Assembly: GCA_964348195.1 (NCBI GenBank) | Contig: CAYGBX010000001.1 | Location: 15,148-79,147 of the forward strand | DNA length: 64,000 bases | DNA from: an uncultured Anaerolineales bacterium | GTDB taxonomy: Bacteria > Chloroflexota > Anaerolineae > UBA7937 > JACPPX01 | Direction of reading: 5' to 3' | Shown here: positions 1 through 64,000 of the stretch, piece by piece | Numbering within the stretch: the first letter of the stretch is position 1 | How the letters are laid out: every line of letters starts with the position of its first letter | Notes under the pieces: generated by a model | The model's database searches: none | Told to the model about the DNA's origin: nothing | The model's input: only the letters and a program-made list of their open reading frames with translations | Made by a program: the position numbers and the translations under genes

Positions 1-1835
1 GCGCCGAGCCAATCCGCAGGCTCCTCGCCCTCGACGGGCGTGGCGTAGGCCGCGCTTGCCGGGTCGAGTCCGGACTCGCCATCCTCCACGACGACCCAGG
101 CCATCGCACCCTCTAGGGTCGGCTCATCGGACCAGCCGCCGGGAGGCGAAGCATCCACGTAGACGCTGGCAGAGTAGGGTTCCGAGGCGTTACCGGCGGC
201 ATCCTGGAACTGCACGAAGACTTGATGCGGCCCTTCTACCTCGAAGACCCACTCTTTGGCCTCGGCGAAGGGCTCCCAATCTGAGAAGGTTTCCCCATCG
301 GAACTGAAGCGCATGGCAGCCACTCCGCTCCCTGCGTCCTCCGCCACGAGGGCGAGTCCCGCCGTGAGGGTGTCGATGAACCCCGAACCGTCGCCCACGG
401 CCAGGCTCCCGGTGGGGCCGGCGTTGTCGGTGACCACCGTGCAGCTCGACTCGGAGGTGCGTCCGCCGGCGCCATGGGCAACCGCCTGTAGTGTGTGCTC
501 GCCTTCTTGGGTCGAGGCAGTGTCCCACTCCCAAGTCAGCTCCTGGCCGCCTGCCTCGGCGACGAGCTCCCCATCCAGATGCAGCTCAAGACGCTCCACA
601 CTGGGGCTGCTGCTGGAAACAGAAACGGTGGCGGTCCCCACCAGCACCTCCCCCTCGCCCGGGCAGGCGAGGTCCAGGCGCGGGTCGTGGCCCAAGAGCT
701 TCTGCCACGCCAAGTCTCGGTAGCTGACCAGCCGGTCGTAGGCCAGCCGACCTGGGCAGGTCGTGTACAGTACGTCGCGGTGTCCAAGGATGTTGGGGAG
801 TTCCACGTCGTGGAACTCAGAAGTGGCAAGGGGGTGGATTCCAAAGCGGTCCGACAGCCAGGAGACGAGCTCGGTGAGAGCCCGCTCCATCTCCACTGGG
901 ACGTCCGCCTGAGAGAAGTCTCCCAGGAGGGCGACTCCGATGCTCCCGTGGTTGAACTGGAGGGCGTGGGAGCCAACGACCCCGTCGCCCCCCTTTCGGC
1001 CCTCGTAGATGTTGCCGGCGAAGTCAATCAGGTAGTTGTAGCCGATGTCGCCCCAACCCTGGGTCACGGTGTGGTAGTAGAAGACCGCGCGGACACCGGC
1101 GGCGGGGTCCTCGGCGAAGTTTCGGGTGGCGGTGTGGTGCAGGATGATCTTCTCGGCCGGCTCCACCTGCGGGACCAGCGTGACCAGGTCCTCGCGGGCC
1201 CCCCAGCCGGCGCGTGAGATGATCTTCGGCCGCGGCACTCCCTCGGCCACGCCCGCCGCCTGGATCGAGGCCTGCGCCTCCTCAATGGTGGGTCCGGGCT
1301 GGGTTGAGATGAGATACAGGGTGACCTCTTCGAGGATCGGCACCTCAGATCCATCGGTGGTGCTGAACAGGGCCCGGTACTGGACGAACCGGGACGGCGC
1401 CACGAAGACGAGGCCTCCTTGGAATCCCTGGCCCGACTCGAGGGTGGCGTCGGCATCGAGGAGGACCTCCGTCCATTCGCTCCAGGACTCCCCATCATCG
1501 CCCGCGCGCACCTCAAAGGAGAGACTGCCCGCCGCGGGGACGACCGCTTCCCACCGGCTCCCCACCGCGTCAAACGTCCGGGAGGCCCGGCGCACGGGCG
1601 AGGTGTACATCCCGAAACCGGCGGTGGGATCCAGACGAATCTCCCCTCCTGCCTCGTCGGACAGCTCCACTCCCTCGGCCTCTCCTTCGGCGAAGTCGCC
1701 CGCAGTCGTCTGGGTCCAGGCCTCAACAGGCGGTCCCACTCGACGCACCGAGAAGAGCTGTTCCGCGTCTGGGATCACGCTCATGAGGACCAATGCCCAG
1801 AGCGTCAAGATGAGTGCGGTCAGTGTCTTCTTCAT
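1..1835 (-). CDS. N-acetylmuramoyl-L-alanine amidase (Amidase_2/PGRP domain) with signal peptide and long C-terminal extension; partial, continues past window start
   Basis: Manual minus-strand translation from ATG (revcomp of 1833-1835), SD GGAGGG 5 nt upstream: MKKTLTALILTLWALVLMSV... then ILHHTATRNF, GWGDIGYNYLIDFAGNIYEGRKGG, HALQFNHGSIGVALLGDF, GHRDVLYTTCPG (classic Amidase_2 zinc-amidase motifs). Open frame runs to position 1, so it is absent from the ORF track (no stop in window). The plus-strand ORFs 495-1217, 1126-1923 and 1419-2069 are antisense artefacts of it. Confidence 0.75.
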   Translation of the reverse strand, partial: MKKTLTALILTLWALVLMSVIPDAEQLFSVRRVGPPVEAWTQTTAGDFAEGEAEGVELSDEAGGEIRLDPTAGFGMYTSPVRRASRTFDAVGSRWEAVVPAAGSLSFEVRAGDDGESWSEWTEVLLDADATLESGQGFQGGLVFVAPSRFVQYRALFSTTDGSEVPILEEVTLYLISTQPGPTIEEAQASIQAAGVAEGVPRPKIISRAGWGAREDLVTLVPQVEPAEKIILHHTATRNFAEDPAAGVRAVFYYHTVTQGWGDIGYNYLIDFAGNIYEGRKGGDGVVGSHALQFNHGSIGVALLGDFSQADVPVEMERALTELVSWLSDRFGIHPLATSEFHDVELPNILGHRDVLYTTCPGRLAYDRLVSYRDLAWQKLLGHDPRLDLACPGEGEVLVGTATVSVSSSSPSVERLELHLDGELVAEAGGQELTWEWDTASTQEGEHTLQAVAHGAGGRTSESSCTVVTDNAGPTGSLAVGDGSGFIDTLTAGLALVAEDAGSGVAAMRFSSDGETFSDWEPFAEAKEWVFEVEGPHQVFVQFQDAAGNASEPYSASVYVDASPPGGWSDEPTLEGAMAWVVVEDGESGLDPASAAYATPVEGEEPADWLG

Positions 1836-1838
1836 CGC

Positions 1839-2300
1839 CTATCCCTCCGCGATGCGGGTGATTTGCGAAGGCCGGGGCCAAGGAAGCCTTTCGGCTATCG
1901 CCTCGGCCTCCCGCGCGATCTGAGCGTCCAGCTCCTGCCAGAGGAGCGGTTCCCAGATCTCGATGCGGTCGCCGATCCCCACCAGGACGGCCTCGTCTGC
2001 TATGCGTGCATAGGAGAGGAGGGTCTCAGGAACGAGAAGCCCGCCCTCCGGATCCAATCTTCCCACTGAGGCCGCGGCGTGGAGATGCCTCGCCAGATCC
2101 CTCGCTCCCCGCCGCTCGAGTTGCAGCGCCCCGCTGAGGATCGCCGCCCAGGCCTCCCAGCCGGTTCGAGGCTGGAGCCACAAGCAGCGGTCAATGCCCT
2201 TGCCCAGGACCCAGCCCGGGGCCAGCTCGGGCCACCAGGCTCCAGGCACCTGGAGGCGTCCCTTCCGGTCCAACGGCACCGAGTGGCTTCCCAGCAACAT
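1839..2300 (-). CDS. mraZ: Transcriptional regulator MraZ
   Basis: 153 aa; two MraZ half-repeats: LDRKGRLQVP and VGIGDRIEIWEP (cf. E. coli NLDSKGRLSVP / VGQFNKFELWD). The start overlaps the stop of the upstream gene (TGATG). Confidence 0.8.
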   Translation of the reverse strand: MLLGSHSVPLDRKGRLQVPGAWWPELAPGWVLGKGIDRCLWLQPRTGWEAWAAILSGALQLERRGARDLARHLHAAASVGRLDPEGGLLVPETLLSYARIADEAVLVGIGDRIEIWEPLLWQELDAQIAREAEAIAERLPWPRPSQITRIAEG

Positions 2301-2875
2301 CAGTTTCCGTCCGTCTCGCCCGGATCGTGTCCGGCCTCGGGCTTCATATCCTGTGTCAGGTAGTGGATACGGATCTCCCGCAGCTCCGACTTCAACAGGT
2401 CCAGGCTGTGCTCGGTCTGGGAGATGAGCGTGCTGGCATCTCTCTGGGCCGATCGGATCAGCTCCTGGGCGCGCGCCTCCCCCTGCTGGACTATGGCCTT
2501 CGACCGAATCTCAGCCATCTCGACCAGTCGGCTGTCCTCCACCAGCGCCTCGGCCTGCCGACTCGCTTCGGAGGCGATGCTCCGGGCCTCGCTCCGCGCT
2601 CCAGCGAGGATCTCGTCCCGTTCCTGAAGGACCTTCCTGGCACGTACCACGGCCCCCGGCAGAGAGCCCCTTAGCCGGCCGATCAGGCGAAGACCGGCTT
2701 GGCGGTTCACCCAGGCTCCACCCATCCGCGGCAGCGTTCGGCCGGCGGCCAGGATTGCCTCCAGCCGATCCAGATACTCGATCGGGTCGGACCCTGACGG
2801 CGGACCGTCGTCCCGCGGCTCGGCGGCCGTGATAGCGGCGATCTTCTCCCTAAGCTCCATCAGCTCTCCTCCCAA
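2300..2875 (-). CDS. Hypothetical coiled-coil protein (E/R/A-rich; ATP-synthase-b / DivIVA-like low-complexity helix)
   Basis: 191-aa ORF with a strong coiled-coil-like composition (ARSEARSIASEASRQAEALVEDSRLVEMAEIRSKAIVQQGEARAQELIRS). Translationally coupled to mraZ. No specific family recognised. Confidence 0.5.
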   Translation of the reverse strand: MGGELMELREKIAAITAAEPRDDGPPSGSDPIEYLDRLEAILAAGRTLPRMGGAWVNRQAGLRLIGRLRGSLPGAVVRARKVLQERDEILAGARSEARSIASEASRQAEALVEDSRLVEMAEIRSKAIVQQGEARAQELIRSAQRDASTLISQTEHSLDLLKSELREIRIHYLTQDMKPEAGHDPGETDGN

Positions 2876-4221
2876 CTCGAGAACTTGCGGCCTTGCCTCA
2901 CCATGCGGTCCAAGATTCGTCGCGTGGACTCCGCGTCGTCCCCTGCGATCCGTTCCACCCGGCAGCCCCGCGCCACGAGCTCCTCCTCTGTGTCGGCGCT
3001 CACGCCTCTCTCATCCCCGATGATCGTGACGTGTCGGGCCAGTCCCGCCTCATCCGGCCGGAAGCCGCAGGCGGGCTGGAAGGTCCGTATGTATTCGGTT
3101 GCCATTCGCCAGTACCAATCTGAGACCCCGAAGTCCCAGGTCGGGAACAGGACGTAGTGCTGGATGGATCCGTTCGACGAAGCGGGCAGGCTCGAAGTCT
3201 CCTGCGGTTGGCGGGCGGCAGGCACAACCTCCGGCAATGGCCTTGGCGCCGGTGGACGCTGGATCGGCTGTGGAGCCGGCTCCGGGTCCGGCGTGCTGGC
3301 AGGTGGGTCGGAGGGAACCTGGGCCTGCTTCGCCAACATGCGGATCGCCGGCACAGGCGTGCCGTCTTCAGCTTCGAGAGGGCCCAGGTTGACGCACAGC
3401 AGGTATCGCGGCAGCGATCCACGTCTCGCCAGGAGCGCCGCCTCCGCCGCTCTCTGCATCGGCCCCCCCGCCGGCGGATAGCTCGCCACCGCCACCACAG
3501 GAAGCGAACGGCCAAGCCGCTCCTGAATGATCTCGTCGTACCATGCGAAGATCCGAAATCCCCGGTGGTCTTCGCTTTCCGCAGGGGTGTGGTACGGGCG
3601 CGCCAGCGGCCAGCGGCTCGGCCCGCCCGCCCCCCAACTCAGGTCCCGGTCGAGAGAAGTCACCGTAGCGACCCCGATCGACGCCAGGAGGGCGGGGTCT
3701 TCCTCCACCAGGATGTCCAGAGCTTCGGCTAGGAACGCTGTGTCCCAGTAGTCGCCTCCCGGCTGCATCGGTGGCAGGAGCGGGATCAGTCCCGCCTCCA
3801 CCGCCCGCGCAAGCGAAGGGCGAAGGATCCCCACAAACCGGCGCACCAGTTCCGGCTCGCTCCACTGAGCCCGCTCCCACGCTCGGGCCAGGTTCGGATA
3901 CCGGTAGAGGTACAGGTACCGACCCCCGGCCTCGGCGTAGGCAGAGAGCGCCGTTCGCAGAGCCTTCTGATCGATTCCGGAGACGGGCGTGCGATCCATC
4001 CCCAGAACAGGCTCGATACCCTGCGTCGACAGCGCCGCCACCAGGTCAAAGGGGATCGAGTGGTCCAGCGAGGCTTCCACTGTCACCCATCCGATCCCGG
4101 CCTCGGCCCAGTCTCGGGTGCGGTCCTCGAACCGACCGTCGCTGCCCGCCAGATCTCCGGCCTTCACAAGGAAGCCGATGCGACTTTCGGTTCTAGGTAG
4201 GGGGAAGGATCTCATCTCCAT
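2860..4221 (-). CDS. Hypothetical protein, two domains joined by a Pro-rich linker
   Basis: 453 aa. N-terminal ~300 aa is a globular domain of unknown function. Linker PSDPPASTPDPEPAPQPIQRPPAPRPLP. C-terminal ~110 aa is HYVLFPTWDFGVSDWYWRMATEYIRTF...TIIGDERGVS...RGCRVERIAGD. The start lies 9 nt after the stop of the caspase-like gene. Confidence 0.55.
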   Translation of the reverse strand: MEMRSFPLPRTESRIGFLVKAGDLAGSDGRFEDRTRDWAEAGIGWVTVEASLDHSIPFDLVAALSTQGIEPVLGMDRTPVSGIDQKALRTALSAYAEAGGRYLYLYRYPNLARAWERAQWSEPELVRRFVGILRPSLARAVEAGLIPLLPPMQPGGDYWDTAFLAEALDILVEEDPALLASIGVATVTSLDRDLSWGAGGPSRWPLARPYHTPAESEDHRGFRIFAWYDEIIQERLGRSLPVVAVASYPPAGGPMQRAAEAALLARRGSLPRYLLCVNLGPLEAEDGTPVPAIRMLAKQAQVPSDPPASTPDPEPAPQPIQRPPAPRPLPEVVPAARQPQETSSLPASSNGSIQHYVLFPTWDFGVSDWYWRMATEYIRTFQPACGFRPDEAGLARHVTIIGDERGVSADTEEELVARGCRVERIAGDDAESTRRILDRMVRQGRKFSSWEES

Positions 4222-4230
4222 CGCTTGCCT

Positions 4231-6534
4231 CTACCTCGACACCACCAGCTTCCCGATCCGACCGTCCCCGTCCGAGGTCAGGACGGCTCGATGGCGCAGG
4301 CTTCTCCTCCGAGGGTCCACTTCCAGCGGAGTGCGATGCTCAGCGCTGGCCACCCAGCGCTCCGTAGGCGGACTGCTGTCAGCGGCCGATCCCGTGCGGA
4401 CTGGGCATATGGGACAATCGCCACAGCCACAGGCCGAAACTTTCTTCACGGACGCCTTCGCGGACGCGAGAGCCGGGACTTGGCCGCTGAGGTACGACTG
4501 CAGGGTCCGCCGGATTGACGTAGGTGCCTCTGCCTCCTCCGACGAACCCCCGTGGCCGCATATCACGGCCGGACACTGCACTGGGTCGCTGTCCCCCATT
4601 CCGCGACGTCGGATCCGGTGCGTTGCAGACAATCCCAGGCTGGGATCTCCGTACAGGACGAACGTGAGGAGAGTCTTCTGGTCCTCCGCATCCAGGTATC
4701 CCTGCTCGGCACCGGCCTGCTCGATCAGGCCCAGCTTGGCCCGACGCAACGCCTCGCCGAGGGCGAAACCTTCCCGCAGACCCAGGAACAGGTTCACGGC
4801 GAGGAGGTCCGCGCCCACCAGTGGCGGGGCCAACGAGCCGTAGGCCATTCCGGTGGATCCGATGAAGCCACGGGCTCCGGCCGCCAGAAACGCCAGCGCC
4901 ACAGAATCCTGGATCCCTCGGTCTGCGATCTCGGCTCCGTAGCATGCCTCGCTGAAGACCACCGCCTCCGTCGGATCGGCCCAACTCAGGTTCAGAGGCG
5001 TCAGCGCGATGGGAAAGACGGGAGCGTCCTCCTCATCGCTCGAGCCGTGTCCGTACCAATAGGGGCTCCCCGCCACCCCGTGCAGGTTGAAGTAGGCGAG
5101 CGCGGGAATCCGATCGTATGCCTCGAGGAACTCCTGGTCCGAGAAGGGCGGGGACACCTCAAGTCCCCGGCCGTCGCCAAGGGCCTGCATCACGGCTGAG
5201 GAGGCATCCCGCCAGACTCCCGCCGAGACCGCAAGCGGCTGGGAGCCGTTTCCAGAGAAGAGCCGGCCCAGCCTCCCGCCGCGGCGTCGGCGCTTCCGGT
5301 GGGCGGTGGCGGTGCGAACGATGAATTCGGTCAGAGCCTCCGAGGAACCCAGGTCGGGGATCCGTCCCACGGCACGATCGGGAAGCAGGTAGTTCCCCGT
5401 CCGCGAAGCGTAGGGAGCGTCGGTGAAGACCTCCTCGTCCCCATCGTCTGAGGGATTGGGGATTCTGAAGAAGGGCACGATCCCGTCGCCACCCACCAGG
5501 AGGAGATAGTCGGCGCGCTGGCCGGTCTCCCCCAGCCGGACCTCCAGGTCTGCCAGCAGCTTGGCAATCGAGGCAGGATCCTCCGGATCGGCCACGGACA
5601 GGCCGAGCTCGCCCAGCGACTGAGGATCGTCCACCAGGACCAGGTGGGCGTCGATGCCAGAGCCTCTACGAGCGGCAGCGGCCAGGGCCGAGAGCCCCTC
5701 GGTGATCGCCATCCGCCCTTCCTCGCCGAACGCCGCCCCGAGCCGCGCGCGGCTCGACACGATCGCCAGGCTCGAGCTCAGCTCCCCGCCGCCAGCCCCG
5801 TTGCCCAAGGGGGAGATTTCGGGCTCCGCGATCTCGGGCAGGATCGGCAGATCTGGATGCTCCTCCACTGGCACTGAGGCCGGTTCGGGCGAGGGAACGC
5901 GCTCCGCCGGTTCAGGCTCCACTGCCCCGGCCGCACCATCACGGTCCCCACCCTGGACGGCCGGCTCGACCTCTTCCGCAGGACTCACGGTGGGAGCGGT
6001 CGCCAGGTACTCGGGGTACAGCCCCTCCGCAACGAAGAGCGAACGGGCGACCTCCATGCTGGGATCCAGCTCCCGAGCCGCGTGGAACCGCTTCGCTCCC
6101 TCGATCCAATCACCGGCTCGCAACTTGAGGTCTCCCAGCATCAGTTGGACCCGAACCAGGTTGGGGTGTGAGGCAGCGAGCGAGGCCAACACCGGCTCCA
6201 CCTCGGTCCCCCGCCCCTCCCGCCAGGCGACCTCGGCCTGGGCCAGTCCCTCGGGCACCGACATCGAGCCCCCGGATCCCTCCACGAGCCTCTGGAGCGC
6301 CTCCACGGCCTTGGGGTTCGTCGGATCCGTCGCCACAACGGCCTGATAGTGTCTGGTTGCCTCCGCCCCGCGGCCGGACTCCTCCAGGATCCGCCCCAGG
6401 GCCAAGCGAGCCGCCTGATGCCGGGGAAACCGACGTATCAGCGCCACGAGAAGTGGCTCCGCGGCTTCCGGCTGTCCCTGCTCGTGCCGCCGCAGGGCCC
6501 GCTCCACGATGCCTCCCGTCTCCACGGCGCGCAT
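4231..6534 (-). CDS. TPR-repeat protein with C-terminal caspase-like (clan CD, CHAT-type) cysteine peptidase domain and Cys-rich tail
   Basis: 767 aa. N-terminal TPRs (ALIRRFPRHQAARLALGRILEESGRGAEATRHYQAVVATDPTNPKAVEAL...). Protease core LLLVGGDGIVPF...YFNLHGVAGSPYWYGHG (catalytic His) then ~45 aa on VVFSEACYGAEI (caspase QACRG-like Cys pentapeptide). C-terminal CPAVICGHGG...CGCGDCPICP zinc-ribbon-like. The start ATG directly abuts the stop of the STAND gene (TAGATG). Confidence 0.8.
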   Translation of the reverse strand: MRAVETGGIVERALRRHEQGQPEAAEPLLVALIRRFPRHQAARLALGRILEESGRGAEATRHYQAVVATDPTNPKAVEALQRLVEGSGGSMSVPEGLAQAEVAWREGRGTEVEPVLASLAASHPNLVRVQLMLGDLKLRAGDWIEGAKRFHAARELDPSMEVARSLFVAEGLYPEYLATAPTVSPAEEVEPAVQGGDRDGAAGAVEPEPAERVPSPEPASVPVEEHPDLPILPEIAEPEISPLGNGAGGGELSSSLAIVSSRARLGAAFGEEGRMAITEGLSALAAAARRGSGIDAHLVLVDDPQSLGELGLSVADPEDPASIAKLLADLEVRLGETGQRADYLLLVGGDGIVPFFRIPNPSDDGDEEVFTDAPYASRTGNYLLPDRAVGRIPDLGSSEALTEFIVRTATAHRKRRRRGGRLGRLFSGNGSQPLAVSAGVWRDASSAVMQALGDGRGLEVSPPFSDQEFLEAYDRIPALAYFNLHGVAGSPYWYGHGSSDEEDAPVFPIALTPLNLSWADPTEAVVFSEACYGAEIADRGIQDSVALAFLAAGARGFIGSTGMAYGSLAPPLVGADLLAVNLFLGLREGFALGEALRRAKLGLIEQAGAEQGYLDAEDQKTLLTFVLYGDPSLGLSATHRIRRRGMGDSDPVQCPAVICGHGGSSEEAEAPTSIRRTLQSYLSGQVPALASAKASVKKVSACGCGDCPICPVRTGSAADSSPPTERWVASAEHRTPLEVDPRRRSLRHRAVLTSDGDGRIGKLVVSR

Positions 6535-9500
6535 CTAGCTTCCCCCGCCGTGGACCCAGGCCAGCGCAGTCGTGGCGGCCAGCTGCTTGAAGGCATTTGC
6601 GTTCTTGGGATCGAGCCGCACTGCTTCGCGGAACATCTCGGCGGATTCGGAGTACTGCTTGAGCCGCTTGTAGAGGAGGCCAGCCCGGAAGTGATGGTCG
6701 GCCTCGCCGGGCTCGGTCTGACAGGCCAGCAGGAACTCTCGGAGGGCCCGGTCGTAGTTGCCTTGCTCCTCATGGGTCCTGCCCAGCTCGCTATGCGCCT
6801 GACCGCTGGCAGGGTCGAGCTCCGCCATCTTCCGGAAGTGAGCGACCGCCTTGTCCGTGTGGCCCAGCCTCCGGCACAGTGCGCCCACCTCGCTGTGGTA
6901 GGCCTTCTCCTCGGGAGCGGCACGCAGCGCCTTGTGGTAGGCCTCCAAGGCATCGTCGAAGCGATCCTGATCCAGATAGGTGCGCGCTCTCGAGATGTAG
7001 GCCGGCGCGTACTGGGGATCGCGCGAGGTGGCCTCGTCCAGGGCCTCAAGTGCGGCGTGGTAGTCGCCCTGTCGATGAAGGACCTCGGCTACCCGATGGG
7101 GATACGCCGGATCCTGGGGCTCCAGGTCGCTCGCTCGCTGGTAGTGCGCCAGGGCCTGTTCCAGGTCGCCCCGCTTCTCTTGGAGGTGGCCTAGGTGGGC
7201 GTACGAGGCCGCCTTGGCCCCGCCGAGTGAGAGCGCCTCCTCGAAGCATGCGATCGCTTCCTCGAACCGCCCCATCCCTTCCAGGGCGACGCCGAGCCCG
7301 AGCCACAGCGTCGGGTCCTGAGGCTGCGTCTCCAAAGCTCGGCGGTAGGCATCCGCCGAATCGGAATTCCGTCCCACCTCTTGGTAGGCCGCACCGAGGG
7401 CGGATCGGGCCCGTAGGTCGTTCGGGTCGAGGCGCACTGCCTCCTCCAGGTGCTCGACCGCCTTGTCCCAGCGCCGCATGTGAGACAGCGCGCTGGCAGC
7501 GGCCCTGTGAAACTCGGCTGCTCGGGGAGCCAGCTCGACCGCCTTCCGGTACTGCTCGAAGGCGGACTGATGCCGCCCGGCCCGCTCGTACAGACCGCCG
7601 AGCACCGCCCGCCATCGTGCGACGCCTGGACCGGCCGCCACAGCGCGCTCCATCGCCTCCATCGCTTCTTCGTGGTCCCCGGCGGACTCCAGCGTACCGG
7701 ACAGGGCGTGCAGGTAGCGGCCGTCGTGGTCGGATCGATCCACGGCAGCACGAAAGGCGGACAACGCGCGATCATGCTCTCCCAGAGCCTCGTGGATCCG
7801 GCCGAGCTGGTAGTGGGTCTCGGCCTCGTCTGGCGCCAGGCTGTGAGCGGCCTCCAGCTCGCGCCGGGCGTCCTCGTACCGCCCCAGCTGTCGATACACC
7901 GAGCCAAGGGCGCGCCGTCGCTCTGGTGACCCAGGCTCCAGATCCACGGACTTCTGGCAGAGCCTTTCTGCTTTGTCTCCGTCTCCCTGGGCAGCGTTCA
8001 GAAGACCCAGCTCAGAGTAGGCCTCCGCCCAATTCGGCTTGAGGTCCAATGCCGCCTGGAGCGAACCCGCGGCCTTGGCGTACCAGTGGTCAGATGCGCC
8101 ATTCTCTGACGCCTTCCCAAGGGCTCGCTCCACGGCGCCCAACCGCAAGACATAGGTGGGATCGTGCGGCGCGAGCCGACTGGCCTCGTCGTAGAGACGC
8201 TGGGCATCCTCTAGTCGACCCGCTCCCTCGTAGGCCTGGCCGAGCCGGAAGGTCGCTCGCGGATCGGTCCCCTCCTCCGTAGCGAGGGGCTCGAGAACAT
8301 GGACCGCCTCCAGGGCGCGTCCGCTCGCCAGGAGGGCCCCACCCAATGCCTCGCGGATCTGTGCATCGTGGGGGATCAGATCCAGCGCCCGCTGGTAGAA
8401 GCCCAAGGCCTGCTCAACCTGGCCCGCCTTCTCGCGCGCCCGACCCAGAAGGTAGAGAGCCTCCGGGTCCGCCGAGTCCATCTCCAGGGCACGTTCGAGG
8501 GCCACGGTCGCTTCCTCCGCGTGCTCCCGCTCCAAGAGGAGCGCGCCCAGATCGCGGTGGTGGATGGCGTCCTTGCCGTCGCAAGCCACGGCCTCCTCAA
8601 ATTGGGTGCGTGCGGCGTCCCAGCGACCCGCCTCCCGGTAGAGTTGGCCCAGCCGATGGTGCAGCGGGGCGCTGCCGGGCAGGTTGGCGATCGCGCGCTC
8701 CAGGACCGTGGCGGCCTGGGCTTCTCGACCTAGCTGGCGCTCCAGGGCAGAGAGAGCCAGATGCGGTTCGGCAGATCGCGGCTGAAGTGAGGCCGCCTTT
8801 CGATAGCTGGACCGTGCTTCCTCCAGCTTTCCCATCGCCTCCTGCAACCTGCCGAGACCCAGCAGAGCCTCCACAGGCTCACTGTCAAGGGCCACAGCCG
8901 TGGCTAGTGCTTCCTCAGCTTCCTCTCGGCGGCCCAAAGCGCTGAGAAGGTTTCCGCGGGCTAGGTGGACCGTGGACTCCTCGGGAGCGATGCGCTCGGC
9001 CTTGGCCACCTCGTCGAGAGCCGCGGCAAGGTCGCCCCGCTCCTCCAGGATCCGCGCCAGGTTCAGGTGAGCCTGTGGATCGTCCGAGTCCGTGCTGCGG
9101 GCTCGCTCCAACGAGGCCTCCGCCTCGTCCACGCGACCCATCTGGTCCAGAACTCGGCTCATTCGACCCAGGTGACTGGGGTCCAGGAAGAGCGACTCCC
9201 CTGCCCCCTGGTAGGCCTCCAAGGCCTCGGGGTGCCACCCGTTGCTCTCGAACCCCTCTCCCAGGGTCTCTCGGAGTGCGGGATCGTGCGGATTCAGCGC
9301 CACCGCCTCCTCAAGTGCGGCCACGGCTTCTTCCCCGCGGCCGAGATCCAGAAGAGTCCGTCCCATCCACTGGAGATAGCGGGGCTCATCCGGCGCCTGC
9401 GCGATTGCCCGTCGGCCGGCGGAAAGCGCCTCTTCCATGCGGTCGGCCGCCTGGTACAGGTTGGCGAGTTCGAACTGGAGCTCCGCGCCGCCCTGCTTCC

Positions 9501-12500
9501 GCCCCACCGCCTCCTCCAACGCAGAAAGCGCTTCGTCGAGATCTCCCTGGGCGCGACACACTCGGGCATACCCGCGATGGTGCCTCGTGTCAGCGGGATC
9601 CAGGGACATCGCTTGCCGGTACCGCTCGCGGGCCTGCTCTGTCTCTCCCTGCTCCTCGAAGGCCTGGCCCAGCAGATGTTGGGCCTCGGCGTCCGAGGGA
9701 TCGGTGGCGAGTGCGCATTCCAATGCCTCCCTGGCCTCGTCCGTTTGACCGGCCCGGAGCAGAACGCGTCCCTTGCGCCGGAGATGTCCCGGCTCCTCCG
9801 GCTCCACGCGGATCGCCTCCTCGTACTCGCGCAGCGACTCCTCCAACCGACCCTCTGCCTCCAGGATCTCTCCGATCCGGGCGTGGATGGCGGCCGATCC
9901 ACCATTCCCCGCCCCGAGAGCCCTGCGCAGGGCTTCCAGGGCCTTTGTCGCATCGCCCATCTTTTGGAGCAGGGATCCCGCGGCCAGAGGAAGCTCGCCG
10001 TCGTCCGGCGCCAGCTCTATGGCACGCTGATACGCCTCCAGGGCCTCGCCGTACTCCTCTCGGCCCTCGGCGACCGCGCCCCAGAGTCGCAGAGTGAGGG
10101 CGTCGGTGGGGTCGAGCGTCAGTGTCCGCTCCAACGCGGCGCGAGCTTCGTTGAGCCGTCCCATCTGCAGGCTGACCGCTGCCAACCCCCGCTGATGAGC
10201 CGGATCCTCAGGAGCGAGACGAATGGCGCGCCGGTAGCTCCCTAGCGCCGCGTCCAGTCTTCCATCCGCCTTCTGGATCTCGCCCAGAAGTGCGTGTCCC
10301 GTCGCCAGGTCCTTCCCCAGGGAGATTGCTTCGCGAGCCGCGGCCTCCGCCTCCTCCAGACGCGACATTCGCAAGAGCAGCCTTGACAGAGCCAGCCGGT
10401 GCACAGCAGCCTCTGGATCCAGCTCGATCGCGTGACGCAGGGCCCTCAAAGCGCGCGAGCCCTCCCCCTGAGAGGCGTAGGCGATTCCCAGCTCGCGCTG
10501 GATCTCCCCCCGCTCCGGAGCGAGCCGAGCGGCTTCCTCAAGCTCTGCCGTGGCCGCGTCTCCGCGACCGAGCTCCTGAAGTCCGGCCGCCAGATGGGCG
10601 CGTATCTCCGCATTGCCCGGGTCCATGTCCCGGGCCTTCAGATAGGCTTCGACCGCCTCCTCAAGGTCGCCTCTCGCCGCGTGAATCCTCGCGTGCTCGT
10701 GGTGGACGGATGCCAGGCCTGGGCCCAGATCCAGGGCACTGGAGATGGTGGACAGCGCTTCGTCCAGCCGCTTCAGGCCACGCAGCGCCTCCGCTTCCAG
10801 CACCAGGAAGCCTGGCTCCCCGGGAGCCATCTCGCGGCCGCGACGACACCAGCCCAACGCCTCGTCAAAGCGATTGAGCACGAGATGGACCCGGGCCAGT
10901 CCCGCAAGCGGTGCCGGTCCCAAAGGATCCTGCGCGTGCGCCTGCTCCAGGGCGGCCAACGCCTCGCTGCCGCGGCCAGCCACGATCAGCGCCATTCCCA
11001 AGTGGAGATGCCCGTGGGCGTTCTCCGGCTCCAGGCGGCTCGCCTCTCGATAGGACTCTACAGCCTGGGAGGATCGGCCTTGGGCGGCGAAAACCGCTCC
11101 CTGGACGCGGTGGGCCTCAGCGAATTGCGGGGCTCCCTCCACGGCGCGCTCGGCGAACCGAGCCGCCTCATCGAGCTCCCCCTGCTCAGACAAGACCCGG
11201 GCCAAGCCAACTTGATACAGGGGCTCGTCGGGATCCTGGCCGGCGGCCTGCTCATAGGCGCCCTTCGCCTCCTCCAGCCAACCCTGGCCTTCGTAGGCCC
11301 GAGCCAGTTCGTTGAGCACCGAAGGGTCGGAGTCGTCTTGAGATCGGGCCCTCTCGAGGAACTCCCGTGCCTCTTCGAACCGGCCCATCTCGTTGAGCAC
11401 CCGACCCACACTCGCAAGGTAACGAGCTTCCTCTGCCTGCAGGGCCGCGGCGCGGCGGAAGGCCTGGAGCGCCTCGGCCATTCGCCCTTCCGCCTCGTAG
11501 GCAAGCCCAAGCTGATGGTGGGTGTCCACGTAGGCTGTGCCAGCCGCGGCCACGGCTCCTTCCAGCTCCTCCACGGCCTGGGCGTGCTGATCCATCTGCT
11601 GCAGAACCAGCCCGCGGTTGCGCCGCCGGAAGAGCTCTTCGGTGCGAACCCCGGATGGATCCTTCTCCCAGGAGCCCAGATCGAGGGACCCTTCCTCCAG
11701 GCTTCTCTCCAGTAGAATCGCGGCCGCCCGATGGCAACCCTCCTGCTTGAGAAGCCTCCCCAGCCGATAGGCGGTGGCCCCATCCACGGCGGGGCCGGAG
11801 GCGGAGAGAAGGTCGGTGACCTTGCCCACCTGGCCCTCGGGCGGCTCGTTGTCGGCAATGCTGCGGGCAGCGAGCCGGAGGGAGGCCTCGTCTCCCTTGA
11901 CGAGCAGGGCTTGAAGGTAGGCCAGAGGATCCGGAGCGAAGGCGTAGCCTTGGACGACGGCGCCCTCGGCCATGGGTTCCCTGCTGAGGGCGGCGACTCG
12001 CTCCCAGCCACCGCTTCTTCCCAGGGCCTGTCCCGCGAAGTGCTCTAGCACGAGCGGATCCAGAAACGCCACCGCCCCTCGCCCGCGCCGGACCAGAAGG
12101 CCAGTCGCCAGAATCCGCTCCAGGAGAGCACCAGCACCTCGGCCGTCCGCGGAAACCTCTTCGAAGCGCTCGAGCCAGGCCTCCCGTGGCGCGTGGTTGC
12201 GGCCCTCCGCGAGCAGGCCAACGGCAGCCGTCTCCAGCGCCGCGTCAGCCCCCTCTGGCATCTCCTGCACCAATCGCTCGACAGCGGTGGAGATCACGTC
12301 GCCCGGCCTCCACCAGCGGCGAACAGCGTCCGATTCCCGCGCCAGCTCGACCAGCGCCGACAGGAAGAGGGGGGAATGGACCAAGTTCCAGAGGTCTGGC
12401 CGCCGGCGCAGCCGCTCCTCAACCTCCTGTGCCAGAGGCCGCTCCAGCCGCTGCGCAAGGTAGCGGCGAACGTCGTCGTCGGAGAGGGGCAGGATCTCCC

Positions 12501-13071
12501 AGGTGGAGATCTCGCCCAGCCAGCGCCGATATATAGAGAAGTCCGCGCTTCGGCAGGCTACCACCGCACGCTGATCTCGGAGGGTGGTACCGACCAACCG
12601 TTCGATCTCCTCCAGAGCATAGTGGCTGGTGATGCGATCCAGGTTGTCGAGCAGCAGGGTCACGTAGCCCCGTCCGAGGAGGGAGCTGAGAGCCGAACGC
12701 TCCATGTCGGGATCGCCCAGAGAGGCGGCGATTCGCTCGCGGATGCCATCCCCTTCCTCCATGGGCGCCAGGTCCACCAGCAGAGGCACGGGACGATCCC
12801 GCTCTCCCGGCATGGCGTCCTCCGCCAAGACGGTCACCAAGTGTTCCAAGAAGACCGTCTTGCCTGCCCCCGGTCCGCCGAGCACCACGGCTCGGCCCGC
12901 ATCCAGGATCGCCCGGGTGGCGTCCGGGGCGGGACTGTCCGCGAGGGGTCGCGTCAGCCGAGGTGGGATGTAGGGGCCGCCAGCACCTCCGGAGCGCTCC
13001 TGCACCCCGGCCAGATGCCGGCGCAGGACCGCCAGGCCCGAAGGGGCGGCCCCTTCATTGCGTTCCGCCAT
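6535..13071 (-). CDS. STAND-class NTPase (NACHT/AAA-like) fused to a ~1800-aa TPR array
   Basis: 2178 aa. Walker A VVLGGPGAGKTVFLEHL, Walker B VTLLLDNLD, sensor-1-like VVACRSADF, then winged-helix-like region. From about residue 400 to the C-terminus there are uninterrupted TPRs (dozens of A-x-x-x-Y/F...A-L-x-L-x-P units). SD GGGGAGG 4 nt upstream of the ATG. No N-terminal effector domain. Confidence 0.85.
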   Translation of the reverse strand: MAERNEGAAPSGLAVLRRHLAGVQERSGGAGGPYIPPRLTRPLADSPAPDATRAILDAGRAVVLGGPGAGKTVFLEHLVTVLAEDAMPGERDRPVPLLVDLAPMEEGDGIRERIAASLGDPDMERSALSSLLGRGYVTLLLDNLDRITSHYALEEIERLVGTTLRDQRAVVACRSADFSIYRRWLGEISTWEILPLSDDDVRRYLAQRLERPLAQEVEERLRRRPDLWNLVHSPLFLSALVELARESDAVRRWWRPGDVISTAVERLVQEMPEGADAALETAAVGLLAEGRNHAPREAWLERFEEVSADGRGAGALLERILATGLLVRRGRGAVAFLDPLVLEHFAGQALGRSGGWERVAALSREPMAEGAVVQGYAFAPDPLAYLQALLVKGDEASLRLAARSIADNEPPEGQVGKVTDLLSASGPAVDGATAYRLGRLLKQEGCHRAAAILLERSLEEGSLDLGSWEKDPSGVRTEELFRRRNRGLVLQQMDQHAQAVEELEGAVAAAGTAYVDTHHQLGLAYEAEGRMAEALQAFRRAAALQAEEARYLASVGRVLNEMGRFEEAREFLERARSQDDSDPSVLNELARAYEGQGWLEEAKGAYEQAAGQDPDEPLYQVGLARVLSEQGELDEAARFAERAVEGAPQFAEAHRVQGAVFAAQGRSSQAVESYREASRLEPENAHGHLHLGMALIVAGRGSEALAALEQAHAQDPLGPAPLAGLARVHLVLNRFDEALGWCRRGREMAPGEPGFLVLEAEALRGLKRLDEALSTISSALDLGPGLASVHHEHARIHAARGDLEEAVEAYLKARDMDPGNAEIRAHLAAGLQELGRGDAATAELEEAARLAPERGEIQRELGIAYASQGEGSRALRALRHAIELDPEAAVHRLALSRLLLRMSRLEEAEAAAREAISLGKDLATGHALLGEIQKADGRLDAALGSYRRAIRLAPEDPAHQRGLAAVSLQMGRLNEARAALERTLTLDPTDALTLRLWGAVAEGREEYGEALEAYQRAIELAPDDGELPLAAGSLLQKMGDATKALEALRRALGAGNGGSAAIHARIGEILEAEGRLEESLREYEEAIRVEPEEPGHLRRKGRVLLRAGQTDEAREALECALATDPSDAEAQHLLGQAFEEQGETEQARERYRQAMSLDPADTRHHRGYARVCRAQGDLDEALSALEEAVGRKQGGAELQFELANLYQAADRMEEALSAGRRAIAQAPDEPRYLQWMGRTLLDLGRGEEAVAALEEAVALNPHDPALRETLGEGFESNGWHPEALEAYQGAGESLFLDPSHLGRMSRVLDQMGRVDEAEASLERARSTDSDDPQAHLNLARILEERGDLAAALDEVAKAERIAPEESTVHLARGNLLSALGRREEAEEALATAVALDSEPVEALLGLGRLQEAMGKLEEARSSYRKAASLQPRSAEPHLALSALERQLGREAQAATVLERAIANLPGSAPLHHRLGQLYREAGRWDAARTQFEEAVACDGKDAIHHRDLGALLLEREHAEEATVALERALEMDSADPEALYLLGRAREKAGQVEQALGFYQRALDLIPHDAQIREALGGALLASGRALEAVHVLEPLATEEGTDPRATFRLGQAYEGAGRLEDAQRLYDEASRLAPHDPTYVLRLGAVERALGKASENGASDHWYAKAAGSLQAALDLKPNWAEAYSELGLLNAAQGDGDKAERLCQKSVDLEPGSPERRRALGSVYRQLGRYEDARRELEAAHSLAPDEAETHYQLGRIHEALGEHDRALSAFRAAVDRSDHDGRYLHALSGTLESAGDHEEAMEAMERAVAAGPGVARWRAVLGGLYERAGRHQSAFEQYRKAVELAPRAAEFHRAAASALSHMRRWDKAVEHLEEAVRLDPNDLRARSALGAAYQEVGRNSDSADAYRRALETQPQDPTLWLGLGVALEGMGRFEEAIACFEEALSLGGAKAASYAHLGHLQEKRGDLEQALAHYQRASDLEPQDPAYPHRVAEVLHRQGDYHAALEALDEATSRDPQYAPAYISRARTYLDQDRFDDALEAYHKALRAAPEEKAYHSEVGALCRRLGHTDKAVAHFRKMAELDPASGQAHSELGRTHEEQGNYDRALREFLLACQTEPGEADHHFRAGLLYKRLKQYSESAEMFREAVRLDPKNANAFKQLAATTALAWVHGGGS

Positions 13072-13081
13072 GGGCCCTCCC

Positions 13082-13426
13082 CTAGAGCCCCGTGGTGAGC
13101 CAGAAGGCGACTATGCTGATGGTGACACCCGCGACCGTGAGGAAGGCACCGATACCGGCAGCGGTACGGATCAGCCGGTTGATGGCTTCCACCAGGTTGG
13201 AAGCGGAGTCGATGATTGGCGCCACGGCATCCTGCGTGACGGCCCGGCCACTGATCTTTATGGACTGAGCCGAGAGGTGCTTCATGGCGCTGTGGTACTC
13301 CTTGGACAGGATGATCCACAGACCGGAGACGGTGCAGACCACCCCGATCAGGAACAGGATCACCGCCATCCCGACCTCGAGGTCAGCGGCTGGCATTGGG
13401 ACCTCCTTTCGCGATCCGCACGGCAC
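13082..13426 (-). CDS. Small membrane protein (2 predicted TM helices), unknown function
   Basis: 114-aa ORF. Hydrophobic MAVILFLIGVVCTVSGLWIIL and GIGAFLTVAGVTISIVAFWLTTGL flank a ~60-aa soluble segment. The ORF-track start overlaps the receiver gene by 44 nt. The true start is probably internal (Met at 13396 or GTG/ATG near 13370). Confidence 0.5.
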   Translation of the reverse strand: MPCGSRKEVPMPAADLEVGMAVILFLIGVVCTVSGLWIILSKEYHSAMKHLSAQSIKISGRAVTQDAVAPIIDSASNLVEAINRLIRTAAGIGAFLTVAGVTISIVAFWLTTGL

Positions 13427-13811
13427 GGCGGACCAGCTGCTTCATCTCCTCCATCTCGAAGGGCTTGCTGACATAGGCAGAGACTCCGACGCGTTCCGCC
13501 TCCGCCTCCACATCGCTGCATCCATAGGCGGTCATGAGAATGGCCTGGGTTCTGGTCTGGAGCCCTCGGGCGGCGCGCAGCAATTGGATCCCGCTCAGGC
13601 CAGGCATCCTCAGGTCGGCGATGATCACGTCCGGCTGCCTCTCAGCTACCGCCTCCAGCGCGTCCTCGCCTGAATGGCGAACCTCAACCTCGTACCCCGG
13701 CTCCTCCTCCAGCGCGCTGCGCAGGAAGTGGGCCAGGGTTCGCTCGTCCTCAGCGATGAGGATTCGGGAGGTTCGTGCGTCTACCCTTTTCTGCGTGATC
13801 GCGGTCGCCAC
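13383..13811 (-). CDS. Single-domain response regulator (CheY-like receiver)
   Basis: 142 aa. RILIAEDE, phospho-acceptor IIADLRMPG, LMTAYG, SKPF. GTG start with GAGG SD 8 nt upstream. First gene downstream of the sigma-54 promoters. Confidence 0.8.
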   Translation of the reverse strand: MATAITQKRVDARTSRILIAEDERTLAHFLRSALEEEPGYEVEVRHSGEDALEAVAERQPDVIIADLRMPGLSGIQLLRAARGLQTRTQAILMTAYGCSDVEAEAERVGVSAYVSKPFEMEEMKQLVRRAVRIAKGGPNASR

Positions 13812-13836
13812 TCAAGTTCCTCTACATGAGATACTC

Positions 13837-13852
13837 GCAAGATCCGTGCCAG
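13837..13852 (-). promoter_or_regulatory. Sigma-54 (RpoN) -24/-12 promoter, proximal copy (P2), transcribing toward 13811
   Basis: Minus-strand reading of 13837-13852 = CTGGCACGGATCTTGC. TGGCACG-N4-TTGC matches consensus spacing and bases exactly. -12 C at ~13837, predicted TSS ~13825, 14 nt before the GTG start. Confidence 0.6.
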
Positions 13853-13896
13853 CCCCCTGCCGACCGAGATGGGGCGGGCTCCACGATTGGGGAGCA

Positions 13897-13912
13897 GCAA
13901 GATCCGTGCCTG
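13897..13912 (-). promoter_or_regulatory. Sigma-54 -24/-12 promoter, distal copy (P1)
   Basis: Minus-strand reading = CAGGCACGGATCTTGCT. Identical 14-nt core GGCACGGATCTTGC exactly 60 bp upstream of P2, -12 TTGCT. Confidence 0.55.
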
Positions 13913-14000
13913 ACAGGCCCGATTCAGGCGTGGAGAGAGCGCCCGACTGCTCCTCGGCGGCTCCCGGATCGACTACCGCGGTTCGGTGAGACGGGGTGAC

Positions 14001-14035
14001 ACTGGGGGGACTTCCCCAACTGGGGGAAATCCCCC
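14001..14035. promoter_or_regulatory. Candidate enhancer (UAS) for the adjacent sigma-54 activator: two adjacent imperfect dyads
   Basis: ACTGGGGGGACTTCCCC (14001-14017) and ACTGGGGGAAATCCCCC (14019-14035). Both are TGGGGG-N2-3-CCCCCA dyads, 18 bp centre to centre, ~100-130 bp upstream of the sigma-54 -24 elements and ~150 bp from the end of the bEBP gene. Confidence 0.35.
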
Positions 14036-14187
14036 ATCAGAAGAGGGATCGGCGCGCAACAGGAGCTGTGTGCCAGCGCCGGCTGGACGGACGAGGGCAG
14101 CGAGCCAGGACGCGTTCAGAGAGCTGTGCTAGCCGAAGGTGGAGTACGTGATCCGGGGCCCGCGGTGGATGAGGACGCGAGGAGAGG

Positions 14188-15561
14188 CTACTTCAGGCCG
14201 TACTTCGAAAGGGAGTAGCGGAGGACGTCGCGGGTGACGCCCAGGAGGCGGGCAGCCTCGCTCTGGTTTCCGCCGGTCCGCTCCAGCGCCTGGGCGATCA
14301 TCCGCCTTTCGAACTCGGCGACCGTCCCCTTCAGATCGATGCCCGCATCGTCGAGGGTCGCCTCAAGCGACGGGGCCAGAGGCAAGAAGGCCCTGTCGGT
14401 AACGATCTCTCCGGGCAGGTGAGCCGGCTGAATCTCATCGCCGTCGCAGAGGATGACCGCGCGCTCCATCACGTTTCTCAGCTCTCGGACGTTGCCGGGC
14501 CAGTCGTACCTGCGAAGGAGCTCCATCGCCTCCTCTGAGACCCCGGTCACGTTCTTTCCCATGGCCTCTGCGTACTCGGCCAGGAAAGTCAAGACCATAG
14601 GGTCGACATCGCCCGGTCGGTCGCGAAGCGGCGGCACCTCGATCACGACCACCCCAAGCCGGTAGTAGAGATCCTCGCGAAACTCCCCCGAATCCATGGC
14701 GGCTCTCAGGTCCCGGTTGCTGGCGGAAACGACCCGGATGTCCACCTGGATGTCACGCTCGCCCCCTACCCGACGGAAGGACTCGGTCTCCAGCACCCGG
14801 AGCAGCTTGGCCTGCAGATCCGGCCTCATACTCCCGATCTCGTCCAGAAACAGTGTCCCGCCGTCGGCCGTCTCCAGCAGCCCTTTCTTCTGTCGCTTGG
14901 CGTCGGTGAAGGCGCCGCGTTCGTGGCCGAACAGCTCGCTCTCAAGGAGGGTGTCCGGGATCGCCGCGCAGTTGATGGCCACAAAGGGACCATCGGCGCG
15001 GTCGCTCTGACGATAGAGGGCGCGGGCGATGACCTCCTTGCCCGTGCCGCTTTCCCCCTGGATCAGCACGCTGGCCTTGCTGGCCGCAAGCCGCGCCACG
15101 AGCCTCTCTATCTCTCGCATAGCCGGGCTGTCACCGATGACCCAGGGACGATCCCCATCGCCCCGGCCCCGCAGCCGGGCAAGCTCTTCGCGCAGGGCAC
15201 GCGACTCCAGGGCGCGCGCGATCGTCAGCTTGAGATCATCAAGATCGGGGGGCTTCTCAAGATAGTCATAGACCTTGAGCCGCATGGCCTCCACGGCGCT
15301 GCCAACCGATCCGTACCCTGTCATCATGATCACCGGCAATTCGGCATCGCCGGCACGGATGGCCCGGAGCACCTCCATCCCCTCCACATCGGGCAGCTTG
15401 AGGTCGAGGAGGACCAGGTCGATCTCGCGCTGTCCTACGGCCTCCAATCCCTCCCGGCCCGTCCCCGCCGCGACTACCTCGTAGCCCTCCTCGAGGAGGG
15501 ACTCCCTGAGGAAATGGCTGAGGGTGGACTCGTCCTCGACGATCAGGATGGTGCGACTCAC
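14188..15561 (-). CDS. Sigma-54-dependent transcriptional activator (NtrC/Fis family bEBP: REC + AAA+ sigma-54 interaction + Fis HTH)
   Basis: 457 aa. Receiver ILIVEDE...LVLLDLKLPDVEG. AAA+ VLIQGESGTGKE, GAFTDA (GAFTGA variant), ELFGHERGAFTDA, VRELRN. C-terminal Fis-type HTH QSEAARLLGVTRDVLRYSL. Confidence 0.9.
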   Translation of the reverse strand: MSRTILIVEDESTLSHFLRESLLEEGYEVVAAGTGREGLEAVGQREIDLVLLDLKLPDVEGMEVLRAIRAGDAELPVIMMTGYGSVGSAVEAMRLKVYDYLEKPPDLDDLKLTIARALESRALREELARLRGRGDGDRPWVIGDSPAMREIERLVARLAASKASVLIQGESGTGKEVIARALYRQSDRADGPFVAINCAAIPDTLLESELFGHERGAFTDAKRQKKGLLETADGGTLFLDEIGSMRPDLQAKLLRVLETESFRRVGGERDIQVDIRVVSASNRDLRAAMDSGEFREDLYYRLGVVVIEVPPLRDRPGDVDPMVLTFLAEYAEAMGKNVTGVSEEAMELLRRYDWPGNVRELRNVMERAVILCDGDEIQPAHLPGEIVTDRAFLPLAPSLEATLDDAGIDLKGTVAEFERRMIAQALERTGGNQSEAARLLGVTRDVLRYSLSKYGLK

Positions 15562-15567
15562 CTTACC

Positions 15568-17625
15568 CTACCCTCCCAGTGGGATTCGGACGACGAATGC
15601 CGTGGCCCCCATTGGGTCACTCTCGGCCTGGATTTCGCCTCCATGGGCTTCGATGATCCTGCGGGCCACCGCCAGGCCCAGAGGGGCTCCCGCCTCCACC
15701 GAGAATCCCGATTCACTGCCATCGGAGGAGCCAGAGGCCGCCCCGGCAGCCTGGTCCCGTCGAATCTCGATCTCGGCGTACCCGTCCCCGTCGGCAGGGT
15801 CGCTCACGGCCGAAGCAGTGATCGATCCCGATCCAGACTGGCCAGCGATGAGAGCAAGAAGAAGGTGGCGAAAGGCCCGCTGGAGCGCATCGGGGTCGCC
15901 CTGGACTGCCTTGAGGTCACGGCCCAGGTGTGTCTCGATCCCCGAGCCGCGGGCCTCGGCCTGCGAGCGACAGGCCTCGACGGCTGCGTGGAGGGTCTGC
16001 CCGAGGTCGGTGGGCACCGGCTGCAACCTCACCGGGCGCGACAAGAGGAGGAGCTCGTCGATCACCCGCTTCACCCGCAGGCTCTCCTGGAGGATCATCT
16101 GCAGCCCTTCGTGGCCCTCATCATCGGGATCGCTCTGCCCCGCGAGGTGCTGGATCCCGGTTACGATGCCAGCCAGGGGGTTCCGGATCTCGTGAGCCAC
16201 GGTCGCCGAGATCGCTTCCAAGGCCGAGCCGTAGCCCGCGCGCTCCCGAACACGCTCCAGTCTGGCCTCCTCTTCCAGGTCGTGGAGCACGACCACTGAT
16301 CCGGATCCAAACTCTGCATCCCAGAGGTGAAGGGACACCCTCAGCCGCCTGTCTCCTATCTCGAGTTCCTCCCACCACGGCGCCCAGCGCGCGGCTCCGT
16401 CATCCGGGGCGCCAAGGGTCTCCGACCCCAGCAGCGCGGCCAGCGAACGGCCGACGAGGCGGGAGGGGTTCCCCAGAAACCGCTCCGCCCTCCGGCTGGC
16501 CACGACGACCCGTCCTTCTCCGTCGAGCACCAACGCGGCAAGGGGCAATGAGCGCCAGGCCTCCTGCCGCAACCGACCCCGCACCTCCAGTCTCCGGCTC
16601 GCCCGCCGACGCGCCTCGCTCTTGTACCGGGTGAGGCCGGCCCCCAGCCGGCGGCCGAAGCCAACCAACTCCTCGAGGTGGCCGGGGGTGAGCGCCTGGG
16701 CCGGGTGGCCCACCACCAGCAGCACCCCGAGGAGTTGGCCGTTGCCTGAGACGGGTATCAGCGCGCCGGTTCCCACTCCGGGAGCTTTCGAGACCACGCT
16801 CCAGTACCAGGGATCCGCCGAATCCTCCTCCAGCAGGATCGGCCCGGCCTCCTCCCGGAGCCGCTCCACCAGGCCGTAGCCGGAATGAAGCCGGCGGCTC
16901 GCCCGCTCCTCGAAGGAGGCCGAGGGGAACAAGCGATGGTCGACAAGCCGGTACTCATCGCGGGCGGCATCGAGCAGGAACACGGCCGCGCGGCCGACTG
17001 GAGGAAGGTCCAGCGCCGCCTGCAACCCCGCTGCCACAGCTTCCTCCGTGCTATCTGCGGTGAGCAGGCGGAGGGTGAGGTTGTCGAGGCGAATCAGAGA
17101 CTCCCAGCGGCGCTGAGTGGCCCGTGCCTTCTGGGATTCGCGCCGTCCGCGGGACGCCGGGTCCAAGTCAGCGGAGATCTCAATCTCGGTCCCGGTTCCT
17201 TCCTGCTTGTCGGAGAGCTCCGGGCCATCGGGCGAACGGACGGTCCCGGACCAAGTCCTGCTCCCGGACGGCAGGGCACGGGAGACAGCGGCCCGAAGCA
17301 TCGAGGGATCGACCGGCTTCTCCAGGTAGTCGGCGGCGCCCAGCCTCATGGCCTTCACTGCATCTCCCACCGAGCCGGGACCGATCATCAGCACGCCGGG
17401 ACCATCCCTGCCTTCGGCGCGAATCGTCCGCAGCAGCTCAAGCCCATCGCCATCGGGCAGCTCCGTTTCGATGAGGACCAGGTCCACAGACTCGCGGGCC
17501 AGAGTTCCGAGTCCCTCCTGACCGGTGCGCGACCAGAGCACCTCGTACCCCTCCTCTTCCAGAGCCTGGCGGAGGAAGAAGCTTGTCGCTTCTTCCGCAT
17601 CGATGAGCAGAACCTGCTGGGCCAT
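15568..17625 (-). CDS. Hybrid sensor histidine kinase with N-terminal receiver (REC-GAF/PAS-HisKA-HATPase)
   Basis: 685 aa. N-terminal REC (LLIDAEE...LVLIETELPDGDG...YLEKP), central sensory region, H-box ATVAHEIRNPLAGI, C-terminal ATP-binding G-box. Stop is 6 nt before the bEBP start. Confidence 0.85.
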   Translation of the reverse strand: MAQQVLLIDAEEATSFFLRQALEEEGYEVLWSRTGQEGLGTLARESVDLVLIETELPDGDGLELLRTIRAEGRDGPGVLMIGPGSVGDAVKAMRLGAADYLEKPVDPSMLRAAVSRALPSGSRTWSGTVRSPDGPELSDKQEGTGTEIEISADLDPASRGRRESQKARATQRRWESLIRLDNLTLRLLTADSTEEAVAAGLQAALDLPPVGRAAVFLLDAARDEYRLVDHRLFPSASFEERASRRLHSGYGLVERLREEAGPILLEEDSADPWYWSVVSKAPGVGTGALIPVSGNGQLLGVLLVVGHPAQALTPGHLEELVGFGRRLGAGLTRYKSEARRRASRRLEVRGRLRQEAWRSLPLAALVLDGEGRVVVASRRAERFLGNPSRLVGRSLAALLGSETLGAPDDGAARWAPWWEELEIGDRRLRVSLHLWDAEFGSGSVVVLHDLEEEARLERVRERAGYGSALEAISATVAHEIRNPLAGIVTGIQHLAGQSDPDDEGHEGLQMILQESLRVKRVIDELLLLSRPVRLQPVPTDLGQTLHAAVEACRSQAEARGSGIETHLGRDLKAVQGDPDALQRAFRHLLLALIAGQSGSGSITASAVSDPADGDGYAEIEIRRDQAAGAASGSSDGSESGFSVEAGAPLGLAVARRIIEAHGGEIQAESDPMGATAFVVRIPLGG

Positions 17626-17626
17626 C

Positions 17627-20503
17627 CTAGCCTTCCAGCGGCAAGTTCACGGTGAAGGTCGTTCCGGCGTCCAGCTCGCTCTCCACGGAGATCTCGCCGC
17701 CGTGCTCTTCCACGATACGACGCACGATCGCGAGCCCGAGGCCGGTTCCCCCCGGCTTGGTGGTGAAGAATGGCTCGAAGATCTGTCCCAGGTCGCGGTC
17801 CGCGATCCCCTCACCGCTGTCCCCTACAGTGACCACGGCCCTATCGCCCTCAGGAGAGACGCTGGTGCGCACTTCGAGCCGTCCTCCATCGGGCATCGCC
17901 TCCAGCCCGTTCTGGAGAAGGTTGGAAAAGGCCTGCTCCAGGCGCGCTTCGTCCCCGCGCAGAGGAGGAAGCTCTGGATCTCGGTCCCAGCGGACGGCGA
18001 CGCCCCGCTCTTCGGCCTGCGGCTCCAGACGGCGGAGCGCCCGCCCCATCACCTCAGAGATGTCGCTGGGCGCAAGTTTCAGTCTCACCGGACGCGAGAT
18101 GATCAGGATCTCCTCGATGATCCGGTTCACCCGGTCGCTCTCCTCGAGGATCATCTGCAGGCTGTCGTGTGAGGGGGCTTCGGGTCCGGTGGTCGCGACC
18201 AAGTGCTGGATGCCGGCAGCGATGGCGGCCAGAGGGTTTCGCACCTCATGGGCCACGACGGCACTCATCTCTCCCAACAGGGCCAGCCTGTCCAGCCGCC
18301 GTCGCTCGGCCTCCATGGCCCGGGCCTCGCTGAGATCCCGCACGACGACCACCCCGCCCCGCACGGCCCCCTTCTCCCCCTGGAGGGGACTGATGCTGGC
18401 TGCCAAGGGCACTATTCCGCCGCCCCGCTTCGGAACCTCGATCTCCCGAGGCGTGACGATCATCCCGCGTTCCAAGCTCTCGCGGACCATGACGGACGCA
18501 TCACCCAGCACCTCGTCGACGGCCTCTCCTTCCAGATCTCCCTCCTTGTATCCGAGCATCCGTCCCGCGGCGCGGTTGGCCAAGGTCACCTGTCCCGCCG
18601 GGTCGACCACCAGGATTCCGTCGGTCATGCTCTGCAGGATCGATTCGTTGAACTGCCGGACTGCCGACAGCTCTTCCACTGCCGTCTCCAACCGTCGGAA
18701 GAGCTGAGCGTTCTCCACCGCCACGCCGATCTGCTTGCCGAGGGCCTCCAACAGCCTTTGATCGTCGGGGGTGAAGCGATGGAGCGTGCGCCGGTACAGA
18801 TTGAGCACTCCCAGAACTTGGCCTTTGGCCTGGAGGGGGACGGCCACCAGAGAACCGAAACCGCCCCGGGGGGGACGCATTCCCTCCAGGAGGGGATCCG
18901 CGGCCAGGTCGCTCACGGCTACCACGCGGTTCCTCTCCACCACCTCCTTGGCCAGGGAGACGCCCACCTTGGAGTCGGAGCTGGGCTCGACCAATCCCAC
19001 CTGGACCGCCTGACGAAAGCCCGAACCCCTGTCCGTAGGAAGGTAGATCTCTCCCGCGTCCATCCTGGTCAGCGAAAGCGAATGGTCCAAGGCCTGGCCG
19101 AGCACGCCCTCAAGGTCCACCGTCCGGGACAGAGCCGCAGCGATGGCGTTGATGCCTGCCAGGTCTTGACTGCGCTCCACCAACTCCCGCCGCATGGCCT
19201 CGGCCTCTGTGACGTCCCGCAGGATGCACTGGATCACCTGGCGACCGTCCGACGAAACCATGTGGGCGCTCAGGTCGACCGCTATGTTCTCCCCGTCCTT
19301 GCGTACCAGAGCGACATCGCTGGCCGACCCGGCGCCAGACAGAACGGCAGCCTGAAGTCCCTCCATGGCGCGGCGGCGGTCCTTCATCGAAAGAAGCTGA
19401 CCGAGATCCATCGTGAGGAGCTCACCTCGTGGGTACCCAGTCAGCCGCTCCGCTCGGCGGTTGGCCTCGAGCAGGCTGCCGTCGGCCGGGCTGATGGTCA
19501 TGAGGGCGTCGTATCCACCTTCGATGAGCTTCCGGTAGCGATCCTCCAGGCTGGCCAGCGCCGCCTCTCCGGTTCGGACCTCACGCCGAAGTCCTCGGGT
19601 CCACGCCAAGAAGGCGCCCGCCGACAGAAGCACCCCAACGAGGAAGGCCAGCCCGGCCCCAATCAATCCACTGGCGGACGGGCCAGCCGCCTCCTGGACA
19701 GGCGTCCCGAACCAGCGCGCTTCGAGGCGAGCCAGCTCGCCCCTCTCTTGGAGGACGGACAACGCTCCGTCCAGAATCGGCAAGAGGGCAGCCAGGTTCT
19801 CAGGGAGCGCTGCGGTGTAGCTGAGGGAAGCCACTTCGGGCCCGACGATAAGAGCCTCCTCTCCCTCGTCTTGCTCCAGCAGGTAGCGGATCGCCTGGAC
19901 ATCGCCCAAGAAAGCTGCCGCTTGACCCTGCCGGACGGCAGCGAGCCCCTCGGCGGGTCCCGCGACAGGGAGGGAAATGGCTCCCGAGCCCTGCAGTTCA
20001 TTCAGTCCCGGCCCCGACCTGCGGACCGCCACGACCTCGCCCCCGAGGGAGGCCAGCGTGAGCTCGCCCTCGCGTTCTGCGGCGAAGGCGAGGTTCAGGG
20101 CGCTCGACAGATAGGGCTCGGTGACGAGGAGTCCCTCGACCTGAGACTCCGTGCTCACGAAGCCGAGGGCGGCATCCGCCCCGCCCTCGAGGATGAGACC
20201 TAGGCCATCATCAACTGGGAGCAGAAGCACTTCCACGCCGAGAAGAGAAGCCAGCGCGTCCCCCAACTCGCGCTCGAACCCTCGGTAGATGCCATCGCCC
20301 TCGCGAAAACCGAACGGCGGATTCCGACTCGAGGTGGCAAGCCGGACGGTCCCTCGGTCAGAGAGGAGTTGGCGAGAATCGGGGTCCAGGAAGGACGGGC
20401 CTCCGGCGCCGATTTGAAACAGCGCAAAGATGGCCAACAGCAGGAGGGCACCTCCACCCAGAACGAGCAACCCTCGCCTGCTAAGAAGACCCAGGTCCGG
20501 CAT
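17627..20503 (-). CDS. Membrane sensor histidine kinase with extracytoplasmic solute-binding (SBP_bac_3-like) domain, PAS-GAF-PAS, HisKA, HATPase
   Basis: 958 aa. N-terminal TM, periplasmic-type binding-fold motifs (RLATSSRNPPFGF, ...YRGFERELGDALASLLGV), second TM (LIGAGLAFLVGVLLSAGAFLAW), H-box AVVAHEVRNPLAAI, GTGLGLAIVRRIVEEHGGEI. Confidence 0.85.
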   Translation of the reverse strand: MPDLGLLSRRGLLVLGGGALLLLAIFALFQIGAGGPSFLDPDSRQLLSDRGTVRLATSSRNPPFGFREGDGIYRGFERELGDALASLLGVEVLLLPVDDGLGLILEGGADAALGFVSTESQVEGLLVTEPYLSSALNLAFAAEREGELTLASLGGEVVAVRRSGPGLNELQGSGAISLPVAGPAEGLAAVRQGQAAAFLGDVQAIRYLLEQDEGEEALIVGPEVASLSYTAALPENLAALLPILDGALSVLQERGELARLEARWFGTPVQEAAGPSASGLIGAGLAFLVGVLLSAGAFLAWTRGLRREVRTGEAALASLEDRYRKLIEGGYDALMTISPADGSLLEANRRAERLTGYPRGELLTMDLGQLLSMKDRRRAMEGLQAAVLSGAGSASDVALVRKDGENIAVDLSAHMVSSDGRQVIQCILRDVTEAEAMRRELVERSQDLAGINAIAAALSRTVDLEGVLGQALDHSLSLTRMDAGEIYLPTDRGSGFRQAVQVGLVEPSSDSKVGVSLAKEVVERNRVVAVSDLAADPLLEGMRPPRGGFGSLVAVPLQAKGQVLGVLNLYRRTLHRFTPDDQRLLEALGKQIGVAVENAQLFRRLETAVEELSAVRQFNESILQSMTDGILVVDPAGQVTLANRAAGRMLGYKEGDLEGEAVDEVLGDASVMVRESLERGMIVTPREIEVPKRGGGIVPLAASISPLQGEKGAVRGGVVVVRDLSEARAMEAERRRLDRLALLGEMSAVVAHEVRNPLAAIAAGIQHLVATTGPEAPSHDSLQMILEESDRVNRIIEEILIISRPVRLKLAPSDISEVMGRALRRLEPQAEERGVAVRWDRDPELPPLRGDEARLEQAFSNLLQNGLEAMPDGGRLEVRTSVSPEGDRAVVTVGDSGEGIADRDLGQIFEPFFTTKPGGTGLGLAIVRRIVEEHGGEISVESELDAGTTFTVNLPLEG

Positions 20504-20511
20504 TCCTCTCC

Positions 20512-21990
20512 TCAGGCCGGAGCGTGCGGGCCGCGGGAGGAGAGCACGCCGTCGCTCTCCGTCAGGCGGCGGAGGGGTGCAGGGAGGATCCCCATGGCCT
20601 CCCGGTACTTCGCCACGGTTCTCCGAGAGATCTCGAACCCCGCCTCGGCCAAGCGATCGGAGATCTGTCCATCGCTCAGGGGCTGGGTCTCAGCAGCTAC
20701 CAGTCCCCGGATCGCCTCCTTGGCCGGAAGGCTGCCATCGAAGAAGTCAGAAACGGGGACGATTCGCTCATCGGGGAGCTGGGCGAACTTGTCGGCCAGG
20801 GCCCGGCTGACCGTGGACTCGTGCAGGTCGAGCCAATCGGCCAATTCGGCCCTGGTCAGGGGCCTCAGATGACCAGCCCCTGATCGGAGAAAGTCAGATT
20901 GGTGCTCAACCAGTGCCTCTGCCACCCGACGAAGGGTTCGCCACCGTCGTCGGAAGGCATCCAGGAAGAGCCGGGCGCGGCCGACCTGTCCCTGAATGTG
21001 AGCTTGATCGGGATCCTGGTCCTCATCCTCGGCCTGGAGGAGCTCGCGATACAGCCTCTGTATCCGGAATCGGTACCGGTGCTCGTCCGGCAACTCGACT
21101 CGGAACCCATCGCCTTCGGGAGCCGCCTGGATGATCAGATCGGGACGCACGAAGGCCGGCCCCTCACCGGCCATCCCACGAGAACCCCGACTGTAGGCAT
21201 GGGCCGGATAGGGATTGAGGCTCTGGTGGAGGTAGCGGAGGGCCGCGATCACCTGTTCCTCCGAGGCGCCGGAGGTCTCGGCAAGCCGGTCCAGCCTGCC
21301 ATCGGCCAGCATCTCCCAGTGATCGGCCACGATCGATCGGGCCAGGGGTGCGTGCTCCCCCGCACGGCCCCGCAGCTGAATCAGAAGGCACTCCCTGACG
21401 TCGCGGGCCCCGACGCCCGAGGGATCCTGCTCCTGAAGGACGGCGAGAACTCGTTCCACGCTGGATGGAGAAGCTCCCGCCCAATCGGCGATCTCGTCCA
21501 CAGATGCGTCCAAGAATCCGTGTCCGTCGAGACTTCCCACGAGGACCCGAGCGATCGGATGGTCAGAAGATTCCAGCGCCGACTCCAGCTGGCGCAGGAG
21601 ATGCTCAGACAGGGAGACCCCGGCCGAAACACGCTCCCAAGGATCCCAATCGCCCCGGTCATCCTCGGGATCGAAGCTGCCTGAGCGGGATCTGGACAGT
21701 CCCTGTCTCAGCGCGTCGGCGAGGGTGCGATTCTCCCCGGCACAGATAGGGCAGCGCTCGCCGGAGGTGAGTGCCCCGCAGTCGGCACAGCGAGCCTCGT
21801 CCACCAGCTCGAGTGCGGGATTCTCCTCCAGCTCCTGGGCGACCGCCTGTTCCAGGTCCAACGCGCCCCACTGGAGGAGTTGGCCGGACAGGACCAGCTC
21901 TGGGCTAACATCCAAGCGGGGCTCAAGGGTCTGGCGGGGCTTTATCACGGCTCCGGGGTTCCCGCCTCCAGGGTGCGGACTCTTCCCCAA
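20512..21990 (-). CDS. rpoN: RNA polymerase sigma-54 factor RpoN, with CxxC...CxxC zinc-ribbon in place of region II
   Basis: 492 aa. RpoN box ARRTVAKYREAMGIL at the C-terminus. Region I-like QTLEPRLDVSPELVLSGQLLQW...ELEENPALE followed by RCADCGALTSGERCPICAGE. Core-binding and HTH regions present. Track start is TTG. A GTG 14 codons downstream is an alternative. Confidence 0.9.
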   Translation of the reverse strand: MGKSPHPGGGNPGAVIKPRQTLEPRLDVSPELVLSGQLLQWGALDLEQAVAQELEENPALELVDEARCADCGALTSGERCPICAGENRTLADALRQGLSRSRSGSFDPEDDRGDWDPWERVSAGVSLSEHLLRQLESALESSDHPIARVLVGSLDGHGFLDASVDEIADWAGASPSSVERVLAVLQEQDPSGVGARDVRECLLIQLRGRAGEHAPLARSIVADHWEMLADGRLDRLAETSGASEEQVIAALRYLHQSLNPYPAHAYSRGSRGMAGEGPAFVRPDLIIQAAPEGDGFRVELPDEHRYRFRIQRLYRELLQAEDEDQDPDQAHIQGQVGRARLFLDAFRRRWRTLRRVAEALVEHQSDFLRSGAGHLRPLTRAELADWLDLHESTVSRALADKFAQLPDERIVPVSDFFDGSLPAKEAIRGLVAAETQPLSDGQISDRLAEAGFEISRRTVAKYREAMGILPAPLRRLTESDGVLSSRGPHAPA

Positions 21991-22065
21991 CCCAGTCAGA
22001 GGACCGAGTGAGGAATTTTCCCCAGAATGCTAGCACACCCCCCTGGAGGTGTCAAAACGCGGTGC

Positions 22066-23868
22066 CTAGGAGTCCGGCGGGGGAAGCCCTTTCCGCTCCA
22101 GAAGCTCCGGACTCAGTCCGAAGGCCAATCCTTCTTCCCAACTGAAGTGCTCGGCCAGGGCCTGCTCCGGGTACAGGAGGCTGATCGCCTCGTACCAGCG
22201 CAGCCCCTCCATGAAGTTGTAGTGCCAGTACTCTCGGCCAAGAGTGTCGCACTTCCAGTTGAAGTCGGCTTGCTCGTAGGCGGCGATACGCTGCCAGCCG
22301 AACCGCGTGGCCAGCTCGGTGAAGTCTAGGTAGTAGCCTTGGGGTATCGGCTTGGGTCGGCCGCCTTCGCCATCGGGATCGCAGACCCGGCTGAAGTGGA
22401 ACCACCACTGCCATGGCGCGCTCTTGAGCGGCTCTCCCATCGAGCCGTCCTGGGACCGGACCCGGATGAGGATACGCCAGTAGGTCTCCGATCCGATGTC
22501 CTCCCGGACGACCTCCAGCCGGTCCCCTCCCTCCCCCTCCCGGAGCTCAAACAGAAGGTCCACGGCCCGGCCTGTCTTGTGCCAGCTCAGGTAGCTGTAC
22601 CGGGTGCGGTGGAAGTCGGGGGGTCGGAAGGCGTCGCTGAGGGTGCCCAGGTAGTCGTACCCAGATCGCTCCAGCACGACCTCCCGCAGACCGAAGAAGG
22701 CCTCCGCCGCCGTCTGATACAACCGAAACGGCCCCGCCGGGTCGCCGAAGAGGGAGACCAGCCCTCGGGAGCCATTCTGAGGTTCCCCTGTCCCTTCGGT
22801 CCCAGGCGTTTCCGGAAGCTGCGAGCCAGCCTCGGAAAAGTCGGCATGCTGTGCCCAGGCTGGCGGCATCACGGGGACCTCGGTCGGTGTCGGGTGTTCC
22901 TGGTCACCGGGGACCTGTAGCACGCCCAGCGTTTCTCCAGCAGAATCACCCCACGTCAGGTTCCAGTGACCGTCCCGGAACTCGTGGTACACCTCGAAGG
23001 GTTCCCCCTTGTCGTATTCCGCGTAGATCAACCCGCCGCCGGGCAGCCAGGCCGGCGCCCGCTGGCCCACGTCATCAGACGTTATCCGCGCCAGGTCGCC
23101 CGACTCCAGATCCAGAGAGTAGACCTCTCCGATTCCGTCCCGAGTTGAGATGAACGCCAGGCGCCGACCATCCAGGGACCAGCTGGGATCTTCGTCGTCC
23201 GCTGGGTGGTCTGTGACGTTTCGCAGCGATCCGGCCTCAAGATCCAGTACATAGATCTCTTTGTCGCCGTCGCGCCATGAGGTGAAGGCCAGATTGGAGC
23301 CGTCGGGCGACCAGGAAGGACCATAGTCCCCGGCCGGGTCATCGGTCAGACGGGTCAACTCCCCCGTGGCCAGGCCGATTTGGTATAGATTGAGATTCCC
23401 ATCGCGGTATGACTCGAAAGCGATTCGGTCACCCTCCGGGGCCCAGGCCGGGCTGCCGTCGTAGTGGATCTCTTCGGTCAGGCGGGAGATCGCCCCTGTG
23501 TCCATCTCCAAGAGGTAGATGTCCCAGTTCCCATCTCTGTGCGACTCGAAGGCCACGGTCCGTCCATCGGGGGACCACGCTGGGTTTCGATCCTCGGCCT
23601 CATGAGCTGTCAGATTCCAGGCTTCATCCGACCCGAGCCAGCCCAGGAGGATCTCCCAGTTCCCGGCTTGGTTCGATTGGTAGACGAGCGCCCGGGCAGG
23701 CTCCGGAGTGGGAGGCTCGGGGGAGGGTTCGGGAACCGGACTCGGCGTGCTGGGCACGCGGGTGATTGGGTTGACGGTAGGGGTGCAAGCCCACAGCACC
23801 AAGCCAGCCACCAGAAGCAGCACGGACTGGGCGCGGGCTAGAAGCATGCAGGGGCGGGCGGCTCCCAA
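22066..23868 (-). CDS. Secreted/lipoprotein TolB-like beta-propeller (PD40/WD40-like repeats) with unknown C-terminal domain
   Basis: 600 aa. Signal peptide plus LWAC lipobox-like. Repeated NPAWSPDGRTVAFES / DGSPAWAPEGDRIAFES / YGPSWSPDGSNLAFTS / EDPSWSLDGRRLAFIS PD40 units. C-terminal ~250 aa W/Y-rich domain not recognised. Confidence 0.7.
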   Translation of the reverse strand: MGAARPCMLLARAQSVLLLVAGLVLWACTPTVNPITRVPSTPSPVPEPSPEPPTPEPARALVYQSNQAGNWEILLGWLGSDEAWNLTAHEAEDRNPAWSPDGRTVAFESHRDGNWDIYLLEMDTGAISRLTEEIHYDGSPAWAPEGDRIAFESYRDGNLNLYQIGLATGELTRLTDDPAGDYGPSWSPDGSNLAFTSWRDGDKEIYVLDLEAGSLRNVTDHPADDEDPSWSLDGRRLAFISTRDGIGEVYSLDLESGDLARITSDDVGQRAPAWLPGGGLIYAEYDKGEPFEVYHEFRDGHWNLTWGDSAGETLGVLQVPGDQEHPTPTEVPVMPPAWAQHADFSEAGSQLPETPGTEGTGEPQNGSRGLVSLFGDPAGPFRLYQTAAEAFFGLREVVLERSGYDYLGTLSDAFRPPDFHRTRYSYLSWHKTGRAVDLLFELREGEGGDRLEVVREDIGSETYWRILIRVRSQDGSMGEPLKSAPWQWWFHFSRVCDPDGEGGRPKPIPQGYYLDFTELATRFGWQRIAAYEQADFNWKCDTLGREYWHYNFMEGLRWYEAISLLYPEQALAEHFSWEEGLAFGLSPELLERKGLPPPDS

Positions 23869-25334
23869 GGCCCCGACTCCAGATTGAAGAAGCCGTAGGC
23901 CGCCCGAGAGATGTCAAAGAAGACCGGGTGAGGATAGCATCCGAGCCAGGACACGTTCGCGTAGGCGAAGATCCCTATGACGTAGTCGCCGCCTGGAGAG
24001 AACACGATTCCGGCGTCGGCAATCGTCTGGGCGGAGAAGCCGTGCTTGTGAGCGAACCGGAGATCGGACGGGATCCCGCTTCGGATCCAGGTCCCGATGG
24101 GGTTGGTCTCCAGCACCTCCAGGATGAACCCGCAGTCGTCTGCGGTCAGCTCCTCCGGAAAGGCCGCCAGCAGGGCTCCTTCGTCGAGGGAACACCGGTA
24201 GAGCATCTCCAGGAGCCGGACGATCTCCTCGGGAGTGGTCTGGATGAAGGGATCCGGATTGGCTTCCTGCTCGGGAGGTCGCTCCGTCCGGATGGGACGC
24301 CGGGAGGCCAGCCCTGGGCCAGCCGCTCCGGCGGTCTCGATGCCGTATGGCCACAAGATCAGGGTCTTCCCGAGACCGAGATCGGCCATTGTGGCGGTCA
24401 CCCGGCGGGCGCCAGCCAGGGCATCCCCCAGCCCGATCTGTGCCATAAGCTCGTTGGTGCGCTGCCCCGGATCCGTAGGCAGACCCCACATCAGGTTGAT
24501 CATCCCTTCGGTGAGGGCCTCGCCGTTGAAGTCGACCATGGTCTGGAGCATGACTCCGATCTTGAGGAGGCTCATTCCCGAGAACACCACGGCTTCGTTG
24601 AAACCACCGGCCTCGCCCGTGGACAGATCCACGACGTAGAAGCCCACGATTCCCGGGAACTCCTGGACGCGGTGCTCTGCCAGCGCGATGAGGTCGGAGA
24701 GGGGCGGCGGCTGCGGGTGCTCCTCAAGTACCACCAGATCGACTCTGCGATCTCCCACCTGATTGAGGGCGTTGGCGACACTGGTGATCGAGGCCTCCAC
24801 CTCCAGCGTTCGAGAAGATTGGCCGGGGTCAAAGACGTAGCTGTTCGTGATCGCTGAGATCGGCCGGAGTGGTCGGTCCTTCTCCTGGCCCAGGCGAACA
24901 AGGAAGCCCCGCAGGGCCGGCTCGTCGAGCGTCGTCACCAGACGGATCTCCTGAGGGCCCAGCGGTTCCTGGCCCGTCAGGTATCCGATGAAGCCTGCCA
25001 AGAAGCCGCGCTCGGCCTCCTCGCTCAGGCGGAAGGCCTCGGCAGCCATGGTGGCGACATCCACCTGAAATCCGACCTCCGAGGGAAGAAGAGGGACAGT
25101 GTCCCCCAGATAGCTCAGCTGGACAGGGAGGTTGAGGGGGGCCGCGACCTCTTCTCGAAGAAGAGCCTCAGCCTCTTCTTGTGAAAGGCCCCCCAACGCG
25201 ATGCCGCCCGCCGAGACACCGGTTGGGACACGACCGCGCAGCTGGCTGTAGCGAACCAAGGACAGCCCCAGCCCAAGTGAGACTACAAGGGCGGCTCCTG
25301 TGGCTGATATAGCGAGAACCCTCCGCGGGTCCAC
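23838..25334 (-). CDS. Membrane-anchored class A beta-lactamase-like serine hydrolase with N-terminal VanW/YoaR-like domain
   Basis: 498 aa. N-terminal TM. S-x-x-K (FSGMSLLKIG), K-H-G in place of KTG (RFAHKHGF), DAGIVFSPGGDYVIGIFA C-terminal block typical of class A fold. Tentative. Confidence 0.55.
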   Translation of the reverse strand: MDPRRVLAISATGAALVVSLGLGLSLVRYSQLRGRVPTGVSAGGIALGGLSQEEAEALLREEVAAPLNLPVQLSYLGDTVPLLPSEVGFQVDVATMAAEAFRLSEEAERGFLAGFIGYLTGQEPLGPQEIRLVTTLDEPALRGFLVRLGQEKDRPLRPISAITNSYVFDPGQSSRTLEVEASITSVANALNQVGDRRVDLVVLEEHPQPPPLSDLIALAEHRVQEFPGIVGFYVVDLSTGEAGGFNEAVVFSGMSLLKIGVMLQTMVDFNGEALTEGMINLMWGLPTDPGQRTNELMAQIGLGDALAGARRVTATMADLGLGKTLILWPYGIETAGAAGPGLASRRPIRTERPPEQEANPDPFIQTTPEEIVRLLEMLYRCSLDEGALLAAFPEELTADDCGFILEVLETNPIGTWIRSGIPSDLRFAHKHGFSAQTIADAGIVFSPGGDYVIGIFAYANVSWLGCYPHPVFFDISRAAYGFFNLESGPWEPPAPACF

Positions 25335-25355
25335 GGCTAGGTCCGTCGCTCCAAG

Positions 25356-26975
25356 CTACTCCCAACCGAAGATGCGGAGGTACCAAGCTCGAACCTCCGC
25401 GGGCCGGAGGTGTTGGCCCAGGTACCCATCTCCGATGCGTATCTCGAGGTGCAAATGAGCGCCAGTCTCTGGGGAGATCTGAGCCTCTGGCGTGCCCGAG
25501 TTGCCGACGAACCCGAGAATCTGACCTTGTTCGACAGTGGCTCCGTCCACGATCCCGTCGGCGAGTCCACTTAGGTAAGAGTAGTAGACCACTACACCTG
25601 TGCCAAGATCGAGGTGGACCTGCCGTCCCCGGAGCCTGTCGAGGATCTCCGGCGGAGTGTAGCGACGGGCTCGGGCCGTGTCCAGGAATGCCTGCATCTC
25701 CGATCCCGAGGGCTCCACATAGTCCCAGTCGGCCCGTACCACGGTACCCTCCGCCACCGCCTGTACCGGGTCGCCGGTGCGCACCGTGCCACCTGAGACC
25801 CGGAAGAAATCGGTCCCCTCGTGGACGCCGTAGCGGTAGCGGCGTGGGGCACCCGGGAGCCGGAAGCTGAGCTCAGTGAGCAACATCCCTTCCAGCGGAG
25901 GGCCAAGAACGGGCAGCCCGTCCAGCAGCAGCGGATCGTGCAGGGGAGACGCGAGGGGGGGCAGGTCGGTCGGCGGATCTCTTCCATCCATCAGCCCCGG
26001 ATAGAGATAGAGGGCGTCCCGCGCGGCCACGCGGACCCTGCCCCCATCCACAGAGAGGGCCAGGATCTCCGCGTCGGGATCCCACAGCTCAATCTCCCGC
26101 ACGAGAGCGCCCGTCTCGCGATCAAGCCCCAGGATGCGCGCTGGTTCCTCCTGTACCACATACAGGAGACCTCCGGGGTCGAGCTCCAGAAGTCGGAGAT
26201 CATCATCCGAGACCGGGGCCGAGAAGGCAGCGTCCACCCCCCCGGCCGACCGTAGCTTCACCACGCCGCCCGATTCCTCGTCGCCGGGGATCACATAGAA
26301 CGCGCCGTCCACAGCGAAGTCGACGGCCTCGTGCAGCACGGCGTCGCTTAGAGCGACGGAGGCCTGGCCTCCGACGTGACGCCACACCAGATCCAGGTTG
26401 ATGTCGAGGAGGTAGAAGCCCTCCTCCCACGTGGCAGCGGATGCCAGATACTGACGGGGCGAAGCGGCAGCGAAGGTGGCGATCCGCTCCAAGCTCCATT
26501 CCCCGGTGTCCGGTGCCCAGCGGTACACATCCCCTGACCGATCCAAGAGGATCAGGCTGCCATCCTCCGCCACGGCCAGATCGCTGAGATCCTTGACTGG
26601 CACCCCCTCGATCCCTTCTGCTGGGAAGGGCACGAGGGAGAGAGCCCCGTCGCTGAGACGGACGGCCAGAAGCCGGCCGCCGTCGAGAAGGTAAGCCATC
26701 TCGTGCGCCACGGACAGCGCCAGCGGCCGGACGAAGGTGTCCGACGGATACCGGAAGATCTGGGCGTTTCCGGGGCCGAGGGTGAGCGCGCCGGCGGACT
26801 GGATGGTAGGGGTGGGAGCGGGTGTGCGTGTAGGAGAAGGGGTGGCGGTCGGCGCCAGCCGGGGGGTTGACGTCGGTTGGGAAGCCACCGGTGGTCCAGG
26901 GGATGCGGAGCAGCCCGCCAGTAGGGGAAGAGCCGCCGTCAGGAGCGGGAGGAGGACGAGGTCCGATTTCGTCAA
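25356..26975 (-). CDS. Lipoprotein M23 (LytM-type) metallopeptidase with N-terminal beta-propeller-like region
   Basis: M23 motifs HEGTDF...GNSGTPE...GAHLHLEI near the C-terminus. I place the start at TTG 26973-26975 overlapping the upstream stop (TTGA), giving MTKSDLVLLPLLTAALPLLAGCSAS (lipobox). The ORF-track ATG start at 27122 would overlap the upstream gene by 150 nt. Confidence 0.7.
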   Translation of the reverse strand: MTKSDLVLLPLLTAALPLLAGCSASPGPPVASQPTSTPRLAPTATPSPTRTPAPTPTIQSAGALTLGPGNAQIFRYPSDTFVRPLALSVAHEMAYLLDGGRLLAVRLSDGALSLVPFPAEGIEGVPVKDLSDLAVAEDGSLILLDRSGDVYRWAPDTGEWSLERIATFAAASPRQYLASAATWEEGFYLLDINLDLVWRHVGGQASVALSDAVLHEAVDFAVDGAFYVIPGDEESGGVVKLRSAGGVDAAFSAPVSDDDLRLLELDPGGLLYVVQEEPARILGLDRETGALVREIELWDPDAEILALSVDGGRVRVAARDALYLYPGLMDGRDPPTDLPPLASPLHDPLLLDGLPVLGPPLEGMLLTELSFRLPGAPRRYRYGVHEGTDFFRVSGGTVRTGDPVQAVAEGTVVRADWDYVEPSGSEMQAFLDTARARRYTPPEILDRLRGRQVHLDLGTGVVVYYSYLSGLADGIVDGATVEQGQILGFVGNSGTPEAQISPETGAHLHLEIRIGDGYLGQHLRPAEVRAWYLRIFGWE

Positions 26976-27973
26976 TGTCCTGGCTCCCAGCAATCGGGCT
27001 CGATGTCCGAGACGGTGTTGTGGGTTAGCTGCGTCAACCCGCTGCCGTCGATGTTCACGATGAAGATCTCGTAGTCTCCGTCGCGGTCCGAGGAGAACAC
27101 AAACCGGTCGCTTGCGCTGCACCAGCAGGGGTCGCTGTCCTCACCAGGGCTCACGATCAGAGGGCGCTGATTCGAGCCGTCTGCATCCATGATGAAGATA
27201 TCACCGCCCCCCTCTTCGCCGGAGAGACGATGCGAGTGAAAAAGGATCTTGCTCCCGTCGCGGGAGAAGGAGGGGTAGGCATCGAACCCGGGGCTGTGAG
27301 TAAGCCGGCGCACATTGCTGCCGTCGGGCTCCATCACGTAGATCTCCCAGTCCCCGTCGCGATTGGAGTAGAAGGCGATGGGACCGAGCGGTGACCAAGA
27401 CGGGAAGGCGTCGAGCGCCGGGTGGTTGGTGAGGTTCACCTGATTGGCTCCATCGGCGTCCACCCGGAAGATCTCCCAATCCTCGCCAACCCGGTAGAAG
27501 GCCAATTGGCTCCCGTCTGGCGACCAACTGGGCACATCCTCAAAGCCGGGGGTGTGCGTGAGATTGACCGTCTCCCCCGTCTCTGGATCCAGGGTTATCA
27601 CCTCCGACTCGCCTGCCACCACGGACTGGAAAGCCAGCTTGGTACCATCGGGGGACCACACCGGATAGCCCTCGAAGCCCGGCGACTCGGTGATCTGGAC
27701 CAAATCGGAGCCATCTTCATTCATCACATATATGTCGTGGACGCCGGAACGGTCCGATCCAAACGCGATTCGGGCGAGAGGCCGGGGAGTAGGAGTAGCC
27801 ACGACGGTAGGCGATGGTGAGGGCGTCAACGTCGGTGTTGGCGTAGGCGTGGTCGTCCGGGTGGGAGTCGGCTGCGGAACCAGCGTTTCCTCCGGCAGGG
27901 GGGTGCAGCCCACCACAAGCCACAAGGCAACAGCCCCCAGGGTCGGCCCAATGTTCACGATGTGAGTTCTCAC
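26972..27973 (-). CDS. Lipoprotein with PD40 (TolB-like) beta-propeller repeats
   Basis: 333 aa. LVVGCTP lipobox. Thr/Pro linker. Repeats YPVWSPDGTKLAFQS / DVPSWSPDGSQLAFYR / AFPSWSPLGPIAFYS / AYPSFSRDGSKILFHS. Confidence 0.7.
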   Translation of the reverse strand: MRTHIVNIGPTLGAVALWLVVGCTPLPEETLVPQPTPTRTTTPTPTPTLTPSPSPTVVATPTPRPLARIAFGSDRSGVHDIYVMNEDGSDLVQITESPGFEGYPVWSPDGTKLAFQSVVAGESEVITLDPETGETVNLTHTPGFEDVPSWSPDGSQLAFYRVGEDWEIFRVDADGANQVNLTNHPALDAFPSWSPLGPIAFYSNRDGDWEIYVMEPDGSNVRRLTHSPGFDAYPSFSRDGSKILFHSHRLSGEEGGGDIFIMDADGSNQRPLIVSPGEDSDPCWCSASDRFVFSSDRDGDYEIFIVNIDGSGLTQLTHNTVSDIEPDCWEPGH

Positions 27974-28842
27974 GGATTCTCCTCCTTTTCGGCCAGGATC
28001 GCGTCCAACCCATCCAATACGGCAAGAATCCCCTCCAGATTGCGCTCCAATTCCGGATCTACTTTGTCAGTAAGCTCGATGGTCGCCACCGCCACGCCGC
28101 GCTCGGCCAGGTAGTCTGTTAGATCCCCCGTCACTGGATAGGCGACGAAACCGGTCTCGGGCACCGGATAGCCCGTTGCAGCCCGCAGGGTCTCCACCAG
28201 ACGCAGGGTGGCCGGGCTCTTCTCGCAACCCCCAGCTAGCACGGCTCCCCACTGGCTGTGGTAGGAGACGACGACCTGGGCATCGGCCAGGAAGTCCCGG
28301 AGCGCCTGTGTCTCGGGTTCCGACCAGGGCTCCGACCCTCCGCCTCCGGGGATGATCCCTTCCGAGGTGTGGGTGTCCGGTTGCCAGCGGCTGTCGGGAC
28401 AAGGATCGTCTCGGGTGTCGGCGTTTCGGTTGAGGTCCACACCGCGGGCGTTGAGTCGCGTGTCAGATAGTAGCCCGTCAGGGTTTGCGGTTGGAACGAT
28501 CCAGAGGACGGCACCCTCCGGAACCACCTCGGGGCGGAGCCGGAAATGAGCCAGGACCCCCACCATCAGCCGGTAGGTGTTGGCTTCGGTGCCGCCGTGC
28601 ATGTTTCCTATCAGCACCACCTTCTGGGTTCCGACGCCGACGCGGTGGGCGGTGATCGGTCTGCCCTGGACCGATGTGCCGAGCACTACCTCCTCCAGCA
28701 GCGGCGTCGTGGGAGATGGATCATCATCCTGACGGGTGGCCGTCGCCGGCTCGGTGTCTCTTGGGGTGAGCGTCACAGGTTCCGCCTGGCAGGCTGCGCC
28801 GAGCGCCAGGAGCAAAAGGAACGAACCAAGCCGCCGCCTCAC
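27970..28842 (-). CDS. M14-family zinc carboxypeptidase (gamma-D-Glu-DAP peptidase-like), secreted
   Basis: 290 aa. Signal peptide. LIGNMHGGTEANT (HxxE zinc motif), WIVPTANPDG, GVDLNRN. C-terminal Zn ligand region present. Confidence 0.7.
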   Translation of the reverse strand: MRRRLGSFLLLLALGAACQAEPVTLTPRDTEPATATRQDDDPSPTTPLLEEVVLGTSVQGRPITAHRVGVGTQKVVLIGNMHGGTEANTYRLMVGVLAHFRLRPEVVPEGAVLWIVPTANPDGLLSDTRLNARGVDLNRNADTRDDPCPDSRWQPDTHTSEGIIPGGGGSEPWSEPETQALRDFLADAQVVVSYHSQWGAVLAGGCEKSPATLRLVETLRAATGYPVPETGFVAYPVTGDLTDYLAERGVAVATIELTDKVDPELERNLEGILAVLDGLDAILAEKEENP

Positions 28843-31040
28843 GGGTACACCTGGTGCACCACAGGCCGCCCATCCTCGTCTAGCAGGAGCCTGGGTTGGA
28901 CATCGTCGACAATGCGAACGGGGATCAGTTCCGCACGCAGAAGCTCCTCCCGCGAGAAGAAGACTCGCAACATCGCGCCCTCTCGTGCTCGCTCCAAGAT
29001 GTCGATGTCGAAGACGAAGTTGCCCAGGCCGTAGGCGATCAAGCCATCGAGGTAGGTCACTACCGGCTGGACCACATGGCTATGGTGTCCCACCACCAGC
29101 CGCGCCCCGGCCTCGACGGCGGCTCGGGCCACCGTCAACTGCTCGGAGTCGGGTGCTACCTGATACTCCGTGCCCAGGTGAAAGACCACGATGACATGGT
29201 CGGCCTCCTCCGCGGCCCCAGCCACATCCTGGCGGATCCGCGCTGTCTCTGCGAATGAGATCCGATCCAAGGTGGGTACCTCGTTCGAGCCTCGCCAGCG
29301 CAGGGCCGCGTAGTTGAGGAGTGCCAGCCTGACGCCCTGGACTTCGAGCGTGAGGACACGTCGCGCTTCCTCGGCGGTCGCTCCAGCTCCGACCCGGAGG
29401 AGGCCGAGGTCATCCACGTGGGCCAACGTGTCGAGGAACGCTTCAGCCCCGAAGTCGAGCATATGGTTGTTGGCCAGAGTGACCACGTCTAGCCCAGCGC
29501 CGATGAGGCCCGAAGCCAGATCGGGCGGAGCGCGGAAGAGGAATCGCTTCTCGATAGGGGCTCCTCGGAGAGACAGAGGGCATTCCAGATTAGCCACTGA
29601 CAGGTCCGCCGACTGGAGGTAGAGATGGGTTCGCAGGAATGGATAGCTGGGTCCGAAGCGGATCATTCTCTCCTCTACGGTGCGACACGGGAAGACATCC
29701 CCCACAACCAGGATCTCGGCCGCGGCCCCGTCCGGCGGTTCGGGGAGCGCTGCCATCTGCGGATCGTCGAGTGTCTTGGGGCCTGGTCTCGGTTCCACGA
29801 TCGGAGGGTCTGACGTGGAGTCCCACCCAAACGCGTACACCTCGCTTCCCGATCGCGCGATGATATCTCTCGTTCCGTCGCCGTCAAGATCGGAGACCAC
29901 CACACCGTGAACCCGCCCCTCCGTTCGGGCGATTCCCACAAGGCGGCCAAGTCGGTCGAGCACGCGCACCATTCCATCGTCGCTCCCGGCGAGAACCTCA
30001 CTCGTCCCGTCGCCGTCCAGATCTGCCAGCAAGAGCGACCAAACTGGACTCCCCACGGGGAACCGCCACAAGGTCGCTCCATCACCGTCCAAGCCGTAGA
30101 TCTCGCCCTCCTCATCTCCCGTGCCTACGACTATGGCTGGAGAATCGAGGCGGCTTTGGCCTGCCAGGACAGGGACGGTGCTGCCATAGCGTCCCAACCT
30201 CCGTTCGGAGCCGTCGAGCGACAGGGCGCGCACCCTGCCTTCCCCGTCTCCTACCAGCAGCTCCGCTCCCCCCTCATCCACAGCCTCGCGCACGGCGACG
30301 GCCGCCCCAGGCTGCGACCAGAGCCGGTCTCCCGACGCGGAGAGGACGTGCACGTCCCCGCTCGCGGTGGCCGCCAGGATCTCTGAGCCTGGAGTTCCGT
30401 CCACATCCCCCACGCCCATACCTTGCACTGCCGATCCCAAGGAAGTCTCGAAGGAAGGGGTCCCGTCTATGTCGAATCCATAGAGGTTCCCGTCCCACGA
30501 TCCAGCCATCACGAGGGACTCGTATGTACCGCGCTCGGAGACGCTGACCCAGGCCACACGACTCCCCGTGGCCCGCGACCACAGCAGCCGTCCGTCTCCC
30601 CCAAGGAGGTAGAGACGGTTGTCGTCCGACCCCGCCGCGACCTCAGCTCTTCCATCCCCATCGAGATCGGCCGCCCCCACACTGTAGACACCCGCGGTAG
30701 CAGAGAACCGCCAGAGAAGTCCACCGGTCCCGCCTAGGGCGTAAACCCCCTTGTCCTGGGATCCCGCCACGATCTCGTGAGTCCCATCGCCATCCAGGTC
30801 GGCAGCCGCCACGTCCCACATGGTCTCGAGCGCAGCATGCCGCCACACCTCCCGCAGGGAGAGGTAGCGCGGTTCGGGAGGGGTAGAGGTCGGCGCGGGA
30901 ACAGCGGTCGAGGCGGGAAGGGAGGTTGGGGACGGGCGCTCCTGGGTGGCGACGTCCGGGAATGGAGTGGATCGGCACCCCGAAAGCAACCCCCATGCCG
31001 CCAGGCATACGGGCACCAGGGTGCGGGGGTCAATCGACAA
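28839..31040 (-). CDS. Lipoprotein with FG-GAP/VCBS-type beta-propeller repeats fused to CapA (PGA_cap) metallophosphoesterase domain
   Basis: 733 aa. LSGC lipobox. Repeats DLDGDGTHEIVAGSQD / DLDGDGRAEVAAGSDD / DLDGDGTSEVLAGSDD / DLDGDGTRDIIARSG. C-terminal VVGDVFPC...LANNHMLDFG...VVFHLGTEYQ...VVGHHSHVVQ...GLGNFVFD. Confidence 0.7.
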   Translation of the reverse strand: MSIDPRTLVPVCLAAWGLLSGCRSTPFPDVATQERPSPTSLPASTAVPAPTSTPPEPRYLSLREVWRHAALETMWDVAAADLDGDGTHEIVAGSQDKGVYALGGTGGLLWRFSATAGVYSVGAADLDGDGRAEVAAGSDDNRLYLLGGDGRLLWSRATGSRVAWVSVSERGTYESLVMAGSWDGNLYGFDIDGTPSFETSLGSAVQGMGVGDVDGTPGSEILAATASGDVHVLSASGDRLWSQPGAAVAVREAVDEGGAELLVGDGEGRVRALSLDGSERRLGRYGSTVPVLAGQSRLDSPAIVVGTGDEEGEIYGLDGDGATLWRFPVGSPVWSLLLADLDGDGTSEVLAGSDDGMVRVLDRLGRLVGIARTEGRVHGVVVSDLDGDGTRDIIARSGSEVYAFGWDSTSDPPIVEPRPGPKTLDDPQMAALPEPPDGAAAEILVVGDVFPCRTVEERMIRFGPSYPFLRTHLYLQSADLSVANLECPLSLRGAPIEKRFLFRAPPDLASGLIGAGLDVVTLANNHMLDFGAEAFLDTLAHVDDLGLLRVGAGATAEEARRVLTLEVQGVRLALLNYAALRWRGSNEVPTLDRISFAETARIRQDVAGAAEEADHVIVVFHLGTEYQVAPDSEQLTVARAAVEAGARLVVGHHSHVVQPVVTYLDGLIAYGLGNFVFDIDILERAREGAMLRVFFSREELLRAELIPVRIVDDVQPRLLLDEDGRPVVHQVYP

Positions 31041-31938
31041 CGCTGCGACCGACCTCGCGGAAGAAGTTCCGGAAGAGTGTCTCCTGGGCCTCGCTGTAGA
31101 CCTGGTATCCGAGCTGGATCATGGCATCGAGATCCCCGCCCTGAGGTGCCAGCCGACCTGATCGCGACAGGATCTCCTCCGCTAGGCTGGGCCGGATTTC
31201 AGGATGGAACTGCACCCCCCAGACCGGCAGTTCGCGATAGCGGAAGGCCTGGATGGGAGCGACTGGGGAGCCAGCCAGTCGAACCGCTCCTTCGGGAAGT
31301 CGCACCACCTGGTCCACGTGGTACTGAAAGACGAAGAACTCCGACGAGACTCCCTCAAACAGAGGGTCATTCTCCCCCTCCGGGGTGAGATTCACGGGCA
31401 GCCAGCCGACCTCGGCCTGGTCACCGCGCACTACCTCCCCACCCAGGTAGTGGGCGAGTAGCTGCTCTCCCAGGCAGAGTCCCAGAAATCCCCTTCCCGC
31501 GGCCAAGGCCTCGAGTACGTAGTCTCTCTCCGCCTGCAGGAAGGGGTAGCGGGGATCGTCAAACTCCTCGGGCGACATCGGACCCCCGGAGGAGATGATG
31601 GCGTCGTACCCCTGCCAAGGGGGAAGGGGCTCGCCCTCGTACACCTTGATCAGATCGAACTCGATCCCATTCTGCTGCAGGAAGTAGTCCACACCAGCCG
31701 CTCGCAAGGGCGCGTGCTCGATGACGATCATCCGGAGGGGTCGTGACGGCGCCACGGTGGGAACAGGGTTGGAGGTTGCCGGCGGTGCGGGGCTCGCCTC
31801 CGCGGCGTCCCCTGCCGGAGGCGGGACGCTCTCAGGAGGATCGGGCGCCTCGGCGGCTTGGCCGCAGGCCACAAGGAGGACTGCCAGCGCCAGAGCGGGT
31901 ACCCGACTGCCGAGATAGGCGACGAAGGGCACCTTCAA
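31030..31938 (-). CDS. Lipoprotein class I glutamine amidotransferase-like (GATase1) protein
   Basis: 302 aa. LVACGQ lipobox. GLCLGEQLL (nucleophile Cys elbow), FQYHVDQV, VQFHPE. Confidence 0.65.
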   Translation of the reverse strand: MKVPFVAYLGSRVPALALAVLLVACGQAAEAPDPPESVPPPAGDAAEASPAPPATSNPVPTVAPSRPLRMIVIEHAPLRAAGVDYFLQQNGIEFDLIKVYEGEPLPPWQGYDAIISSGGPMSPEEFDDPRYPFLQAERDYVLEALAAGRGFLGLCLGEQLLAHYLGGEVVRGDQAEVGWLPVNLTPEGENDPLFEGVSSEFFVFQYHVDQVVRLPEGAVRLAGSPVAPIQAFRYRELPVWGVQFHPEIRPSLAEEILSRSGRLAPQGGDLDAMIQLGYQVYSEAQETLFRNFFREVGRSVVD

Positions 31939-32429
31939 GGCCAGAGAAGGTTCACTGCAAGAAACGCCGCAGTTCCAAGGGCAAGAGAGAGTACCACTCC
32001 GACCGCGAGCAGTCGAAGACTGGAGGGCCCTCCGTCGGGCTCCGGGCTTGCCTCCGTCCTTCCTTGATCCTCTCCGTCGAGCGGGAGGGGCATTTGAGAC
32101 GCCGTGGCGGATCGTAGGACCCGCTCTAGTCGCGCCGTCTCAGGCCACTCGTAGCCAACCTCCGACCGATAGATAGACACGGAATTTCGGGGGTTGAGTC
32201 CAAGGTGACGGGAGTAGACCCGCAGGTAGCTCATCGCCTCCGCCTCGTTCAGAAACCGGCCGTACTCGTCACCCTCCAGGGCCTTGCTGTAGGATTCTTC
32301 TATCCCCGAGGCCTCCTGTATCTGCTGATGGCTGAGGCCCATTCCTTCCCGGGCCTCTCGCAGCATCCGACCCAACCGTCCCATCCGTCGCCTCGGCGGG
32401 ATTCTATCCGCTCCCAGGAGGCACTTCAA
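31935..32429 (-). CDS. HTH (XRE-type) membrane protein, RodZ-like topology
   Basis: N-terminal HTH (MGRLGRMLREAREGMGLSHQQIQEASGIEESYSKALE), C-terminal TM (LRLLAVGVVLSLALGTAAFLAV). Likely start is Met16 (32384). Confidence 0.55.
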   Translation of the reverse strand: MKCLLGADRIPPRRRMGRLGRMLREAREGMGLSHQQIQEASGIEESYSKALEGDEYGRFLNEAEAMSYLRVYSRHLGLNPRNSVSIYRSEVGYEWPETARLERVLRSATASQMPLPLDGEDQGRTEASPEPDGGPSSLRLLAVGVVLSLALGTAAFLAVNLLWP

Positions 32430-32551
32430 ACATCCGGATCGGGAACCGCTGACCGGGTCCGCTCCCCGTATTCAAGGACAGTCCGACTCGCCTCGAGCGC
32501 GATCGCTTCTTCCACCCAGAACCAACCCCTATAATCGAAGCCCGATACCCA

Positions 32552-34243
32552 ATGCCCACTGCCTTCTCGAAAGTCTCTCGGCTGGGAGAGGCGCTGGAGG
32601 CCACCCGAAAGAGGCGAGAACTCGCCTCGCTGATCGCGTCGTACCTACAGCGCTTGGAGCCGGATGAGATCGGACCCGGGGTGCGGCTGGTCCTGGGGCA
32701 GATCTTCCCCGAATGGGACGGGCGAAGCCTCAACCTATCGTGGAGTGCCGTGGGCCGGACTCTGTCCGAATTGACCGAGGGCAAGGTGGCCGATCCCCGC
32801 GCCGCAGCAACGGAGGCGGTCGACGCTGGAGAGGTGGCCCTGCTCCTCCTCCAAGCAGCGGACCACAAACCTCGTCGACCCGTCCTGAAGCTACTGGATG
32901 TGTATCGGGGCTTCGAGGAGATTGCAGAGACGTCGGGCAGAGGCTCCCGGGCCAGAAAGGACGAGCTGCTTCGGGCCTTGCTCGAGCGCGCCACGCCCCA
33001 ACAGGCGAAGTACCTGGTGAAGAACGTCCTGGGGGAGATGCGGCACGGCGCCTCTGAGGGAATGATGGTCGAGGCCATCGCCCAGGCAGCCGGCCTCCCC
33101 GCAACGAAGGTCCGCCGTGCCAACCAGCTGACGGGCGATATCGGTCGGGTGGCCGAGATCGCCCTCCTGGAAGGGAAAGAGGGGCTCGCGGCGGTCCGGC
33201 CTCAGCTGTTTCGTCCCCTCAAGCCAATGCTGGCCCAGACCGCGGACTCCGTCCAGGACGCCCTAGAAGAGCACGGTGGAGAGACGGCGCTGGAGCACAA
33301 GTTGGACGGAGCCCGCGTCCAAATTCATATGGAGCGCAAGGGGAGGAAGGAAGATCGGGTCCGGATCTACTCGCGCCGACTAAGTGACGTCACGGACAGC
33401 CTGCCGGATGTGGCCGAGGACGTCAGGACGGGTCTCCGGGCGGACAAGGCCATCGTAGAGGGCGAAGTGATTGCGATTGATCGAAAGGGGCGGCCGCTTC
33501 CCTTTCAGGACCTCATGCGCCGGTTCCGCCGGGTTCACGACATCGAGTCGGCGTCGGAGGAAGTTCCGGTTCGACTCCTGCTCTTCGACGCCCTGTACCG
33601 CGACGGCGAGAGCCTCGTGGACGAGAAATACATGGCCAGGTGGGACGCACTGAAAGCCATGGCCCGGGATCTGGGGACCGTCGCGCGGGAGGTGGTCTCA
33701 GACGCGGGGACCGGCGAGGCGTTTGCAGAGACTGCGTATCGATCGGGCCACGAAGGGGTGATGGCCAAACGCCTCGACAGTGCCTACACGCCCGGCGTAC
33801 GTGGCAAGGCCTGGTTCAAGATCAAGCGGACCGAGTCCCTGGATCTGGTGATCGTGGCAGCGGATTGGGGGTACGGGCGGAGGCACGGCTGGCTGTCCAA
33901 CTACCACCTGGCCGCACGAGACAGCCGTTCGGGTGAATTCCTGGAGGTGGGGAAGACGTTCAAGGGACTGACCGACGTCGAGTTTCAGGATATGACTGAT
34001 CGGCTGCTCAAGCTGGAGCGGAATCGCTCCCGCGGTACGGTCTGGGTTGAACCACGTACAGTCGTGGAAGTCGCCTTCAACGAGATCCAGAAGAGTGCCC
34101 AGTATACAAGTGGGCTGGCACTACGCTTCGCCCGCATCACCCGCATTCGGGACGACAAGAGCCCCGGCCAAGCGGAAACAATCCAGACCCTGCGTCGGCT
34201 GTACGAGAAGCAGTTCCGCACCAAGGGTCGGCCAGCCGGCTGA
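32552..34243 (+). CDS. ATP-dependent DNA ligase (Lig1/LigB-type)
   Basis: 563 aa. Adenylation motif I EHKLDGARVQIH, EGVMAK, motif VIEGEVIAIDRKGRPLPFQDL. OB-fold C-terminal. TATAAT at 32530-32535, ~17 nt before the ATG. Confidence 0.85.
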   Translation: MPTAFSKVSRLGEALEATRKRRELASLIASYLQRLEPDEIGPGVRLVLGQIFPEWDGRSLNLSWSAVGRTLSELTEGKVADPRAAATEAVDAGEVALLLLQAADHKPRRPVLKLLDVYRGFEEIAETSGRGSRARKDELLRALLERATPQQAKYLVKNVLGEMRHGASEGMMVEAIAQAAGLPATKVRRANQLTGDIGRVAEIALLEGKEGLAAVRPQLFRPLKPMLAQTADSVQDALEEHGGETALEHKLDGARVQIHMERKGRKEDRVRIYSRRLSDVTDSLPDVAEDVRTGLRADKAIVEGEVIAIDRKGRPLPFQDLMRRFRRVHDIESASEEVPVRLLLFDALYRDGESLVDEKYMARWDALKAMARDLGTVAREVVSDAGTGEAFAETAYRSGHEGVMAKRLDSAYTPGVRGKAWFKIKRTESLDLVIVAADWGYGRRHGWLSNYHLAARDSRSGEFLEVGKTFKGLTDVEFQDMTDRLLKLERNRSRGTVWVEPRTVVEVAFNEIQKSAQYTSGLALRFARITRIRDDKSPGQAETIQTLRRLYEKQFRTKGRPAG

Positions 34244-34273
34244 CCGTCGTTCGAAGTGAGGCCCGAAGGCCGC

Positions 34274-34296
34274 GGCCCCGGCACGCGGCCGGGGCC
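34274..34296. terminator. GC-rich hairpin between convergent ligase and ACT genes (bidirectional terminator candidate)
   Basis: GGCCCCGGC-acgc-GCCGGGGCC, a 9-bp perfect stem. No clear U-tract. Confidence 0.35.
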
Positions 34297-34321
34297 AAGC
34301 GTCCTCCGGAAGATCAGCCCG

Positions 34322-34705
34322 TCAGAGCAGAGCCTTGGCTTCCTCCAACTTGTCGACGCCGATGGCAACCTGCGCCTTGCCGCCCTCACTGCCCAGGAGG
34401 AACCCGGAGTCTATGTTGATGCCGGCGTCCGCCATCTTCCGCGCGAACCGACCTATCTCTCCTGGCCGATCGTCGAGGGAAACCTCCAGAATCTCCCGGT
34501 CGGTGTAGGAGAACCCCGCGTCCGCGAGAGCCGAACGGGTGGCGTCATCGTTGTCCGTGACCAGCTTGAGGTGCCCTTTGCCCTCGACTGCGAACCCGGC
34601 CAGGGATCGGATGTTCACTCCGGCCCCGCCGAGAGCCTCCCCCAGATCGGCCAGCGTACCAGGCCGGTCCTCAAGCATGACCGTGAACTCGGTTGTCATC
34701 TCCAT
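34322..34705 (-). CDS. Tandem ACT-domain protein
   Basis: EFTVMLEDRPGTLADLGEALGGAGVNI and ILEVSLDDRPGEIGRFARKMADAGINI. Start taken at the Met preceded by SD AAGGGGGG. The ORF track extends it to 34771. Confidence 0.7.
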   Translation of the reverse strand: MEMTTEFTVMLEDRPGTLADLGEALGGAGVNIRSLAGFAVEGKGHLKLVTDNDDATRSALADAGFSYTDREILEVSLDDRPGEIGRFARKMADAGINIDSGFLLGSEGGKAQVAIGVDKLEEAKALL

Positions 34706-34801
34706 CCCCCCTTCTTCAGCCTTGCCAGTGTAGCCAGGCAGATCCAGCGCTGTCAAAAGCCCGTTCGCCACATGGGGTTGGATTGGATCTTAACGCGCCG
34801 G

Positions 34802-34831
34802 TTGGGCAGTCGGCCGGGTCTCGAGTATAAT
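34802..34831 (+). promoter_or_regulatory. Sigma-70-like promoter for cupredoxin gene
   Basis: TTGGGC-18 nt-TATAAT (34826-34831). SD GGAGGG 7 nt before the ATG at 34870. Confidence 0.45.
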
Positions 34832-34869
34832 CGGCGCCAATTTCGGCCCGAGCAGGAGGGAAGGATTCC

Positions 34870-35238
34870 ATGAATTGGAGAGTTCTAGGATTGGCCGCTT
34901 TGGCGGTCCTGGCGTTGGCGCTGGTGGGCTGCGGCGGGGGAGACACAGGCCCGGCGGGCGTCACGCTTACCGTCGACGGGACGGAGTTCTCGTTTGATCC
35001 AGAGCAGGTCACGGTGGAATCAGGGCAGGCGGCCACCGTCAACTTCACGAACAGCGGCTCCCTCGAGCACAACTGGGTAGTCGTCGGCGCCGACGACCCG
35101 ATCAACACTGGGTTGGTGGGTGCGGGCAGCGAAGGAAGCGTTACCTTCACCATCGACGAGCCCGGGGAATACACGATCGTCTGCGATGTGCCGGGCCACC
35201 GCGAGGCCGGCATGGAAGGGACCCTGATCGTCGAGTAG
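34870..35238 (+). CDS. Lipoprotein type-1 copper protein (cupredoxin; plastocyanin/amicyanin-like)
   Basis: 122 aa. LVGCGGG lipobox. Copper ligands His (SLEHNW), Cys-x2-Pro-Gly-His (VCDVPGH), Met (EAGMEG). Confidence 0.8.
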   Translation: MNWRVLGLAALAVLALALVGCGGGDTGPAGVTLTVDGTEFSFDPEQVTVESGQAATVNFTNSGSLEHNWVVVGADDPINTGLVGAGSEGSVTFTIDEPGEYTIVCDVPGHREAGMEGTLIVE

Positions 35239-35261
35239 GCAGGACAACGCTTTCCACAGCT

Positions 35262-35283
35262 GAGGGGGCCGATCGGCCCCCTC
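35262..35283. terminator. Perfect 22-bp palindrome (11-bp stem) followed by T-rich tract; intrinsic terminator candidate
   Basis: GAGGGGGCCGA|TCGGCCCCCTC, then TCTTGTTGG. Confidence 0.5.
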
Positions 35284-35382
35284 TCTTGTTGGCCATTGAG
35301 TCTTCTCCGCCAGAATATCCATCAACATGGAAGGAGATCGGCCCCCCACGCTAGACCCGCCCCGCCGTAGGTCCGGGCTATA

Positions 35383-36327
35383 ATGGTCGCCATGAAGTCT
35401 GATGCCAGCTCCCTCCTTCCGGAGGAATTGCCCGCTGGCCACCGATCCGGCTTCGTAGCCGTTCTGGGCGCTCCCAATGTGGGGAAGTCAACCCTGGTGA
35501 ACCGGCTGGTAGGCCAGAAAGTGTCCATCGTCTCTGAGAAGCCGCAGACCACGCGGAGGCGATTGCGCGGGATTCACACCCGTCCAGACGCGCAAGCCAT
35601 ATTCGTAGACACGCCGGGATTCCACGAACCGAAGAACGCGCTAGGGGAATACATGGTCGAGGTGGCTCGGCGGACGGCATCGGATGTAGATCTGGTTCTC
35701 TTCGTCGTCGATGTGTCCCAACGGCCTAGCCAAGACGATCGGCTGCTCGCGAGGCTGCTGATGAGGAACGAGACGCCACCCATTATCCAGGTCCTCAACA
35801 AGGTTGACCTGTTGGCGCCCAATCAAACAGAGGAGGTCACTGAAGCCTATCGGGCGCTGGTTGACGCCGATGCGTGGGTTCTGACTTCCGCGACGCGGGG
35901 CGACCATCTCGATCTCCTCCTGGAGATGGTTCTGGAGCGGCTTCCCGCTGGGCCCCGCTACTTTCCCGAGGATCAGGTCAGCGACCAGGAGATTCGCTTT
36001 CTGGTCGGGGAGCTCATCCGAGAGCGCGCCCTTGCTGTGTTGCGTCAGGAGGTTCCTCACGGGGTGGCCGTGGTGGTCGAGGAGTGGACAGACCGGACAG
36101 AGGACCTGACCTACATCGAGACCGTTCTGTATGTGGAGAAGGAAAGCCACAAGGGAATCGTCTTGGGTGAGGGGGGAAGGACCATCAAGAGGATTGGCTC
36201 CGAGGCGCGGCGCGAGATTGAGGCTCTTCTGGGCCACCAGGTCTACCTTGATCTGAGGGTCAAGGTGGCGCCGCGCTGGCGCCGTGACTCGGCGGTTCTG
36301 CAGCGATTCGGCTACGCATCGCCCTGA
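35383..36327 (+). CDS. era: GTPase Era
   Basis: G1 AVLGAPNVGKSTL, G2/TTR KPQTTRRR, G3 DTPG, NKVD. C-terminal KH domain. Confidence 0.9.
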   Translation: MVAMKSDASSLLPEELPAGHRSGFVAVLGAPNVGKSTLVNRLVGQKVSIVSEKPQTTRRRLRGIHTRPDAQAIFVDTPGFHEPKNALGEYMVEVARRTASDVDLVLFVVDVSQRPSQDDRLLARLLMRNETPPIIQVLNKVDLLAPNQTEEVTEAYRALVDADAWVLTSATRGDHLDLLLEMVLERLPAGPRYFPEDQVSDQEIRFLVGELIRERALAVLRQEVPHGVAVVVEEWTDRTEDLTYIETVLYVEKESHKGIVLGEGGRTIKRIGSEARREIEALLGHQVYLDLRVKVAPRWRRDSAVLQRFGYASP

Positions 36328-36341
36328 GGCGGCGCCCGGCT

Positions 36342-36370
36342 TTGACCGCGTCCCAGCCGCTGGCTAGAAT
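36342..36370 (+). promoter_or_regulatory. Sigma-70-like promoter for sdh operon
   Basis: TTGACC-17 nt-TAGAAT. ~55 nt upstream of the sdhC ATG. Confidence 0.5.
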
Positions 36371-36425
36371 GCCCACCGCACGACCAGTCGGGCAGGCAAA
36401 GACAGGGGGAGCGCTCACCTAGAAG

Positions 36426-36794
36426 ATGGATGGGTATCGGTTCTACCGTGGCGGGACGGGTATGGTCTCTTGGGCCCTCCATCGTCTCACAGGCTTGGGC
36501 GTGGTGTTGTTCCTCTTCCTCCACATCCTGGACACCATGTTGGTGCTGCTGGGGCCACAGGCCTACGAGACCTTTATCGGAATCTACCGGCTTACCTTCA
36601 TGAGGGTCCTCGAAGTAGCCCTTGCCGCCGCCGTGCTCTACCACGCAGGAAACGGGGTGCGGATCACCGTCTACGATCTGTGGCCTCGGGCCACCCGCTA
36701 CGATCGCTACGTGTTCCTAGTGGGGCTGGTCATCTACCCCGTGATCGTCCTCCCGATGGCCTATCTGATGCTCCGAGAGGTCTTCTTCGTCTAG
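36426..36794 (+). CDS. sdhC: Succinate dehydrogenase cytochrome b subunit
   Basis: 122 aa, 3 TM helices, haem-ligand His in LHRLTGLGVVLFLFLHIL. Confidence 0.8.
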   Translation: MDGYRFYRGGTGMVSWALHRLTGLGVVLFLFLHILDTMLVLLGPQAYETFIGIYRLTFMRVLEVALAAAVLYHAGNGVRITVYDLWPRATRYDRYVFLVGLVIYPVIVLPMAYLMLREVFFV

Positions 36795-36805
36795 GATCGC
36801 TCCCC

Positions 36806-37183
36806 ATGGCCACTTATCCGTACGCACGACCGCGACCCTCCGATCCCCTAGAGCTCGCCGCCTGGCTGTTCATGAGGCTCTCTGGACTCCTTCTGGTGTT
36901 CCTGGCCCTAGGGCATCTCGCCATCGTGCATCTGATCAACAATGTGGATGTGATCAACTACGAGTTCGTAGCGGATCGTTGGTCGATTCCCTTCTGGCGC
37001 GTCTACGACATGGCGCTTCTGTGGCTCGCGCTGATCCACGGCCTTTTCGGACTCCGGATCGCGGGCAACGAATACCTTCGCAGCCCGCTCCTGCGCGGCC
37101 TGTTCAGTATTGGATTGGTGGCCTTCGCCGTCGTGTTCCTCGGTATCGGGACGGTGACCATCCTGGTATTCGAGCCCATATAG
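36806..37183 (+). CDS. sdhD: Succinate dehydrogenase hydrophobic membrane anchor subunit
   Basis: 125 aa starting MATYPYARPRPS. 3 TM helices. Embedded in the same reading frame as the 3' part of track ORF 36470-37183. Confidence 0.7.
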   Translation: MATYPYARPRPSDPLELAAWLFMRLSGLLLVFLALGHLAIVHLINNVDVINYEFVADRWSIPFWRVYDMALLWLALIHGLFGLRIAGNEYLRSPLLRGLFSIGLVAFAVVFLGIGTVTILVFEPI

Positions 37184-37196
37184 GCCAACCCCGTTC

Positions 37197-37886
37197 GTGC
37201 AGCGACTGGCGATCTTCGACGTGGACGGGACCCTCTACCAGGGAGCCCTGTGGCGAACCATCATCCGCTTCCACCGCCAGCGCGGCGCCCGCCGACCCTT
37301 TCTCTGGGGATTCTTCGCCGTCCATCTTCCCCTCTGGATCCTGAGCAGGCTGAGACTGGTTGACGAGGGCTGGTTCCGCGCCCGCTGGATGGAGGACCTT
37401 GCGGGGATCTTCCGCGGGCTGGAACGGGAAGAGTTGGGCGACCTGATCGAAGCCCTGCTGGATGGCCATGTCATTTCCCGGCTCCGCCGAGAGGTGGTTG
37501 CACGGCTGGAGGCCCATCGGCGCGCCGGTGAGCTAGTGATCCTGCTGTCCGGCGCATTCCAGCCGATCGTGGAGCAACTCGGAGATCGGCTGGGCGTCGA
37601 GCACGTGATCGGCACTCGGCTGCAGTTCTCACAAGGCGCCTGCACCGGCCGGATCATCCGTCCCTTCTGTGAGGGTCAGGAGAAGGTGCGGAGACTCCGG
37701 GCACTCCTCACCCAAATCCAAGCCACCGCCGACATGCCGCAGAGTTACGCCTACGCTGACAGCCCGTTCGACCTGCCTGTGCTCGAGCTTGTGGGTAATC
37801 CTGTAGTGGTAGGCTCGGATGAGCGGCTGCTGGCGGTCGCCCGGGACCGCGGTTGGCCCGTGGTCGACGCCGGAGGCAGGCCCTAG
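37197..37886 (+). CDS. HAD-IB family hydrolase (phosphoserine phosphatase-like)
   Basis: Motif I LAIFDVDGTLY, motif II LLSGAF, motif III/IV K...GNPVVVGSD. Confidence 0.75.
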   Translation: MQRLAIFDVDGTLYQGALWRTIIRFHRQRGARRPFLWGFFAVHLPLWILSRLRLVDEGWFRARWMEDLAGIFRGLEREELGDLIEALLDGHVISRLRREVVARLEAHRRAGELVILLSGAFQPIVEQLGDRLGVEHVIGTRLQFSQGACTGRIIRPFCEGQEKVRRLRALLTQIQATADMPQSYAYADSPFDLPVLELVGNPVVVGSDERLLAVARDRGWPVVDAGGRP

Positions 37887-37889
37887 CTG

Positions 37890-39626
<1,737 letters not shown>

Positions 39627-39639
39627 CGAAGCCGGAGGC

Positions 39640-39830
39640 GAAGTCAGAGAGCCCTAGTGAAGCCAAGGGCGGAGTTCGAGGCTGAACTAGAGAGCTGTAG
39701 GAAGCCGCAGGCAAAGACAGAGAGCCGTCCTCCTGCGCCGACAGGCGTAGAGAGCTGGAGGTGCAGCCGAGTAGAGAGCTGTGAGCGGAGGCGAGGCTAG
39801 AGAGCCTTGGGAGAGCCGCCCCTTCGGCAC
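39640..39830. repeat. Array of ~7 short direct repeats with core (T)AGAGAGC(C/T)G spaced 25-40 bp, inside the sdhA-sdhB intergenic region
   Basis: AGAGAGCC / TAGAGAGCTG / AGAGAGCCG / TAGAGAGCTG / TAGAGAGCTG / TAGAGAGCC, plus an inverted copy CTGCTCTCTGG. Variable 14-22-nt purine-rich segments between the cores. Confidence 0.6.
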
Positions 39831-39863
39831 GGCCGTCTGCTCTCTGGATCAAGTGAGACCAAG

Positions 39864-40901
39864 GTGCGAGTTCAGCTGAGAATCAAGCGCTTCAATCCCG
39901 AGCGGGACAGCCGCCCTCGGTGGCTCGAGTATGAGGTGGAGGCCGAGCCCACCGACCGGGTCCTGGATGCGCTTCACTCAGTGAAATGGTACCAGGATGG
40001 AACACTCACCCTGAGGAGGTCCTGCGCCCACGGCATCTGCGGTTCCGACGCGATGATGATCAACGGTCGCAACCAGCTCGCCTGCCAGGTCCTCATCCGG
40101 GACCTCTCGCAGCCCATCACCATCGAGCCCCTGCGCGGATTCCCGGTCATCACGGATCTGGTGGTGGACATGGACGGGTTCTTCCGCCAGTACCGATCGA
40201 TCACTCCCTACCTGGTGAACAACGATCCTCCTCCCGTCGGAGCCGAGCGGCTCCAGTCCCCCAAGGAACGGGCGAGGTTCGACGACACCACCAAGTGCAT
40301 CCTGTGTGCGGCCTGCACCACCTCGTGTCCCGTGTTCTGGTTCGATGGCAGCTACATAGGGCCAGCGGCCATCGTCCAGGCTCACCGCTTCACCTTCGAC
40401 AGTCGAGATCAGGCGCGGTCGGAGAGGCTTCGGGTTCTTGGTCAAGAGAACGGAGCCTTTCAGTGTCGCACCATATTCAACTGCACCGACGCTTGTCCTC
40501 GCGGGATCGAGGTGACGAAGGCCATCCAAGAGATCAAGCGCGAGATCCTACTGCATCCACCCATATCCAAGGAGTGGCTCATGACCACCATTCGCGAATC
40601 GCTCACCTTCGAGAAGCTCGTCGGGCTCGCCTCCCTGGGAGTGGCCGGCGTGCTCGGAGTGCTCTCGGCCTACTTTGTTGTGTTTCAGGTGGGGCTGGGC
40701 GGAACTCTCGATACCCTGCGCCAGCCAGACATTGGGACGCTCCTCGCCACTGTCCTGGAAAACCTCCTCGGAATCCTGGAGGCTCCGGACCTGGCTGGCG
40801 ACTTTGGAGCGGTTGTCTTCGTTCCTCTTATGCTTCCCTCGGCGCTTCTGGCTCTCGTTTTGGGGATCGTTATGCTTCGGTCCCCTCGCTCCCCAACGTA
40901 G
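39864..40901 (+). CDS. sdhB: Succinate dehydrogenase iron-sulfur subunit with ~100-aa C-terminal transmembrane extension
   Basis: GTG start giving MRVQLRIKRFNPERD. 2Fe-2S CAHGICGSDAMMING...C, 4Fe-4S CILCAACTTSCP and 3Fe-4S CRTIFNCTDACP. Extra tail with two hydrophobic helices (LVGLASLGVAGVLGVLSAYFVVF, AVVFVPLMLPSALLALVLGIVML). Track start is TTG 39807. Confidence 0.85.
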   Translation: MRVQLRIKRFNPERDSRPRWLEYEVEAEPTDRVLDALHSVKWYQDGTLTLRRSCAHGICGSDAMMINGRNQLACQVLIRDLSQPITIEPLRGFPVITDLVVDMDGFFRQYRSITPYLVNNDPPPVGAERLQSPKERARFDDTTKCILCAACTTSCPVFWFDGSYIGPAAIVQAHRFTFDSRDQARSERLRVLGQENGAFQCRTIFNCTDACPRGIEVTKAIQEIKREILLHPPISKEWLMTTIRESLTFEKLVGLASLGVAGVLGVLSAYFVVFQVGLGGTLDTLRQPDIGTLLATVLENLLGILEAPDLAGDFGAVVFVPLMLPSALLALVLGIVMLRSPRSPT

Positions 40902-40919
40902 CGAGGCGGGATCTGTCCC

Positions 40920-41471
40920 ATGGAACGGGAGGCGGCGCTCGCTCTCGTCCGAAAGCTGATCAAGAACGAGAACCTCGTGCGACACCACCTTGCCGTGGAA
41001 GCCGTGATGCGCAGGCTGGCCGCCGACCACGGGGGGGACTCCGAGATCTGGGGGCTTGTGGGTCTGCTCCACGATGCGGACTACGAGCTCACTGGGCACG
41101 ACCCGGAGACCCACGGAAGGGTCATGGCCGAGAAACTCCAGGAACGCGAGGTGGACCCTGTGGTCATTGAGGGCGTCATGGCCCACAACGCGGCCCTGGA
41201 CATACCCCGCGACACTCCGCTGAAAAAGGCGATCTACGCCTGCGATGAGTTGACTGGGTTGATCGTGGCCGCAGCACTGGTCCACCCGGAGAAGAAGCTG
41301 AGCGCGCTGGACGTGCCCTTCGTGATGCGGCGGTTCGGGGAGAAGGCGTTCGCCCGAGGGGCGGATCGAGATCAGATCAGGACGTGCATAGAACTGGGGT
41401 ACGAGCTCGAAGAGTTCGTAGGTGTCGCGTTGGAGGCGATGCAGGGCATCTCAGAGAATCTCGGCCTCTAG
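40920..41471 (+). CDS. HD/HDIG-domain phosphohydrolase
   Basis: HHLAVEAVMRRLA...LLHDADYE H...HD motif. 183 aa. Confidence 0.75.
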   Translation: MEREAALALVRKLIKNENLVRHHLAVEAVMRRLAADHGGDSEIWGLVGLLHDADYELTGHDPETHGRVMAEKLQEREVDPVVIEGVMAHNAALDIPRDTPLKKAIYACDELTGLIVAAALVHPEKKLSALDVPFVMRRFGEKAFARGADRDQIRTCIELGYELEEFVGVALEAMQGISENLGL

Positions 41472-41560
41472 ATGCAGGCGATGCGCCGCCTCTCCGGGCG
41501 GCACCCTTCGTATCCTCTGAATAGTCTGACAAGCCGCGGCGAACGCTGCGGAGAGCCCTA

Positions 41561-43024
41561 CTAACCTTTCACAACGCCGATCGGGCGGAGCCGCGCCACC
41601 TTGATGGCAATCCCCGCCTCACTCACGACGTCGACAACCCTACGAACGTCCTTGTAGGCAATCGGGGCCTCCTCAGCAAGGCCCGCCATGCTGCCGGCCC
41701 TGACCACGATGCCCCGGGCCTCCAGCTCCTTCCTGAGGTCCTCGCCCCACACCGTCTTCTTTGCCTTGGTCCGACTCATGGTCCTTCCCGCGCCGTGGCA
41801 AGTGGAGCCGAAGCTCTTCGCCATCGCCTCCTCCGTGCCAGCCAGGACGAAGGAGAAGGTCCCCATGCTGCCGGGAACAAGCACGGGCTGGCCAATAGGC
41901 CGGTACTCCTCGGGGAGCCCCTGGAATCCGGGTCCGAAGGCGCGGGTGGCGCCTTTGCGGTGAACGACAACCTCCTTAGGGCTACCGTCGATCTGGTGAG
42001 TCTCAATCTTCCCGATATTGTGGGCGATGTCGTAGACCGACCGCAGCTCCCAGTGGGGATGGTGAGGACCCACCGTCTCTTCGAAGGCTTGGCGGACCCA
42101 GTGGGAGATTGTCATCCGATTGACGAACGCGAAGTTGGCCGCCGCCGCCATCCCACGGAAGTAGCTCTGCCCCTCCGGCGAATCCCAAGGGACGCAGACC
42201 AGCTCGCGGTCGGGCAGCTCGATCCCATACTTCCGGACGGCGCCCTGCATGTTTCGGACATAGTCGGTGCACACCTGGTGGCCGTACCCTCGGGATCCAC
42301 AGTGGATCTGCACTGCGACGTTTCCCAGAGCCAATCCGAAGACCCGTGCCGCCTCCTCGTCGTAGATCTCGTCGATCTCATCCACCTCGAGGAAGTGGTT
42401 CCCCGAGCCTAAGGATCCCACCTGCTTACGGCCCCGCTCCTTGGCCCTTTGGCTGACCTTGGAGGGATCGGCGCCATCGATCCGGCCGAACTCCTCCGTG
42501 CGGCGGAGATCTTCCTTCGTTCCATACCCTTTGGCCACAGCCCACTCGGCACCCCGCACCGAGAGCTCGTCCAGCTCCTTGATGGAGACTTTGACGCCGC
42601 CAGCCCCCAACCCAGAGGGCACGCGACTGTATAGGGCCGGGACCAGGGCGCCGAGGTGGGGGCGGACTTCGTCGACAGTCAGGTTGGAGGCCATCATTCG
42701 GACTCCGCAGTTGATGTCATAGCCGATGCCACCGGGGGAGATGACCCCTTTCGGAAGCTCGGTGGCGACCACCCCACCGATCGGAAAGCCATACCCTTGG
42801 TGAATGTCCGGCATAGCCAGGGCGTAGCTCACGATTCCAGGAAGAGTCGCAGTGTTGACGAGTTGCTCAATCGATCGATCTCCCAGCGTAGCCTCCAAGA
42901 TCTCTTCATCGGCATAGATCCTGGCAGGTACGCGCATGTCCGAGCGATAGGATCGGCCGATCTCGTATAGGTGGCGACCCACCTTCTGGAAGTCGCTGCG
43001 CTTGATCATACGATCCCCCTTCAC
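41561..43024 (-). CDS. rtcB: RNA-splicing ligase RtcB
   Basis: 487 aa. [38 protein letters not shown]. Family-typical metal-binding motifs. Confidence 0.95.
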
Positions 43025-43047
43025 CCCGGGCCTCCCAGCTAGCGCGA

Positions 43048-43533
43048 TTATATGTCGAACACGACGGAGGCCTCAAAACCCCCGTCCCGCGTGACAACCT
43101 CCAGCCCATGGTAGGTCACGGCCTTGATGAATCGCCGCAGCGGAACGAGTGGCTTTCCACCTCGGACCCGCGCAGAAAGCCGCAGCTCCTCTGTCGTGCG
43201 CACCTCGAACTCTCGGTACAGTTCGCCTTCCATCTCGTGGAGGAAGAGGAGCTCGGAAAGCCAGTCCACAACCAGCGTTTCTCGATCCCCGGCCTCAAGC
43301 GTCACCGATCGCTCGGCCTCCAGGGGTACCTTGAGGAGCTCGTCAGACATCAGATGGAACATCGCATATGCCGCGTTCACGAGGAGAGCGGACAGGGTCT
43401 CGCCCCATACCCGAACCGCAACGTCGGCTGTGTGCTCCAACTCCTGGAAGCGCGGTTCCTCTCCGCTCAGGCAGATCCTCCCCTGCCAGACGCTCGAAGC
43501 GGCGTCAGGCGGCTCGTCCAGCCTTCCACCCAA
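43048..43533 (-). CDS. Archease (RtcB cofactor)
   Basis: [16 protein letters not shown]...HGLEVV...ASVVFDI. The start is uncertain. The track ORF overlaps ribF by 67 nt, and an internal start near 43473 is more likely. Confidence 0.75.
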
Positions 43534-44399
43534 GCCTCTCCCGGGGAGAGAGGCTCCATCTCGAGCCTGTGTTCCAGAGTCACGACCAGGGGTGTCGGCC
43601 AGGACGCGGCGGAATCGCCCGCCCGCTTCGGATCGATTGTCCCCACCTCGACCCCTCGGTCGCGGACCTGGACTAGAGCACCCTCGTTGCCCTCGATCTT
43701 GCCGACGTAGACTCCGTCGGCCGGCAGCAGCAGCAACCGGTCCACATCCAGGGTGAGCACGTGGCCACCCTCGGCAAGCGATCGCTCGGCGCGCACGTAG
43801 CCCTCGACCGTCGGTGGTCGCGCTAGCAGGCGACCCGCCTCCTGAACCCGGCCTGCGGCCATCAGGGAGCGCACGCGACTGCTCTTGACAGGCTCTCCAT
43901 CAAGCAACAACGGCTCCACCACCCGGAAGTGGAACCCCTGATCGCGCCCCAGCCGGGCCAGAAACACCGGGTCGCCCTGGCGCTGGTGGCCTAGAGCGAA
44001 GTCGGGCCCCACTACGAGAGCCTCCATCTTGAGGTGGCGTCTGAGAGTAGACACGAACCCCTCGGCGCTGGTGATCGCAGTCTGGGGAGAAAAGCGGTGG
44101 ACGACCGTGAAATCCAGTCCAAGTGTGGCGAGGAGGCGCAATCGCTCCCGGAGGCTAGCCAGGAGTCCAAGTGGAACGTCCGGCTTCAGAACCTGGAGTG
44201 GGTGGGGATCGAGAGTCACAACTCCTGCCCGCAGGTCGAGCCTCCGGGATTCAGCGATCACCTCACCGACAAGGTGGCGATGCCCAAGGTGGACACCGTC
44301 GAAGACTCCAATGGCGATCGCCGTTCCGCGATCGAGATGGGCATCTTGTGCTCCTCGGATCACCTTCATCTGGACACGAACACCTTGGTCGGACGCCAC
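43467..44399 (-). CDS. ribF: Bifunctional riboflavin kinase / FMN adenylyltransferase
   Basis: IGVFDGVHLGHRHLV (HxGH), C-terminal riboflavin kinase domain. Confidence 0.9.
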   Translation of the reverse strand: MASDQGVRVQMKVIRGAQDAHLDRGTAIAIGVFDGVHLGHRHLVGEVIAESRRLDLRAGVVTLDPHPLQVLKPDVPLGLLASLRERLRLLATLGLDFTVVHRFSPQTAITSAEGFVSTLRRHLKMEALVVGPDFALGHQRQGDPVFLARLGRDQGFHFRVVEPLLLDGEPVKSSRVRSLMAAGRVQEAGRLLARPPTVEGYVRAERSLAEGGHVLTLDVDRLLLLPADGVYVGKIEGNEGALVQVRDRGVEVGTIDPKRAGDSAASWPTPLVVTLEHRLEMEPLSPGEAWVEGWTSRLTPLRASGRGGSA

Positions 44400-45328
44400 A
44401 TCTCGGAGTGTGCCTCATACGAGGCGAGTGCCAAGAAGCGGCCAGTGCCATCGTACACTCGCACGTCTCCACCCCCATCGGGTTTCGCATCCACGCCCTG
44501 TCCCTGAGTCAGCCGCTGGGCTGAGCCATCATCCAAAACAAGCGGCTTCAGATGGAGGAAGGCCTCATCCATCGGATGCGCGACGTCGGCCCAGCGATGC
44601 GATTCCAGGGCAGATTCCACCTCCTCCAGCGGCAGGGCGTCTTCCTCGCCGAAGCGGCCGCTGGCCAGGCGTCGCAGCGAGGTCAGATGTCCTCCGGACT
44701 CCAGCGCGTCTCCGAGATCCCGCGCCAGGGCACGGACATAGGTGCCGGCGGAGCACCTGACTTCCAGGATCAGATCGGGCCGGGTCCAATCCAATAGCTC
44801 TAGTCGGTATATTGTCACGGGGCGCGCGGACGGGCGAACCACCTCCCCGCGTCGGGCCCTCTCATAGTCGCGGACCCCTCCCCGCCGGATGGCCGCGAAG
44901 ACCGGAGGTACCTGCGAGATAGTCCCTCGAAACCGGTCCATGGCGCTCTCAATCGCTTCCGGCTCCAGATCGGGAACCGGACGCTCAGCAATCACCCGGC
45001 CGTCCCCATCGTCCGTGTCAGTCGCGATCCCAAGCCGCACTTGCGCCCGATAGGTCTTGTCCGAGCCAGCGAGGTAGGGACTGACACGCGTCCCTCGACC
45101 GTACAGCACCACGAGCACCCCCGTCGCCAGGGGGTCCAGGGTTCCCGCGTGCCCCACCCGCCGCATGCCCGAGGCACGGCGAACCCGATCCACAATGTCG
45201 TGAGAGGTAGGACCGCTCGGCTTGTCGAGGACCAGGATTCCCCCGTCGGCAAGGTCGCTGTGGTGGGGAGCGTCAATTCCACAGAGCCGGCAGGTAGAGC
45301 GGAGAACCGGCTCCGCGGCTGCCTTCAT
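44366..45328 (-). CDS. truB: tRNA pseudouridine(55) synthase
   Basis: GILVLDKPSGPTSHD, catalytic Asp in HAGTLDPLATGVLVV, C-terminal PUA. Confidence 0.9.
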   Translation of the reverse strand: MKAAAEPVLRSTCRLCGIDAPHHSDLADGGILVLDKPSGPTSHDIVDRVRRASGMRRVGHAGTLDPLATGVLVVLYGRGTRVSPYLAGSDKTYRAQVRLGIATDTDDGDGRVIAERPVPDLEPEAIESAMDRFRGTISQVPPVFAAIRRGGVRDYERARRGEVVRPSARPVTIYRLELLDWTRPDLILEVRCSAGTYVRALARDLGDALESGGHLTSLRRLASGRFGEEDALPLEEVESALESHRWADVAHPMDEAFLHLKPLVLDDGSAQRLTQGQGVDAKPDGGGDVRVYDGTGRFLALASYEAHSEMWRPTKVFVSR

Positions 45329-46344
45329 GGAGAGGCGTGCTGCTTCTCAGGTACTCGCAGCTGCTCTCGCGCGGCCGCCAGGACCCGGGCCTCTGCATCA
45401 GCCAATCCTCCCTGAAGCTCAAATCCCGCTGCCTGTGGGTGGCCTCCCCCACCGAACTCGCGGGCCAGCGCAGCTGCGTCGAGGCCGGAGCGGGTCCGAA
45501 CACTTACATCTATGGCACCGTTCGCTCGTTCGGTGAAGAGCAGTGCCAACTGGGCTCGGTCCAGAGTGGCCAAGAGGTTTACCGCGCCCTCAGCCTCCAC
45601 TTCGGACGCGCCACAGGCGGCCCTCATCTCTGCGGTATTGGCCGCCCACACCAGCTCGCCGTCGGCTTGCGCCTGACCGAGGATCAGGCCCCAGAGCCTG
45701 AGTTTGGCCAGCGAGTTGCGTCCGTACACTTGCTCTGAGATCTCCGGAAGCGAGGCTCCTGCCGCAGCAAGCCGGGAAGCGATCTCTAGGACTCGAGGGG
45801 AAGTGTTTGGAGTGCGGAAGCCGCGGGTATCGGTGAACAGTCCGGTCATGAGACAGGTGGCCAGCCCCGGCCCGAGCGACACCCCCAGCGGATCCAGGAG
45901 GTCGAACAAGATCTCTGCCGTGGCAGCGGCCTCGGAACGCACCACGTTGGCGGTCCCAAATCGAGCATTGGTGACATGGTGGTCAATGTTCACGATCGCC
46001 ACCCCGGCCTCCGCGACCGCTTCACCCACCGCACCGAAGCGACTGAGAGGACTGTTGTCCAACGCGACCACGAGATCCTCTCCGGCGAGGCCCTGGGATC
46101 GGATCTCTTCCGCGCCGGAGAGGAAGGAGAACTGTTTTGGGATCGGATCCGGACTTGAAATGCGCGGCTCCTTGCCAAGCGCACGCAGAATCTGAGCCAT
46201 TGCCAGGGCAGAACCGATGGCGTCACCGTCGGGCGCGACGTGCACAAGGATCAGAGCCCGACGGCATCCCCGAAGGAGCTGAATCGCATCCTCGAGATCG
46301 GACCGCGTCTCCGGTGATGCGACCTCCCGCCCCGAGAGATTCAC
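45325..46344 (-). CDS. nrnA: DHH-family phosphoesterase (NrnA-like oligoribonuclease / pAp phosphatase)
   Basis: DHH motifs: HVAPDGDAIGS, NIDHHVTN, GGGH in DHHA1 (FGGGGHPQAAG). Confidence 0.8.
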   Translation of the reverse strand: MNLSGREVASPETRSDLEDAIQLLRGCRRALILVHVAPDGDAIGSALAMAQILRALGKEPRISSPDPIPKQFSFLSGAEEIRSQGLAGEDLVVALDNSPLSRFGAVGEAVAEAGVAIVNIDHHVTNARFGTANVVRSEAAATAEILFDLLDPLGVSLGPGLATCLMTGLFTDTRGFRTPNTSPRVLEIASRLAAAGASLPEISEQVYGRNSLAKLRLWGLILGQAQADGELVWAANTAEMRAACGASEVEAEGAVNLLATLDRAQLALLFTERANGAIDVSVRTRSGLDAAALAREFGGGGHPQAAGFELQGGLADAEARVLAAAREQLRVPEKQHASP

Positions 46345-46694
46345 GGTTCCTCCCCCAGATCCTCGATAAGGTCGATGATCCTCTGGCCTCGCTCCATGGA
46401 GTCGTCACGGCGGAAGATCATCTCGGGTACGAACCGCAGGGAGAGTCTGCGAGCCAGTTCGCGTCGAAAATACCCGGCGGCAGCCCGGATGGCCACCGCC
46501 GCTACCTCCCGCTCCTCTTGGCTGCCCAAGGTGCTGATGTATATCTCAGCGCGACGCAGGTCGGGACTCATCCTGACCTGCGTGATTGTGACATCGGCCA
46601 GCCGGGGGTCTTGCACCTCCCTCTGGAGGAGAGCGCTCAGCTCATCTTGAATCTGCTCACCCACCCTCCGCTGGCGACGGCTGGGTCTAGGCAT
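46341..46694 (-). CDS. rbfA: Ribosome-binding factor A
   Basis: 117 aa. RRVGEQIQDELSALLQREVQDPRL...VTITQVRMSPDLRRAEIYIS. Confidence 0.9.
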   Translation of the reverse strand: MPRPSRRQRRVGEQIQDELSALLQREVQDPRLADVTITQVRMSPDLRRAEIYISTLGSQEEREVAAVAIRAAAGYFRRELARRLSLRFVPEMIFRRDDSMERGQRIIDLIEDLGEEP

Positions 46695-46709
46695 CCCCTT
46701 CGGAGAAGA

Positions 46710-48518
46710 TCAGCGGACCCTCTCCCGTTTCAGGATCTCGACAATGTCCCCTTCCTCGAAGTCCTGAAACCCATCGAGTCCGATGCCGCACTCGAAGCCT
46801 TCTGTGACCTCCTGAACCTTCTCCTGGAAACGCCTGACGGAGGCAACCTTGCCTTTCCAGATCTCGTCGCTTCCGCGGAGAAGCCTCGCGCGGGAGTCGC
46901 GTCGGACAGTGCCCTCTAGGACCATCACGCCCGCCACCTTTCCGCGCTTGCTGGCATCAAAGACAGCCCTCACTTCGGCCCTTCCCACGGGAACGTCTTC
47001 GTAGACCGGTTCCAACATCCCCTCGAGGGACTTCTCCACGTCCTCGATCAGCCGATAGATGGTCTGGTAGGTTCGGATGTCCACCCCTTCCGCCTCGGCC
47101 CTCGAGCGCGCCACCCGGCCGGCCTGAACGTTGAATCCGATAATCACCGCCTCGGAAGCGACAGCCAACTCCACGTCAGACTCCGAGATCTCGCCCGTCG
47201 CCTCGTGGATGATCCTGACCCTGAGATTCCCGTCCCCCAGCGCCTCCAGAGCCTGGTGCGCCGCCTCCACCGAGCCCTGAACGTCGGCCTTGAGGATGAG
47301 TCCCAGCTCCTTGACCTGTCCCGCCTCAATCTGGGCGTAGAGATCCTCCAGGCTAACCCGCGGCGCTGGCCGCTCCACTGCAGCCTTCTCCGCGGCCCTC
47401 GCGGCGGCTAGAGAACGAGCGGTCTTCTCATCGACCACTGCCTCGAACATCTCTCCTGCGAGGGGAACCTCCGGCATGCCGAGGACCAAGACTGGAGTCG
47501 AAGGAGATGCGACCTCAACACGCTTCCCACGAGGATCAAACATGGCTCGCACGCGACCGTGAATGTCGTCGATCACCAAGTGGTCCCCAACCTTGAGCGT
47601 TCCGGCCTGGACGAGCAGTGTCGCGAGCGGGCCCCGGGTCCGATCCAGTTGCCCCTCCACCACTGCCCCAATTGCAGGACGGTTCGGGTTGGCTTTCAGC
47701 TCTGAGATATCGGCCACCAGGAGAATCATCTCCAGCAGCTGATCGATCCCCGTCTTCTCCCGGGCAGAAACCTCGACCATGATCACGGCACCGCCCTGTT
47801 CCTCAGCCACCAGTCCAAGTTCGGCGAGTTGCTGCCTGACGCGCGCCGCGTCCGCCGTCTTGAGGTCCATCTTGTTGATGGCCACTATGATGGGAACGTT
47901 GGCGGCCCGAGCGTGATCGATGGCCTCCTTGGTCTGCGGCATCACCCCGTCGTCTCCTGCGACCACCAGGACGGCGATGTCGGTGACCTGGGCTCCGCGC
48001 GCTCTCATGGCCGTGAAGGCCTCGTGTCCGGGTGTGTCGATGAAGGTGATGACGCGTCCGTCCTGCTCGACCTGATAGGCGCCAATGTGCTGGGTAATGC
48101 CTCCCACCTCAGTCTCGACCACATTCGCTTCTCGGATGACATCCAAAAGCGAGGTCTTCCCATGGTCGACGTGGCCCATCACCGTGATGACGGGAGCCCG
48201 GGGCGCGAGGTCTTCGGGGGCCTCTTCCGCGTGTAGCGGCTTCACAGGGACCTCCGACGGGGGAGCGACAGGCTCAGGAGCTGACTCGACGGGAGGAGTG
48301 GGCTCCACCTCCCTCGGCTCATAGCCGAGATCGGTGGCCACGACGGCGGCGGTGTCATAGTCTATGGTCTGGTTGATGTTGGCCATTATGCCGTCGCTGA
48401 TCAGTTCCTTTATGACATCCACCGGACTCACCTCCAGCAGCTCCGCCAACTGGCGGACCGTGATGAGCCCGGGGATAGTGACCGCCCTACGCTCTTCTAC
48501 CTTCGGATCCTCATTCAA
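46710..48518 (-). CDS. infB: Translation initiation factor IF-2
   Basis: 602 aa. G-domain [27 protein letters not shown]-terminal beta-barrels. Confidence 0.95.
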
Positions 48519-48529
48519 GACCTGTTCCC

Positions 48530-48856
48530 CTACCTAGCCTCCGACGGGGGGGCAACCCGAGAGGGCTGCGGCGCTGCGGCAGCGGGCACCTGGGCCAGAA
48601 CGGTGCCGCGCGCCTTGTCGTCGAGGGGGATCCGGAGGGCATGGTCCAACCGCCGCTCCGCTACCGCCCGCACCCAGCAGTCGGGATCATCGCACAGGTA
48701 GGCGCCCCGGCCGCCTCCCTTCCCTGTGGGATCGACCGCAACGCGCCCATCGCTGAGACGCATCACGCGGGTAAGCGCTCTCTTTGGTCGTGTGCGCCTG
48801 CAGGAAACACAGGTTCGCTGAGGAAGACGACGCCGGTGCGGAGGCCGTCGGGCCAC
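48530..48856 (-). CDS. ylxR: YlxR/DUF448 family RNA-binding protein (nusA-infB operon)
   Basis: RTCVSCRRTRPKRALTRV...GRGAYLC. Conserved position between nusA and infB. Confidence 0.75.
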   Translation of the reverse strand: MARRPPHRRRLPQRTCVSCRRTRPKRALTRVMRLSDGRVAVDPTGKGGGRGAYLCDDPDCWVRAVAERRLDHALRIPLDDKARGTVLAQVPAAAAPQPSRVAPPSEAR

Positions 48857-48859
48857 GCT

Positions 48860-50620
48860 CTACTCCTCCTCCTCGTCTTCCTCGTAGAAGGCCCGGATTT
48901 GCTCGTCTACCTCTTCCTCGCTCCAACCAAGATCTTCCAGCTCCCGCCGCCAGTGGTCGTCTCCGCGACCCGGTTTCCGGAGCTTCCGGGACACGACCTC
49001 TCCCAGCCGCTCGTCGTACACCAACTCGCGGGTCTCGCGCCGGGTCTTCTCGGGCGGCTCCTCCAGGAGTTCCGCCATCTCCGGCTCCTCCTCGAGTCCT
49101 TCTTCCAGGGCGACATCCATCGAATCTTCTGCCACAACCGGCTCGACTGCAGGCACCTCCTCCGGTTCCTCGATCTCTTCCGGTACAGGCTCGATGGGAC
49201 CAGCCTCCTCAGCGGGGGACTCCTCGACGACAGCCTCCTCCTCGGGCGCCTCGCCGACGGGCTCCTCCTCTGCCGGCTCAGGCTCCTCCGGAATGGGATA
49301 GACGCCGGCTGCTTCCAGCCGGTCCAGTATCTCGGTCACTGACTTGGGGCCGATCCCGGGGAGCTCGAGCAGGGCCTTCTCGCCTTCCTGGACCGCCTCC
49401 AGGAGAGCGCCCACTCGTCCCAGGCCCGCCGACGACAGCGCGTTTGCGAGCCGTGTGGGAAGGCCAATCGCCGAGATGGCCGTCGTCTCACTGATGAGTG
49501 CGGCCACGTCCTCGCCGCGGGCCAGCGCCTCGGCGATGGTTGTTGCCTCCTCAGCCGCCACTCGCTCGGCCCGCTCCTGGGCCTCGGCCGGACTTAGGAT
49601 GTCGATCCGCCACCCGGTCAGCTTGGCTGCCAGACGAACGTTTTGGCCCTCGCGGCCGATGGCAAGCGATAGCTGGGTGTCGGCCACTACGACGATGGCG
49701 GTTCGACGAGCTTCATCGCTCTCCACCAGCTCCACACCCAGAGGCCGCGCAGGGCTGAGGGCCTTGCTGATGAACTCCTTGACGTCCGGGCTCCACTCCA
49801 CCACATCAATTCGCTCGCCACCAAGTTCGTTGACGATCGACTGGATACGCACCCCCCGCATTCCCACGCACGCACCCACGGGGTCCACGCCCGGCTGAAG
49901 GGCGGTGACGGCTACCTTGGAGCGGAAGCCGGGTTCGCGGGCGATCGCCTTGACCTCAACCGCTCCGTTGTATATCTCCGGAACCTCGAGCTCCAGCAGG
50001 CGCTTGAGCATTCCCGGGTGCGCCCTCGACAGGATGATCTCGGGGCCGCGCGTGGTTCGGTTGACCTCTAGAACGTAGGCCCGCAGCCTCTGCTTGATCC
50101 GATACCTCTCGGTAGGAATCTGCTCCACCCGAGGAAGAAGTGCTTCCGTGCGACCCAGGCTGAGCGTGACGCCGTGGGCATCGATGCTCTGGACGATCCC
50201 GTTTACGATCTCGCCCTCGCGCTCGGCAAAGGTTTCGTAGAGAGCGTCTCTTTCCGCCTCGCGGATCCGCTGCAAGATGACCTGCTTGGCGGTCTGTGCT
50301 GCGATCCGACCGAAATTGGGAGGCGTCGTCTCCACCAGTACGTGTTCGCCCAGCTCGATTTCACCGTCGCTCGACTGAGCCTCCACCAGCGAGATCTGGG
50401 CGTCTGGGTCCTCGACCTCTTCGACGACCTCCAGCTGAGAGTAGATCCGAACCTCCCCAGTCTCGGGATCGATCTTGGCCACGACCGACGCCTCTTCGTC
50501 GTAGTCGCGCTTGTAGGCCGAAGCCAGGGCCTGCTCCACGGCGTCCAAGACCACCTCCGTGGCAAGACCCCGTTCGGCACTCACCTGTTGGATGGCCTTC
50601 AAGAACTCGCCCTTGATCAC
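48860..50620 (-). CDS. nusA: Transcription termination/antitermination factor NusA with ~150-aa acidic C-terminal tail
   Basis: 586 aa. N-terminal domain, S1, KH1/KH2 (GACVGMRGVRIQSIVNELGGERIDVV), AR-like region. Tail EPEPAEEEPVGEAPEEEAVVEESPAEE...YEEDEEEE. Confidence 0.95.
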   Translation of the reverse strand: MIKGEFLKAIQQVSAERGLATEVVLDAVEQALASAYKRDYDEEASVVAKIDPETGEVRIYSQLEVVEEVEDPDAQISLVEAQSSDGEIELGEHVLVETTPPNFGRIAAQTAKQVILQRIREAERDALYETFAEREGEIVNGIVQSIDAHGVTLSLGRTEALLPRVEQIPTERYRIKQRLRAYVLEVNRTTRGPEIILSRAHPGMLKRLLELEVPEIYNGAVEVKAIAREPGFRSKVAVTALQPGVDPVGACVGMRGVRIQSIVNELGGERIDVVEWSPDVKEFISKALSPARPLGVELVESDEARRTAIVVVADTQLSLAIGREGQNVRLAAKLTGWRIDILSPAEAQERAERVAAEEATTIAEALARGEDVAALISETTAISAIGLPTRLANALSSAGLGRVGALLEAVQEGEKALLELPGIGPKSVTEILDRLEAAGVYPIPEEPEPAEEEPVGEAPEEEAVVEESPAEEAGPIEPVPEEIEEPEEVPAVEPVVAEDSMDVALEEGLEEEPEMAELLEEPPEKTRRETRELVYDERLGEVVSRKLRKPGRGDDHWRRELEDLGWSEEEVDEQIRAFYEEDEEEE

Positions 50621-50836
50621 CCTAGCCTGCTCCCTTCCCAGCCCGGTGCTTCATACTCGGGACCGCTGCGTCGCTTGCCCCTGCAGCTCGGCCTTTCGCC
50701 CGCCGCAACCGTCCCATATAAAGACAGGTGGGGCGTGGAGTCCCACCTTTCGTCGTGTTGGCCATCGGACCCACACCATTATAGCACCGCTGCTGGGGGC
50801 ACGCAACCGCCGCGGGTCCCATGGCCACTTGATTCC

Positions 50837-50865
50837 TTGACGCTCCTGCGGAGGGCCGATAGACT
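50837..50865 (+). promoter_or_regulatory. Sigma-70-like promoter candidate for small membrane protein gene
   Basis: TTGACG-17 nt-TAGACT. ~85 nt upstream of the ATG at 50950. Confidence 0.3.
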
Positions 50866-50949
50866 CTGTCCCGCTCGCCGGAAGACGCGTGTTCCTTCGG
50901 CCCTGCGGACGATCTAGCGCATGGGGGACAGGTGAGACGGAGGTCAGCC

Positions 50950-51258
50950 ATGACCAGGGAGACAGATCCGCCCTTGGGCAGCAGACGCGGGATGGAGTGG
51001 AGGCTGGTTATCCAGAACGCGCTGATCGGGCTTCTCATATGGCACGGGGGGTGGCTTCTCGTCGGAGCCTTCCCCACTCTAGTCACCATCCCTACCGTCT
51101 TCCTGATCCCCATGGCCTTTGTGGTGTGGATCGCCTACCTGCGCACCCACCAACCCACCACGGCCCAGGCGATCTCCGAGTCCTTGTTCACGGGAGCGGT
51201 ACTCTTGATCCTCCTGATGCTATCCCTACCGCTGTTCTTCGGCGCAGCCGCAGAGTAG
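50950..51258 (+). CDS. Small integral membrane protein (3 predicted TM), unknown function
   Basis: Start MTRETDPPLG with SD GGAGG 7 nt upstream. Hydrophobic LIGLLIWHGGWLLVGAF, TVFLIPMAFVVWIAYL, GAVLLILLMLSLPLFF. The track extends it to 50932. Confidence 0.5.
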   Translation: MTRETDPPLGSRRGMEWRLVIQNALIGLLIWHGGWLLVGAFPTLVTIPTVFLIPMAFVVWIAYLRTHQPTTAQAISESLFTGAVLLILLMLSLPLFFGAAAE

Positions 51259-51297
51259 GCCCCGGTCACAAGTCCCGGTCACGAAAGGGAGAATACT

Positions 51298-52650
51298 ATG
51301 GAGAAGTTCAACGCCAAAGTCGAAGAGCAGACCGACGCCTACGTGGAGGCACTCCGGCGTCTATGTCAGCAGCCGAGCATCGCCGCACAGGGCGTGGGGA
51401 TAGCAGAGACCGCAGATTTGGTTAGGGCCTGGATGGAGGAGGCAGGATTCGACACCCAGGTCATCCCGGTAGATGGGGGATCGCCTATCGTGTGGGGAGA
51501 GTTGGGCGAGGGGCCGCGGACCCTTACCTTCTATGATCACTACGACGTCCAGCCGGCTGATCCCTTGGATGAGTGGGAATCAGATCCCTTTGCGGCCGAG
51601 ATTCGTGGCGGCTACATCTACGCCCGCGGTGTCGCCGACAACAAGGGGGATCTCGCCGCCAGGATCGCAGCCATCCAGGCGTGGCAGGAATCCATTGGCC
51701 CACTCCCGCTCCGCATCAAACTCTTCGTCGAAGGCGAGGAAGAGGTGGGGAGCCCTCACCTGGAGTCGTTCGCTCTAGAGCGCCGAGAGCTCCTCGATGC
51801 CGATGGGATGGTGTGGGAGGGATCCTACAAAGACTCTTTGGGCCGGCCGGTCCTCTATCTAGGAGTCAAGGGATTGGCCTATTTCGAGCTTCGAGCCAGA
51901 GGTCCGAGCCACGACCTGCATTCGTCATGGGGAACCCTGATTCCGAACCCAGCGTGGAGGCTGGTGCACGCTCTCGCCACGCTACGCGATGCGGACGACA
52001 ACCTTCTCCTCGATGGTTTGTGGGACCACGTGGCCGAGCCCCCCCAGGAGGACATGGAGTTGCTCAGGAAGGTCCCCCTGGAGGAAGAGCGGTTGAAGAA
52101 GGACTTCGGCGTAGCGGCCTTCTCGGGCAATGTCACTGGGCTGGATGCGGCCGTTCGCCACTTCTTTCACCCGACCACCACCATCTGTGGATTCCGGTCT
52201 GGCTATATTGAGGAAGGCGTCAAGACCGTGCTTCCCGCCACGGCCGCCGCCAAGGTAGGGATACGTCTGGTCCCTGACCTCACCTACGAGCTGGTGGAGG
52301 ATCTCCTGAAGAAGCACCTCGAGCGCAGGGGATTCGGGGACGTGGAAGTTGTCCTGCTGTCGGCGGAGAATCCTGCTAAATCCGATCCCAAGTCTGCGGT
52401 GGCGCTCGCCGCTGCCGACGCGTGCCGCACCGTATATGGAGAGGAGCCGGTGATCTATCCGATTATGGCAGGCACGGGTCCGATGTATCCCCTGAGCACC
52501 ATGCTCGGCATCCCTGTGGTCAGCGGGATGGGGGTCGGCCACGCCCAATCCAGAATCCACTCACCGAACGAGAACATCAGCGTCGAGGACTTCGTCCAGG
52601 GGATCAAGTACACGGGAGAGCTGATCCGGCAATTCTCCGAGATGGCTTAG
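51298..52650 (+). CDS. M20-family metallopeptidase (dipeptidase/deacylase)
   Basis: 450 aa. YDHYDVQPA, GRGVADNKGD, EGEEEVGS (metal ligands), dimerisation domain. C-terminal HSPNENI. Confidence 0.85.
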   Translation: MEKFNAKVEEQTDAYVEALRRLCQQPSIAAQGVGIAETADLVRAWMEEAGFDTQVIPVDGGSPIVWGELGEGPRTLTFYDHYDVQPADPLDEWESDPFAAEIRGGYIYARGVADNKGDLAARIAAIQAWQESIGPLPLRIKLFVEGEEEVGSPHLESFALERRELLDADGMVWEGSYKDSLGRPVLYLGVKGLAYFELRARGPSHDLHSSWGTLIPNPAWRLVHALATLRDADDNLLLDGLWDHVAEPPQEDMELLRKVPLEEERLKKDFGVAAFSGNVTGLDAAVRHFFHPTTTICGFRSGYIEEGVKTVLPATAAAKVGIRLVPDLTYELVEDLLKKHLERRGFGDVEVVLLSAENPAKSDPKSAVALAAADACRTVYGEEPVIYPIMAGTGPMYPLSTMLGIPVVSGMGVGHAQSRIHSPNENISVEDFVQGIKYTGELIRQFSEMA

Positions 52651-52925
52651 CGGCGACCGAGGAGGCGAGCCGCTAGTCCACACGGAGCGGCGACCGAGGA
52701 GGCGAGCCGCTAGTCCACACGGAGCGGCGACCGAGGAGGCGAGCCGCTCCGCCCAGCGGGGCAGCCCGGCCCGTGAACGTCTCTGGGGCTGGCGAACGCT
52801 GCCCGCCCACACGGAGCGGCGACCGAGGAGGCGAGCCGCTGCGCGCAGCGGGGCAGCCCGGCCTCATGTACCCCGTGAGGCTTGCGGTCGCTGCCCGCCC
52901 ACACGGAGCGGCGGGCGGAACCCCT
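52649..52925. repeat. Tandem hairpin-repeat array: 3 x 37-bp units then 2 x 92-bp units (same 37-bp core plus 55-bp insert)
   Basis: Core AGCGGCGACCGAGGAGGCGAGCCGCT(AGTCCACACGG) at 52649, 52686, 52723, 52815, and degenerate at 52907. Each core is a 6-bp inverted repeat AGCGGC/GCCGCT around a 14-nt loop. Begins inside the M20 stop codon. Confidence 0.75.
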
Positions 52926-53088
52926 AGCCTGGAGATCGTCCGCCAGCCGCGCCCGAGCATCACGGGACATTCTTGACACCGGCTCCGGGCAGTCCGTATA
53001 ATTCGCCCACGCCGGGAGCCCTTCTGGAGGGAGTCTTCTACGGCTTGGGCGGAGCCCCTCTGCCCCTTCGACGCGAGACCGCTACCCC

Positions 53089-55134
53089 ATGAGCACAGTC
53101 TATCCCTTCACCGCTATCGTTCGACAGGAGCGCATGAAGCGCGCTCTGGTGCTCAACGCCATCGATCAGCAGATCGGCGGGGTCTTGATCCGGGGAGAGC
53201 GCGGAACCGGTAAGTCTACCGCCGCCCGGGCCTTGGCGGCCCTCCTCCCGGAGATCGAGGTGGTGGCGGATTGCCTCTACTCCTGCGACCCCGGCCGACC
53301 CGATCGCTTCTGCGACGACTGTCGATTGAGGGAGGCGTCGGGCGAGACCCTGCCGACAGCCCGCCGTCAGATCCGGTTCGTCGATCTCCCTGTCAGCGCC
53401 ACCGAGGACCGTGTGGTGGGAACCTTGGACCTCGAGCGGGCCATCAAGCGCGGGGAACGGCGCTTCGAGCCTGGCGTTCTGGCATCAGCGAACCGCGGGC
53501 TTCTGTACGTCGACGAGGTCAACCTCCTCGACGATCACGTGGTCGACCTCCTGTTGGACTCAGCCGCTATGGGAACGAACGTGGTGGAGAGAGAGGGGAT
53601 CTCCTTCTCTCACCCCAGTCTTTTCATCCTGGTCGGCACGATGAACCCCGAGGAGGGGGATCTCCGTCCACAGCTCACCGACCGGTTCGGGCTCTGCGTG
53701 GACATTCGCGGCATCGCCGAACCCGGAGACCGTGCCGAGATCCTGGAGCGGCGCGTGGAGTTCGAGAGGGATCCGGTTGCCTTCCGCATGGAGTGGGAGA
53801 CAGAAGAGGCGCAGCTGGCCAGTGAGATCGCAGACGCCCGCGAGCTGGTCGCGGACGTTGAATACTCCGACCGCGATCTCGACACCATCGCGCGGCTGGC
53901 GGGGAGTCTGGAGGTCGACGGCCACCGCGCCGACATCGTGATTTTGAAGGCCGGGCTGGCCCACGCGGCACTCCACGGTCGCCGCCGGCTGGATGCCGAG
54001 GATATCCTGGTGGCCGCCGAGGTGGCACTGCCCCACCGACTCAAGAAGCACCCGCTGGAGGACGGGAGGCTGAGCCGCGGCGAACTTCGCGAGCGATTGG
54101 AAGAGATCAGGCACCAGCCCCGCCCCGATCCAAGCCCGTCCCCGTCCACCAGGAAACCGACCGGCCCAAAAAAAGCCCCAGCGTCTGAGGCTGCAGGCTC
54201 GGCCCGCGAAAGGAGTCCTCGGCCGAGCCCAGTCCCCCTGCACGATGACCCAGCCCAGGCGACGCGCCGCGTCCCCCAGAGCCACGATCAGCCCGTTCGA
54301 ACTGGCCGAGCCTTCCGTCCCCGGAGATTGGAAACCCCTCTAGATCGCAAGACCCGTCGCGCCGCCGGGCGTCGCAGCAAGAGTCGGGTCCGTCGCAAGC
54401 GCGGCCGCTACGTTCTCTCGCGTCCCATGGGCCACCGCGTCGATGACATCGCCTTCGATGCCACCCTGCGCCATTCCGCCCCTCACCAGCGCCGCCGTCG
54501 CCGCCGTCAAGGCGACATCGCCCTGGTCGTGGAGCGCGAGGATCTGCAGCGGAAGGTTCGGATGGCCCGCACAGCCAATCTGATCCTTTTCGTAGTGGAC
54601 GCCAGTTGGTCGATGGCAGCTGCCGAGCGCATGGTGGCCACGAAGGGAGCGATCCTGTCGCTCCTTCGCGATGCGTACCAGAGGCGAGACTGGGTCGGCC
54701 TCATTGTCTTTCGGAAAAACGATGCGTCGCTTCTTCTCCCGCCCACCAACAGTGTAAGGAAGGCGGAGAAGATCCTGGCCGACATTCCGGTGGGTGGGAA
54801 GACCCCGCTCTCCCGCGGCCTCTACCTTGCCCACGAGGTACTCAGTCGCGAGCGGCGCCGCGCGCCTACCACCACACCGCTCTTGATCGTGTTGACGGAC
54901 GGCGCAGGGAACGTGTCTATGGGATCGCTCTCCCCCCGCGAGGAGAGCCGGCGTATGGCCCGGCTACTCCGTGAGAGTGAGGTACGCTGCGTGGTCATCA
55001 ACACTGAGCACCGGGCTTTCGATCGCGGGCTCGCGGAAGAGCTGGCCGAGCACCTGGGAGGCCGCTGCTGGTCCCTCTCCCAATTGGGCGCCGATGGCCT
55101 CTACCAGGCTGTGCGGCACGAACTCGAGTCCTGA
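53089..55134 (+). CDS. Mg-chelatase-like AAA+ ATPase fused to vWA domain (ChlI/BchI N-terminus + ChlD/BchD C-terminus)
   Basis: 681 aa. GGVLIRGERGTGKST Walker A, LLYVDEVNLLDDHVVDLLLD Walker B, PSLFILVGTMNPEEGDLRPQLTDRFG. Pro/Arg-rich linker. vWA MIDAS FVVDASWSM...G.TPL. Confidence 0.85.
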   Translation: MSTVYPFTAIVRQERMKRALVLNAIDQQIGGVLIRGERGTGKSTAARALAALLPEIEVVADCLYSCDPGRPDRFCDDCRLREASGETLPTARRQIRFVDLPVSATEDRVVGTLDLERAIKRGERRFEPGVLASANRGLLYVDEVNLLDDHVVDLLLDSAAMGTNVVEREGISFSHPSLFILVGTMNPEEGDLRPQLTDRFGLCVDIRGIAEPGDRAEILERRVEFERDPVAFRMEWETEEAQLASEIADARELVADVEYSDRDLDTIARLAGSLEVDGHRADIVILKAGLAHAALHGRRRLDAEDILVAAEVALPHRLKKHPLEDGRLSRGELRERLEEIRHQPRPDPSPSPSTRKPTGPKKAPASEAAGSARERSPRPSPVPLHDDPAQATRRVPQSHDQPVRTGRAFRPRRLETPLDRKTRRAAGRRSKSRVRRKRGRYVLSRPMGHRVDDIAFDATLRHSAPHQRRRRRRQGDIALVVEREDLQRKVRMARTANLILFVVDASWSMAAAERMVATKGAILSLLRDAYQRRDWVGLIVFRKNDASLLLPPTNSVRKAEKILADIPVGGKTPLSRGLYLAHEVLSRERRRAPTTTPLLIVLTDGAGNVSMGSLSPREESRRMARLLRESEVRCVVINTEHRAFDRGLAEELAEHLGGRCWSLSQLGADGLYQAVRHELES

Positions 55135-55206
55135 CACCGGGTTCAAGCCACATTCTTTGACGAGAAGATTCCCCGACGCCGGAAGACGATCGGATTCCCT
55201 CGGGCA

Positions 55207-56373
55207 ATGGCCCAACTCATAGACCGCACCGACTTCCCCGCCGTACAGGAGCTCATCTACCTCAACGCAGCGTCGGTGGCTCCCAGCCCACGTGCCGTCA
55301 GCCAGATGGTATTGGCGTTCTACCAGGACTTGGCAGCGCATGGAACCGCCAACTTCGACGATGAGGCCGAGACCCGAGTGTACGATGACCTGAGGGAAGC
55401 ATCCGCCAGACTCTTTAGCGCTCACCCCGACGAGGTCGCCGTCTTCGCTAGCGCCACCGAGGCACTGAGCTCGCTCGCCTGGGCCGTGGCCCCAGGAGTA
55501 GGGCACAATGTCGTCTCGGCCGATGTGGAGTTCCCGAGCGTCGTATACCCATGGATGCGAGTCTGCCGCTCCACTGGGGGAGAGGTGCGGCTCGCGGCCG
55601 GCCGGGACGGCTGGATCGACACCGACGAGATCGTAGGTCTGATCGACAAGCAGACCGCCGTCGTCTGCCTGAGCCACGTCCAATACGGGATCGGACAGCG
55701 ATTGGACATACCCCTCATCGCCCGCGCCACCCACGCAGTGGGCGCGCTGCTCTTCGTCGATGCGACACAATCGGCGGGCGCGGTCCCGATCGATGTCCGT
55801 GCATGGGGAGTGGACGCGCTGGTCACGAGTTCCTACAAGTGGCTCTGCGGGCCCTTTGGGGCAGCGGTGCTGTACCTGCGCTCGGAGCTGCTCGATCGCA
55901 TTGAACCGGGGCTCGTGGGATGGCGCAGCACAGAGAACCCCTTCGATCTGCGGGCCGATCGAATCGACTGGGCTCGAACCGCGCGCCGGTTTGAGTTCAG
56001 CACCCTCGCCTACGGCTCCGCCTTGGGGTTGGCAACCGCCATCGAGTACCTCACAGGGATCGGAATTGACGCCATTTGGCAACACAATTTGAGCCTCGCG
56101 GACCGGCTCCTGGAGGGGCTGGACTCGCTTGGAGGCCAGATCCTGTCGCCACGTGGTCCCGACGACCGAAGCTCGATCGTCACGGTACGGTTCCCGGGCC
56201 GTGATTCAAGCACTTTGGCAGGACACTTGAACCGCAGGGGCATCGTCGTCTCCCCGCGAATGGGAGGGGTCCGCCTCTCACCGCACCTGTTCAACACCGA
56301 ACAAGATATCTACCGCGGCTTGGAGGATCTGGAAGCGATACTGAGCAGGGAAGAGTCCACGGACACTGGTTGA
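55207..56373 (+). CDS. Class V aminotransferase (PLP-dependent)
   Basis: 388 aa. PLP Lys in LVTSSYKWLCGPFG, FVDATQSAG. Confidence 0.8.
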   Translation: MAQLIDRTDFPAVQELIYLNAASVAPSPRAVSQMVLAFYQDLAAHGTANFDDEAETRVYDDLREASARLFSAHPDEVAVFASATEALSSLAWAVAPGVGHNVVSADVEFPSVVYPWMRVCRSTGGEVRLAAGRDGWIDTDEIVGLIDKQTAVVCLSHVQYGIGQRLDIPLIARATHAVGALLFVDATQSAGAVPIDVRAWGVDALVTSSYKWLCGPFGAAVLYLRSELLDRIEPGLVGWRSTENPFDLRADRIDWARTARRFEFSTLAYGSALGLATAIEYLTGIGIDAIWQHNLSLADRLLEGLDSLGGQILSPRGPDDRSSIVTVRFPGRDSSTLAGHLNRRGIVVSPRMGGVRLSPHLFNTEQDIYRGLEDLEAILSREESTDTG

Positions 56374-57365
56374 TGGATTCGGATGTCCTCCTCCTCACCG
56401 AGCCCGAGATTCGACGTTCCGTGGGTCTGGCGGAGTCGATCTCAGTCATCGAGCGGGCGTTCACGGAGCTCGCTCACGGGCAGGTGTCGCTCCCCTCGCC
56501 CATGCACCTCCGAGTCGAGGAGAACGAGGGCGAAGTCCACATCAAGACGGCACACATCGGGGGCACCTCTCGGTACGCCGTCAAGATCGCGTCCGGGTTC
56601 TACCGAAACCCGCAGCGGGGTCTACCCTCGGGGTCCGGAATGATGGTGACGTTCAGCGCCGATACGGGGTTTCTGGAGGCCATTCTCCTCGACAACGGTT
56701 ATCTGACGGACGTGAGAACCGCGGCCGCCGGTGCCGTGGCTGCGGACTACCTGGCCCGGCGCGGCCTGAGGACGATCGGGATCCTGGGTTCAGGAATCCA
56801 GGCGCGCTTTCAGGTCATGGCACTTTGGGAGGTGCGCAGATTCGAGGAGGCTATGGTCTACAGCCGCAAGAAGAGGAACGTGGATTCGTACGTGGACGAG
56901 ATGGGATCGAAGCTGGATGCGCACTTCCGAGCGGCACCGGACGCCGAGTCGGCCGTCCGCGCGGCCGATCTGCTCATCACGGCGACTCCGTCGCGACAGC
57001 CCCTGGTGAAGACTGAGTGGCTCCGGCCTGGCCTCCACATCACAGCGATGGGAGCCGACAGCCCCGGGAAGCAGGAACTGGAGCCGGAGATCCTCGCCCG
57101 CGCTGACCGCGTCGTCTGCGATCTCCGAAGCCAGTGCCGCCGCATCGGAGAGCTGCACCACGCCTTGGCGGAAGGGGTGCTCACCGACGACAGTCAGGTC
57201 GCGGAACTGGGCGATTTGACGGCCGGCCAGGTTCCGGGTCGGCAGGACGACGAAGAGATCACGGTCTGCGATCTCACAGGTGTCGGGATCCAGGACACGG
57301 CCATAGCCAACTTCGCAGTGGAGCGGGCCAAATCACTCGGTGTGGGGCGCCACCTTACCGAGTAG
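56373..57365 (+). CDS. Ornithine cyclodeaminase / mu-crystallin family protein
   Basis: ATG overlaps the upstream stop (TGATG). Rossmann IGILGSGIQARFQ. Family-typical length of 330 aa. Confidence 0.85.
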   Translation: MDSDVLLLTEPEIRRSVGLAESISVIERAFTELAHGQVSLPSPMHLRVEENEGEVHIKTAHIGGTSRYAVKIASGFYRNPQRGLPSGSGMMVTFSADTGFLEAILLDNGYLTDVRTAAAGAVAADYLARRGLRTIGILGSGIQARFQVMALWEVRRFEEAMVYSRKKRNVDSYVDEMGSKLDAHFRAAPDAESAVRAADLLITATPSRQPLVKTEWLRPGLHITAMGADSPGKQELEPEILARADRVVCDLRSQCRRIGELHHALAEGVLTDDSQVAELGDLTAGQVPGRQDDEEITVCDLTGVGIQDTAIANFAVERAKSLGVGRHLTE

Positions 57366-58551
57366 TCTGAACTCCGTGGCTTCCGGCCCCAATCCCAGCG
57401 CATCCAGTTTGCGCGTCCTGGGCACGGTGATTCTGGTCCGGTTTCTCTCAGACACCGGCACCCGGCTTCTCTACCCCTTTCTCCCCATAGTCGCCCGCGA
57501 GGTCGGTATCGCGCTCGAGGATGCCGGCCTCCTGATAGCGGTCATGGTAGCTACCGGGCTCCTTGCTCCGCTCTTCGGACCGTTGACAGACAGGCTGGGG
57601 GCCCATCGGGTCTCGCTTGCCAGCCAGGCAGGCTTCGCGGCCGCTGCGTTCGCCGCGGCATTGGAGGGTTCCCGCTACACGTTCGTAGTGGCTCTGGGGG
57701 TCATGGGGATCTGCCGTGCGGTCCTCGTCCCGGCTCTCCAGGCCGAGCTGAGCGACCGGTTCGCATACCGGATCCGCGGTCGGGCCTTGGCCACCACCGA
57801 GATAGCTTGGGGATTGGCGGCGCTGGTGGGATTCCCCGTGGTAGGCGGCCTCATCGCCGCCACCGGTACCTTCCGAACCGCCTACCTGCTCATCGGACTC
57901 CTGGCAGCGATCGTCCTGCCCCTGCAGTGGGCAGTCTTGCGCCACCGCCGGGGACTCCTAGTCCAGAAGGGGATCCTGATCGGACCTTTCCGGCCCCACG
58001 CCGGGTTCTGGAGCTCTCTGTTGATCGCCTGCCTGCTGCTCCTCTCCTTCAACACTCTTCTCGTCGCCTACGGCGCCTGGGCCGAGGAGTCCTTCGGACT
58101 AGACCCGGCCGGCCTGGGCCTTCTCTCTCTCGCCATCGGACTCGGGGAGGTTTCTGGGGCCGCCGCGGCGGGCCTATGGATCGATCGGATCGGCAAGCGC
58201 CGCGGCTTCTTCTTGAGCTCAGTGGCGAGCGCGGTCATGTTCTTGGCCCTGCCTCTCTCCAGGGTCGGGATCACCTGGGCGATCCCGGCTCTGTTCCTGG
58301 CAAGCCTCGCCTTTGAGTTCGCCTTCAACGCCTTCTTGCCCCTGGCCAGCGAGCAGATCCCCTCCGCCCGAGGACGTGTCCTCACCGCGATTCTGGGCGC
58401 CTTCCAAGCGGGCAACCTGGCCGGATCGCTGGTAGCGCTTCACCTGCTGCTGGCGGCGGGGTTCGGCAGCAACGGGCTCCTGGCCGCAGGGGGGATGCTC
58501 ATTGCCAGTGCCGCGGTGCGCTGGGTGAGGGAGGAAGACGACGTCCAATAG
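57340..58551 (+). CDS. MFS transporter
   Basis: 12 predicted TM. MFS loop motif GPLTDRLG. Alternative in-frame TTG start at 57409 would remove the 26-nt overlap with the upstream gene. Confidence 0.75.
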   Translation: MWGATLPSSLNSVASGPNPSASSLRVLGTVILVRFLSDTGTRLLYPFLPIVAREVGIALEDAGLLIAVMVATGLLAPLFGPLTDRLGAHRVSLASQAGFAAAAFAAALEGSRYTFVVALGVMGICRAVLVPALQAELSDRFAYRIRGRALATTEIAWGLAALVGFPVVGGLIAATGTFRTAYLLIGLLAAIVLPLQWAVLRHRRGLLVQKGILIGPFRPHAGFWSSLLIACLLLLSFNTLLVAYGAWAEESFGLDPAGLGLLSLAIGLGEVSGAAAAGLWIDRIGKRRGFFLSSVASAVMFLALPLSRVGITWAIPALFLASLAFEFAFNAFLPLASEQIPSARGRVLTAILGAFQAGNLAGSLVALHLLLAAGFGSNGLLAAGGMLIASAAVRWVREEDDVQ

Positions 58552-58612
58552 GACGGTCGCAGCCGACGCCGCACTCCTGGGCATCGCGCTCATCTGGGGG
58601 GCGACCTTCGTC

Positions 58613-59452
58613 ATGGTGAAGGACGCAGTGGGGCAAGTGGGCGTCTTCACCTTTCTCTCGGTCCGGTTTGTCCTCGGGGCGATCCTTCTCACCGGTGCGG
58701 TTCGCATCGCGCGCCTCCGGCCCTCGCGGCGCTTGCTGGCCTCGGGCGCGCTGATAGGTCTCTTTCTATTTGGAGGATATGCACTTCAGACACTGGGACT
58801 TCGGTCGACCACTGCGTCCAAAGCCGGATTCATCACTGGCCTATCGGTGGCCTTGGTGCCATTCCTCTCAGCCTCTCTCCTGAGGAGACGACCTACTCCT
58901 CCGGCACTGGTCGGCGTGGCCCTGGCGACGGCTGGCCTAGCCCTCCTCACCCGGCTGGACCTTGTCCTTCTTGCCGATGGCCGATCTACCTTCAACCAAG
59001 GAGACCTCCTGGTTCTGGGCGGGGCGACCTTCTTCGCGCTCCACATCGTGGCTGTGGGCCGCTTCGCACCTGACCATCCCGCCCGGCCTCTCGCGGCGGC
59101 CCAGGTGACGACCGTCGCGCTGGTCAGTTTGCCCTTGGCCGTGGGTGAGGGCTTCTCTTGGCCCCTGCCCACGTCCGTGTGGGGCGCTGCCGCGTTCACG
59201 GGAGTGCTGGCCACTGGCCTGGCGTTCCTGGTTCAGACCGCAGCCCAACGATACACCTCCCCCACGCACACCGCGCTGCTGTTTGCGACGGAGCCGGTGT
59301 TCGCCGCCCTGTTTGGGTTCCTCCTCGCCGCCGAGACGCTCTCCTCAGTCCAGATCCTTGGATGCGTGCTCATCCTGGCCGGAATGCTCGCGGCAGAGCT
59401 CCCGCTAGGGCTCCGGTCTCGGCCGAGCCCGTCTTCGCACAGGGCATGCTGA
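58613..59452 (+). CDS. EamA/DMT-family transporter (start probably upstream, non-canonical)
   Basis: 279 aa with 9 TM from the ATG. The in-frame upstream sequence encodes an EamA TM1-like AALLGIALIWGATFVMV, but no ATG/GTG/TTG lies between the stop at 58526 and 58613. The only candidate is CTG 58577. Confidence 0.7.
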   Translation: MVKDAVGQVGVFTFLSVRFVLGAILLTGAVRIARLRPSRRLLASGALIGLFLFGGYALQTLGLRSTTASKAGFITGLSVALVPFLSASLLRRRPTPPALVGVALATAGLALLTRLDLVLLADGRSTFNQGDLLVLGGATFFALHIVAVGRFAPDHPARPLAAAQVTTVALVSLPLAVGEGFSWPLPTSVWGAAAFTGVLATGLAFLVQTAAQRYTSPTHTALLFATEPVFAALFGFLLAAETLSSVQILGCVLILAGMLAAELPLGLRSRPSPSSHRAC

Positions 59453-59546
59453 GCTTCCCGTCCAGATCGAGGCGCAACGGTCCAGCCCGGTCAGGAGTAG
59501 GGTCGAAACGTTTGCCCGAAAGCGGAAGCGTAGTTACAATCCCTCC

Positions 59547-60275
59547 GTGGGGACGATCCTTAACACGATCACCGTGATCCTCGGCGGCGGACTAGGCGCC
59601 GCGTTGGGACCTCGCGTGCCGGAGCGTGTGCAGCGGATCGTCATGGCGGGACTCGGTCTCCTCACCTTCGTCATCGGGATGGATCTGGCTCTCCACACGC
59701 AGAACATCCTGGTCCTGTTGATCAGCGTGCTCCTCGGAGGCGTGCTGGGGGAATGGTGGCGGATTGAGGATCGACTGGAGGCGGCGGGACGCTGGCTCGA
59801 GACTCGCGTGTCTCGTGGGGACGGAGGCGAGGGCGGGTCGGTTGCCCAGGGATTCGTCATCGCAAGCCTGGTCTTCTGCGTCGGTCCCTTGACCATCGTG
59901 GGATCGATCCAGGATGGCCTGACAGGAGACTTCTCGCTTCTCGCCATCAAGTCCGGTCTCGACGGATTCGCAGGCTTGGCTCTGGCGTCTACCCTAGGGG
60001 TCGGGGTTCCTCTCGCCGCCCTCACGGTGCTCCTCTATCAAGGCACACTCACGCTGCTGGCCGCGCAGGCACAGTCCCTAGTGTCGCAGGCCATGACAAC
60101 GGAACTATCGGCCACGGGAGGGGTTCTGATCCTTGGGATCGGGCTGATCCTGCTGGACATCCGAAGGCTGCCCGTAGCCAACTACCTCCCCGGACTCCTG
60201 CTCGCACCACTGTTGGTGTCTGGGCTTGAAGCCGCCGGGATCGACCCTGTCTTGGCCCACTGGTTCTCTAGCTAA
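59547..60275 (+). CDS. DUF554-family membrane protein (YqgA-like)
   Basis: 242 aa. GTG start. Hydrophobic throughout, with conserved GSIQDGLTGD. Confidence 0.75.
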   Translation: MGTILNTITVILGGGLGAALGPRVPERVQRIVMAGLGLLTFVIGMDLALHTQNILVLLISVLLGGVLGEWWRIEDRLEAAGRWLETRVSRGDGGEGGSVAQGFVIASLVFCVGPLTIVGSIQDGLTGDFSLLAIKSGLDGFAGLALASTLGVGVPLAALTVLLYQGTLTLLAAQAQSLVSQAMTTELSATGGVLILGIGLILLDIRRLPVANYLPGLLLAPLLVSGLEAAGIDPVLAHWFSS

Positions 60276-60288
60276 GGAGACACAAACT

Positions 60289-61377
60289 ATGGAAGTGAAC
60301 CGAGATGGAGACGTTGCTGTCTTCATCGACTTCGAGAATATCTACATTTCGGTGCACGACGAGTACGACTCGGATCCGAACTTCGAGTCCATCATGGACC
60401 GATGCCAAGAGTACGGCCGAGTCACGATCGCGCGCGCCTACGCCGACTGGTATAGGTACCCCCGTGTGACGTCGGCGCTGTATGCCAATGGCATTGAACC
60501 CATGTATGTCCCCACCTACTACTACGAGCGAGGGGGACGTCGCGGAAGCCGCAAGGCGCTCAAGAACAGCGTGGACATCCACCTGGTGATCGATGCCATG
60601 CGGACTCTCCACAATCACCCCAACATCCGGACCTACGTCTTCGCGACCGGAGATCGCGATTTCATTCCACTGATCAACAGCGTGCGGCAGAACGGGAAAC
60701 AGGCGGTGGTGATCGGGGTCGGGGGCGCCGCCTCTTCCCATCTGGCGCAGAGCGCCGACGAGTTTCTCTTCTACCGACAATTGGCGGAGATCGAGGCGGA
60801 GGCGAAGGCGAAGGACCCATACAAGACGCTGGTGGAAGCGGTCAAGGTCTCGCGACAGCGCGGCACCGCCAGTACCATGGCGTCCCTGAAGCTCCTCCTC
60901 ATTGAGCTCATGGGCGGCTTCGACGAGCGCGACTACAAGGCTCCGGATGGCAAGGCCTTCGCGAAGTTCAAGGACTTCGTGAAGGAAGCTGAGCGCAAGG
61001 GGTTGGTCCAGATCTTCACCAGCGGCACGGTGAACGAGGTGTTCCTTCCCGGCGAGGACCCCTATGAGCTCAGCCAGTTTGCCTCTCGGGTCCCGACCGA
61101 GGAAGAGCGCGAGGAGGAAGAGCGCGAGAAGGGTGAGTTCTCAGAGAGTGAGTGGCGGGTCTTTCGCGAGAGCATGGCCCAGTACGACGAGCCAGTTTTG
61201 TTCGTCCAGATCTTCAACTCTCTCCGGGGCCTGCGGAACCAGGACGTGATCGATCTCTCGAACGCCGAGATCAAGGATATGATCAAGCAGGCCATCGACG
61301 CCGACCTCCTGATCCGCACTACCAAAGGCGTTCACGCTTACTACGCGCTCGACGCCAGCAAGCCTCTCCCGGTGTAG
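60289..61377 (+). CDS. NYN-domain (LabA-like PIN nuclease fold) protein with C-terminal OST-HTH/LOTUS domain
   Basis: SD AAGGAGA 8 nt upstream of ATG 60289. VAVFIDFENIY, ARAYADW, DIHLVIDAM, FVFATGDRDFIPLINSVRQNGKQAVVIGV. Acidic linker. C-terminal helical domain. The track extends the start to 60226 inside the upstream gene. Confidence 0.8.
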   Translation: MEVNRDGDVAVFIDFENIYISVHDEYDSDPNFESIMDRCQEYGRVTIARAYADWYRYPRVTSALYANGIEPMYVPTYYYERGGRRGSRKALKNSVDIHLVIDAMRTLHNHPNIRTYVFATGDRDFIPLINSVRQNGKQAVVIGVGGAASSHLAQSADEFLFYRQLAEIEAEAKAKDPYKTLVEAVKVSRQRGTASTMASLKLLLIELMGGFDERDYKAPDGKAFAKFKDFVKEAERKGLVQIFTSGTVNEVFLPGEDPYELSQFASRVPTEEEREEEEREKGEFSESEWRVFRESMAQYDEPVLFVQIFNSLRGLRNQDVIDLSNAEIKDMIKQAIDADLLIRTTKGVHAYYALDASKPLPV

Positions 61378-61382
61378 GGGGG

Positions 61383-62291
61383 ATGAGCGAGGGGATCTTG
61401 GCAGAAAGGGAAGACATCCTGGTCATCGCCAACCCGGCGGCTCGTCACGGCGAGGGGGGACGTCGGCTTCCGGTCCTCCAGCAGACGCTGAAGGACCTGG
61501 GGCTACCCCACGAGGTCTCGGTGACCAGTGGGCCGGAGGACGCCATTCACCTGGCTCGAGAGGGCGCAGAGTCGGGGTACAAGGTCATCGTAGCTGCGGG
61601 CGGCGACGGCACCATGCACGAGGTGGCCAACGGGCTCCTCCTCGCGGGCGACGGCGACACGCTTCTGGGGTGCGTACCTCTGGGAAACGGCAACGACTTC
61701 TGCCACGCTCTAGGCATCCCCCAGGCGATCGACGAGGCCTGCCAGCTCCTGGCAGAGCGGCCGGTCCGGTCCATCGATGTCGGCCGCGTTGGCTCCCGAT
61801 TCTTCATCAACACCTTGGGCGTCGGGTTCGACGCACAGGCGGGGATCGAGTCTCGAAAGATCCCCTGGCTGCGAGGCCTTCCCCTCTACCTTGTGGCCAT
61901 TTTCAGGAGCTTGCGTGCCTACTCGATTCCAACCATCACCGTGACCTATGACGGAGAGTCCCTGACGCAGCCGATGACGATGATCGTCCTCTGCAACGGC
62001 CCGCGAGAGGGCGGGGGCTTCCTCGTAGCGCCCGGCGCGAAGGTGGACGACGGGATTCTCGAGGTGGTCCTGGCGCGGGGCCTCAGCCGGCTGGGTATCC
62101 TGCGGCTGCTTCCCGAGGTGATGCGTGGGACGCACCTGGACAAAGAGCCCGTCACCCTTTTGCGCGGGCAGCGACTGCTTTTGGAGTCCCCGAGCCCCTT
62201 CCCCGTCCACGCCGACGGCGAGATCCTCCATCGAGGAGCCGAGCGGCTTGAGATCGAACTCCTTCCGAGACGCCTTGCTGTAGTTGCCTAG
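61383..62291 (+). CDS. Diacylglycerol/lipid kinase (DAGK_cat, YegS-like)
   Basis: ILVIANPAARHG, VIVAAGGDGTMHEVANGL, PLGNGNDF. C-terminal beta-sandwich. ATG 5 nt after the upstream stop. Confidence 0.85.
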   Translation: MSEGILAEREDILVIANPAARHGEGGRRLPVLQQTLKDLGLPHEVSVTSGPEDAIHLAREGAESGYKVIVAAGGDGTMHEVANGLLLAGDGDTLLGCVPLGNGNDFCHALGIPQAIDEACQLLAERPVRSIDVGRVGSRFFINTLGVGFDAQAGIESRKIPWLRGLPLYLVAIFRSLRAYSIPTITVTYDGESLTQPMTMIVLCNGPREGGGFLVAPGAKVDDGILEVVLARGLSRLGILRLLPEVMRGTHLDKEPVTLLRGQRLLLESPSPFPVHADGEILHRGAERLEIELLPRRLAVVA

Positions 62292-62879
62292 ATGCCCGGT
62301 CCCCCTTCGCTGATCGCCTCGGCCGGGCTGGGGTACCTCCTCGGGTCCGTGCCCTTCGGGGTGATCGTAACGCGGCTCTGGAGCGGGGTGGATCTTCGTA
62401 GCGGCGGAAGCGGGCACAGCGGTGCTCTCAACACGTATCGCACAGCCGGCCTGCTTCCAGGCCTGATCGTGGCCTTCGCTGACATGGGAAAGGCCGTCGC
62501 CGCGGTCCTTGTTGGAGAGGCACTGGATCCAAGCGGCTGGGGGGCGGCGCTGGCCGGGGCCGCGGCTATCGCCGGCCACTGTTGGCCACTGTTCGCCGGC
62601 TTCCGCGGGGGAATGGGGTTTGCCAGCGGCATCGCGGTACTGCTCTATCTCCGGTTCTGGAGTGTGCCCTTGCTCGCTCTGGTATGGGTAGGCTGGGTGG
62701 CCATCTTTCGACACTTCCCGCGGAGCCAGGCCGCCACCGCGGCCAGCATGCCGGCCGTCCTCTGGATTCTCGGCGGCGATCCGCCTCTTCTGACCTTCGG
62801 ACTCCTGGCCGGCGGGATTGTGTTCTTGCGGCACCTCCACGACCTGGACCGCCGTGAGCTGACCCTCGGCCTCCGCTAG
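62292..62879 (+). CDS. plsY: Glycerol-3-phosphate acyltransferase PlsY
   Basis: 195 aa. GYLLGSVPFG, SGGSGHSGALNTYR, HCWPLFAGFRGGMG. Confidence 0.9.
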   Translation: MPGPPSLIASAGLGYLLGSVPFGVIVTRLWSGVDLRSGGSGHSGALNTYRTAGLLPGLIVAFADMGKAVAAVLVGEALDPSGWGAALAGAAAIAGHCWPLFAGFRGGMGFASGIAVLLYLRFWSVPLLALVWVGWVAIFRHFPRSQAATAASMPAVLWILGGDPPLLTFGLLAGGIVFLRHLHDLDRRELTLGLR

Positions 62880-62894
62880 CTAAGCTCCTAGCGC

Positions 62895-63060
62895 AGCTAG
62901 AGAGCCGAACTCTGCGAAGCTTGTAGCAACGCCTAGAGGGCCGAGAGCCGTCCCCCCCGGCAGAAGGCGCCCAAGCTCAGCTTGAGAGCCGAGATCTTGA
63001 GGGGAAGCCTGCTCCCAGCTTCGGCAATAGAGCCAAGAGCTGTCTAGCCAGGGGCGAAGC
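62895..63060. repeat. Degenerate copies of the AGAGAGC(C/T)G intergenic repeat family
   Basis: CTAGAGAGCCG, TAGAGGGCCGAGAGCCG, TGAGAGCCGAG, ATAGAGCCAAGAGCTG within the plsY-ccdA spacer. Confidence 0.4.
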
Positions 63061-63191
63061 CCAAGACCTACAAGACAGCCCGATGCACGGTTGGAGATCC
63101 GGAAGAGCTTTGTAATGAAAGTTACGCACACTGCTGTCGCATTGGCTATACTATCCGCTGTACCCTAGTCATGTCCGATAGAGAGGTCCGC

Positions 63192-64000
63192 ATGAGCAGG
63201 ATCCGTAGACTGTCTTCGCTGGCCTCGGCGTGGCAGATGGCACCGCTCGCAGCGCTGGGAATCGTCGCCGCCAGCGCCGCAACCGTGTACGCCCAGGGAC
63301 TGGGCGGACCAAGCCTGGCGCCTCCTACGCAGACCATGCCAACGGACAGCATCCTCGTGATGGGCATCTTGGCCTTTGCTGCCGGAGTCCTGAGCTTCCT
63401 CTCCCCCTGCACCCTGCCGGTGCTGCCGGCATATTTCGCATTCACCTTCCAGGCCAGCCGCCGCCAGGTGGTCACCATGACACTCTCCTTTTTCGTAGGC
63501 CTGGCCGCTATCTTCAGCATCTTGGGAGCGAGCGCCACGTTGCTGGGGAATGTGCTTCGACAGCAGCTCCCTACACTCATCACCGTCGGAGGCTGGGTCA
63601 TCGTCATCTTCGGGGTCCTCACCATCCTCGGGAAGGGATTTCAGGGCCTGAATCTGCAGACCAAGCCCGCCGCCACGCTGGGCGGATCGCTGGCCTTCGG
63701 AGCGACATTTGCCTTGGGTTGGACTTCCTGCATCGGCCCCATTCTGGGGAGCCTCCTGATCCTGGCGGGCGCCACGGCCTCGGTATACGAAGGGATGATC
63801 TTCCTCTTCATCTACGCGCTCGGCCTCGGACTTCCCCTGATCCTGATCTCAGTGCTGATCGGCCGGAGCGATCGGAATGGGCGCGTGTGGCGGCTCCTGC
63901 GCGGAAGAGCCTGGGCCTTCGAGGTCCTGGGTCGCACGGTGCGCATCCACTCAACTTCCGCCGCCAGCGGGGTGCTGCTGGTGGTCCTCGGAGGGGCTAT
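63192..64000 (+). CDS. ccdA: Cytochrome c-type biogenesis protein CcdA (DsbD family), partial at window end
   Basis: SD GAGAGG before ATG 63192. Signal-like N-terminus. FLSPCTLPVLPAY and WTSCIGPILG redox-cysteine motifs. Runs off the window, so it is absent from the ORF track. Confidence 0.8.
   Translation, partial: MSRIRRLSSLASAWQMAPLAALGIVAASAATVYAQGLGGPSLAPPTQTMPTDSILVMGILAFAAGVLSFLSPCTLPVLPAYFAFTFQASRRQVVTMTLSFFVGLAAIFSILGASATLLGNVLRQQLPTLITVGGWVIVIFGVLTILGKGFQGLNLQTKPAATLGGSLAFGATFALGWTSCIGPILGSLLILAGATASVYEGMIFLFIYALGLGLPLILISVLIGRSDRNGRVWRLLRGRAWAFEVLGRTVRIHSTSAASGVLLVVLGGA

Follow-up and report, generated by a model that had tools for sequence, protein, structure and literature searches.

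The window, that is, the whole 64-kb stretch of DNA analyzed, carries on its minus strand (the strand of all features described below) eight tightly packed genes located downstream of two tandem sigma-54 promoters. ORF and junction checks gave distances between consecutive genes, in operon order, of -14, +10, 0 (TAGATG), +9, -1 (TGATG), -1, and +3 nt, confirming the abutting or overlapping gene ends reported in the preliminary description. Gene content, junctions, promoters, domain identities, the catalytic dyad of a protease, synteny, and the homology of the C-terminal domain of this protease with a small protein (s77) were established by computation. Neither a convincing internal terminator nor a sigma-70-like promoter was found in positions 1-14300, and the genes are probably co-transcribed: one long transcript would cover those for a response regulator, a 2-TM protein, a giant TPR protein, a TPR-C25 protease, a GH-like protein, a DivIVA-like coiled-coil protein, MraZ, and an amidase. 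The locus is core-chromosomal, with NusA, IF-2, TruB, and Era encoded alongside.

The two promoters occupy the only intergenic gap, each with one mismatch to the -24/-12 consensus and with a common 14-nt core. The proximal one, TGGCACGGATCTTGCG (13836-13851), lies about 25 nt before the start codon of the response regulator gene, and the distal one is AGGCACGGATCTTGCT (13896-13911); both are kept in the relative L005. Over the whole window, the sigma-54 pattern with two mismatches was found 22 times versus 18.9 expected, no excess over chance. Sites with no more than one mismatch occur at a background rate of 0.032 per kb per strand. By comparison, a motif with 0-1 mismatches was present just 5' of the trio formed by the 2-TM, giant, and protease genes in about 38 loci of a non-redundant set of 67, and 50-210 bp 5' of ftsZ in all eight "ftsZ-first" loci; the same motif scan found none in front of dcw-type ftsZ. 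Further upstream, Tandem Repeats Finder detected a candidate upstream activating sequence consisting of two tandem 18-bp units, TGGGGGATTTCCCCCAGT and TGGGGAAGTCCCCCCAGT (14001-14036), and a similar GGAATTTCCCC(A) double repeat lies 130-230 bp 5' of the promoter in L005, L003, and L001-type loci.

Directly 5' of the operon there is a regulatory block, rpoN-HK-HK-bEBP. It is formed by rpoN itself (20512-21990; Pfam Sigma54_AID, Sigma54_CBD, and Sigma54_DBD, E 1.8e-9 to 1.4e-40), followed after an 8-nt gap by the gene for a 958-aa sensor histidine kinase (17627-20503; SBP_bac_3, PAS, GAF, PAS, HisKA, and HATPase domains), and by those for a 685-aa hybrid histidine kinase identified in the domain search as receiver-GAF-PAS (15568-17625) and an NtrC-type sigma-54 activator, or bacterial enhancer-binding protein (bEBP; 14188-15561; Response_reg, Sigma54_activat with E 4.8e-71, and HTH_8). 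M23, M14, beta-lactamase-like, and PD40 wall enzymes are encoded still further 5'. About 25 loci encode an orthologous EBP immediately 5' of the trio. The enhancer-dependent sigma-54 control originally proposed was correct and is conserved in relatives. The receiver-only response regulator (142 aa; 13383-13811; Response_reg E 2.7e-25) is restricted to the gene order of the window. This arrangement resembles NtrC-type control of sigma-54 promoters (glnAp2; the developmental EBPs of Myxococcus) in its histidine kinase, receiver-AAA+-HTH activator, tandem upstream repeats, and GG-N10-GC promoter, but differs in its putative target, a division and wall operon including ftsZ; no description of such control of a division and wall operon was found in the searchable literature. 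The two kinases, one of them with a periplasmic solute-binding sensor domain, would phosphorylate the activator, which probably binds the GGAATTTCCCC repeats; sigma-54 RNA polymerase would then fire from the tandem -24/-12 promoters, its sigma factor being encoded next door.

The core trio starts with a small membrane protein of 104 aa (2-TM; 13082-13396) whose residues 1-19 and 75-93 form hydrophobic segments; at least 55 loci encode a homologue immediately ahead of the giant gene. In the giant (2178 aa; 6535-13071), domain searches identified a NACHT domain (~12445-12888; E 5e-9, 36.6 bits with a cut-off of 26.7; Walker A GPGAGKT) and a massive TPR array (~6562-11664). Orthologous giants keep a constant length of 1700-2200 aa. 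The NACHT NTPase is missing from most of them, a Walker A being confined to L088 and the window clade; the others begin at the post-NTPase helical domain. The trio proteins probably form a complex in the cytoplasm, in which the 2-TM protein would anchor the giant TPR scaffold and the scaffold would hold the cysteine protease at the membrane, with the NACHT NTPase adding a nucleotide-dependent switch in the window clade.

The third member of the trio (767 aa; 4231-6534) had been described as a CHAT-type protease. A caspase-type, clan-CD protease was indeed recovered in the domain search, belonging instead to the Peptidase_C25 family (E 1.2e-13, profile positions 24-373 of 374; catalytic domain ~4633-5658); all other domain assignments of the preliminary description stood. 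C25 is the gingipain family, and both C25 and CHAT are included in clan CD. Pfam C25 matched 15 of 17 orthologous proteases, versus weak matches to CHAT in five, and CHAT was rejected as the family. The dyad residues His485 (5080-5082) and Cys531 (4942-4944) are invariant among 10 and among 17 orthologues, and together with the C25 matches they make the protease look active. Its sequence contains the clan-CD motifs, a hydrophobic strand followed by His-Gly (YFNLHG) and then Ala-Cys (SEACYGA), and, as said, matches the full-length catalytic profile, both as in the gingipains RgpB and Kgp and the PorU sortase of the type IX secretion system. Unlike these, it is cytoplasmic, bears N-terminal TPRs, and has no signal peptide, propeptide, Ig-like domains, or T9SS C-terminal domain. 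It was too distant for any match among PDB sequences, and its AlphaFold2 model (pLDDT 55.6) was too poor for use. Distant C25 homologues adjoin AbiE toxin-antitoxin genes on rhizobial megaplasmids.

The C-terminal domain of the protease (~4234-4557) is homologous to a small ORF, s77, located after ftsZ in relatives (hhalign probability 97.9%, E 5e-13). An HMM built from these small ORFs alone retrieved all of them plus the C25 protease C-termini and no other sequence; with the same HMM, no s77-type ORF was found after dcw-type ftsZ. Through this domain the protease may reach the FtsZ machinery and cleave a division component, and such FtsZ-directed proteolysis would regulate septation. By analogy only, the giant and the protease recall separase (family C50, clan CD), which unites a very large helical-repeat scaffold with a caspase-fold protease and works at a step of the cell cycle; here scaffold and protease are separate polypeptides.

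Four genes follow. The first codes for a two-domain protein (453 aa; 2860-4221): a GH clan-A-like (beta/alpha)8 barrel, in which the acid/base Glu of the NEP motif is missing, is followed by a Pro-rich linker and then by a small C-terminal domain of alpha/beta type. The coiled-coil protein (186 aa from ATG; 2300-2860) resembles DivIVA/Wag31 and Scy only weakly (NCBIfam DivIVA_Wag31 E 2.8e-6, far under the cut-off; Pfam DivIVA E 0.02, and 0.0026 for an orthologue). MraZ (153 aa; 1839-2300) is divergent (Pfam MraZ E 3e-16; 77 bits to TIGR00242, under its 98-bit cut-off); such a regulator is a usual component of division and cell wall (dcw) clusters. Finally, an exported peptidoglycan amidase (1-1835, ATG at 1835; Amidase_2 E 1e-17, the Ig-like Big_7, and an N-terminal signal/anchor segment) is visible over 611 aa before running off the window at position 1, its homologues having 842-899 aa. 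The amidase had been taken for the end of the operon; the window edge truncates its gene, which is followed in relatives by ftsZ. A place between MraZ and FtsZ is where a septum-splitting enzyme, and not a terminal executioner, would be expected.

The locus was compared with about 90 related loci. Since ftsZ itself lies outside the window, it was placed downstream by synteny: in every close relative the operon continues into ftsZ. In L089 and L093 (about 84% DNA identity) it goes on as amidase-FtsZ-72 aa-43 aa-LysM-SpoIID, and the same continuation was found in the more distant L001, L003, L008-L011, L013, and L090 (38-46% protein identity). The transcript would by synteny also include FtsZ, the 72-78-aa s77 protein, LysM proteins, and a SpoIID fusion. 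Of 80 Anaerolineae loci, at least 55 contain the trio as a set, and the genes are conserved among relatives, as a gene-neighbourhood check had been proposed to establish. In at least 22 of these loci a same-strand ftsZ is found no more than 10 kb away, with three gene orders represented; a fourth, TM-giant-C25-MraZ-FtsZ-100 aa, was found in L094 starting from FtsZ. Four independent gene orders link the core trio to ftsZ or mraZ. About a third of trio loci have no ftsZ and no EBP gene within 10 kb. The family is large (1521 clusters at 50% identity) and vertically spread among housekeeping genes.

As in dcw clusters, mraZ lies 5' of ftsZ and both belong, along with genes for wall-active enzymes, to a compact same-strand unit; reduced forms of the type mraZ-mraW-ftsA-ftsZ are known in Dehalococcoidia and Mollicutes (PMC10608941). 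It differs from dcw clusters in having no rsmH, ftsL, ftsI, mur, ftsW, ftsQ, or ftsA, in the intervening amidase, in the five non-dcw genes preceding mraZ (including those for the 2178-aa TPR protein and the cysteine protease), and in a sigma-54-dependent promoter in place of the usual housekeeping Pmra.

Other Anaerolineae (Longilinea L091; L092) retain a canonical ftsQ-ftsA-ftsZ cluster; taken with the trio loci that have no ftsZ within 10 kb, this means that the linked FtsZ could be a second, specialised copy. Genomes with a linked ftsZ would then also keep the canonical ftsA-ftsZ, and the sigma-54/two-component cassette would turn on this FtsZ with its altered T7 loop, s77, scaffold, protease, and wall hydrolases only on signal, in a specialised septation programme distinct from housekeeping division, perhaps for filament fragmentation or dispersal, resting cells, or another developmental event. 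We regard this as rather unlikely, even if the presence of canonical dcw clusters within the class and the enhancer-dependent, signal-gated control agree with it. SpoIID and SpoIIP are the engulfment hydrolases of endospore formers, which the pair of amidase and SpoIID recalls by analogy. The FtsZ sequences themselves point both ways. All 20 linked FtsZ of gene orders A and C have lost the T7-loop Asp, with NxDFA[H/N] or NLNLMH replacing NLDFAD, and they group apart from dcw-linked FtsZ; this Asp is needed by E. coli for GTP hydrolysis (PMC8142252), and its loss would fit a specialised filament better than a housekeeping ring. However, the linked FtsZ of L094 has a canonical T7 loop and is encoded directly 3' of mraZ, an arrangement like that of a minimal dcw cluster, and linked FtsZ keep the C-terminal anchor-binding peptide (DLDIPAF in a relative whose protein passes the curated FtsZ equivalog model with 356 bits versus a 295-bit cut-off).

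The preliminary description had read the operon as an apoptosome-like self-destruction or abortive-infection module. Pairs of STAND NTPases and clan-CD/caspase-like proteases are typical of conflict systems and enriched in multicellular bacteria (Kaur, Burroughs, Iyer, Aravind; PMC7159879, PMC8195603). Like these systems and the eukaryotic apoptosome, the operon, in a filamentous bacterium, has a NACHT P-loop NTPase-TPR fusion beside a His/Cys protease with an intact dyad, and also an amidase, all under sigma-54 gating. In regulated cell death, the developmental variant of this reading, the NACHT/TPR sensor would activate the protease and wall hydrolases would lyse the cell, which could break filaments at sacrificial cells. 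This appears improbable, because the supposed switch, the NACHT NTPase, is dispensable in most orthologous giants. Moreover, the protease is of C25 type with its own TPR and s77-type domains, no recognizable death-fold, effector, or effector-associated adaptor domains are present, and the genes are vertically inherited and core-chromosomal, in an operon that carries mraZ and a DivIVA-like gene and continues into ftsZ. An NLR/Avs-type anti-phage system, with the TPR array sensing a phage protein and the protease as effector, is very hard to sustain: the weak match of NACHT to the antiphage protein EruA (21.9 bits) and the AbiE neighbours of distant C25 homologues speak for it, but PADLOC models gave only generic TPR matches at the locus, no phage matches were found there, NACHT is mostly absent, and a cluster coupled to ftsZ, with its 1700-2200-aa giant and syntenic chromosomal position kept across the class, is unlike sporadic island-borne defence genes.

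We return to cell division, to which each link is made by gene association. Outside the membrane, the exported amidase, LysM, and SpoIID proteins would split or remodel septal peptidoglycan. On balance, we lean towards reading these genes as a lineage-specific operon of Anaerolineae (Chloroflexota) that serves cell division and the septal wall under sigma-54 control, amounting to a remodelled dcw cluster. These results suggest a previously undescribed operon in filamentous Anaerolineae bacteria.

The window contains, at 1-13912, eight genes on the minus strand, all of which had been recognized in the preliminary description of this DNA. In the order of transcription they code for a receiver-only response regulator (13383-13811), a 104-aa protein with two hydrophobic helices (hereafter TM protein; 13082-13396), a 2178-aa giant protein with a NACHT domain and a very large TPR array (6535-13071), a 767-aa TPR-Peptidase_C25 protease (4231-6534), a 453-aa two-domain protein (2860-4221), a 186-aa coiled-coil protein (2300-2860), MraZ (1839-2300), and an exported amidase with Amidase_2 and Big_7 domains, which starts at 1835 and runs off the window start. 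The response regulator, giant protein, protease, MraZ, and amidase were assigned by Pfam matches. Junctions between consecutive genes are -14, +10, 0, +9, -1, -1, and +3 nt, and the only sizeable non-coding gap is at 13812-14187. Neither a sigma-70-like promoter nor a convincing internal terminator was found in the operon region, an Rfam search of 1-22000 returned no RNA family, and tandem repeat analysis at the DNA level gave no sign that TPR units of the giant gene were amplified recently.

A scan with one genome per species gave 139 relatives of the protease; 80 loci were retained, and the window proteins and further references were mapped onto them. Nearly all of these loci belong to Anaerolineales/Anaerolineae, and they include the cultured Ornatilinea apprima and one complete chromosome. 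The TM protein, the giant TPR protein, and the TPR-C25 protease constitute a constant trio in at least 55 loci, surrounded by one of four arrangements. Type A is that of the window: the gene order is kept in contigs of relatives and extends further, with the response regulator and trio followed by genes for a protein of about 400-450 aa (453 aa in the window), a protein of about 170-200 aa (186 aa in the window), MraZ, the amidase (842-899 aa), FtsZ, a small protein of 72-78 aa, LysM proteins, and a SpoIID fusion. In type B, genes for a histidine kinase and an NtrC-type sigma-54 activator precede the trio, and unrelated housekeeping genes follow it. Type C consists of a gene similar to that of the 453-aa protein, ftsZ, the small ORF, a gene for a 258-aa TM protein, and the trio, while type D (L094, a locus reached from FtsZ) consists of two histidine kinase genes, the trio, mraZ, ftsZ, and a 100-aa ORF. 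Another locus, L063, has the order histidine kinase, activator, trio, 458-aa gene, ftsZ. The 258-aa protein of type C (L042, 2122-2898), encoded after the small ORF and before the TM gene, has an N-terminal TM anchor and no Pfam match, and looks faintly LytR-CpsA-Psr-like by eye; a true LytR-CpsA-Psr gene follows that of the SpoIID fusion in locus L090.

In L089 and L093, two loci with about 84% nucleotide identity to the window, the operon continues in an identical way past the amidase into ftsZ, which is also the next gene after the amidase in eight other loci. Since the relatives, including these two, have the same continuation, the window operon almost certainly runs into an ftsZ located, by synteny, outside the window. 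The preliminary description had taken the amidase as the last gene of the operon; its ORF continues past the window edge, which therefore does not mark the end of the operon, and with ftsZ downstream in the relatives a role of the amidase as executioner and final gene was ruled out. Within 10 kb and on the same strand, ftsZ was found in at least 22 of the 80 protease-anchored loci. Five look-ups from FtsZ homologues led to three trio-linked loci and to two canonical murD...ftsQ-ftsA-ftsZ clusters. The arrangement resembles the division and cell wall (dcw) cluster in having mraZ, seen in the window, ahead of ftsZ, placed by synteny only, on one strand, but it differs in that none of rsmH, ftsL, ftsI, mur, ftsW, ftsQ, or ftsA lies between them and the amidase gene is the only one that does. 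For comparison, canonical dcw clusters are present in the retrieved loci L091 and L092.

Two sigma-54 promoters had been proposed ahead of the operon, and two -24/-12-type elements are indeed present in the gap at 13812-14187. They are 60 bp apart and have the common core GGCACGGATCTTGC, with one mismatch each; the spacing of the -24 GG and -12 GC is correct in the leader, and the elements are conserved across loci. A regulator block lies directly upstream on the same strand with junctions of 6-8 nt, and comprises rpoN, coding for sigma-54 (20512-21990), a sensor kinase with SBP_bac_3, PAS, and GAF domains (17627-20503), a hybrid receiver-GAF-PAS kinase (15568-17625), and a 457-aa NtrC-type activator with receiver, AAA+, and HTH_8 domains (14188-15561). 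With rpoN placed immediately ahead of the kinase and activator genes, a single uninterrupted block of one strand, about 22 kb long, contains everything from the sigma factor, sensors, and activator to the promoters and the target operon. The stretch that separates the promoters from the activator gene contains a tandem 18-bp repeat (14001-14036); since a similar double repeat, GGAATTTCCCC, recurs in relatives, this is a plausible candidate for the activator-binding site. The activators encoded directly upstream of the trio in Ornatilinea-type loci (L022, 1766-2950; L027, 1861-3027; and similar loci) have a length of only about 390 aa and, judged by length and sequence ends, appear to stop after the AAA+ lid and to be devoid of HTH_8.

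The motif TGGCAC-N5-TTGCA was found with 0-1 mismatch 60-100 bp ahead of the gene that opens the trio, or ahead of the response regulator gene, in about 38 of 67 non-redundant loci (background at this stringency, 0.032 per kb per strand), and most of the remaining ones have a two-mismatch version at the equivalent place. In type C, the sigma-54 motif is located 50-210 bp before ftsZ in all eight loci with enough upstream sequence. In several type C loci the TM gene is not preceded by a motif of its own, and this suggests that a single transcript would run from ftsZ to the protease gene. In L063, near-perfect motifs at 3593, 9508, and 12203 stand in front of the TM gene, the C25 gene, and the 458-aa gene ahead of ftsZ, respectively; a division of the cluster into several transcription units, each with its sigma-54 promoter, thus seems possible. 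No such motif was found upstream of canonical dcw-type ftsZ genes. The motif is also absent from L094, indicating that sigma-54 control is common, not universal.

The 767-aa protein had been described as a caspase-like protease of the CHAT type. It matches Peptidase_C25 (PF01364) with 51.5-54.3 bits (cut-off 23; E 1.2e-13) over profile positions 24-373 of 374, as do 15 of 17 orthologues, whereas the CHAT profile (PF12770) does not match the window protein and matches five of the 17 orthologues weakly (best E 1.9e-4). Both families belong to clan CD, and the CHAT identity was ruled out in favor of Peptidase_C25. H485 (YFNLHG) and C531 (SEACYGA) are invariant in both orthologue alignments (A1 and A3), and we take them to be the predicted catalytic dyad from what is known of clan CD, in which His-Gly and Ala-Cys each follow a beta-strand. 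The catalytic region was modeled poorly by AlphaFold2 from a 10-sequence alignment (pLDDT 55.6). Profile searches of the PDB returned only TPR proteins with the full-length alignment and no match with that of the catalytic domain. The family comprises 1521 clusters at 50% identity (E up to 1e-3) with no functional annotation, and the closest homologues are few, all of them from metagenome-assembled genomes of Anaerolineae/Chloroflexota. A distant homologue with 27% identity, annotated as "C25 family cysteine peptidase", is encoded on a Bradyrhizobium septentrionale plasmid (L095; NZ_CP088289.1, 121902-123425). This homologue, which is found on rhizobial megaplasmids, has no TPRs and adjoins a serine protease and an AbiEi/AbiEii toxin-antitoxin pair; the vicinity of such distant homologues to AbiE genes indicates that the wider family is not restricted to division contexts.

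The NACHT/STAND NTPase proposed for the giant protein was borne out by a PF05729 match of 36.6 bits (cut-off 26.7) at residues 62-209, and a Walker A (GPGAGKT) and a Walker B (LLLDNLD) can be read from the sequence. Among the giants, a P-loop with Walker A is found only in the window clade and in L088, a locus from Herpetosiphonaceae. In Ornatilinea, in the complete chromosome CP070785.1, and in about 50 other loci, the giants have only TPRs behind an N-terminal helical domain, which in alignments matches the part that follows the NTPase core in giants with NACHT (86% probability, E 5e-6). Some giants without NACHT contain a match to GxxxxGK[ST] (GEKRAGKS, around residue 130), which was treated as a chance match in the helical domain. 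The NTPase is therefore not conserved across orthologous giants, contrary to what would be expected for the switch of the system. Whether the NTPase was lost or gained, the core function does not need the NACHT domain.

A small ORF, s77, overlaps or abuts the stop codon of every ftsZ linked to the trio. It is homologous to the last 100 residues or so of the C25 proteases (hhalign probability 97.9%, E 5e-13). An HMM built from the small ORFs alone matched, across all loci and the window, only those ORFs and protease C-termini, and with the same HMM no such ORF was found after dcw-type ftsZ genes. The C-terminus of the window protease has diverged further and does not reach the HMM threshold, yet it aligns within the family. 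The domain has about 75 aa, ends in ...VRVTAD..GKvLKvsvSR, has no Pfam or NCBIfam match, and occurs either as a stand-alone ORF translationally coupled to ftsZ or as the C-terminus of the C25 protease (related loci L001, 18345-18578; L042, 1595-1864; L089, 6970-7188; and L094, 11221-11523; window protease, about 4234-4557).

The linked FtsZ of the relatives scores 356 bits against TIGR00065 (cut-off 295), contains the tubulin signature, and keeps the C-terminal DLD[IV]PAF[IL]RRR anchor peptide. Its T7 synergy loop is altered: the second Asp of NxDFAD is absent in 20 of 20 linked FtsZ proteins of types A and C (L001, 17245-18360; L042, 404-1582; L089, 5750-6970; L090, 10001-11206; and 16 other loci), some of which have lost both Asp residues, the variants being NxDFA[H/N] (NLDFAH, NVDFAH/N), NLDL[A/N]H (NLDLNH), and NLNLMH. 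In contrast, dcw-linked FtsZ proteins of Anaerolineae and the type D copy of L094 have the canonical NLDFAD. B. subtilis FtsZ served only to locate the T7 column; the contrast itself is between retrieved sequences. A neighbor-joining tree separates the linked FtsZ proteins of types A and C from the dcw-linked copies. The missing Asp corresponds to D212 of E. coli FtsZ; with Ala in its place, GTPase activity drops to 7% (PMC8142252). The changed loop may mark a slow-hydrolysing FtsZ paralogue, and it favors the view that the linked FtsZ is a specialized second copy.

The remaining proteins were compared in the same way. The 453-aa protein qualifies as a (beta/alpha)8 barrel of glycoside hydrolase clan GH-A. 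By sequence reading, it does not have the acid/base Glu of the N-E-P motif after strand 4, which reads R-Y-P-N in the window and D-R-P-N in the family consensus; the barrel paralogue fused to SpoIID reads F-N-E-P-N. The SpoIID fusion (L003, 17744-20920; L001, 20651-22487) has about 1050 aa, with a GH-A-like barrel, a SpoIID domain, and a second barrel; neither a signal peptide nor a TM segment is predicted, a surprising lack in an enzyme acting on peptidoglycan. The coiled-coil protein is weakly similar to DivIVA/Wag31/Scy. The window MraZ is divergent, scoring 59.5 bits with Pfam (cut-off 23) and 77 bits with TIGR00242 (cut-off 98); the first of its DxxxR motifs is intact (LDRKGR), and in the second (LDPEGG) Arg is replaced by Gly. 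Upstream of rpoN, at 22066-31938 on the minus strand, a run of genes of envelope/peptidoglycan type codes for a PD40 propeller (600 aa), a beta-lactamase-like protein (498 aa), an M23 peptidase (588 aa), a second PD40 protein (333 aa), an M14 carboxypeptidase (290 aa), an FG-GAP plus PGA_cap protein (733 aa), and a GATase (302 aa), and may belong to the same wall-remodelling neighborhood as the operon. Beyond it are genes for DNA ligase, Era, SdhA, RtcB, RibF, TruB, IF-2, and NusA; the locus is core chromosome and not an island.

From the NACHT protein, the caspase-like protease, and the amidase, the preliminary description had deduced an apoptosome-like device for self-destruction, abortive infection, or developmental lysis. 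All three components are encoded in the window, the amidase in part. However, PADLOC anti-phage models gave only generic TPR and receiver matches in the window, the NCBIfam antiphage EruA model scored 21.9 bits (cut-off 1000), and phage records gave no match. A defense or suicide module is disfavored because no specific defense match and no island or phage context was found, the architecture is constant across a class, and the NACHT domain is dispensable. The reading that we favor, drawn from gene association in mostly uncultured organisms, is that the cluster is a division and wall-remodelling unit under sigma-54/two-component control. This is suggested by the persistent, though rearranged, linkage of the trio to ftsZ and mraZ, by the common s77 domain, the DivIVA-like protein, and the septum-type hydrolases, and by the common promoter type and the core-genome setting. 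The cytoplasmic trio would most likely serve as a scaffold that is anchored to the membrane and holds an active cysteine protease directed at the FtsZ machinery.

A more specific proposal, which we advance tentatively and regard as rather unlikely to hold in full, is that filamentous Anaerolineae control cytokinesis or filament breakage by regulated proteolysis. The membrane-anchored TPR scaffold and the clan CD protease, of presumed caspase fold, would form a separase-like arrangement; the protease would dock on the specialized, slow-hydrolysing FtsZ through the domain that it has in common with the FtsZ-coupled small protein; and the whole machine, ftsZ included, would be switched on by the cascade of two-component sensors, NtrC-type activator, and sigma-54. 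If true, bacteria would have made a cell-cycle or multicellularity switch from apoptosis-type parts.

Searches of open-access papers and bioRxiv on Anaerolineae FtsZ, on sigma-54 and ftsZ in Chloroflexi, and on Anaerolineae rpoN returned no description of the cluster, of a sigma-54-driven ftsZ, or of the s77 domain, in agreement with the earlier statement that this gene order was not recognizable as a described system. The cluster is of a known kind, that of dcw/division clusters, and what is new is its accessory machinery and regulation. To our knowledge, cell division in the Chloroflexota is almost unstudied. The first live imaging of it dates from 2025 (bioRxiv 10.1101/2025.08.19.671072). 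If the division and wall-remodelling reading holds, abundant filamentous bacteria of an entire class use an enhancer-dependent sigma-54 promoter to transcribe an ftsZ, and co-express it with a TPR scaffold of giant size and a protease of caspase fold carrying an s77-type domain, which would surprise a specialist in cell division. It would also mean that neighborhoods of the "STAND plus caspase-like protease" kind are not always conflict or death systems, and it would provide testable candidates for how multicellular filaments place, time, or resolve their septa.

Follow-up and report, generated by a model that had tools for sequence, protein, structure and literature searches.

A TPR-fused predicted cysteine endopeptidase of the gingipain (C25) lineage encoded next to a giant TPR/NACHT protein in Anaerolineae

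The gene at the centre of this report lies on the reverse strand of a 64,000-nucleotide stretch of Anaerolineales DNA (the window, taken at its full length) and encodes a predicted intracellular cysteine endopeptidase of clan CD, which profile matches and a structural model place in the gingipain (C25) lineage as an as-yet uncharacterised member with N-terminal TPRs. In Anaerolineae, this gene is the fixed downstream partner of the gene for a giant TPR protein, and the function of its product is likely to be scaffold-controlled proteolysis inside the cell. The features on which these statements draw are collected in Table 1.

Table 1. Features of the protease gene, its product and the surrounding operon (positions in the window).
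Feature	Position	Strand	Basis
TPR-C25 protease gene, 767 aa + stop	4231..6534	-	ORF; Pfam TPR + Peptidase_C25
N-terminal TPR module, residues 1-170, ~four helical hairpins	6025..6534	-	Pfam + AF2
Disordered Pro/Glu/Ala-rich linker, residues 180-252	5779..5997	-	AF2 pLDDT + composition
Peptidase_C25-like catalytic domain, residues 255-634	4633..5772	-	Pfam, AF2, Foldseek
His485 codon, predicted catalytic His, YFNLHG motif	5080..5082	-	Conservation + AF2
Cys531 codon, predicted nucleophile, SEACYG motif	4942..4944	-	Conservation + AF2
C-terminal alpha+beta domain, residues 640-767, at the position of the gingipain IgSF domain	4234..4617	-	AF2
First Cys pair, C654-x4-C659	4558..4575	-	Sequence
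Second Cys cluster, C702-x-C704-xx-C707-xx-C710	4405..4431	-	Sequence
Giant partner gene, 2178 aa, NACHT NTPase + very long TPR array	6535..13071	-	Pfam; TAG abuts protease ATG
NACHT domain of the partner, residues 62-209	12445..12888	-	PF05729
p114, conserved small protein with a predicted pair of transmembrane helices, just upstream of the giant gene	13082..13426	-	Hydropathy, sequence
CheY-like single-domain response regulator, first gene of the operon	13383..13811	-	Pfam Response_reg E 2.7e-25
Two sigma-54 type -24/-12 elements	13836..13911	-	TGGCACGGATCTTGCG at 13836-13851, AGGCACGGATCTTGCT at 13896-13911
p453, conserved downstream gene	2860..4221	-	ORF; 9 nt past protease stop
p191, coiled-coil protein	2300-2875	-	Weak DivIVA match
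MraZ	1839-2300	-	Pfam MraZ E 3.2e-16

The open reading frame begins with ATG, and the combination of TPRs with a Peptidase_C25 domain recurs in its homologs; public annotation describes these relatives just as 'tetratricopeptide repeat protein' or 'hypothetical'. The N-terminal TPRs proposed in the first-pass annotation are real: Pfam TPR_19, TPR_16 and TPR_14 match residues 13-82, and helices and helical hairpins extend over residues 6-167 of AF2 model 1, mostly at pLDDT 70-94. The linker that follows (P14, E13 and A10 among its 73 residues) falls to pLDDT 24-31 in the same model and differs in length from homolog to homolog. The catalytic domain comprises an N-terminal subdomain (residues ~255-425) and a caspase-like C-terminal subdomain (~434-631), after which a conserved domain of ~130 residues is modelled with five strands (402-404, 440-445, 472-482, 491-500 and 506-512, in the numbering of the cropped model) and one helix (418-431), at the place where gingipains have an Ig-like domain. 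The length of this tail is kept among relatives, with a median of 133 residues. Hydropathy and sequence inspection revealed no signal peptide, transmembrane segment or N-terminal hydrophobic segment in the protease, which, together with the TPR module and the NACHT partner, argues that the protein is intracellular.

Both sequence profiles and structure comparison point to C25 as the family. Pfam PF01364 (Peptidase_C25) matches residues 293-634 at 51.5 bits against a cut-off of 23 (E 1.2e-13), and profile positions 24-373 of 374, nearly the full length, are covered. When the domains of 16 relatives were searched on their own, C25 was matched by 15 of them, and a weak CHAT match (E 0.0033) was given by one. 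The protease had been assigned at first reading to the CHAT or caspase (C14) families, an assignment that did not survive: neither CHAT (PF12770) nor Peptidase_C14 (PF00656) is matched at E<=10. An AF2 model of the protease domain, built from a 111-sequence alignment, reached pLDDT 91 and pTM 0.94, and thereby remedied an initial run on 10 sequences (pLDDT 55.6) in which the protease domain was unusable. In a Foldseek search with this model, the gingipains RgpB (1cvr and 4ief, E 1e-12) and Kgp (4rbm, 1e-11) ranked at the top with a probability of 1.00, at an identity of merely ~12-13%. Csx29 TPR-CHAT (E ~1e-5), separase (1e-4) and MALT1 ranked behind the gingipains, so that the likeness to Csx29 is weaker by ~7 orders of magnitude in E value. 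The model has four core strands in the N-subdomain (2-6, 42-46, 89-93 and 134-138, cropped numbering) and six in the caspase-like subdomain (180-184, 204-207, 225-229, 271-274, 302-306 and 371-375), followed by the C-terminal beta-rich domain. This order agrees with the published description of RgpB as a four-stranded N-subdomain, a six-stranded caspase-like subdomain and a C-terminal beta-rich domain (PMC4357240).

The solved gingipains are out of reach by sequence alone, as the searches of the PDB indicate: queries with the full-length sequence and with a profile both retrieved TPR proteins only, and a profile of the protease domain by itself gave no match at E<=10. Aligning the protease-domain profile to RgpB with hhalign yielded E 0.0018 at a probability of 15%, in an alignment that spans both subdomains with the His off by one column and the Cys misaligned; in this low-confidence alignment, Asp163 of RgpB faces no acidic residue. 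A plain BLOSUM62 local alignment with RgpB was not significant, scoring 62.5 against 41 ± 7.6 for shuffled sequences, the highest of which reached 69.5.

The predicted catalytic dyad is His485/Cys531, on the strength of conservation and the AF2 model. The motif LHGVAG begins at residue 484 and SEACYG at residue 528, which puts the His 46 residues ahead of the Cys, and the order and approximate interval (~45) read from the sequence at the outset are therefore correct. Each of the two residues is retained in 110 of the 111 aligned relatives, as is Glu529 in 109, and Gly486 is invariant; in a set of 157 related proteins, YFNLHG is found in 116 and EACYG in 130. In clan CD, strands beta3 and beta4 of the caspase-like sheet lead at their C-terminal ends to the His and the Cys, respectively, the former in a His-Gly and the latter in an Ala-Cys context (PMC4357240). 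The model reproduces this placement on consecutive strands, with His485 (of His485-Gly486) two residues past strand 225-229 and Cys531 (of Ala530-Cys531) three residues past strand 271-274, strands three and four of the sheet in cropped numbering, which bears out the clan CD order and fold. Cys531 is also the sole Cys of the protease domain. Two further readings of the motifs went too far. The description of EACYG as 'QACRG-like' was overstated, the likeness coming down to Ala-Cys plus the trailing Gly, and the spacing is not diagnostic of caspases, as values within the clan include 33 in RgpB (His211/Cys244, counted on the PDB chain), 42 in caspase-7 and 46 in PmC11 (PMC4357240). Another His, His496 in YGHG, was considered for the catalytic role, the BLOSUM62 alignment to RgpB having picked YGHGS as a decoy; it was rejected because its position is occupied by Gln in 91 of the 111 relatives.

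Seven Cys residues are present in the protease: Cys531 and those at positions 654, 659, 702, 704, 707 and 710, the latter within the stretches CPAVICGHGG (from residue 654) and CGCGDCPICP (from residue 702). C659 and C702 are each retained in 70 of the 111 relatives and C710 in 67 (60-63%), C654 in just 15 (14%), and C704 and C707 fall in largely gapped columns; the loop with the second cluster is modelled at a reduced pLDDT of 62-69. In its own lineage, the C-terminal domain of the protease bears a Cys cluster, and the cluster is maintained among close relatives. The tail is thus Cys-rich, as had been claimed, but its designation as a zinc ribbon finds no counterpart in Pfam, where no zinc-ribbon family is matched at E<=10, and 29 of 148 tails are Cys-free.

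The stop codon of the giant gene and the start codon of the protease gene do abut, as the first-pass annotation stated. The junction reads ...GGAAGC TAG ATG CGC..., with the stop at 6535-6537 and the ATG at 6532-6534 immediately after it; the two genes happen to share one reading frame. In most related loci, the giant ORF likewise ends within a few nucleotides of the protease start, usually with a 4-nt overlap (ATGA). The NACHT domain of the partner (PF05729) scores 36.7 bits against a cut-off of 26.7 (E 4.8e-9) and contains the Walker A motif GGPGAGKT at residues 65-72 (window 12856-12879), with LLLDNLD further downstream; the remainder of the protein is a TPR array recognised by many Pfam TPR families. 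A P-loop domain with Walker motifs followed by a repeat array identifies the partner as a STAND NTPase of the NACHT clade. At this locus, the neighbour is a STAND protein and the genes abut, but the proposed STAND coupling does not extend to the family: among 62 complete orthologous partners, the NACHT module is detectable in just 22 and missing in 40, and NTP-driven activation therefore cannot be the general family mechanism. From the gene order, we infer that the giant and the protease interact physically.

The sequence of the window further predicts that the two genes belong to one sigma-54 operon, made up of the response regulator, the two-TM protein p114, the giant, the protease, p453, p191, mraZ and an exported amidase. 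A scan of the 64-kb window for sigma-54 elements with at most one mismatch returned three matches, two of which lie inside a 376-bp intergenic gap, and an equivalent element occurs at the corresponding place in most related loci. Genes for an NtrC-type activator (14188-15561), RpoN (20512-21990) and kinases adjoin these elements. Between 1800 and 13800, no sigma-70-like promoter or minus-strand terminator-like site was found. Examined by tblastn at 84 loci, the response regulator and p114 occupy the same positions in 37 and 58, respectively, and p453 follows the protease gene in 51; p453 has no match in Pfam, NCBIfam, PADLOC or the PDB. Beyond p453, p191 and MraZ extend the transcription unit (1839..2875) toward the exported amidase, a peptidoglycan amidase, and, in relatives, toward ftsZ. 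Downstream of the protease, ftsZ is found in 63 of the 84 loci and mraZ in 32. This ftsZ linkage is one of synteny, and some genomes lack it: in Leptolinea sp. HRD-7, for instance, alaS comes after the protease gene. The class-wide sigma-54 operon with its links to mraZ and ftsZ had been missed at first reading.

Relatives of the protease were found in 485 species genomes, the top 80 of them without exception from Anaerolineae/Chloroflexota; grouped at 50% identity, the family forms at least 1,521 clusters. To our knowledge, the C25 peptidases characterised so far are secreted virulence proteases (the gingipains) and the T9SS sortase PorU. Literature searches that paired C25 with either NACHT or Anaerolineae, or Chloroflexi with ftsZ and sigma-54, turned up no paper on this TPR-C25 family, and gingipain, C25 and Anaerolineae are unmentioned in PMC7159879.

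The explanation that we favour, with moderate confidence, is that a TPR protease of the C25 lineage and its giant TPR partner, encoded in a sigma-54 operon, carry out scaffold-controlled cleavage of a cytoplasmic target. Sensor kinases and the adjoining NtrC-type activator would turn the operon on, and the protease would be co-produced with the giant by reinitiation at the TAG-ATG junction or, in relatives, via the ATGA overlap. The TPRs of the protease may dock it onto the giant TPR scaffold, where nucleotide-driven assembly of the NACHT head, possibly with the CheY-like regulator, could control the protease by proximity or allostery. Such a step would resemble the control of caspase-9 on Apaf-1, of Csx29 on Cas7-11, and of separase, all of them adaptor-controlled clan CD proteases. 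The active protease would then cut a specific cytoplasmic target, and insofar as the linkage to mraZ and ftsZ is conserved, it points to septation or filament remodelling as the process concerned. A bolder form of this proposal, which we consider improbable, is that the two proteins constitute a two-gene prokaryotic machine of the separase type. The giant would then be a huge helical-repeat scaffold that retains and gates the clan CD protease, and cleavage of a cytoplasmic target, timed by sigma-54, would permit septation or the fragmentation of filaments in multicellular Anaerolineae.

A protein that combines a huge TPR array with an intact, Walker A-containing NACHT domain, and whose gene abuts that of a clan CD protease with some likeness to Csx29 (Foldseek E 1e-5), could also belong to an abortive-infection or conflict system, in which the NACHT-TPR protein would sense phage or damage, oligomerise and unleash a protease that kills or arrests the cell. 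Parallels for this are Avs/bNACHT, the TPR-CHAT Craspase and the NTP-dependent conflict systems of multicellular prokaryotes, and the host lineage is filamentous and multicellular, which is the setting of PMC7159879. We nevertheless regard such a role as unlikely. Neither the protease nor the NACHT head, p453 or p191 has a match in PADLOC-DB 2.0 at E<=0.01, and the synteny is fixed over hundreds of Anaerolineae species, with housekeeping genes (mraZ, ftsZ, alaS) as neighbours and a conserved sigma-54 promoter in front; a patchy occurrence in variable islands is typical of defence systems. Defence was rejected as the primary explanation because the PADLOC search was empty and the synteny class-wide, and the loss of the NTPase module from most orthologous partners and the uniform GC of the region (0.67-0.69) speak against it as well. 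A different use of the fold is suggested by analogy with clan CD enzymes that process or join precursors, among them the sortase-like C25 member PorU, the legumain ligases and GPI transamidase. The present protein, itself a C25 member encoded in an operon with the exported peptidoglycan amidase, p453 and p191, might be a transpeptidase, ligase or maturation enzyme instead of a degradative or signalling endopeptidase, and might act, for instance, on the product of a downstream gene for division or the envelope. We give this little credence, as known C25 transpeptidation is extracytoplasmic whereas the protease has neither signal peptide nor membrane anchor, and neither a substrate motif nor a precursor gene could be recognised.

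The chances are slimmer still for the version offered by the first-pass annotation, that of a CHAT/caspase-family TPR protease with a QACRG-like motif and a regulatory zinc ribbon, made stoichiometrically with a STAND activator and dependent on it. The arrangement of TPRs with a clan CD domain, the His-then-Cys order, the abutting codons, the Cys cluster of close relatives and the single CHAT match among the 16 domains agree with it, but on family membership it is largely refuted by the significant C25 match, the empty CHAT and C14 searches and the gingipains as best structural match, and the tails devoid of Cys, the empty zinc-ribbon search and the partners lacking the NTPase head speak against the rest. 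Clan CD pseudo-protease domains exist, for instance in separase, and the protein could in principle be a catalytically dead subunit with only a TPR or scaffold role; this we consider very improbable, since the near-complete conservation of His485, Cys531 and Glu529, with Gly486 invariant, is hard to account for without catalysis.

Gingipains, as represented by RgpB and Kgp (MEROPS C25, clan CD; 1CVR, 4IEF and 4RBM), provide the best structural match to the protease. The two share the four-stranded and six-stranded subdomains and the C-terminal beta-rich domain, the His-Gly and Ala-Cys dyad motifs after hydrophobic strands, and the motifs SDxxY, GR and GDPS. However, gingipains are secreted, Ca-stabilised, Arg/Lys-specific virulence proteases with a large inhibitory N-terminal prodomain and a T9SS C-terminal signal, whereas the protease lacks a signal peptide, carries TPRs and a disordered linker where gingipains have the prodomain, spaces its dyad by 46 rather than 33 residues, and is encoded in a cytoplasmic sigma-54 operon. 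The secretion features are traits of characterised members and lie outside the Pfam definition of the C25 family. With respect to domain build, Csx29, the TPR-CHAT protease of type III-E CRISPR (Craspase; 8EEY, 7Y84 and 8D9F), likewise joins N-terminal TPRs to a clan CD protease, and it is intracellular and held and switched by a very large partner, to which the situation of the protease may be likened. It differs in its CHAT family, Cas7-11 RNP partner, CRISPR context and sporadic occurrence, as opposed to the TPR/NACHT partner and class-wide vertical conservation seen here.

Separase (MEROPS C50) resembles the protease in its protease domain and in working with extensive helical repeats, which here amount to ~1,600-2,300 aa, and the genomic link to ftsZ and mraZ provides a connection to division by synteny. 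In separase, known only in eukaryotes, repeats and protease form one polypeptide, whereas two genes are involved here and the gingipain fold is clearly closer; no securin or cohesin analogues were identified. Finally, the adjacent genes for a clan CD protease and for a NACHT P-loop NTPase that carries a repeat sensor recall Apaf-1 with caspase-9 and the bacterial NACHT/Avs proteins, and by this analogy the adjacency suggests proximity-induced activation. Relative to STAND-adaptor/caspase pairs, no death-fold or effector-associated adaptor domains and no PADLOC match were detected, most orthologous pairs do without the NTPase head, and the synteny is housekeeping-like rather than that of a defence island.

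These comparisons place the C25 scaffold in a new setting, intracellular, fused to TPRs and tied to a giant TPR/NACHT partner, within a large family that is unstudied. Partners with and without a NACHT head amount to a natural experiment on the recruitment of STAND modules to pre-existing protease-scaffold pairs. The conserved operon, which usually runs on to ftsZ, suggests that regulated proteolysis is coupled to division or development in this filamentous class, about whose cell biology little is known. If the pair were a separase-type machine, FtsZ-based division would be subject to a new layer of control by proteolysis throughout the lineage.

The TPR protease belongs to the Peptidase_C25 family by profile HMM, predicted fold and catalytic dyad. 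Pfam TPR families match residues 13–82, and Peptidase_C25 matches residues 293–634 (E 1.2e-13; 51.5 bits versus a gathering score of 23), covering positions 24–373 of the 374 in the profile. The first-pass annotation had placed the protein among TPR-caspases of the CHAT type; neither CHAT nor Peptidase_C14 matched it in Pfam even at E ≤ 10, and that assignment gives way to the significant C25 match. Among 16 domain-only relatives, C25 was likewise found by Pfam in 15, with a weak CHAT match (E 0.0033) in one. With residues 255–767 as query, an exhaustive HMMER search returned 1,521 clusters at E ≤ 1e-3, and 375 when the threshold was E ≤ 1e-30. From 10 sequences, AF2 gave a good model for the TPR part only; with a 111-sequence alignment drawn from the HMMER matches, pLDDT reached 91 and pTM 0.94. 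Foldseek searches against the PDB were headed by the gingipains RgpB (1cvr, 4ief; E about 1e-12) and Kgp (4rbm, 6i9a; E about 2–3e-11), followed by the TPR-CHAT protease Csx29 (8eey and others; E about 1e-5), separase (5mz6, 5u1t; E about 1e-4) and MALT1 (6h4a; E 4e-4). The core strands of the model are ordered as four, six, then a C-terminal β-rich domain, a predicted arrangement that repeats the strand order and build of RgpB, for which McLuskey and Mottram (PMC4357240) describe two subdomains, one N-terminal and one C-terminal and caspase-like, together with an IgSF domain.

The features described at first pass (the ORF, its two motifs, the cysteine-bearing tail and the abutting STAND gene) are all present in the sequence. 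LHGVAG begins at residue 484 and SEACYG at residue 528, which places the candidate dyad at His485 and Cys531. Their separation of 46 residues had been taken as caspase-like; it does fall in the clan CD range but is not diagnostic, as the clan spans 33 in RgpB (His211/Cys244, counted on the PDB chain), 42 in caspase-7 and 46 in PmC11 (PMC4357240 for the latter two). In the cropped AF2 model, numbered as the full protein minus 254, strands three and four of the caspase-like subdomain span 225–229 and 271–274; His231 (His485) lies two residues past the former and Cys277 (Cys531) three past the latter. These predicted positions coincide with the placement of His and Cys at the ends of β3 and β4 in clan CD enzymes (PMC4357240). 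Each dyad residue is kept in 110 of 111 relatives and Glu529 in 109, and Gly486 is invariant; Cys531 is also the sole one of the seven cysteines to lie within the protease part. A second Gly-His-Gly (YWYGHGSS) supplies a decoy, His496, 11 residues past the predicted catalytic His, which derails pairwise alignment to the YTGHGS motif of RgpB; as a catalytic candidate it was rejected, since Gln takes its place in 91/111 relatives. Alignment to RgpB was weak by hhalign (E 0.0018, probability 15%) and not significant by plain local alignment, and each misplaced one or both dyad residues. It is thus the Pfam HMM, the fold match, topology and conservation that underlie the predicted equivalence of His485/Cys531 to the RgpB dyad. 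The low-confidence hhalign alignment sets no acidic residue opposite RgpB Asp163.

Neither a signal peptide nor a transmembrane segment was found in the protease, and every relative inspected begins with a TPR helix. Judged from its sequence, the protein is an intracellular C25-like enzyme, whereas gingipains are secreted and carry a prodomain, both features that it lacks. The motifs CPAVICGHGG (from residue 654) and CGCGDCPICP (from residue 702) belong to a tail domain of ~130 residues, a length conserved among relatives (median 133). Cysteines at 659 and 702 occur in 70/111 relatives each, C710 in 67 and C654 in 15; C704 and C707 fall in mostly gapped alignment columns, and 29 of 148 tails are devoid of Cys. 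Close relatives preserve the pattern C-x4-C ... C-x3-C-x-C-x3-C, and a structural metal site is plausible in this sub-lineage. The earlier label of a regulatory zinc ribbon found no support in the tests made: no zinc-ribbon model matched in Pfam at E ≤ 10, and the tail cysteines are not universal.

Coordinates of the protease operon and its regulatory surroundings in the window
Feature	Position	Strand	Description
rpoN (sigma-54)	20512-21990	-	neighborhood gene order
Sensor kinase	between rpoN and activator	-	958 aa; SBP_bac_3 + PAS + GAF (domain content)
Hybrid kinase	between rpoN and activator	-	685 aa; receiver + GAF + PAS (domain content)
NtrC-type sigma-54 activator	14188-15561	-	next to 376-bp gap
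rpoN/kinase/activator block	14188-21990	-	
Near-palindrome	14004-14035	-	GGGGGATTTCCCCCAGTTGGGGAAGTCCCCCC, 32 nt
Sigma-54 -24/-12 elements	13836-13851, 13896-13911	-	TGGCACGGATCTTGCG and AGGCACGGATCTTGCT; in 376-bp gap
CheY-like response regulator	13383-13811	-	after 376-bp gap
p114	13082-13426	-	directly upstream of giant; 2 predicted TM helices, weak DUF7139 match
Giant	6535-13071	-	2178 aa; NACHT + enormous TPR array
NACHT domain	giant residues 62-209		36.7 bits vs cut-off 26.7
Walker A	giant residues 65-72		GGPGAGKT
Giant/protease junction	6532-6537	-	TAG, then ATG
TPR-C25 protease	4231-6534	-	ORF, ATG start, 767 aa
His496 codon	5047-5049	-	
p453	2860-4221	-	453 aa
p191	2300-2875	-	
Exported Amidase_2-type peptidoglycan amidase	1-1842	-	5' part, off window edge; signal peptide MKKTLTALILTLWALVLMSV

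In gene order, the fixed partner of the protease is a giant TPR protein. In most related loci, a giant ORF of 1,600–2,350 aa ends within a few nucleotides of the protease start, usually with a 4-nt overlap. In this genome the protease ATG follows the stop of the giant at once (GGAAGC-TAG-ATG-CGC), and the two share a reading frame with one TAG between them; this arrangement is probably incidental, because most relatives show the overlap (ATGA) instead. Read-through of the stop would yield a giant–protease fusion of ~2,946 aa. Of 62 complete giants, only 22 showed homologs of the NACHT head, all with an intact Walker A. The remaining 40, among them those of the cultured genera Leptolinea and Ornatilinea, are 1,600–1,850-aa forms with neither a P-loop motif nor a phmmer match to the NACHT head; in the two of them searched with Pfam, nothing but TPRs was found. 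The STAND partner suggested at first pass thus holds for this locus, where a NACHT-TPR gene abuts the protease, but not for most giants. What is conserved, then, is the pair of a giant TPR protein and a TPR-C25 protease, and the NACHT module would be either an add-on or lost in other lineages.

The pair sits in a sigma-54 operon, with minus-strand gene order CheY-like response regulator, p114, giant, protease, p453, p191, MraZ and exported amidase. The two elements in the 376-bp gap are two of only three sigma-54 matches with ≤1 mismatch across the 64-kb window. From 1800 to 13800, no sigma-70-like promoter was found and, on the coding (minus) strand, no terminator-like site. The near-palindrome, about 100–170 nt upstream of these elements, may be a UAS for the adjacent NtrC-type activator. 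The rpoN, kinase and activator genes form a dedicated regulatory unit beside the operon; kinase and activator are kept at the same place in one related locus (L001). In most related loci a strict element (TGGCAC-N5-TTGCA) closely precedes the gene for the response regulator or for p114. Many Anaerolineaceae loci carry a second element right after the protease, before a p453-like gene and ftsZ (in L064, at 3382 and 11592), and ftsZ would therefore be under sigma-54 control in the Anaerolineaceae concerned.

Relatives were found in 485 genomes (one genome scanned per species), of which the best 80 all belong to Anaerolineae/Chloroflexota, including Leptolinea sp. HRD-7 and Ornatilinea apprima. 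The contigs of two homologs, P0007 and P0002, keep the same order onward to ftsZ, LysM proteins and SpoIID; in relatives, an 842–844-aa ortholog of the exported amidase is followed by ftsZ, a 77-aa ORF, LysM proteins and SpoIID. Linkage to division genes is frequent, with ftsZ downstream in 63 of 84 related loci and mraZ in 32; p114 lies upstream in 58, and in 51 p453 comes after the protease gene and before ftsZ. For p453, searches of Pfam, NCBIfam, PADLOC and PDB sequences gave a single sub-threshold match, to the NCBIfam S-layer protein SlpA (E 0.032; 13 bits versus a cut-off of 650); the protein has a Pro-rich linker and a ~60-aa C-terminal domain with weak resemblance to S-layer and cell-wall-binding proteins. 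The coiled-coil protein p191 weakly resembles DivIVA and Scy. p453 and p191 are thus both candidates for a role in division or for cleavage by the protease.

An abortive-infection STAND-protease system is unlikely in view of the class-wide synteny; PADLOC gave no defense match in the neighborhood, GC content is flat, and the neighborhood is not a defense island. Other clan CD enzymes suggest, by analogy, that the protein might act as a transpeptidase or in maturation, a role we consider quite improbable. A pseudo-protease, to which we give almost no credence, is at odds with the invariant dyad. A two-gene, separase-like division protease is an improbable description of the protease and giant together. 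Csx29 on Cas7-11, caspase-9 on Apaf-1, and separase are adaptor-gated clan CD proteases that offer a functional likeness from different families.

Our literature search found no paper describing this protease family, whose members are annotated in databases as 'tetratricopeptide repeat protein' or 'hypothetical'. In the mechanism we propose, giant scaffold and protease would be co-produced, and the protease would dock on the giant via TPR–TPR contacts. Assembly of the scaffold would gate protease activity, here in a nucleotide-dependent manner through NACHT and possibly modulated by the CheY-like regulator; p114 could anchor the complex to the membrane or pass signals to it there. The specific cytoplasmic target cleaved by the protease would relate to septation or filament remodeling.

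Follow-up and report, generated by a model that had tools for sequence, protein, structure and literature searches.

Gene content and control of the locus

The window, meaning the whole 64-kb stretch of DNA that was analysed, contains a gene for a giant NACHT-TPR protein at 6535..13071, on the reverse strand like every other feature described here. The gene has an ATG start and encodes 2178 aa, and its product gives a Pfam NACHT match together with a massive TPR signal. From N- to C-terminus, the protein is composed of a short N-terminus, an intact NACHT module, and 49 TPR units. Its length is ordinary within its own family, where orthologues in related loci range from 1942 to 2386 aa and the longest reach 2263-2386 aa.

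Upstream of the giant is a gene for a small protein of 104 aa (13082..13396) with two hydrophobic segments (aa 1-33 and 75-104). It is conserved more strongly than any other gene of the set, closely resembling its orthologues in the related loci L002, L004, and L006 when aligned. The first gene past the promoter is a receiver-only response regulator (13383..13811; Pfam Response_reg, E 2.7e-25) that is found in the closest subgroup of loci. The predicted promoter, TGGCACGGATCTTGC (13837..13851), matches the sigma-54 -24/-12 consensus and is the one exact match in the window, where chance expectation is 0.08. The same consensus is observed 5' of the operon in L002, L004, L006, L007, L008, and many other loci, and a second copy precedes U453-ftsZ in L036, L046, and L059. 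Two G-run/C-run palindromes (14004..14035), located 166-184 nt upstream of the promoter, are putative activator binding sites, and the same pair is present at -210/-190 in L007.

Beyond the promoter is an NtrC-type sigma-54 activator made up of receiver, AAA+, and HTH_8 domains (14188..15561; Pfam Sigma54_activat, E 4.8e-71). In most loci whose flank is long enough, an activator of this type is labelled 5' of the operon. Two sensor histidine kinases come next, with the Pfam architectures RR-GAF-PAS-HK (15568..17625) and SBP_bac_3-PAS-GAF-PAS-HK (17627..20503), and then rpoN, the gene for sigma-54 (20512..21990; Pfam Sigma54_CBD, Sigma54_DBD, and Sigma54_AID). L004 and L006 have a related kinase upstream of the activator, and rpoN is also adjacent in L007.

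On the other side, the start of a 767-aa TPR and Peptidase_C25 protein (4231..6534; clan CD, caspase fold) abuts the giant's stop codon. It is followed by U453 (2860..4221), a conserved 453-aa protein with no Pfam match or known family; homologues are present in 53 loci, and its N-terminal domain is common to a SpoIID-domain protein of the same cluster. Next are a 191-aa Scy/DivIVA-like coiled-coil protein (2300..2875; weak NCBIfam DivIVA_Wag31 and Scy matches, and a weak Pfam Scy match for its L002 orthologue), MraZ (1839..2300; Pfam E 3.2e-16), and an exported cell-wall amidase with Pfam Amidase_2 and Big_7 domains (3..1838) that runs off the window and is partial. In the gene order of the closest orthologous loci (L002, L004, and L006), ftsZ comes after the amidase gene. 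From the receiver gene to the amidase, every gap is at most 10 nt or the genes overlap, and no terminator-like sites lie between them.

The giant protein and the C25 protease

The N-terminal module (aa 1-480; 11632..13071) is composed of a unique lead of ~33 aa and a NACHT NBD-HD1-WHD-HD2 fold, as assigned by AlphaFold2 and Foldseek. The translation contains Walker A, GGPGAGKT (aa 65-72; 12856..12879), and Walker B, LLLDNLD (aa 139-145; 12637..12657). Residues G68, G70, and K71 of the former and D142 of the latter are invariant in a 16-sequence alignment (A1). Pfam NACHT (PF05729) is matched by the N-terminal 520 aa with E 5.9e-9 and 36.4 bits (cut-off 26.7 bits). The AlphaFold model of aa 1-480, with a 16-sequence alignment as input, has a pLDDT of 86.5 and a pTM of 0.85, and its top Foldseek matches in the PDB are NLRC4 (E 2.6e-12), NOD2, NLRP3, and NAIP5. 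A HMMER search with the module over 1.84e9 representatives gave 1292 matches at E<=1e-3. Ahead of the NTPase core, the model has just a single helix (aa 12-29) and one short strand, and scans of aa 1-520 with Pfam, NCBIfam, and PADLOC found no effector domain and nothing significant besides NACHT. The earlier note's description of an effector-less STAND NTPase is thus borne out.

The TPR array is made up of 49 units of 34 aa (aa 480-2157; 6601..11634), identified by an iterated HMM, autocorrelation, and Pfam TPR_1/2/8/11/16/19. In the HMM iterated on the giant's own repeats, the 34-aa register is strict except for two 1-aa insertions and one 10-aa insertion, and an extra degenerate unit is present at aa 431. 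Autocorrelation of the protein sequence greatly exceeds that of shuffled controls, with the strongest periodicity at 68 aa. The array was originally described as continuous over ~1800 aa; it is continuous but spans ~1680 aa. The last unit, C-terminal tail (...KQLAATTALAW...), and stop codon (6535..6702) are the best-conserved part, with 63-64% identity to L002 and L004 over the C-terminal 85 aa compared with 36-38% for the NACHT head.

At the DNA level, the proposed 102-nt periodicity is present but weak (39-42% identity at lags 102/204/408 vs 31% at other in-frame lags). TRF detected no tandem DNA repeats, and exact internal repeats reach at most 17 nt, a length similar to that in three of four control regions. 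Orthologous arrays are collinear and align nearly gap-free, with repeat-by-repeat orthology and repeat-specific conservation. With each repeat orthologous by position to its counterpart and no long repeats in the DNA, recombination-driven length variation, which had been suggested from the periodicity, is refuted.

The C25 protease matches Pfam PF01364 over aa 293-634 (E 1.2e-13; profile positions 24-373 of 374) and has TPRs at aa 13-82. The catalytic dyad delimits 4942..5082 and is composed of His485 (NLHG; 5080-5082) and Cys531 (EACYG; 4942-4944), both invariant in a 16-sequence alignment (A3). Among 8000 candidates scored, 845 are homologues at E<=1e-5, with names from Chloroflexota MAGs. 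No 19-aa hydrophobic window is found near the N-terminus, so the protease is probably cytoplasmic. A TPR and Peptidase_C25 ORF directly after the giant's stop agrees with the earlier proposal that the protease is supplied in trans by the next gene. Docking through the protease's own TPRs fails as a general rule, since the called C25 ORF is just ~565-625 aa in many loci and apparently lacks N-terminal TPRs.

Conservation of the locus and competing explanations

A GTDB scan found relatives of the C25 protease in at least 577 species-representative genomes, with each of the best 80 loci coming from Anaerolineae-type Chloroflexota. Loci typically run in the order sigma-54 activator, sigma-54 promoter, (receiver), small two-TM protein, giant, C25, (U453, Scy-like protein, MraZ, amidase), and FtsZ. 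This synteny is seen in L002, L004, L006, and L007, contigs found via the C25 protein. Of the 65 related loci in which the upstream sequence is long enough, 63 have a giant ORF that ends at the C25 start, and about half of those have a 4-nt stop/start overlap. Because this adjacency is kept, gene order identifies the C25 protease as a genuine partner of the giant. In 62 of 63 loci, the small two-TM protein is encoded next to the giant. Three components make up the core that is invariant from genome to genome: the small membrane protein, the giant TPR array, and C25 with its conserved catalytic dyad.

A same-strand ftsZ is located at most 7 kb downstream in 39 of the 52 loci with full downstream flank. 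The other 13, about a quarter, have no ftsZ nearby, and the giants of L008 and L001 sit in other surroundings. These cases favor the view that the adjacency to mraZ/ftsZ is inherited gene order without functional meaning and that the giant and C25 have an unrelated cytoplasmic role, e.g., in protein quality control or in the regulated degradation of a metabolic regulator. That view is very unlikely to be correct. The linkage holds between loci whose C25 proteins are just about 30-40% identical, C25 is directly followed by mraZ-ftsZ in some lineages, and U453-ftsZ has its own sigma-54 consensus in others.

In 36 of 63 giant orthologues, the P-loop or the entire NACHT head is gone, but the TPR array persists, as do the small membrane protein and C25. 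The NTP switch is therefore not essential to the role of the core, and this weakens an apoptosome-like activation step. The loss suits a structural or processing module, where the array is a passive scaffold with a vestigial head, there is no signalling switch, and C25 constitutively matures or trans-peptidates an envelope or division protein, as does the C25-family sortase PorU. Also consistent with it are the small membrane protein and C-terminal TPRs as the most conserved parts, and wall-remodelling neighbors, namely the Amidase_2 protein here and the SpoIID and LysM proteins in related loci. However, Walker A and B are intact in this giant and kept across the NACHT-bearing subgroup, the protease is probably cytoplasmic, unlike PorU or gingipains, and control by a dedicated sensor kinase, an activator, and sigma-54 points to conditional expression. 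A purely structural or processing role is an unlikely one.

The earlier note had set the giant against antiviral STAND proteins (Avs) and called its split from the protease distinctive. The split has precedent, as Kaur et al. (2020, 2021) described STAND-TPR proteins with caspase-like peptidases in adjoining genes (PMC7159879, PMC8195603). Such neighborhoods in multicellular bacteria, including Chloroflexi, are read as conflict or cell-death systems. By analogy, the operon could be an abortive-infection system fixed in a multicellular lineage, where the array senses an invader protein, NACHT oligomerizes, and C25 executes cell death as a split version of Avs/bNACHT-type receptors. The closeness of the NACHT fold to immune NLRs, the role of bacterial NACHT proteins in phage defence, and the ~180 aa before NACHT in relatives beyond the family (P0018 onward), as in effector-bearing bacterial NACHT proteins, make this possible, if somewhat doubtful. 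Against it, PADLOC defence models match neither the giant's head nor the protease, no relatives were found on viral contigs, and no adaptor motif (EAD or death-like) common to the NTPase and its neighbors was detected. The position near ftsZ is kept across orders at 28-49% protease identity between loci, the repeats are individually conserved with no sign of diversification, and the ATPase core is lost in over half of orthologues with the rest of the system retained. Transcription also appears to depend on a dedicated two-component/sigma-54 cascade, unlike that of a constitutively expressed sensor. The Avs-like framing is not upheld, and the operon has the appearance of a cellular module common to the lineage and not of a mobile antiviral gene.

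Related systems and a proposed role in division

NACHT-clade STAND NTPases (NLRC4, NOD2, and NLRP3; bacterial bNACHT) have in common with the giant the Walker motifs, Pfam NACHT, the NBD-HD1-WHD-HD2 fold, and a C-terminal repeat array. The giant differs in having no N-terminal effector or adaptor domain, in its conserved sigma-54 operon by division genes, and in the loss of the P-loop among orthologues; its 49 TPRs replace the LRRs of animal NLRs. In Avs proteins, too, the STAND NTPase precedes a C-terminal region of TPR type. In contrast to Avs, the giant has no fused effector, PADLOC match, or defence-island or mobile-element context, and its locus keeps its synteny throughout a bacterial class.

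The neighborhoods of Kaur et al. also have a TPR NTPase and a caspase-fold peptidase side by side in filamentous multicellular lineages (PMC7159879, PMC8195603). Theirs are described as variable, whereas the present system is fixed and syntenic, has a Pfam C25 peptidase instead of caspase or CHAT, and has no detected common EAD or death-like adaptor. Gingipains and PorU have the PF01364 match and His/Cys dyad, but the protease here is probably cytoplasmic, with N-terminal TPRs and a Cys-rich C-terminal region.

The closest functional precedent, by analogy, is HetF of cyanobacteria, a TPR-associated caspase-fold protease that is a divisome component and degrades the division inhibitor PatU3 (PMC9457339, PMC8406250). 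In both systems, which belong to filamentous bacteria, TPRs and a membrane element accompany a caspase-fold protease, and both are linked to division, for HetF of Anabaena genetically (PMC9457339, PMC8406250) and here through gene order only. HetF is a CHAT-domain protein with anchor, TPRs, and protease on one polypeptide. The present system divides these among three proteins, has a C25 protease with no CHAT match, and adds a NACHT head and 49 TPRs.

The sigma-54-driven operon is uncharacterised and is usually located beside ftsZ across filamentous Anaerolineae. With middling confidence, the giant is placed at the center of an Anaerolineae (Chloroflexota) operon that is conserved and apparently inherited vertically. 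This operon would be a signal-induced scaffold and protease module, with division or septal wall remodelling as its most likely function. The kinases and activator would respond to an environmental or developmental signal, leading to sigma-54 transcription. Consensus TPR superhelices have roughly 8 repeats per turn and a pitch of about 7 nm. On that geometry, the array of about 49 TPRs would form a long superhelical scaffold of roughly 40 nm. The small two-TM protein may anchor the scaffold at the membrane with its 50-aa basic loop towards the cytoplasm, and the scaffold would recruit the co-translated C25 protease. In giants with an intact NACHT head, such as this one, nucleotide-dependent oligomerization as in NLRC4 or Apaf-1 could cluster the arms and switch on the protease by proximity. 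The protease would then cut a division or septal cell-wall factor, and signals would in this way be coupled to septation or filament length.

The NACHT head and TPR array of the giant protein

The giant protein is encoded on the minus strand at 6535..13071. The reading frame proposed in the earlier note is genuine, beginning at an ATG and specifying 2178 aa, and the two nucleotide-binding motifs lie where that note had placed them. The Walker A motif GGPGAGKT (aa 65-72) fits GxxxxGK[ST], and its G68, G70, and K71 are invariant in a 16-sequence alignment of the NACHT head. The Walker B motif LLLDNLD (aa 139-145) has the hhhhD pattern with a second acidic residue, and D142 is invariant. The Pfam NACHT profile PF05729 matches the first 520 aa alone at 36.4 bits against a cut-off of 26.7 (E 5.9e-9). 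AlphaFold run on the head as a single sequence gave a useless model (pLDDT 46), and the 16-sequence alignment of true relatives was used instead. The resulting AF2 model (pLDDT 86.5, pTM 0.85) has NLRC4 as its best PDB match in Foldseek (E 2.6e-12), followed by NOD2, NLRP3, and NAIP5. With both Walker motifs, the profile match, and a modelled NBD-HD1-WHD-HD2 fold, the giant is classified as a predicted STAND protein of the NACHT type.

The view that the giant is effector-less is upheld, with no effector domain recognized in it by Pfam, NCBIfam, or PADLOC. More distant NACHT proteins align with the giant already from query residue 34, and thus only ~33 N-terminal residues are unique to it; these form one helix in the AF2 model. 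In this the giant differs from the antiviral Avs and bNACHT receptors, which usually carry the effector on the same polypeptide. PADLOC gave only generic TPR matches, plus two non-significant matches for the head, and the NCBIfam model EruA scored 21 bits on the head against a cut-off of 1000.

The NACHT head lacks close relatives: its best match is 36% identical (HMMER, 1.84 billion cluster representatives). A full HMMER scan was needed to recover relatives: a word-indexed search with the head gave no matches, the profile version gave two proteins only, and a GTDB scan with the head alone gave none. The head alignment was too divergent for deriving search patterns, and PDB sequence searches with the head and the protease returned nothing informative. 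A family does share this layout, in which the NACHT module stands right at the N-terminus and is followed by a long tail of TPRs and a motif conserved at the C-terminus; one member is 2272 aa long. NACHT-bearing giants span 1942-2386 aa, so the length that had been singled out as exceptional is ordinary within the family. A distant low-GC member (locus L001, 10001-16724) consists of a 528-aa NACHT ORF overlapping a 1729-aa TPR ORF and has no C25 protease neighbor; the two ORFs could be truly separate, or a frameshift or a sequencing error could have divided them.

The tail of the giant is made up of 49 TPR units in strict 34-residue register (aa 480-2157), located by an HMM iterated on the protein's own repeats. 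The register is interrupted by two one-residue insertions and one ten-residue insertion, and an extra degenerate unit is found at aa 431. Pfam reports TPR_2 (E 6.7e-181) and TPR_1 (E 6.3e-152). The array therefore measures ~1680 aa and not ~1800 aa. The strongest protein periodicity is 68 residues, i.e., two TPRs. Over 6601-11634 (minus strand), autocorrelation at 68 and 136 residues exceeds that at 34, which suggests a two-TPR super-repeat, either because units were anciently duplicated in pairs or because two types of unit alternate.

At the DNA level, the 102-bp periodicity expected by the earlier note is detectable but weak, with 39-42% identity at lags of 102, 204, and 408 against 31% at other in-frame lags. 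TRF reports no tandem DNA array in the gene, and the best direct repeats are ~41 nt long at 66-73% identity. The longest exact internal repeat is 17 nt, compared to 12, 13, 15, and 37 nt in four control stretches of the same length; the 37-nt exact direct repeat lies in control stretch 52001-58537. Judged by its sequence, the gene would offer no obvious substrate for homologous recombination, and these analyses rule out the DNA-level repeat hypothesis.

The giant aligns near gap-free over its whole length with the orthologues of L002, L004, and L006, three related loci, at 25-54% identity per 102-aa block. The best-conserved block is C-terminal (48-64%). In the comparison with L004, the positional orthologue is the best match for ~30 of 47 TPR units, where chance would give ~1 in 49, and orthologous units score 74.7 vs 60.0 for the best paralogue within the same protein. 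Because alignment is near gap-free and orthology holds unit by unit, the array is ancient and has remained stable, with constraint acting on every single repeat. The suggestion of recombination-driven length variation is thereby contradicted.

The C25 protease and the conserved operon

The protease gene (4231..6534, minus strand) starts directly after the stop codon of the giant. As had been proposed, it encodes a protease with TPRs of its own, composed of N-terminal TPRs, a Peptidase_C25 domain, and a Cys-rich tail. The PF01364 match covers nearly the full profile (E 1.2e-13, 51.5 bits against a cut-off of 23). In a separate 16-sequence alignment, at 29-45% identity to this protein, His485 (NLHG) and Cys531 (EACYG) are invariant. 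The profile match and the conserved His/Cys dyad assign the protein to Peptidase C25 (clan CD), and the enzyme is probably active. A Pfam scan at E<=0.01 gives Peptidase_C25 and TPR families only, with no CHAT-domain match. Gingipains and PorU, by contrast, are secreted members of C25; this protease has a TPR region at its N-terminus with no 19-aa hydrophobic window nearby and is therefore probably cytoplasmic. The region at aa ~650-767 (4231-4700, minus strand) is Cys-rich (CPAVICGHG, CGCGDCPICP), with Cys659 and Cys702 invariant across homologues, and may form a module that binds zinc.

Relatives were more readily traced for the protease than for the NACHT head. Among the candidates scored, at least 845 homologues were found at E<=1e-5, with source names of Chloroflexi, Anaerolineae, or Dehalococcoidia MAGs; a protein of an "Anaerolineae bacterium" MAG, at 85% identity, is the nearest relative with a name. 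A GTDB scan with the protease alignment found a relative in at least 577 species-representative genomes. The best 80 of these are all Anaerolineae-type Chloroflexota, including Anaerolineales, Thermoflexales, Ardenticatenales, and a complete Leptolinea genome. Relatives were not found on viral contigs.

Gene order is common to the window and the homologue contigs found through the protease (L002, L004, L006, and L007). It starts with a histidine kinase, an NtrC-type sigma-54 activator, and a receiver, and continues with a gene of ~105 aa, a giant of 1942-2269 aa, the C25 protease, a 453-aa protein of no known family (U453), and a Scy-like protein. It ends with MraZ, Amidase_2, and FtsZ, then LysM and SpoIID proteins. 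According to our own synteny script, the giant ORF abuts the protease in 63 of the 65 loci with enough upstream sequence (4-nt overlap in 30), and the small gene adjoins the giant in 62. In 39 of the 52 loci with enough downstream sequence, ftsZ follows on the same strand at a distance of at most 7 kb. In the window, the genes from receiver (13383..13811) to amidase are separated by gaps of at most 10 nt or overlap, with no terminator-like sites between them. No earlier description of the operon was found in the searchable literature. That the giant belongs to a lineage-wide operon is held with much more confidence than any specific substrate. That this order was merely inherited and carries no meaning is considered very improbable.

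The gene next to the giant (13082-13396, minus strand) encodes a 104-aa protein with two hydrophobic segments. It is closely similar across loci and is the best-conserved gene of the operon, with only a weak Pfam match to DUF7139 (E 0.0011). PADLOC, NCBIfam, and Pfam assign no function to this protein or to U453 (2860-4221, minus strand). U453 has an N-terminal domain of ~250-340 aa in common with an ORF at the downstream end of three related loci (L004 20651-22487, L009 20671-22478, and L010 20728-22364), and the ORF of L004 is a SpoIID-domain protein encoded after ftsZ. This similarity hints at a role of U453 in cell-wall remodelling. Five loci (L025, L026, L027, L041, and L062) have a second ORF of at least 1200 aa downstream of the protease, located after ftsZ in the first four.

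Predicted sigma-54 control of the operon

The exact consensus TGGCAC-N5-TTGC occurs once in the 64-kb window, where 0.08 matches are expected by chance. It is located 26 nt upstream of the first operon gene and is found in the corresponding place in related loci. Directly upstream of the operon in the window are rpoN, two sensor kinases, and the activator (14188..15561). With a -24/-12 element, an adjacent activator, and rpoN nearby, the operon is, as far as sequence can tell, sigma-54-promoted.

A 14-nt element, GGCACGGATCTTGC, is present twice upstream of the operon, at 13837-13851 and 13897-13910 (minus strand), 60 nt apart. Of the two, the downstream one matches the consensus exactly, and in the upstream one AGGCAC replaces TGGCAC. 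A tandem promoter is one possible reading of the doubled element, a decoy site another. Two G-run/C-run palindromes, GGGGGATTTCCCCC and GGGGAAGTCCCCCC, are found at 14004-14035 (minus strand), 166-184 nt upstream of the promoter, and a very similar pair precedes the sigma-54 motif of L007 by ~190-210 nt. Both palindromes are probably sites bound by the NtrC-type activator.

The rpoN gene, the two multi-domain sensor kinases, and the activator are arranged in a row (14188-21990, minus strand) upstream of the window's single consensus, and rpoN is adjacent in L007 as well. In these bacteria, serving this operon may be the main task of sigma-54. A second exact consensus is present between the protease stop and the U453 start in L036 (11589), L046 (12120), and L059 (12103). 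In these three loci the giants are without a P-loop, and the unit from U453 to ftsZ may be served by a separate sigma-54 promoter.

Loss of the NTPase head and the proposed function

The P-loop is absent from 36 of 63 giants, and the loss is graded. In Anaerolineaceae-type loci (L036, L044, L057, L082, and L008), the P-loop core is lost and the helical remainder retained: of the NACHT module, only the part beyond the P-loop, aa 193-462 of the giant, is matched by the first ~230 columns of their N-terminal alignment (hhalign probability 96%, E 4e-9). In Thermoflexales-type loci (L030, L032, L035, and L037), the whole head is gone, and the protein begins directly with TPRs. These orthologues indicate that the NTPase core is dispensable in many lineages, and the NACHT head as the essential core of the system is ruled out. 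The small membrane protein, the TPR array, and the protease are always retained. The series from intact head to lost P-loop to lost head is a natural degradation series of a STAND NTPase, and, if the link to division holds, it would allow one to ask what the NTPase contributes to a TPR scaffold.

Bacterial NACHT and other STAND proteins are at present taken for antiviral receptors almost as a matter of course. A system of conflict or cell death that became fixed in a multicellular lineage would account for the NACHT fold and would agree with known neighborhoods in which a STAND-TPR NTPase and a caspase-like peptidase are encoded by neighboring genes (PMC7159879, PMC8195603). As these were already described, the division of NTPase and protease between two genes, once thought distinctive, is not new in itself. 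Avs and bNACHT systems would be expected to be patchy or to lie in defence islands or a mobile context, whereas here synteny with the sigma-54 activator and mraZ/ftsZ is kept across the analysed loci. The giant fails as a receptor of this type on fused effector, model match, and genomic context. Several observations weigh against a conflict system: the position is conserved, defence models do not match, each repeat is conserved by itself, the ATPase core has been lost in many orthologues, the operon has transcriptional control of its own, and no relative was found on viral contigs. So does the lack of shared adaptor motifs: BLASTP of aa 1-60 and the C-terminal tail of the giant against the operon proteins (six-protein database) gave no match below E 0.2. 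A STAND system coupled by EAD or amyloid motifs was rejected, with no such motif common to the giant's termini and its neighbors. A conflict role is considered unlikely.

The best functional precedent is HetF of Anabaena, a membrane-anchored, TPR-associated caspase-fold (CHAT) protease and divisome component that degrades the division inhibitor PatU3 (PMC9457339, PMC8406250). The C25 protease resembles HetF in logic but is not CHAT by profile. What points to a comparable division role is gene order only, with ftsZ close by in three-quarters of the loci with enough downstream sequence.

The observed core is invariant and composed of the small membrane protein, the giant TPR protein, whose NACHT head is intact in the window, and a caspase-fold protease in which the catalytic dyad is conserved. 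The operon is embedded in an mraZ/ftsZ and wall-remodelling neighborhood in most members of the class. The proposed function is a signal-induced scaffold/protease module acting on a division or septal-wall factor, a proposal that stands an even chance of being right. A signal sensed by the kinases would act through the activator to switch on the operon. The TPR array would serve as a long scaffold, tethered to the membrane by the small protein, and would recruit the co-translated protease. Where present, the NACHT head would contribute nucleotide-dependent clustering. The protease would then act on the division or septal-wall factor. A purely structural or processing role is judged quite improbable.

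A broader reading of the scaffold/protease module is possible, if doubtful: in multicellular Anaerolineae, domestication may have turned an NLR-type NTPase and a caspase-fold protease into a developmental module, class-wide and under sigma-54 control, that governs septation, the fragmentation of filaments, or local cell death. Bacteria would then have a non-immune equivalent of the NLR-caspase pair, one in which several lineages are on the way to losing the ATPase switch but keep the 50-TPR scaffold, the membrane partner, and the protease.

What is new here is that an effector-less NACHT occurs together with 49 TPRs conserved in position and with a C25 protease and a small membrane protein as partners, that a sigma-54 cascade is dedicated to the operon, that the operon is linked to the division cluster, and that the NTPase head is lost by degrees. 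The giant is part of an operon of deep conservation, equipped with a signal-transduction cascade and situated in the ftsZ neighborhood of a whole class of filamentous bacteria. Even if the division link is false, there is a useful lesson: an effector-less STAND protein beside a protease does not suffice for recognizing a defence system. Cell division in filamentous Anaerolineae has only just begun to be followed by live imaging. If the link is true, the operon would provide a concrete way into how Chloroflexota control septation or filament length, and its protease would be the second case, independent of cyanobacterial HetF, in which the division machinery of a multicellular bacterium involves a caspase-fold protease.
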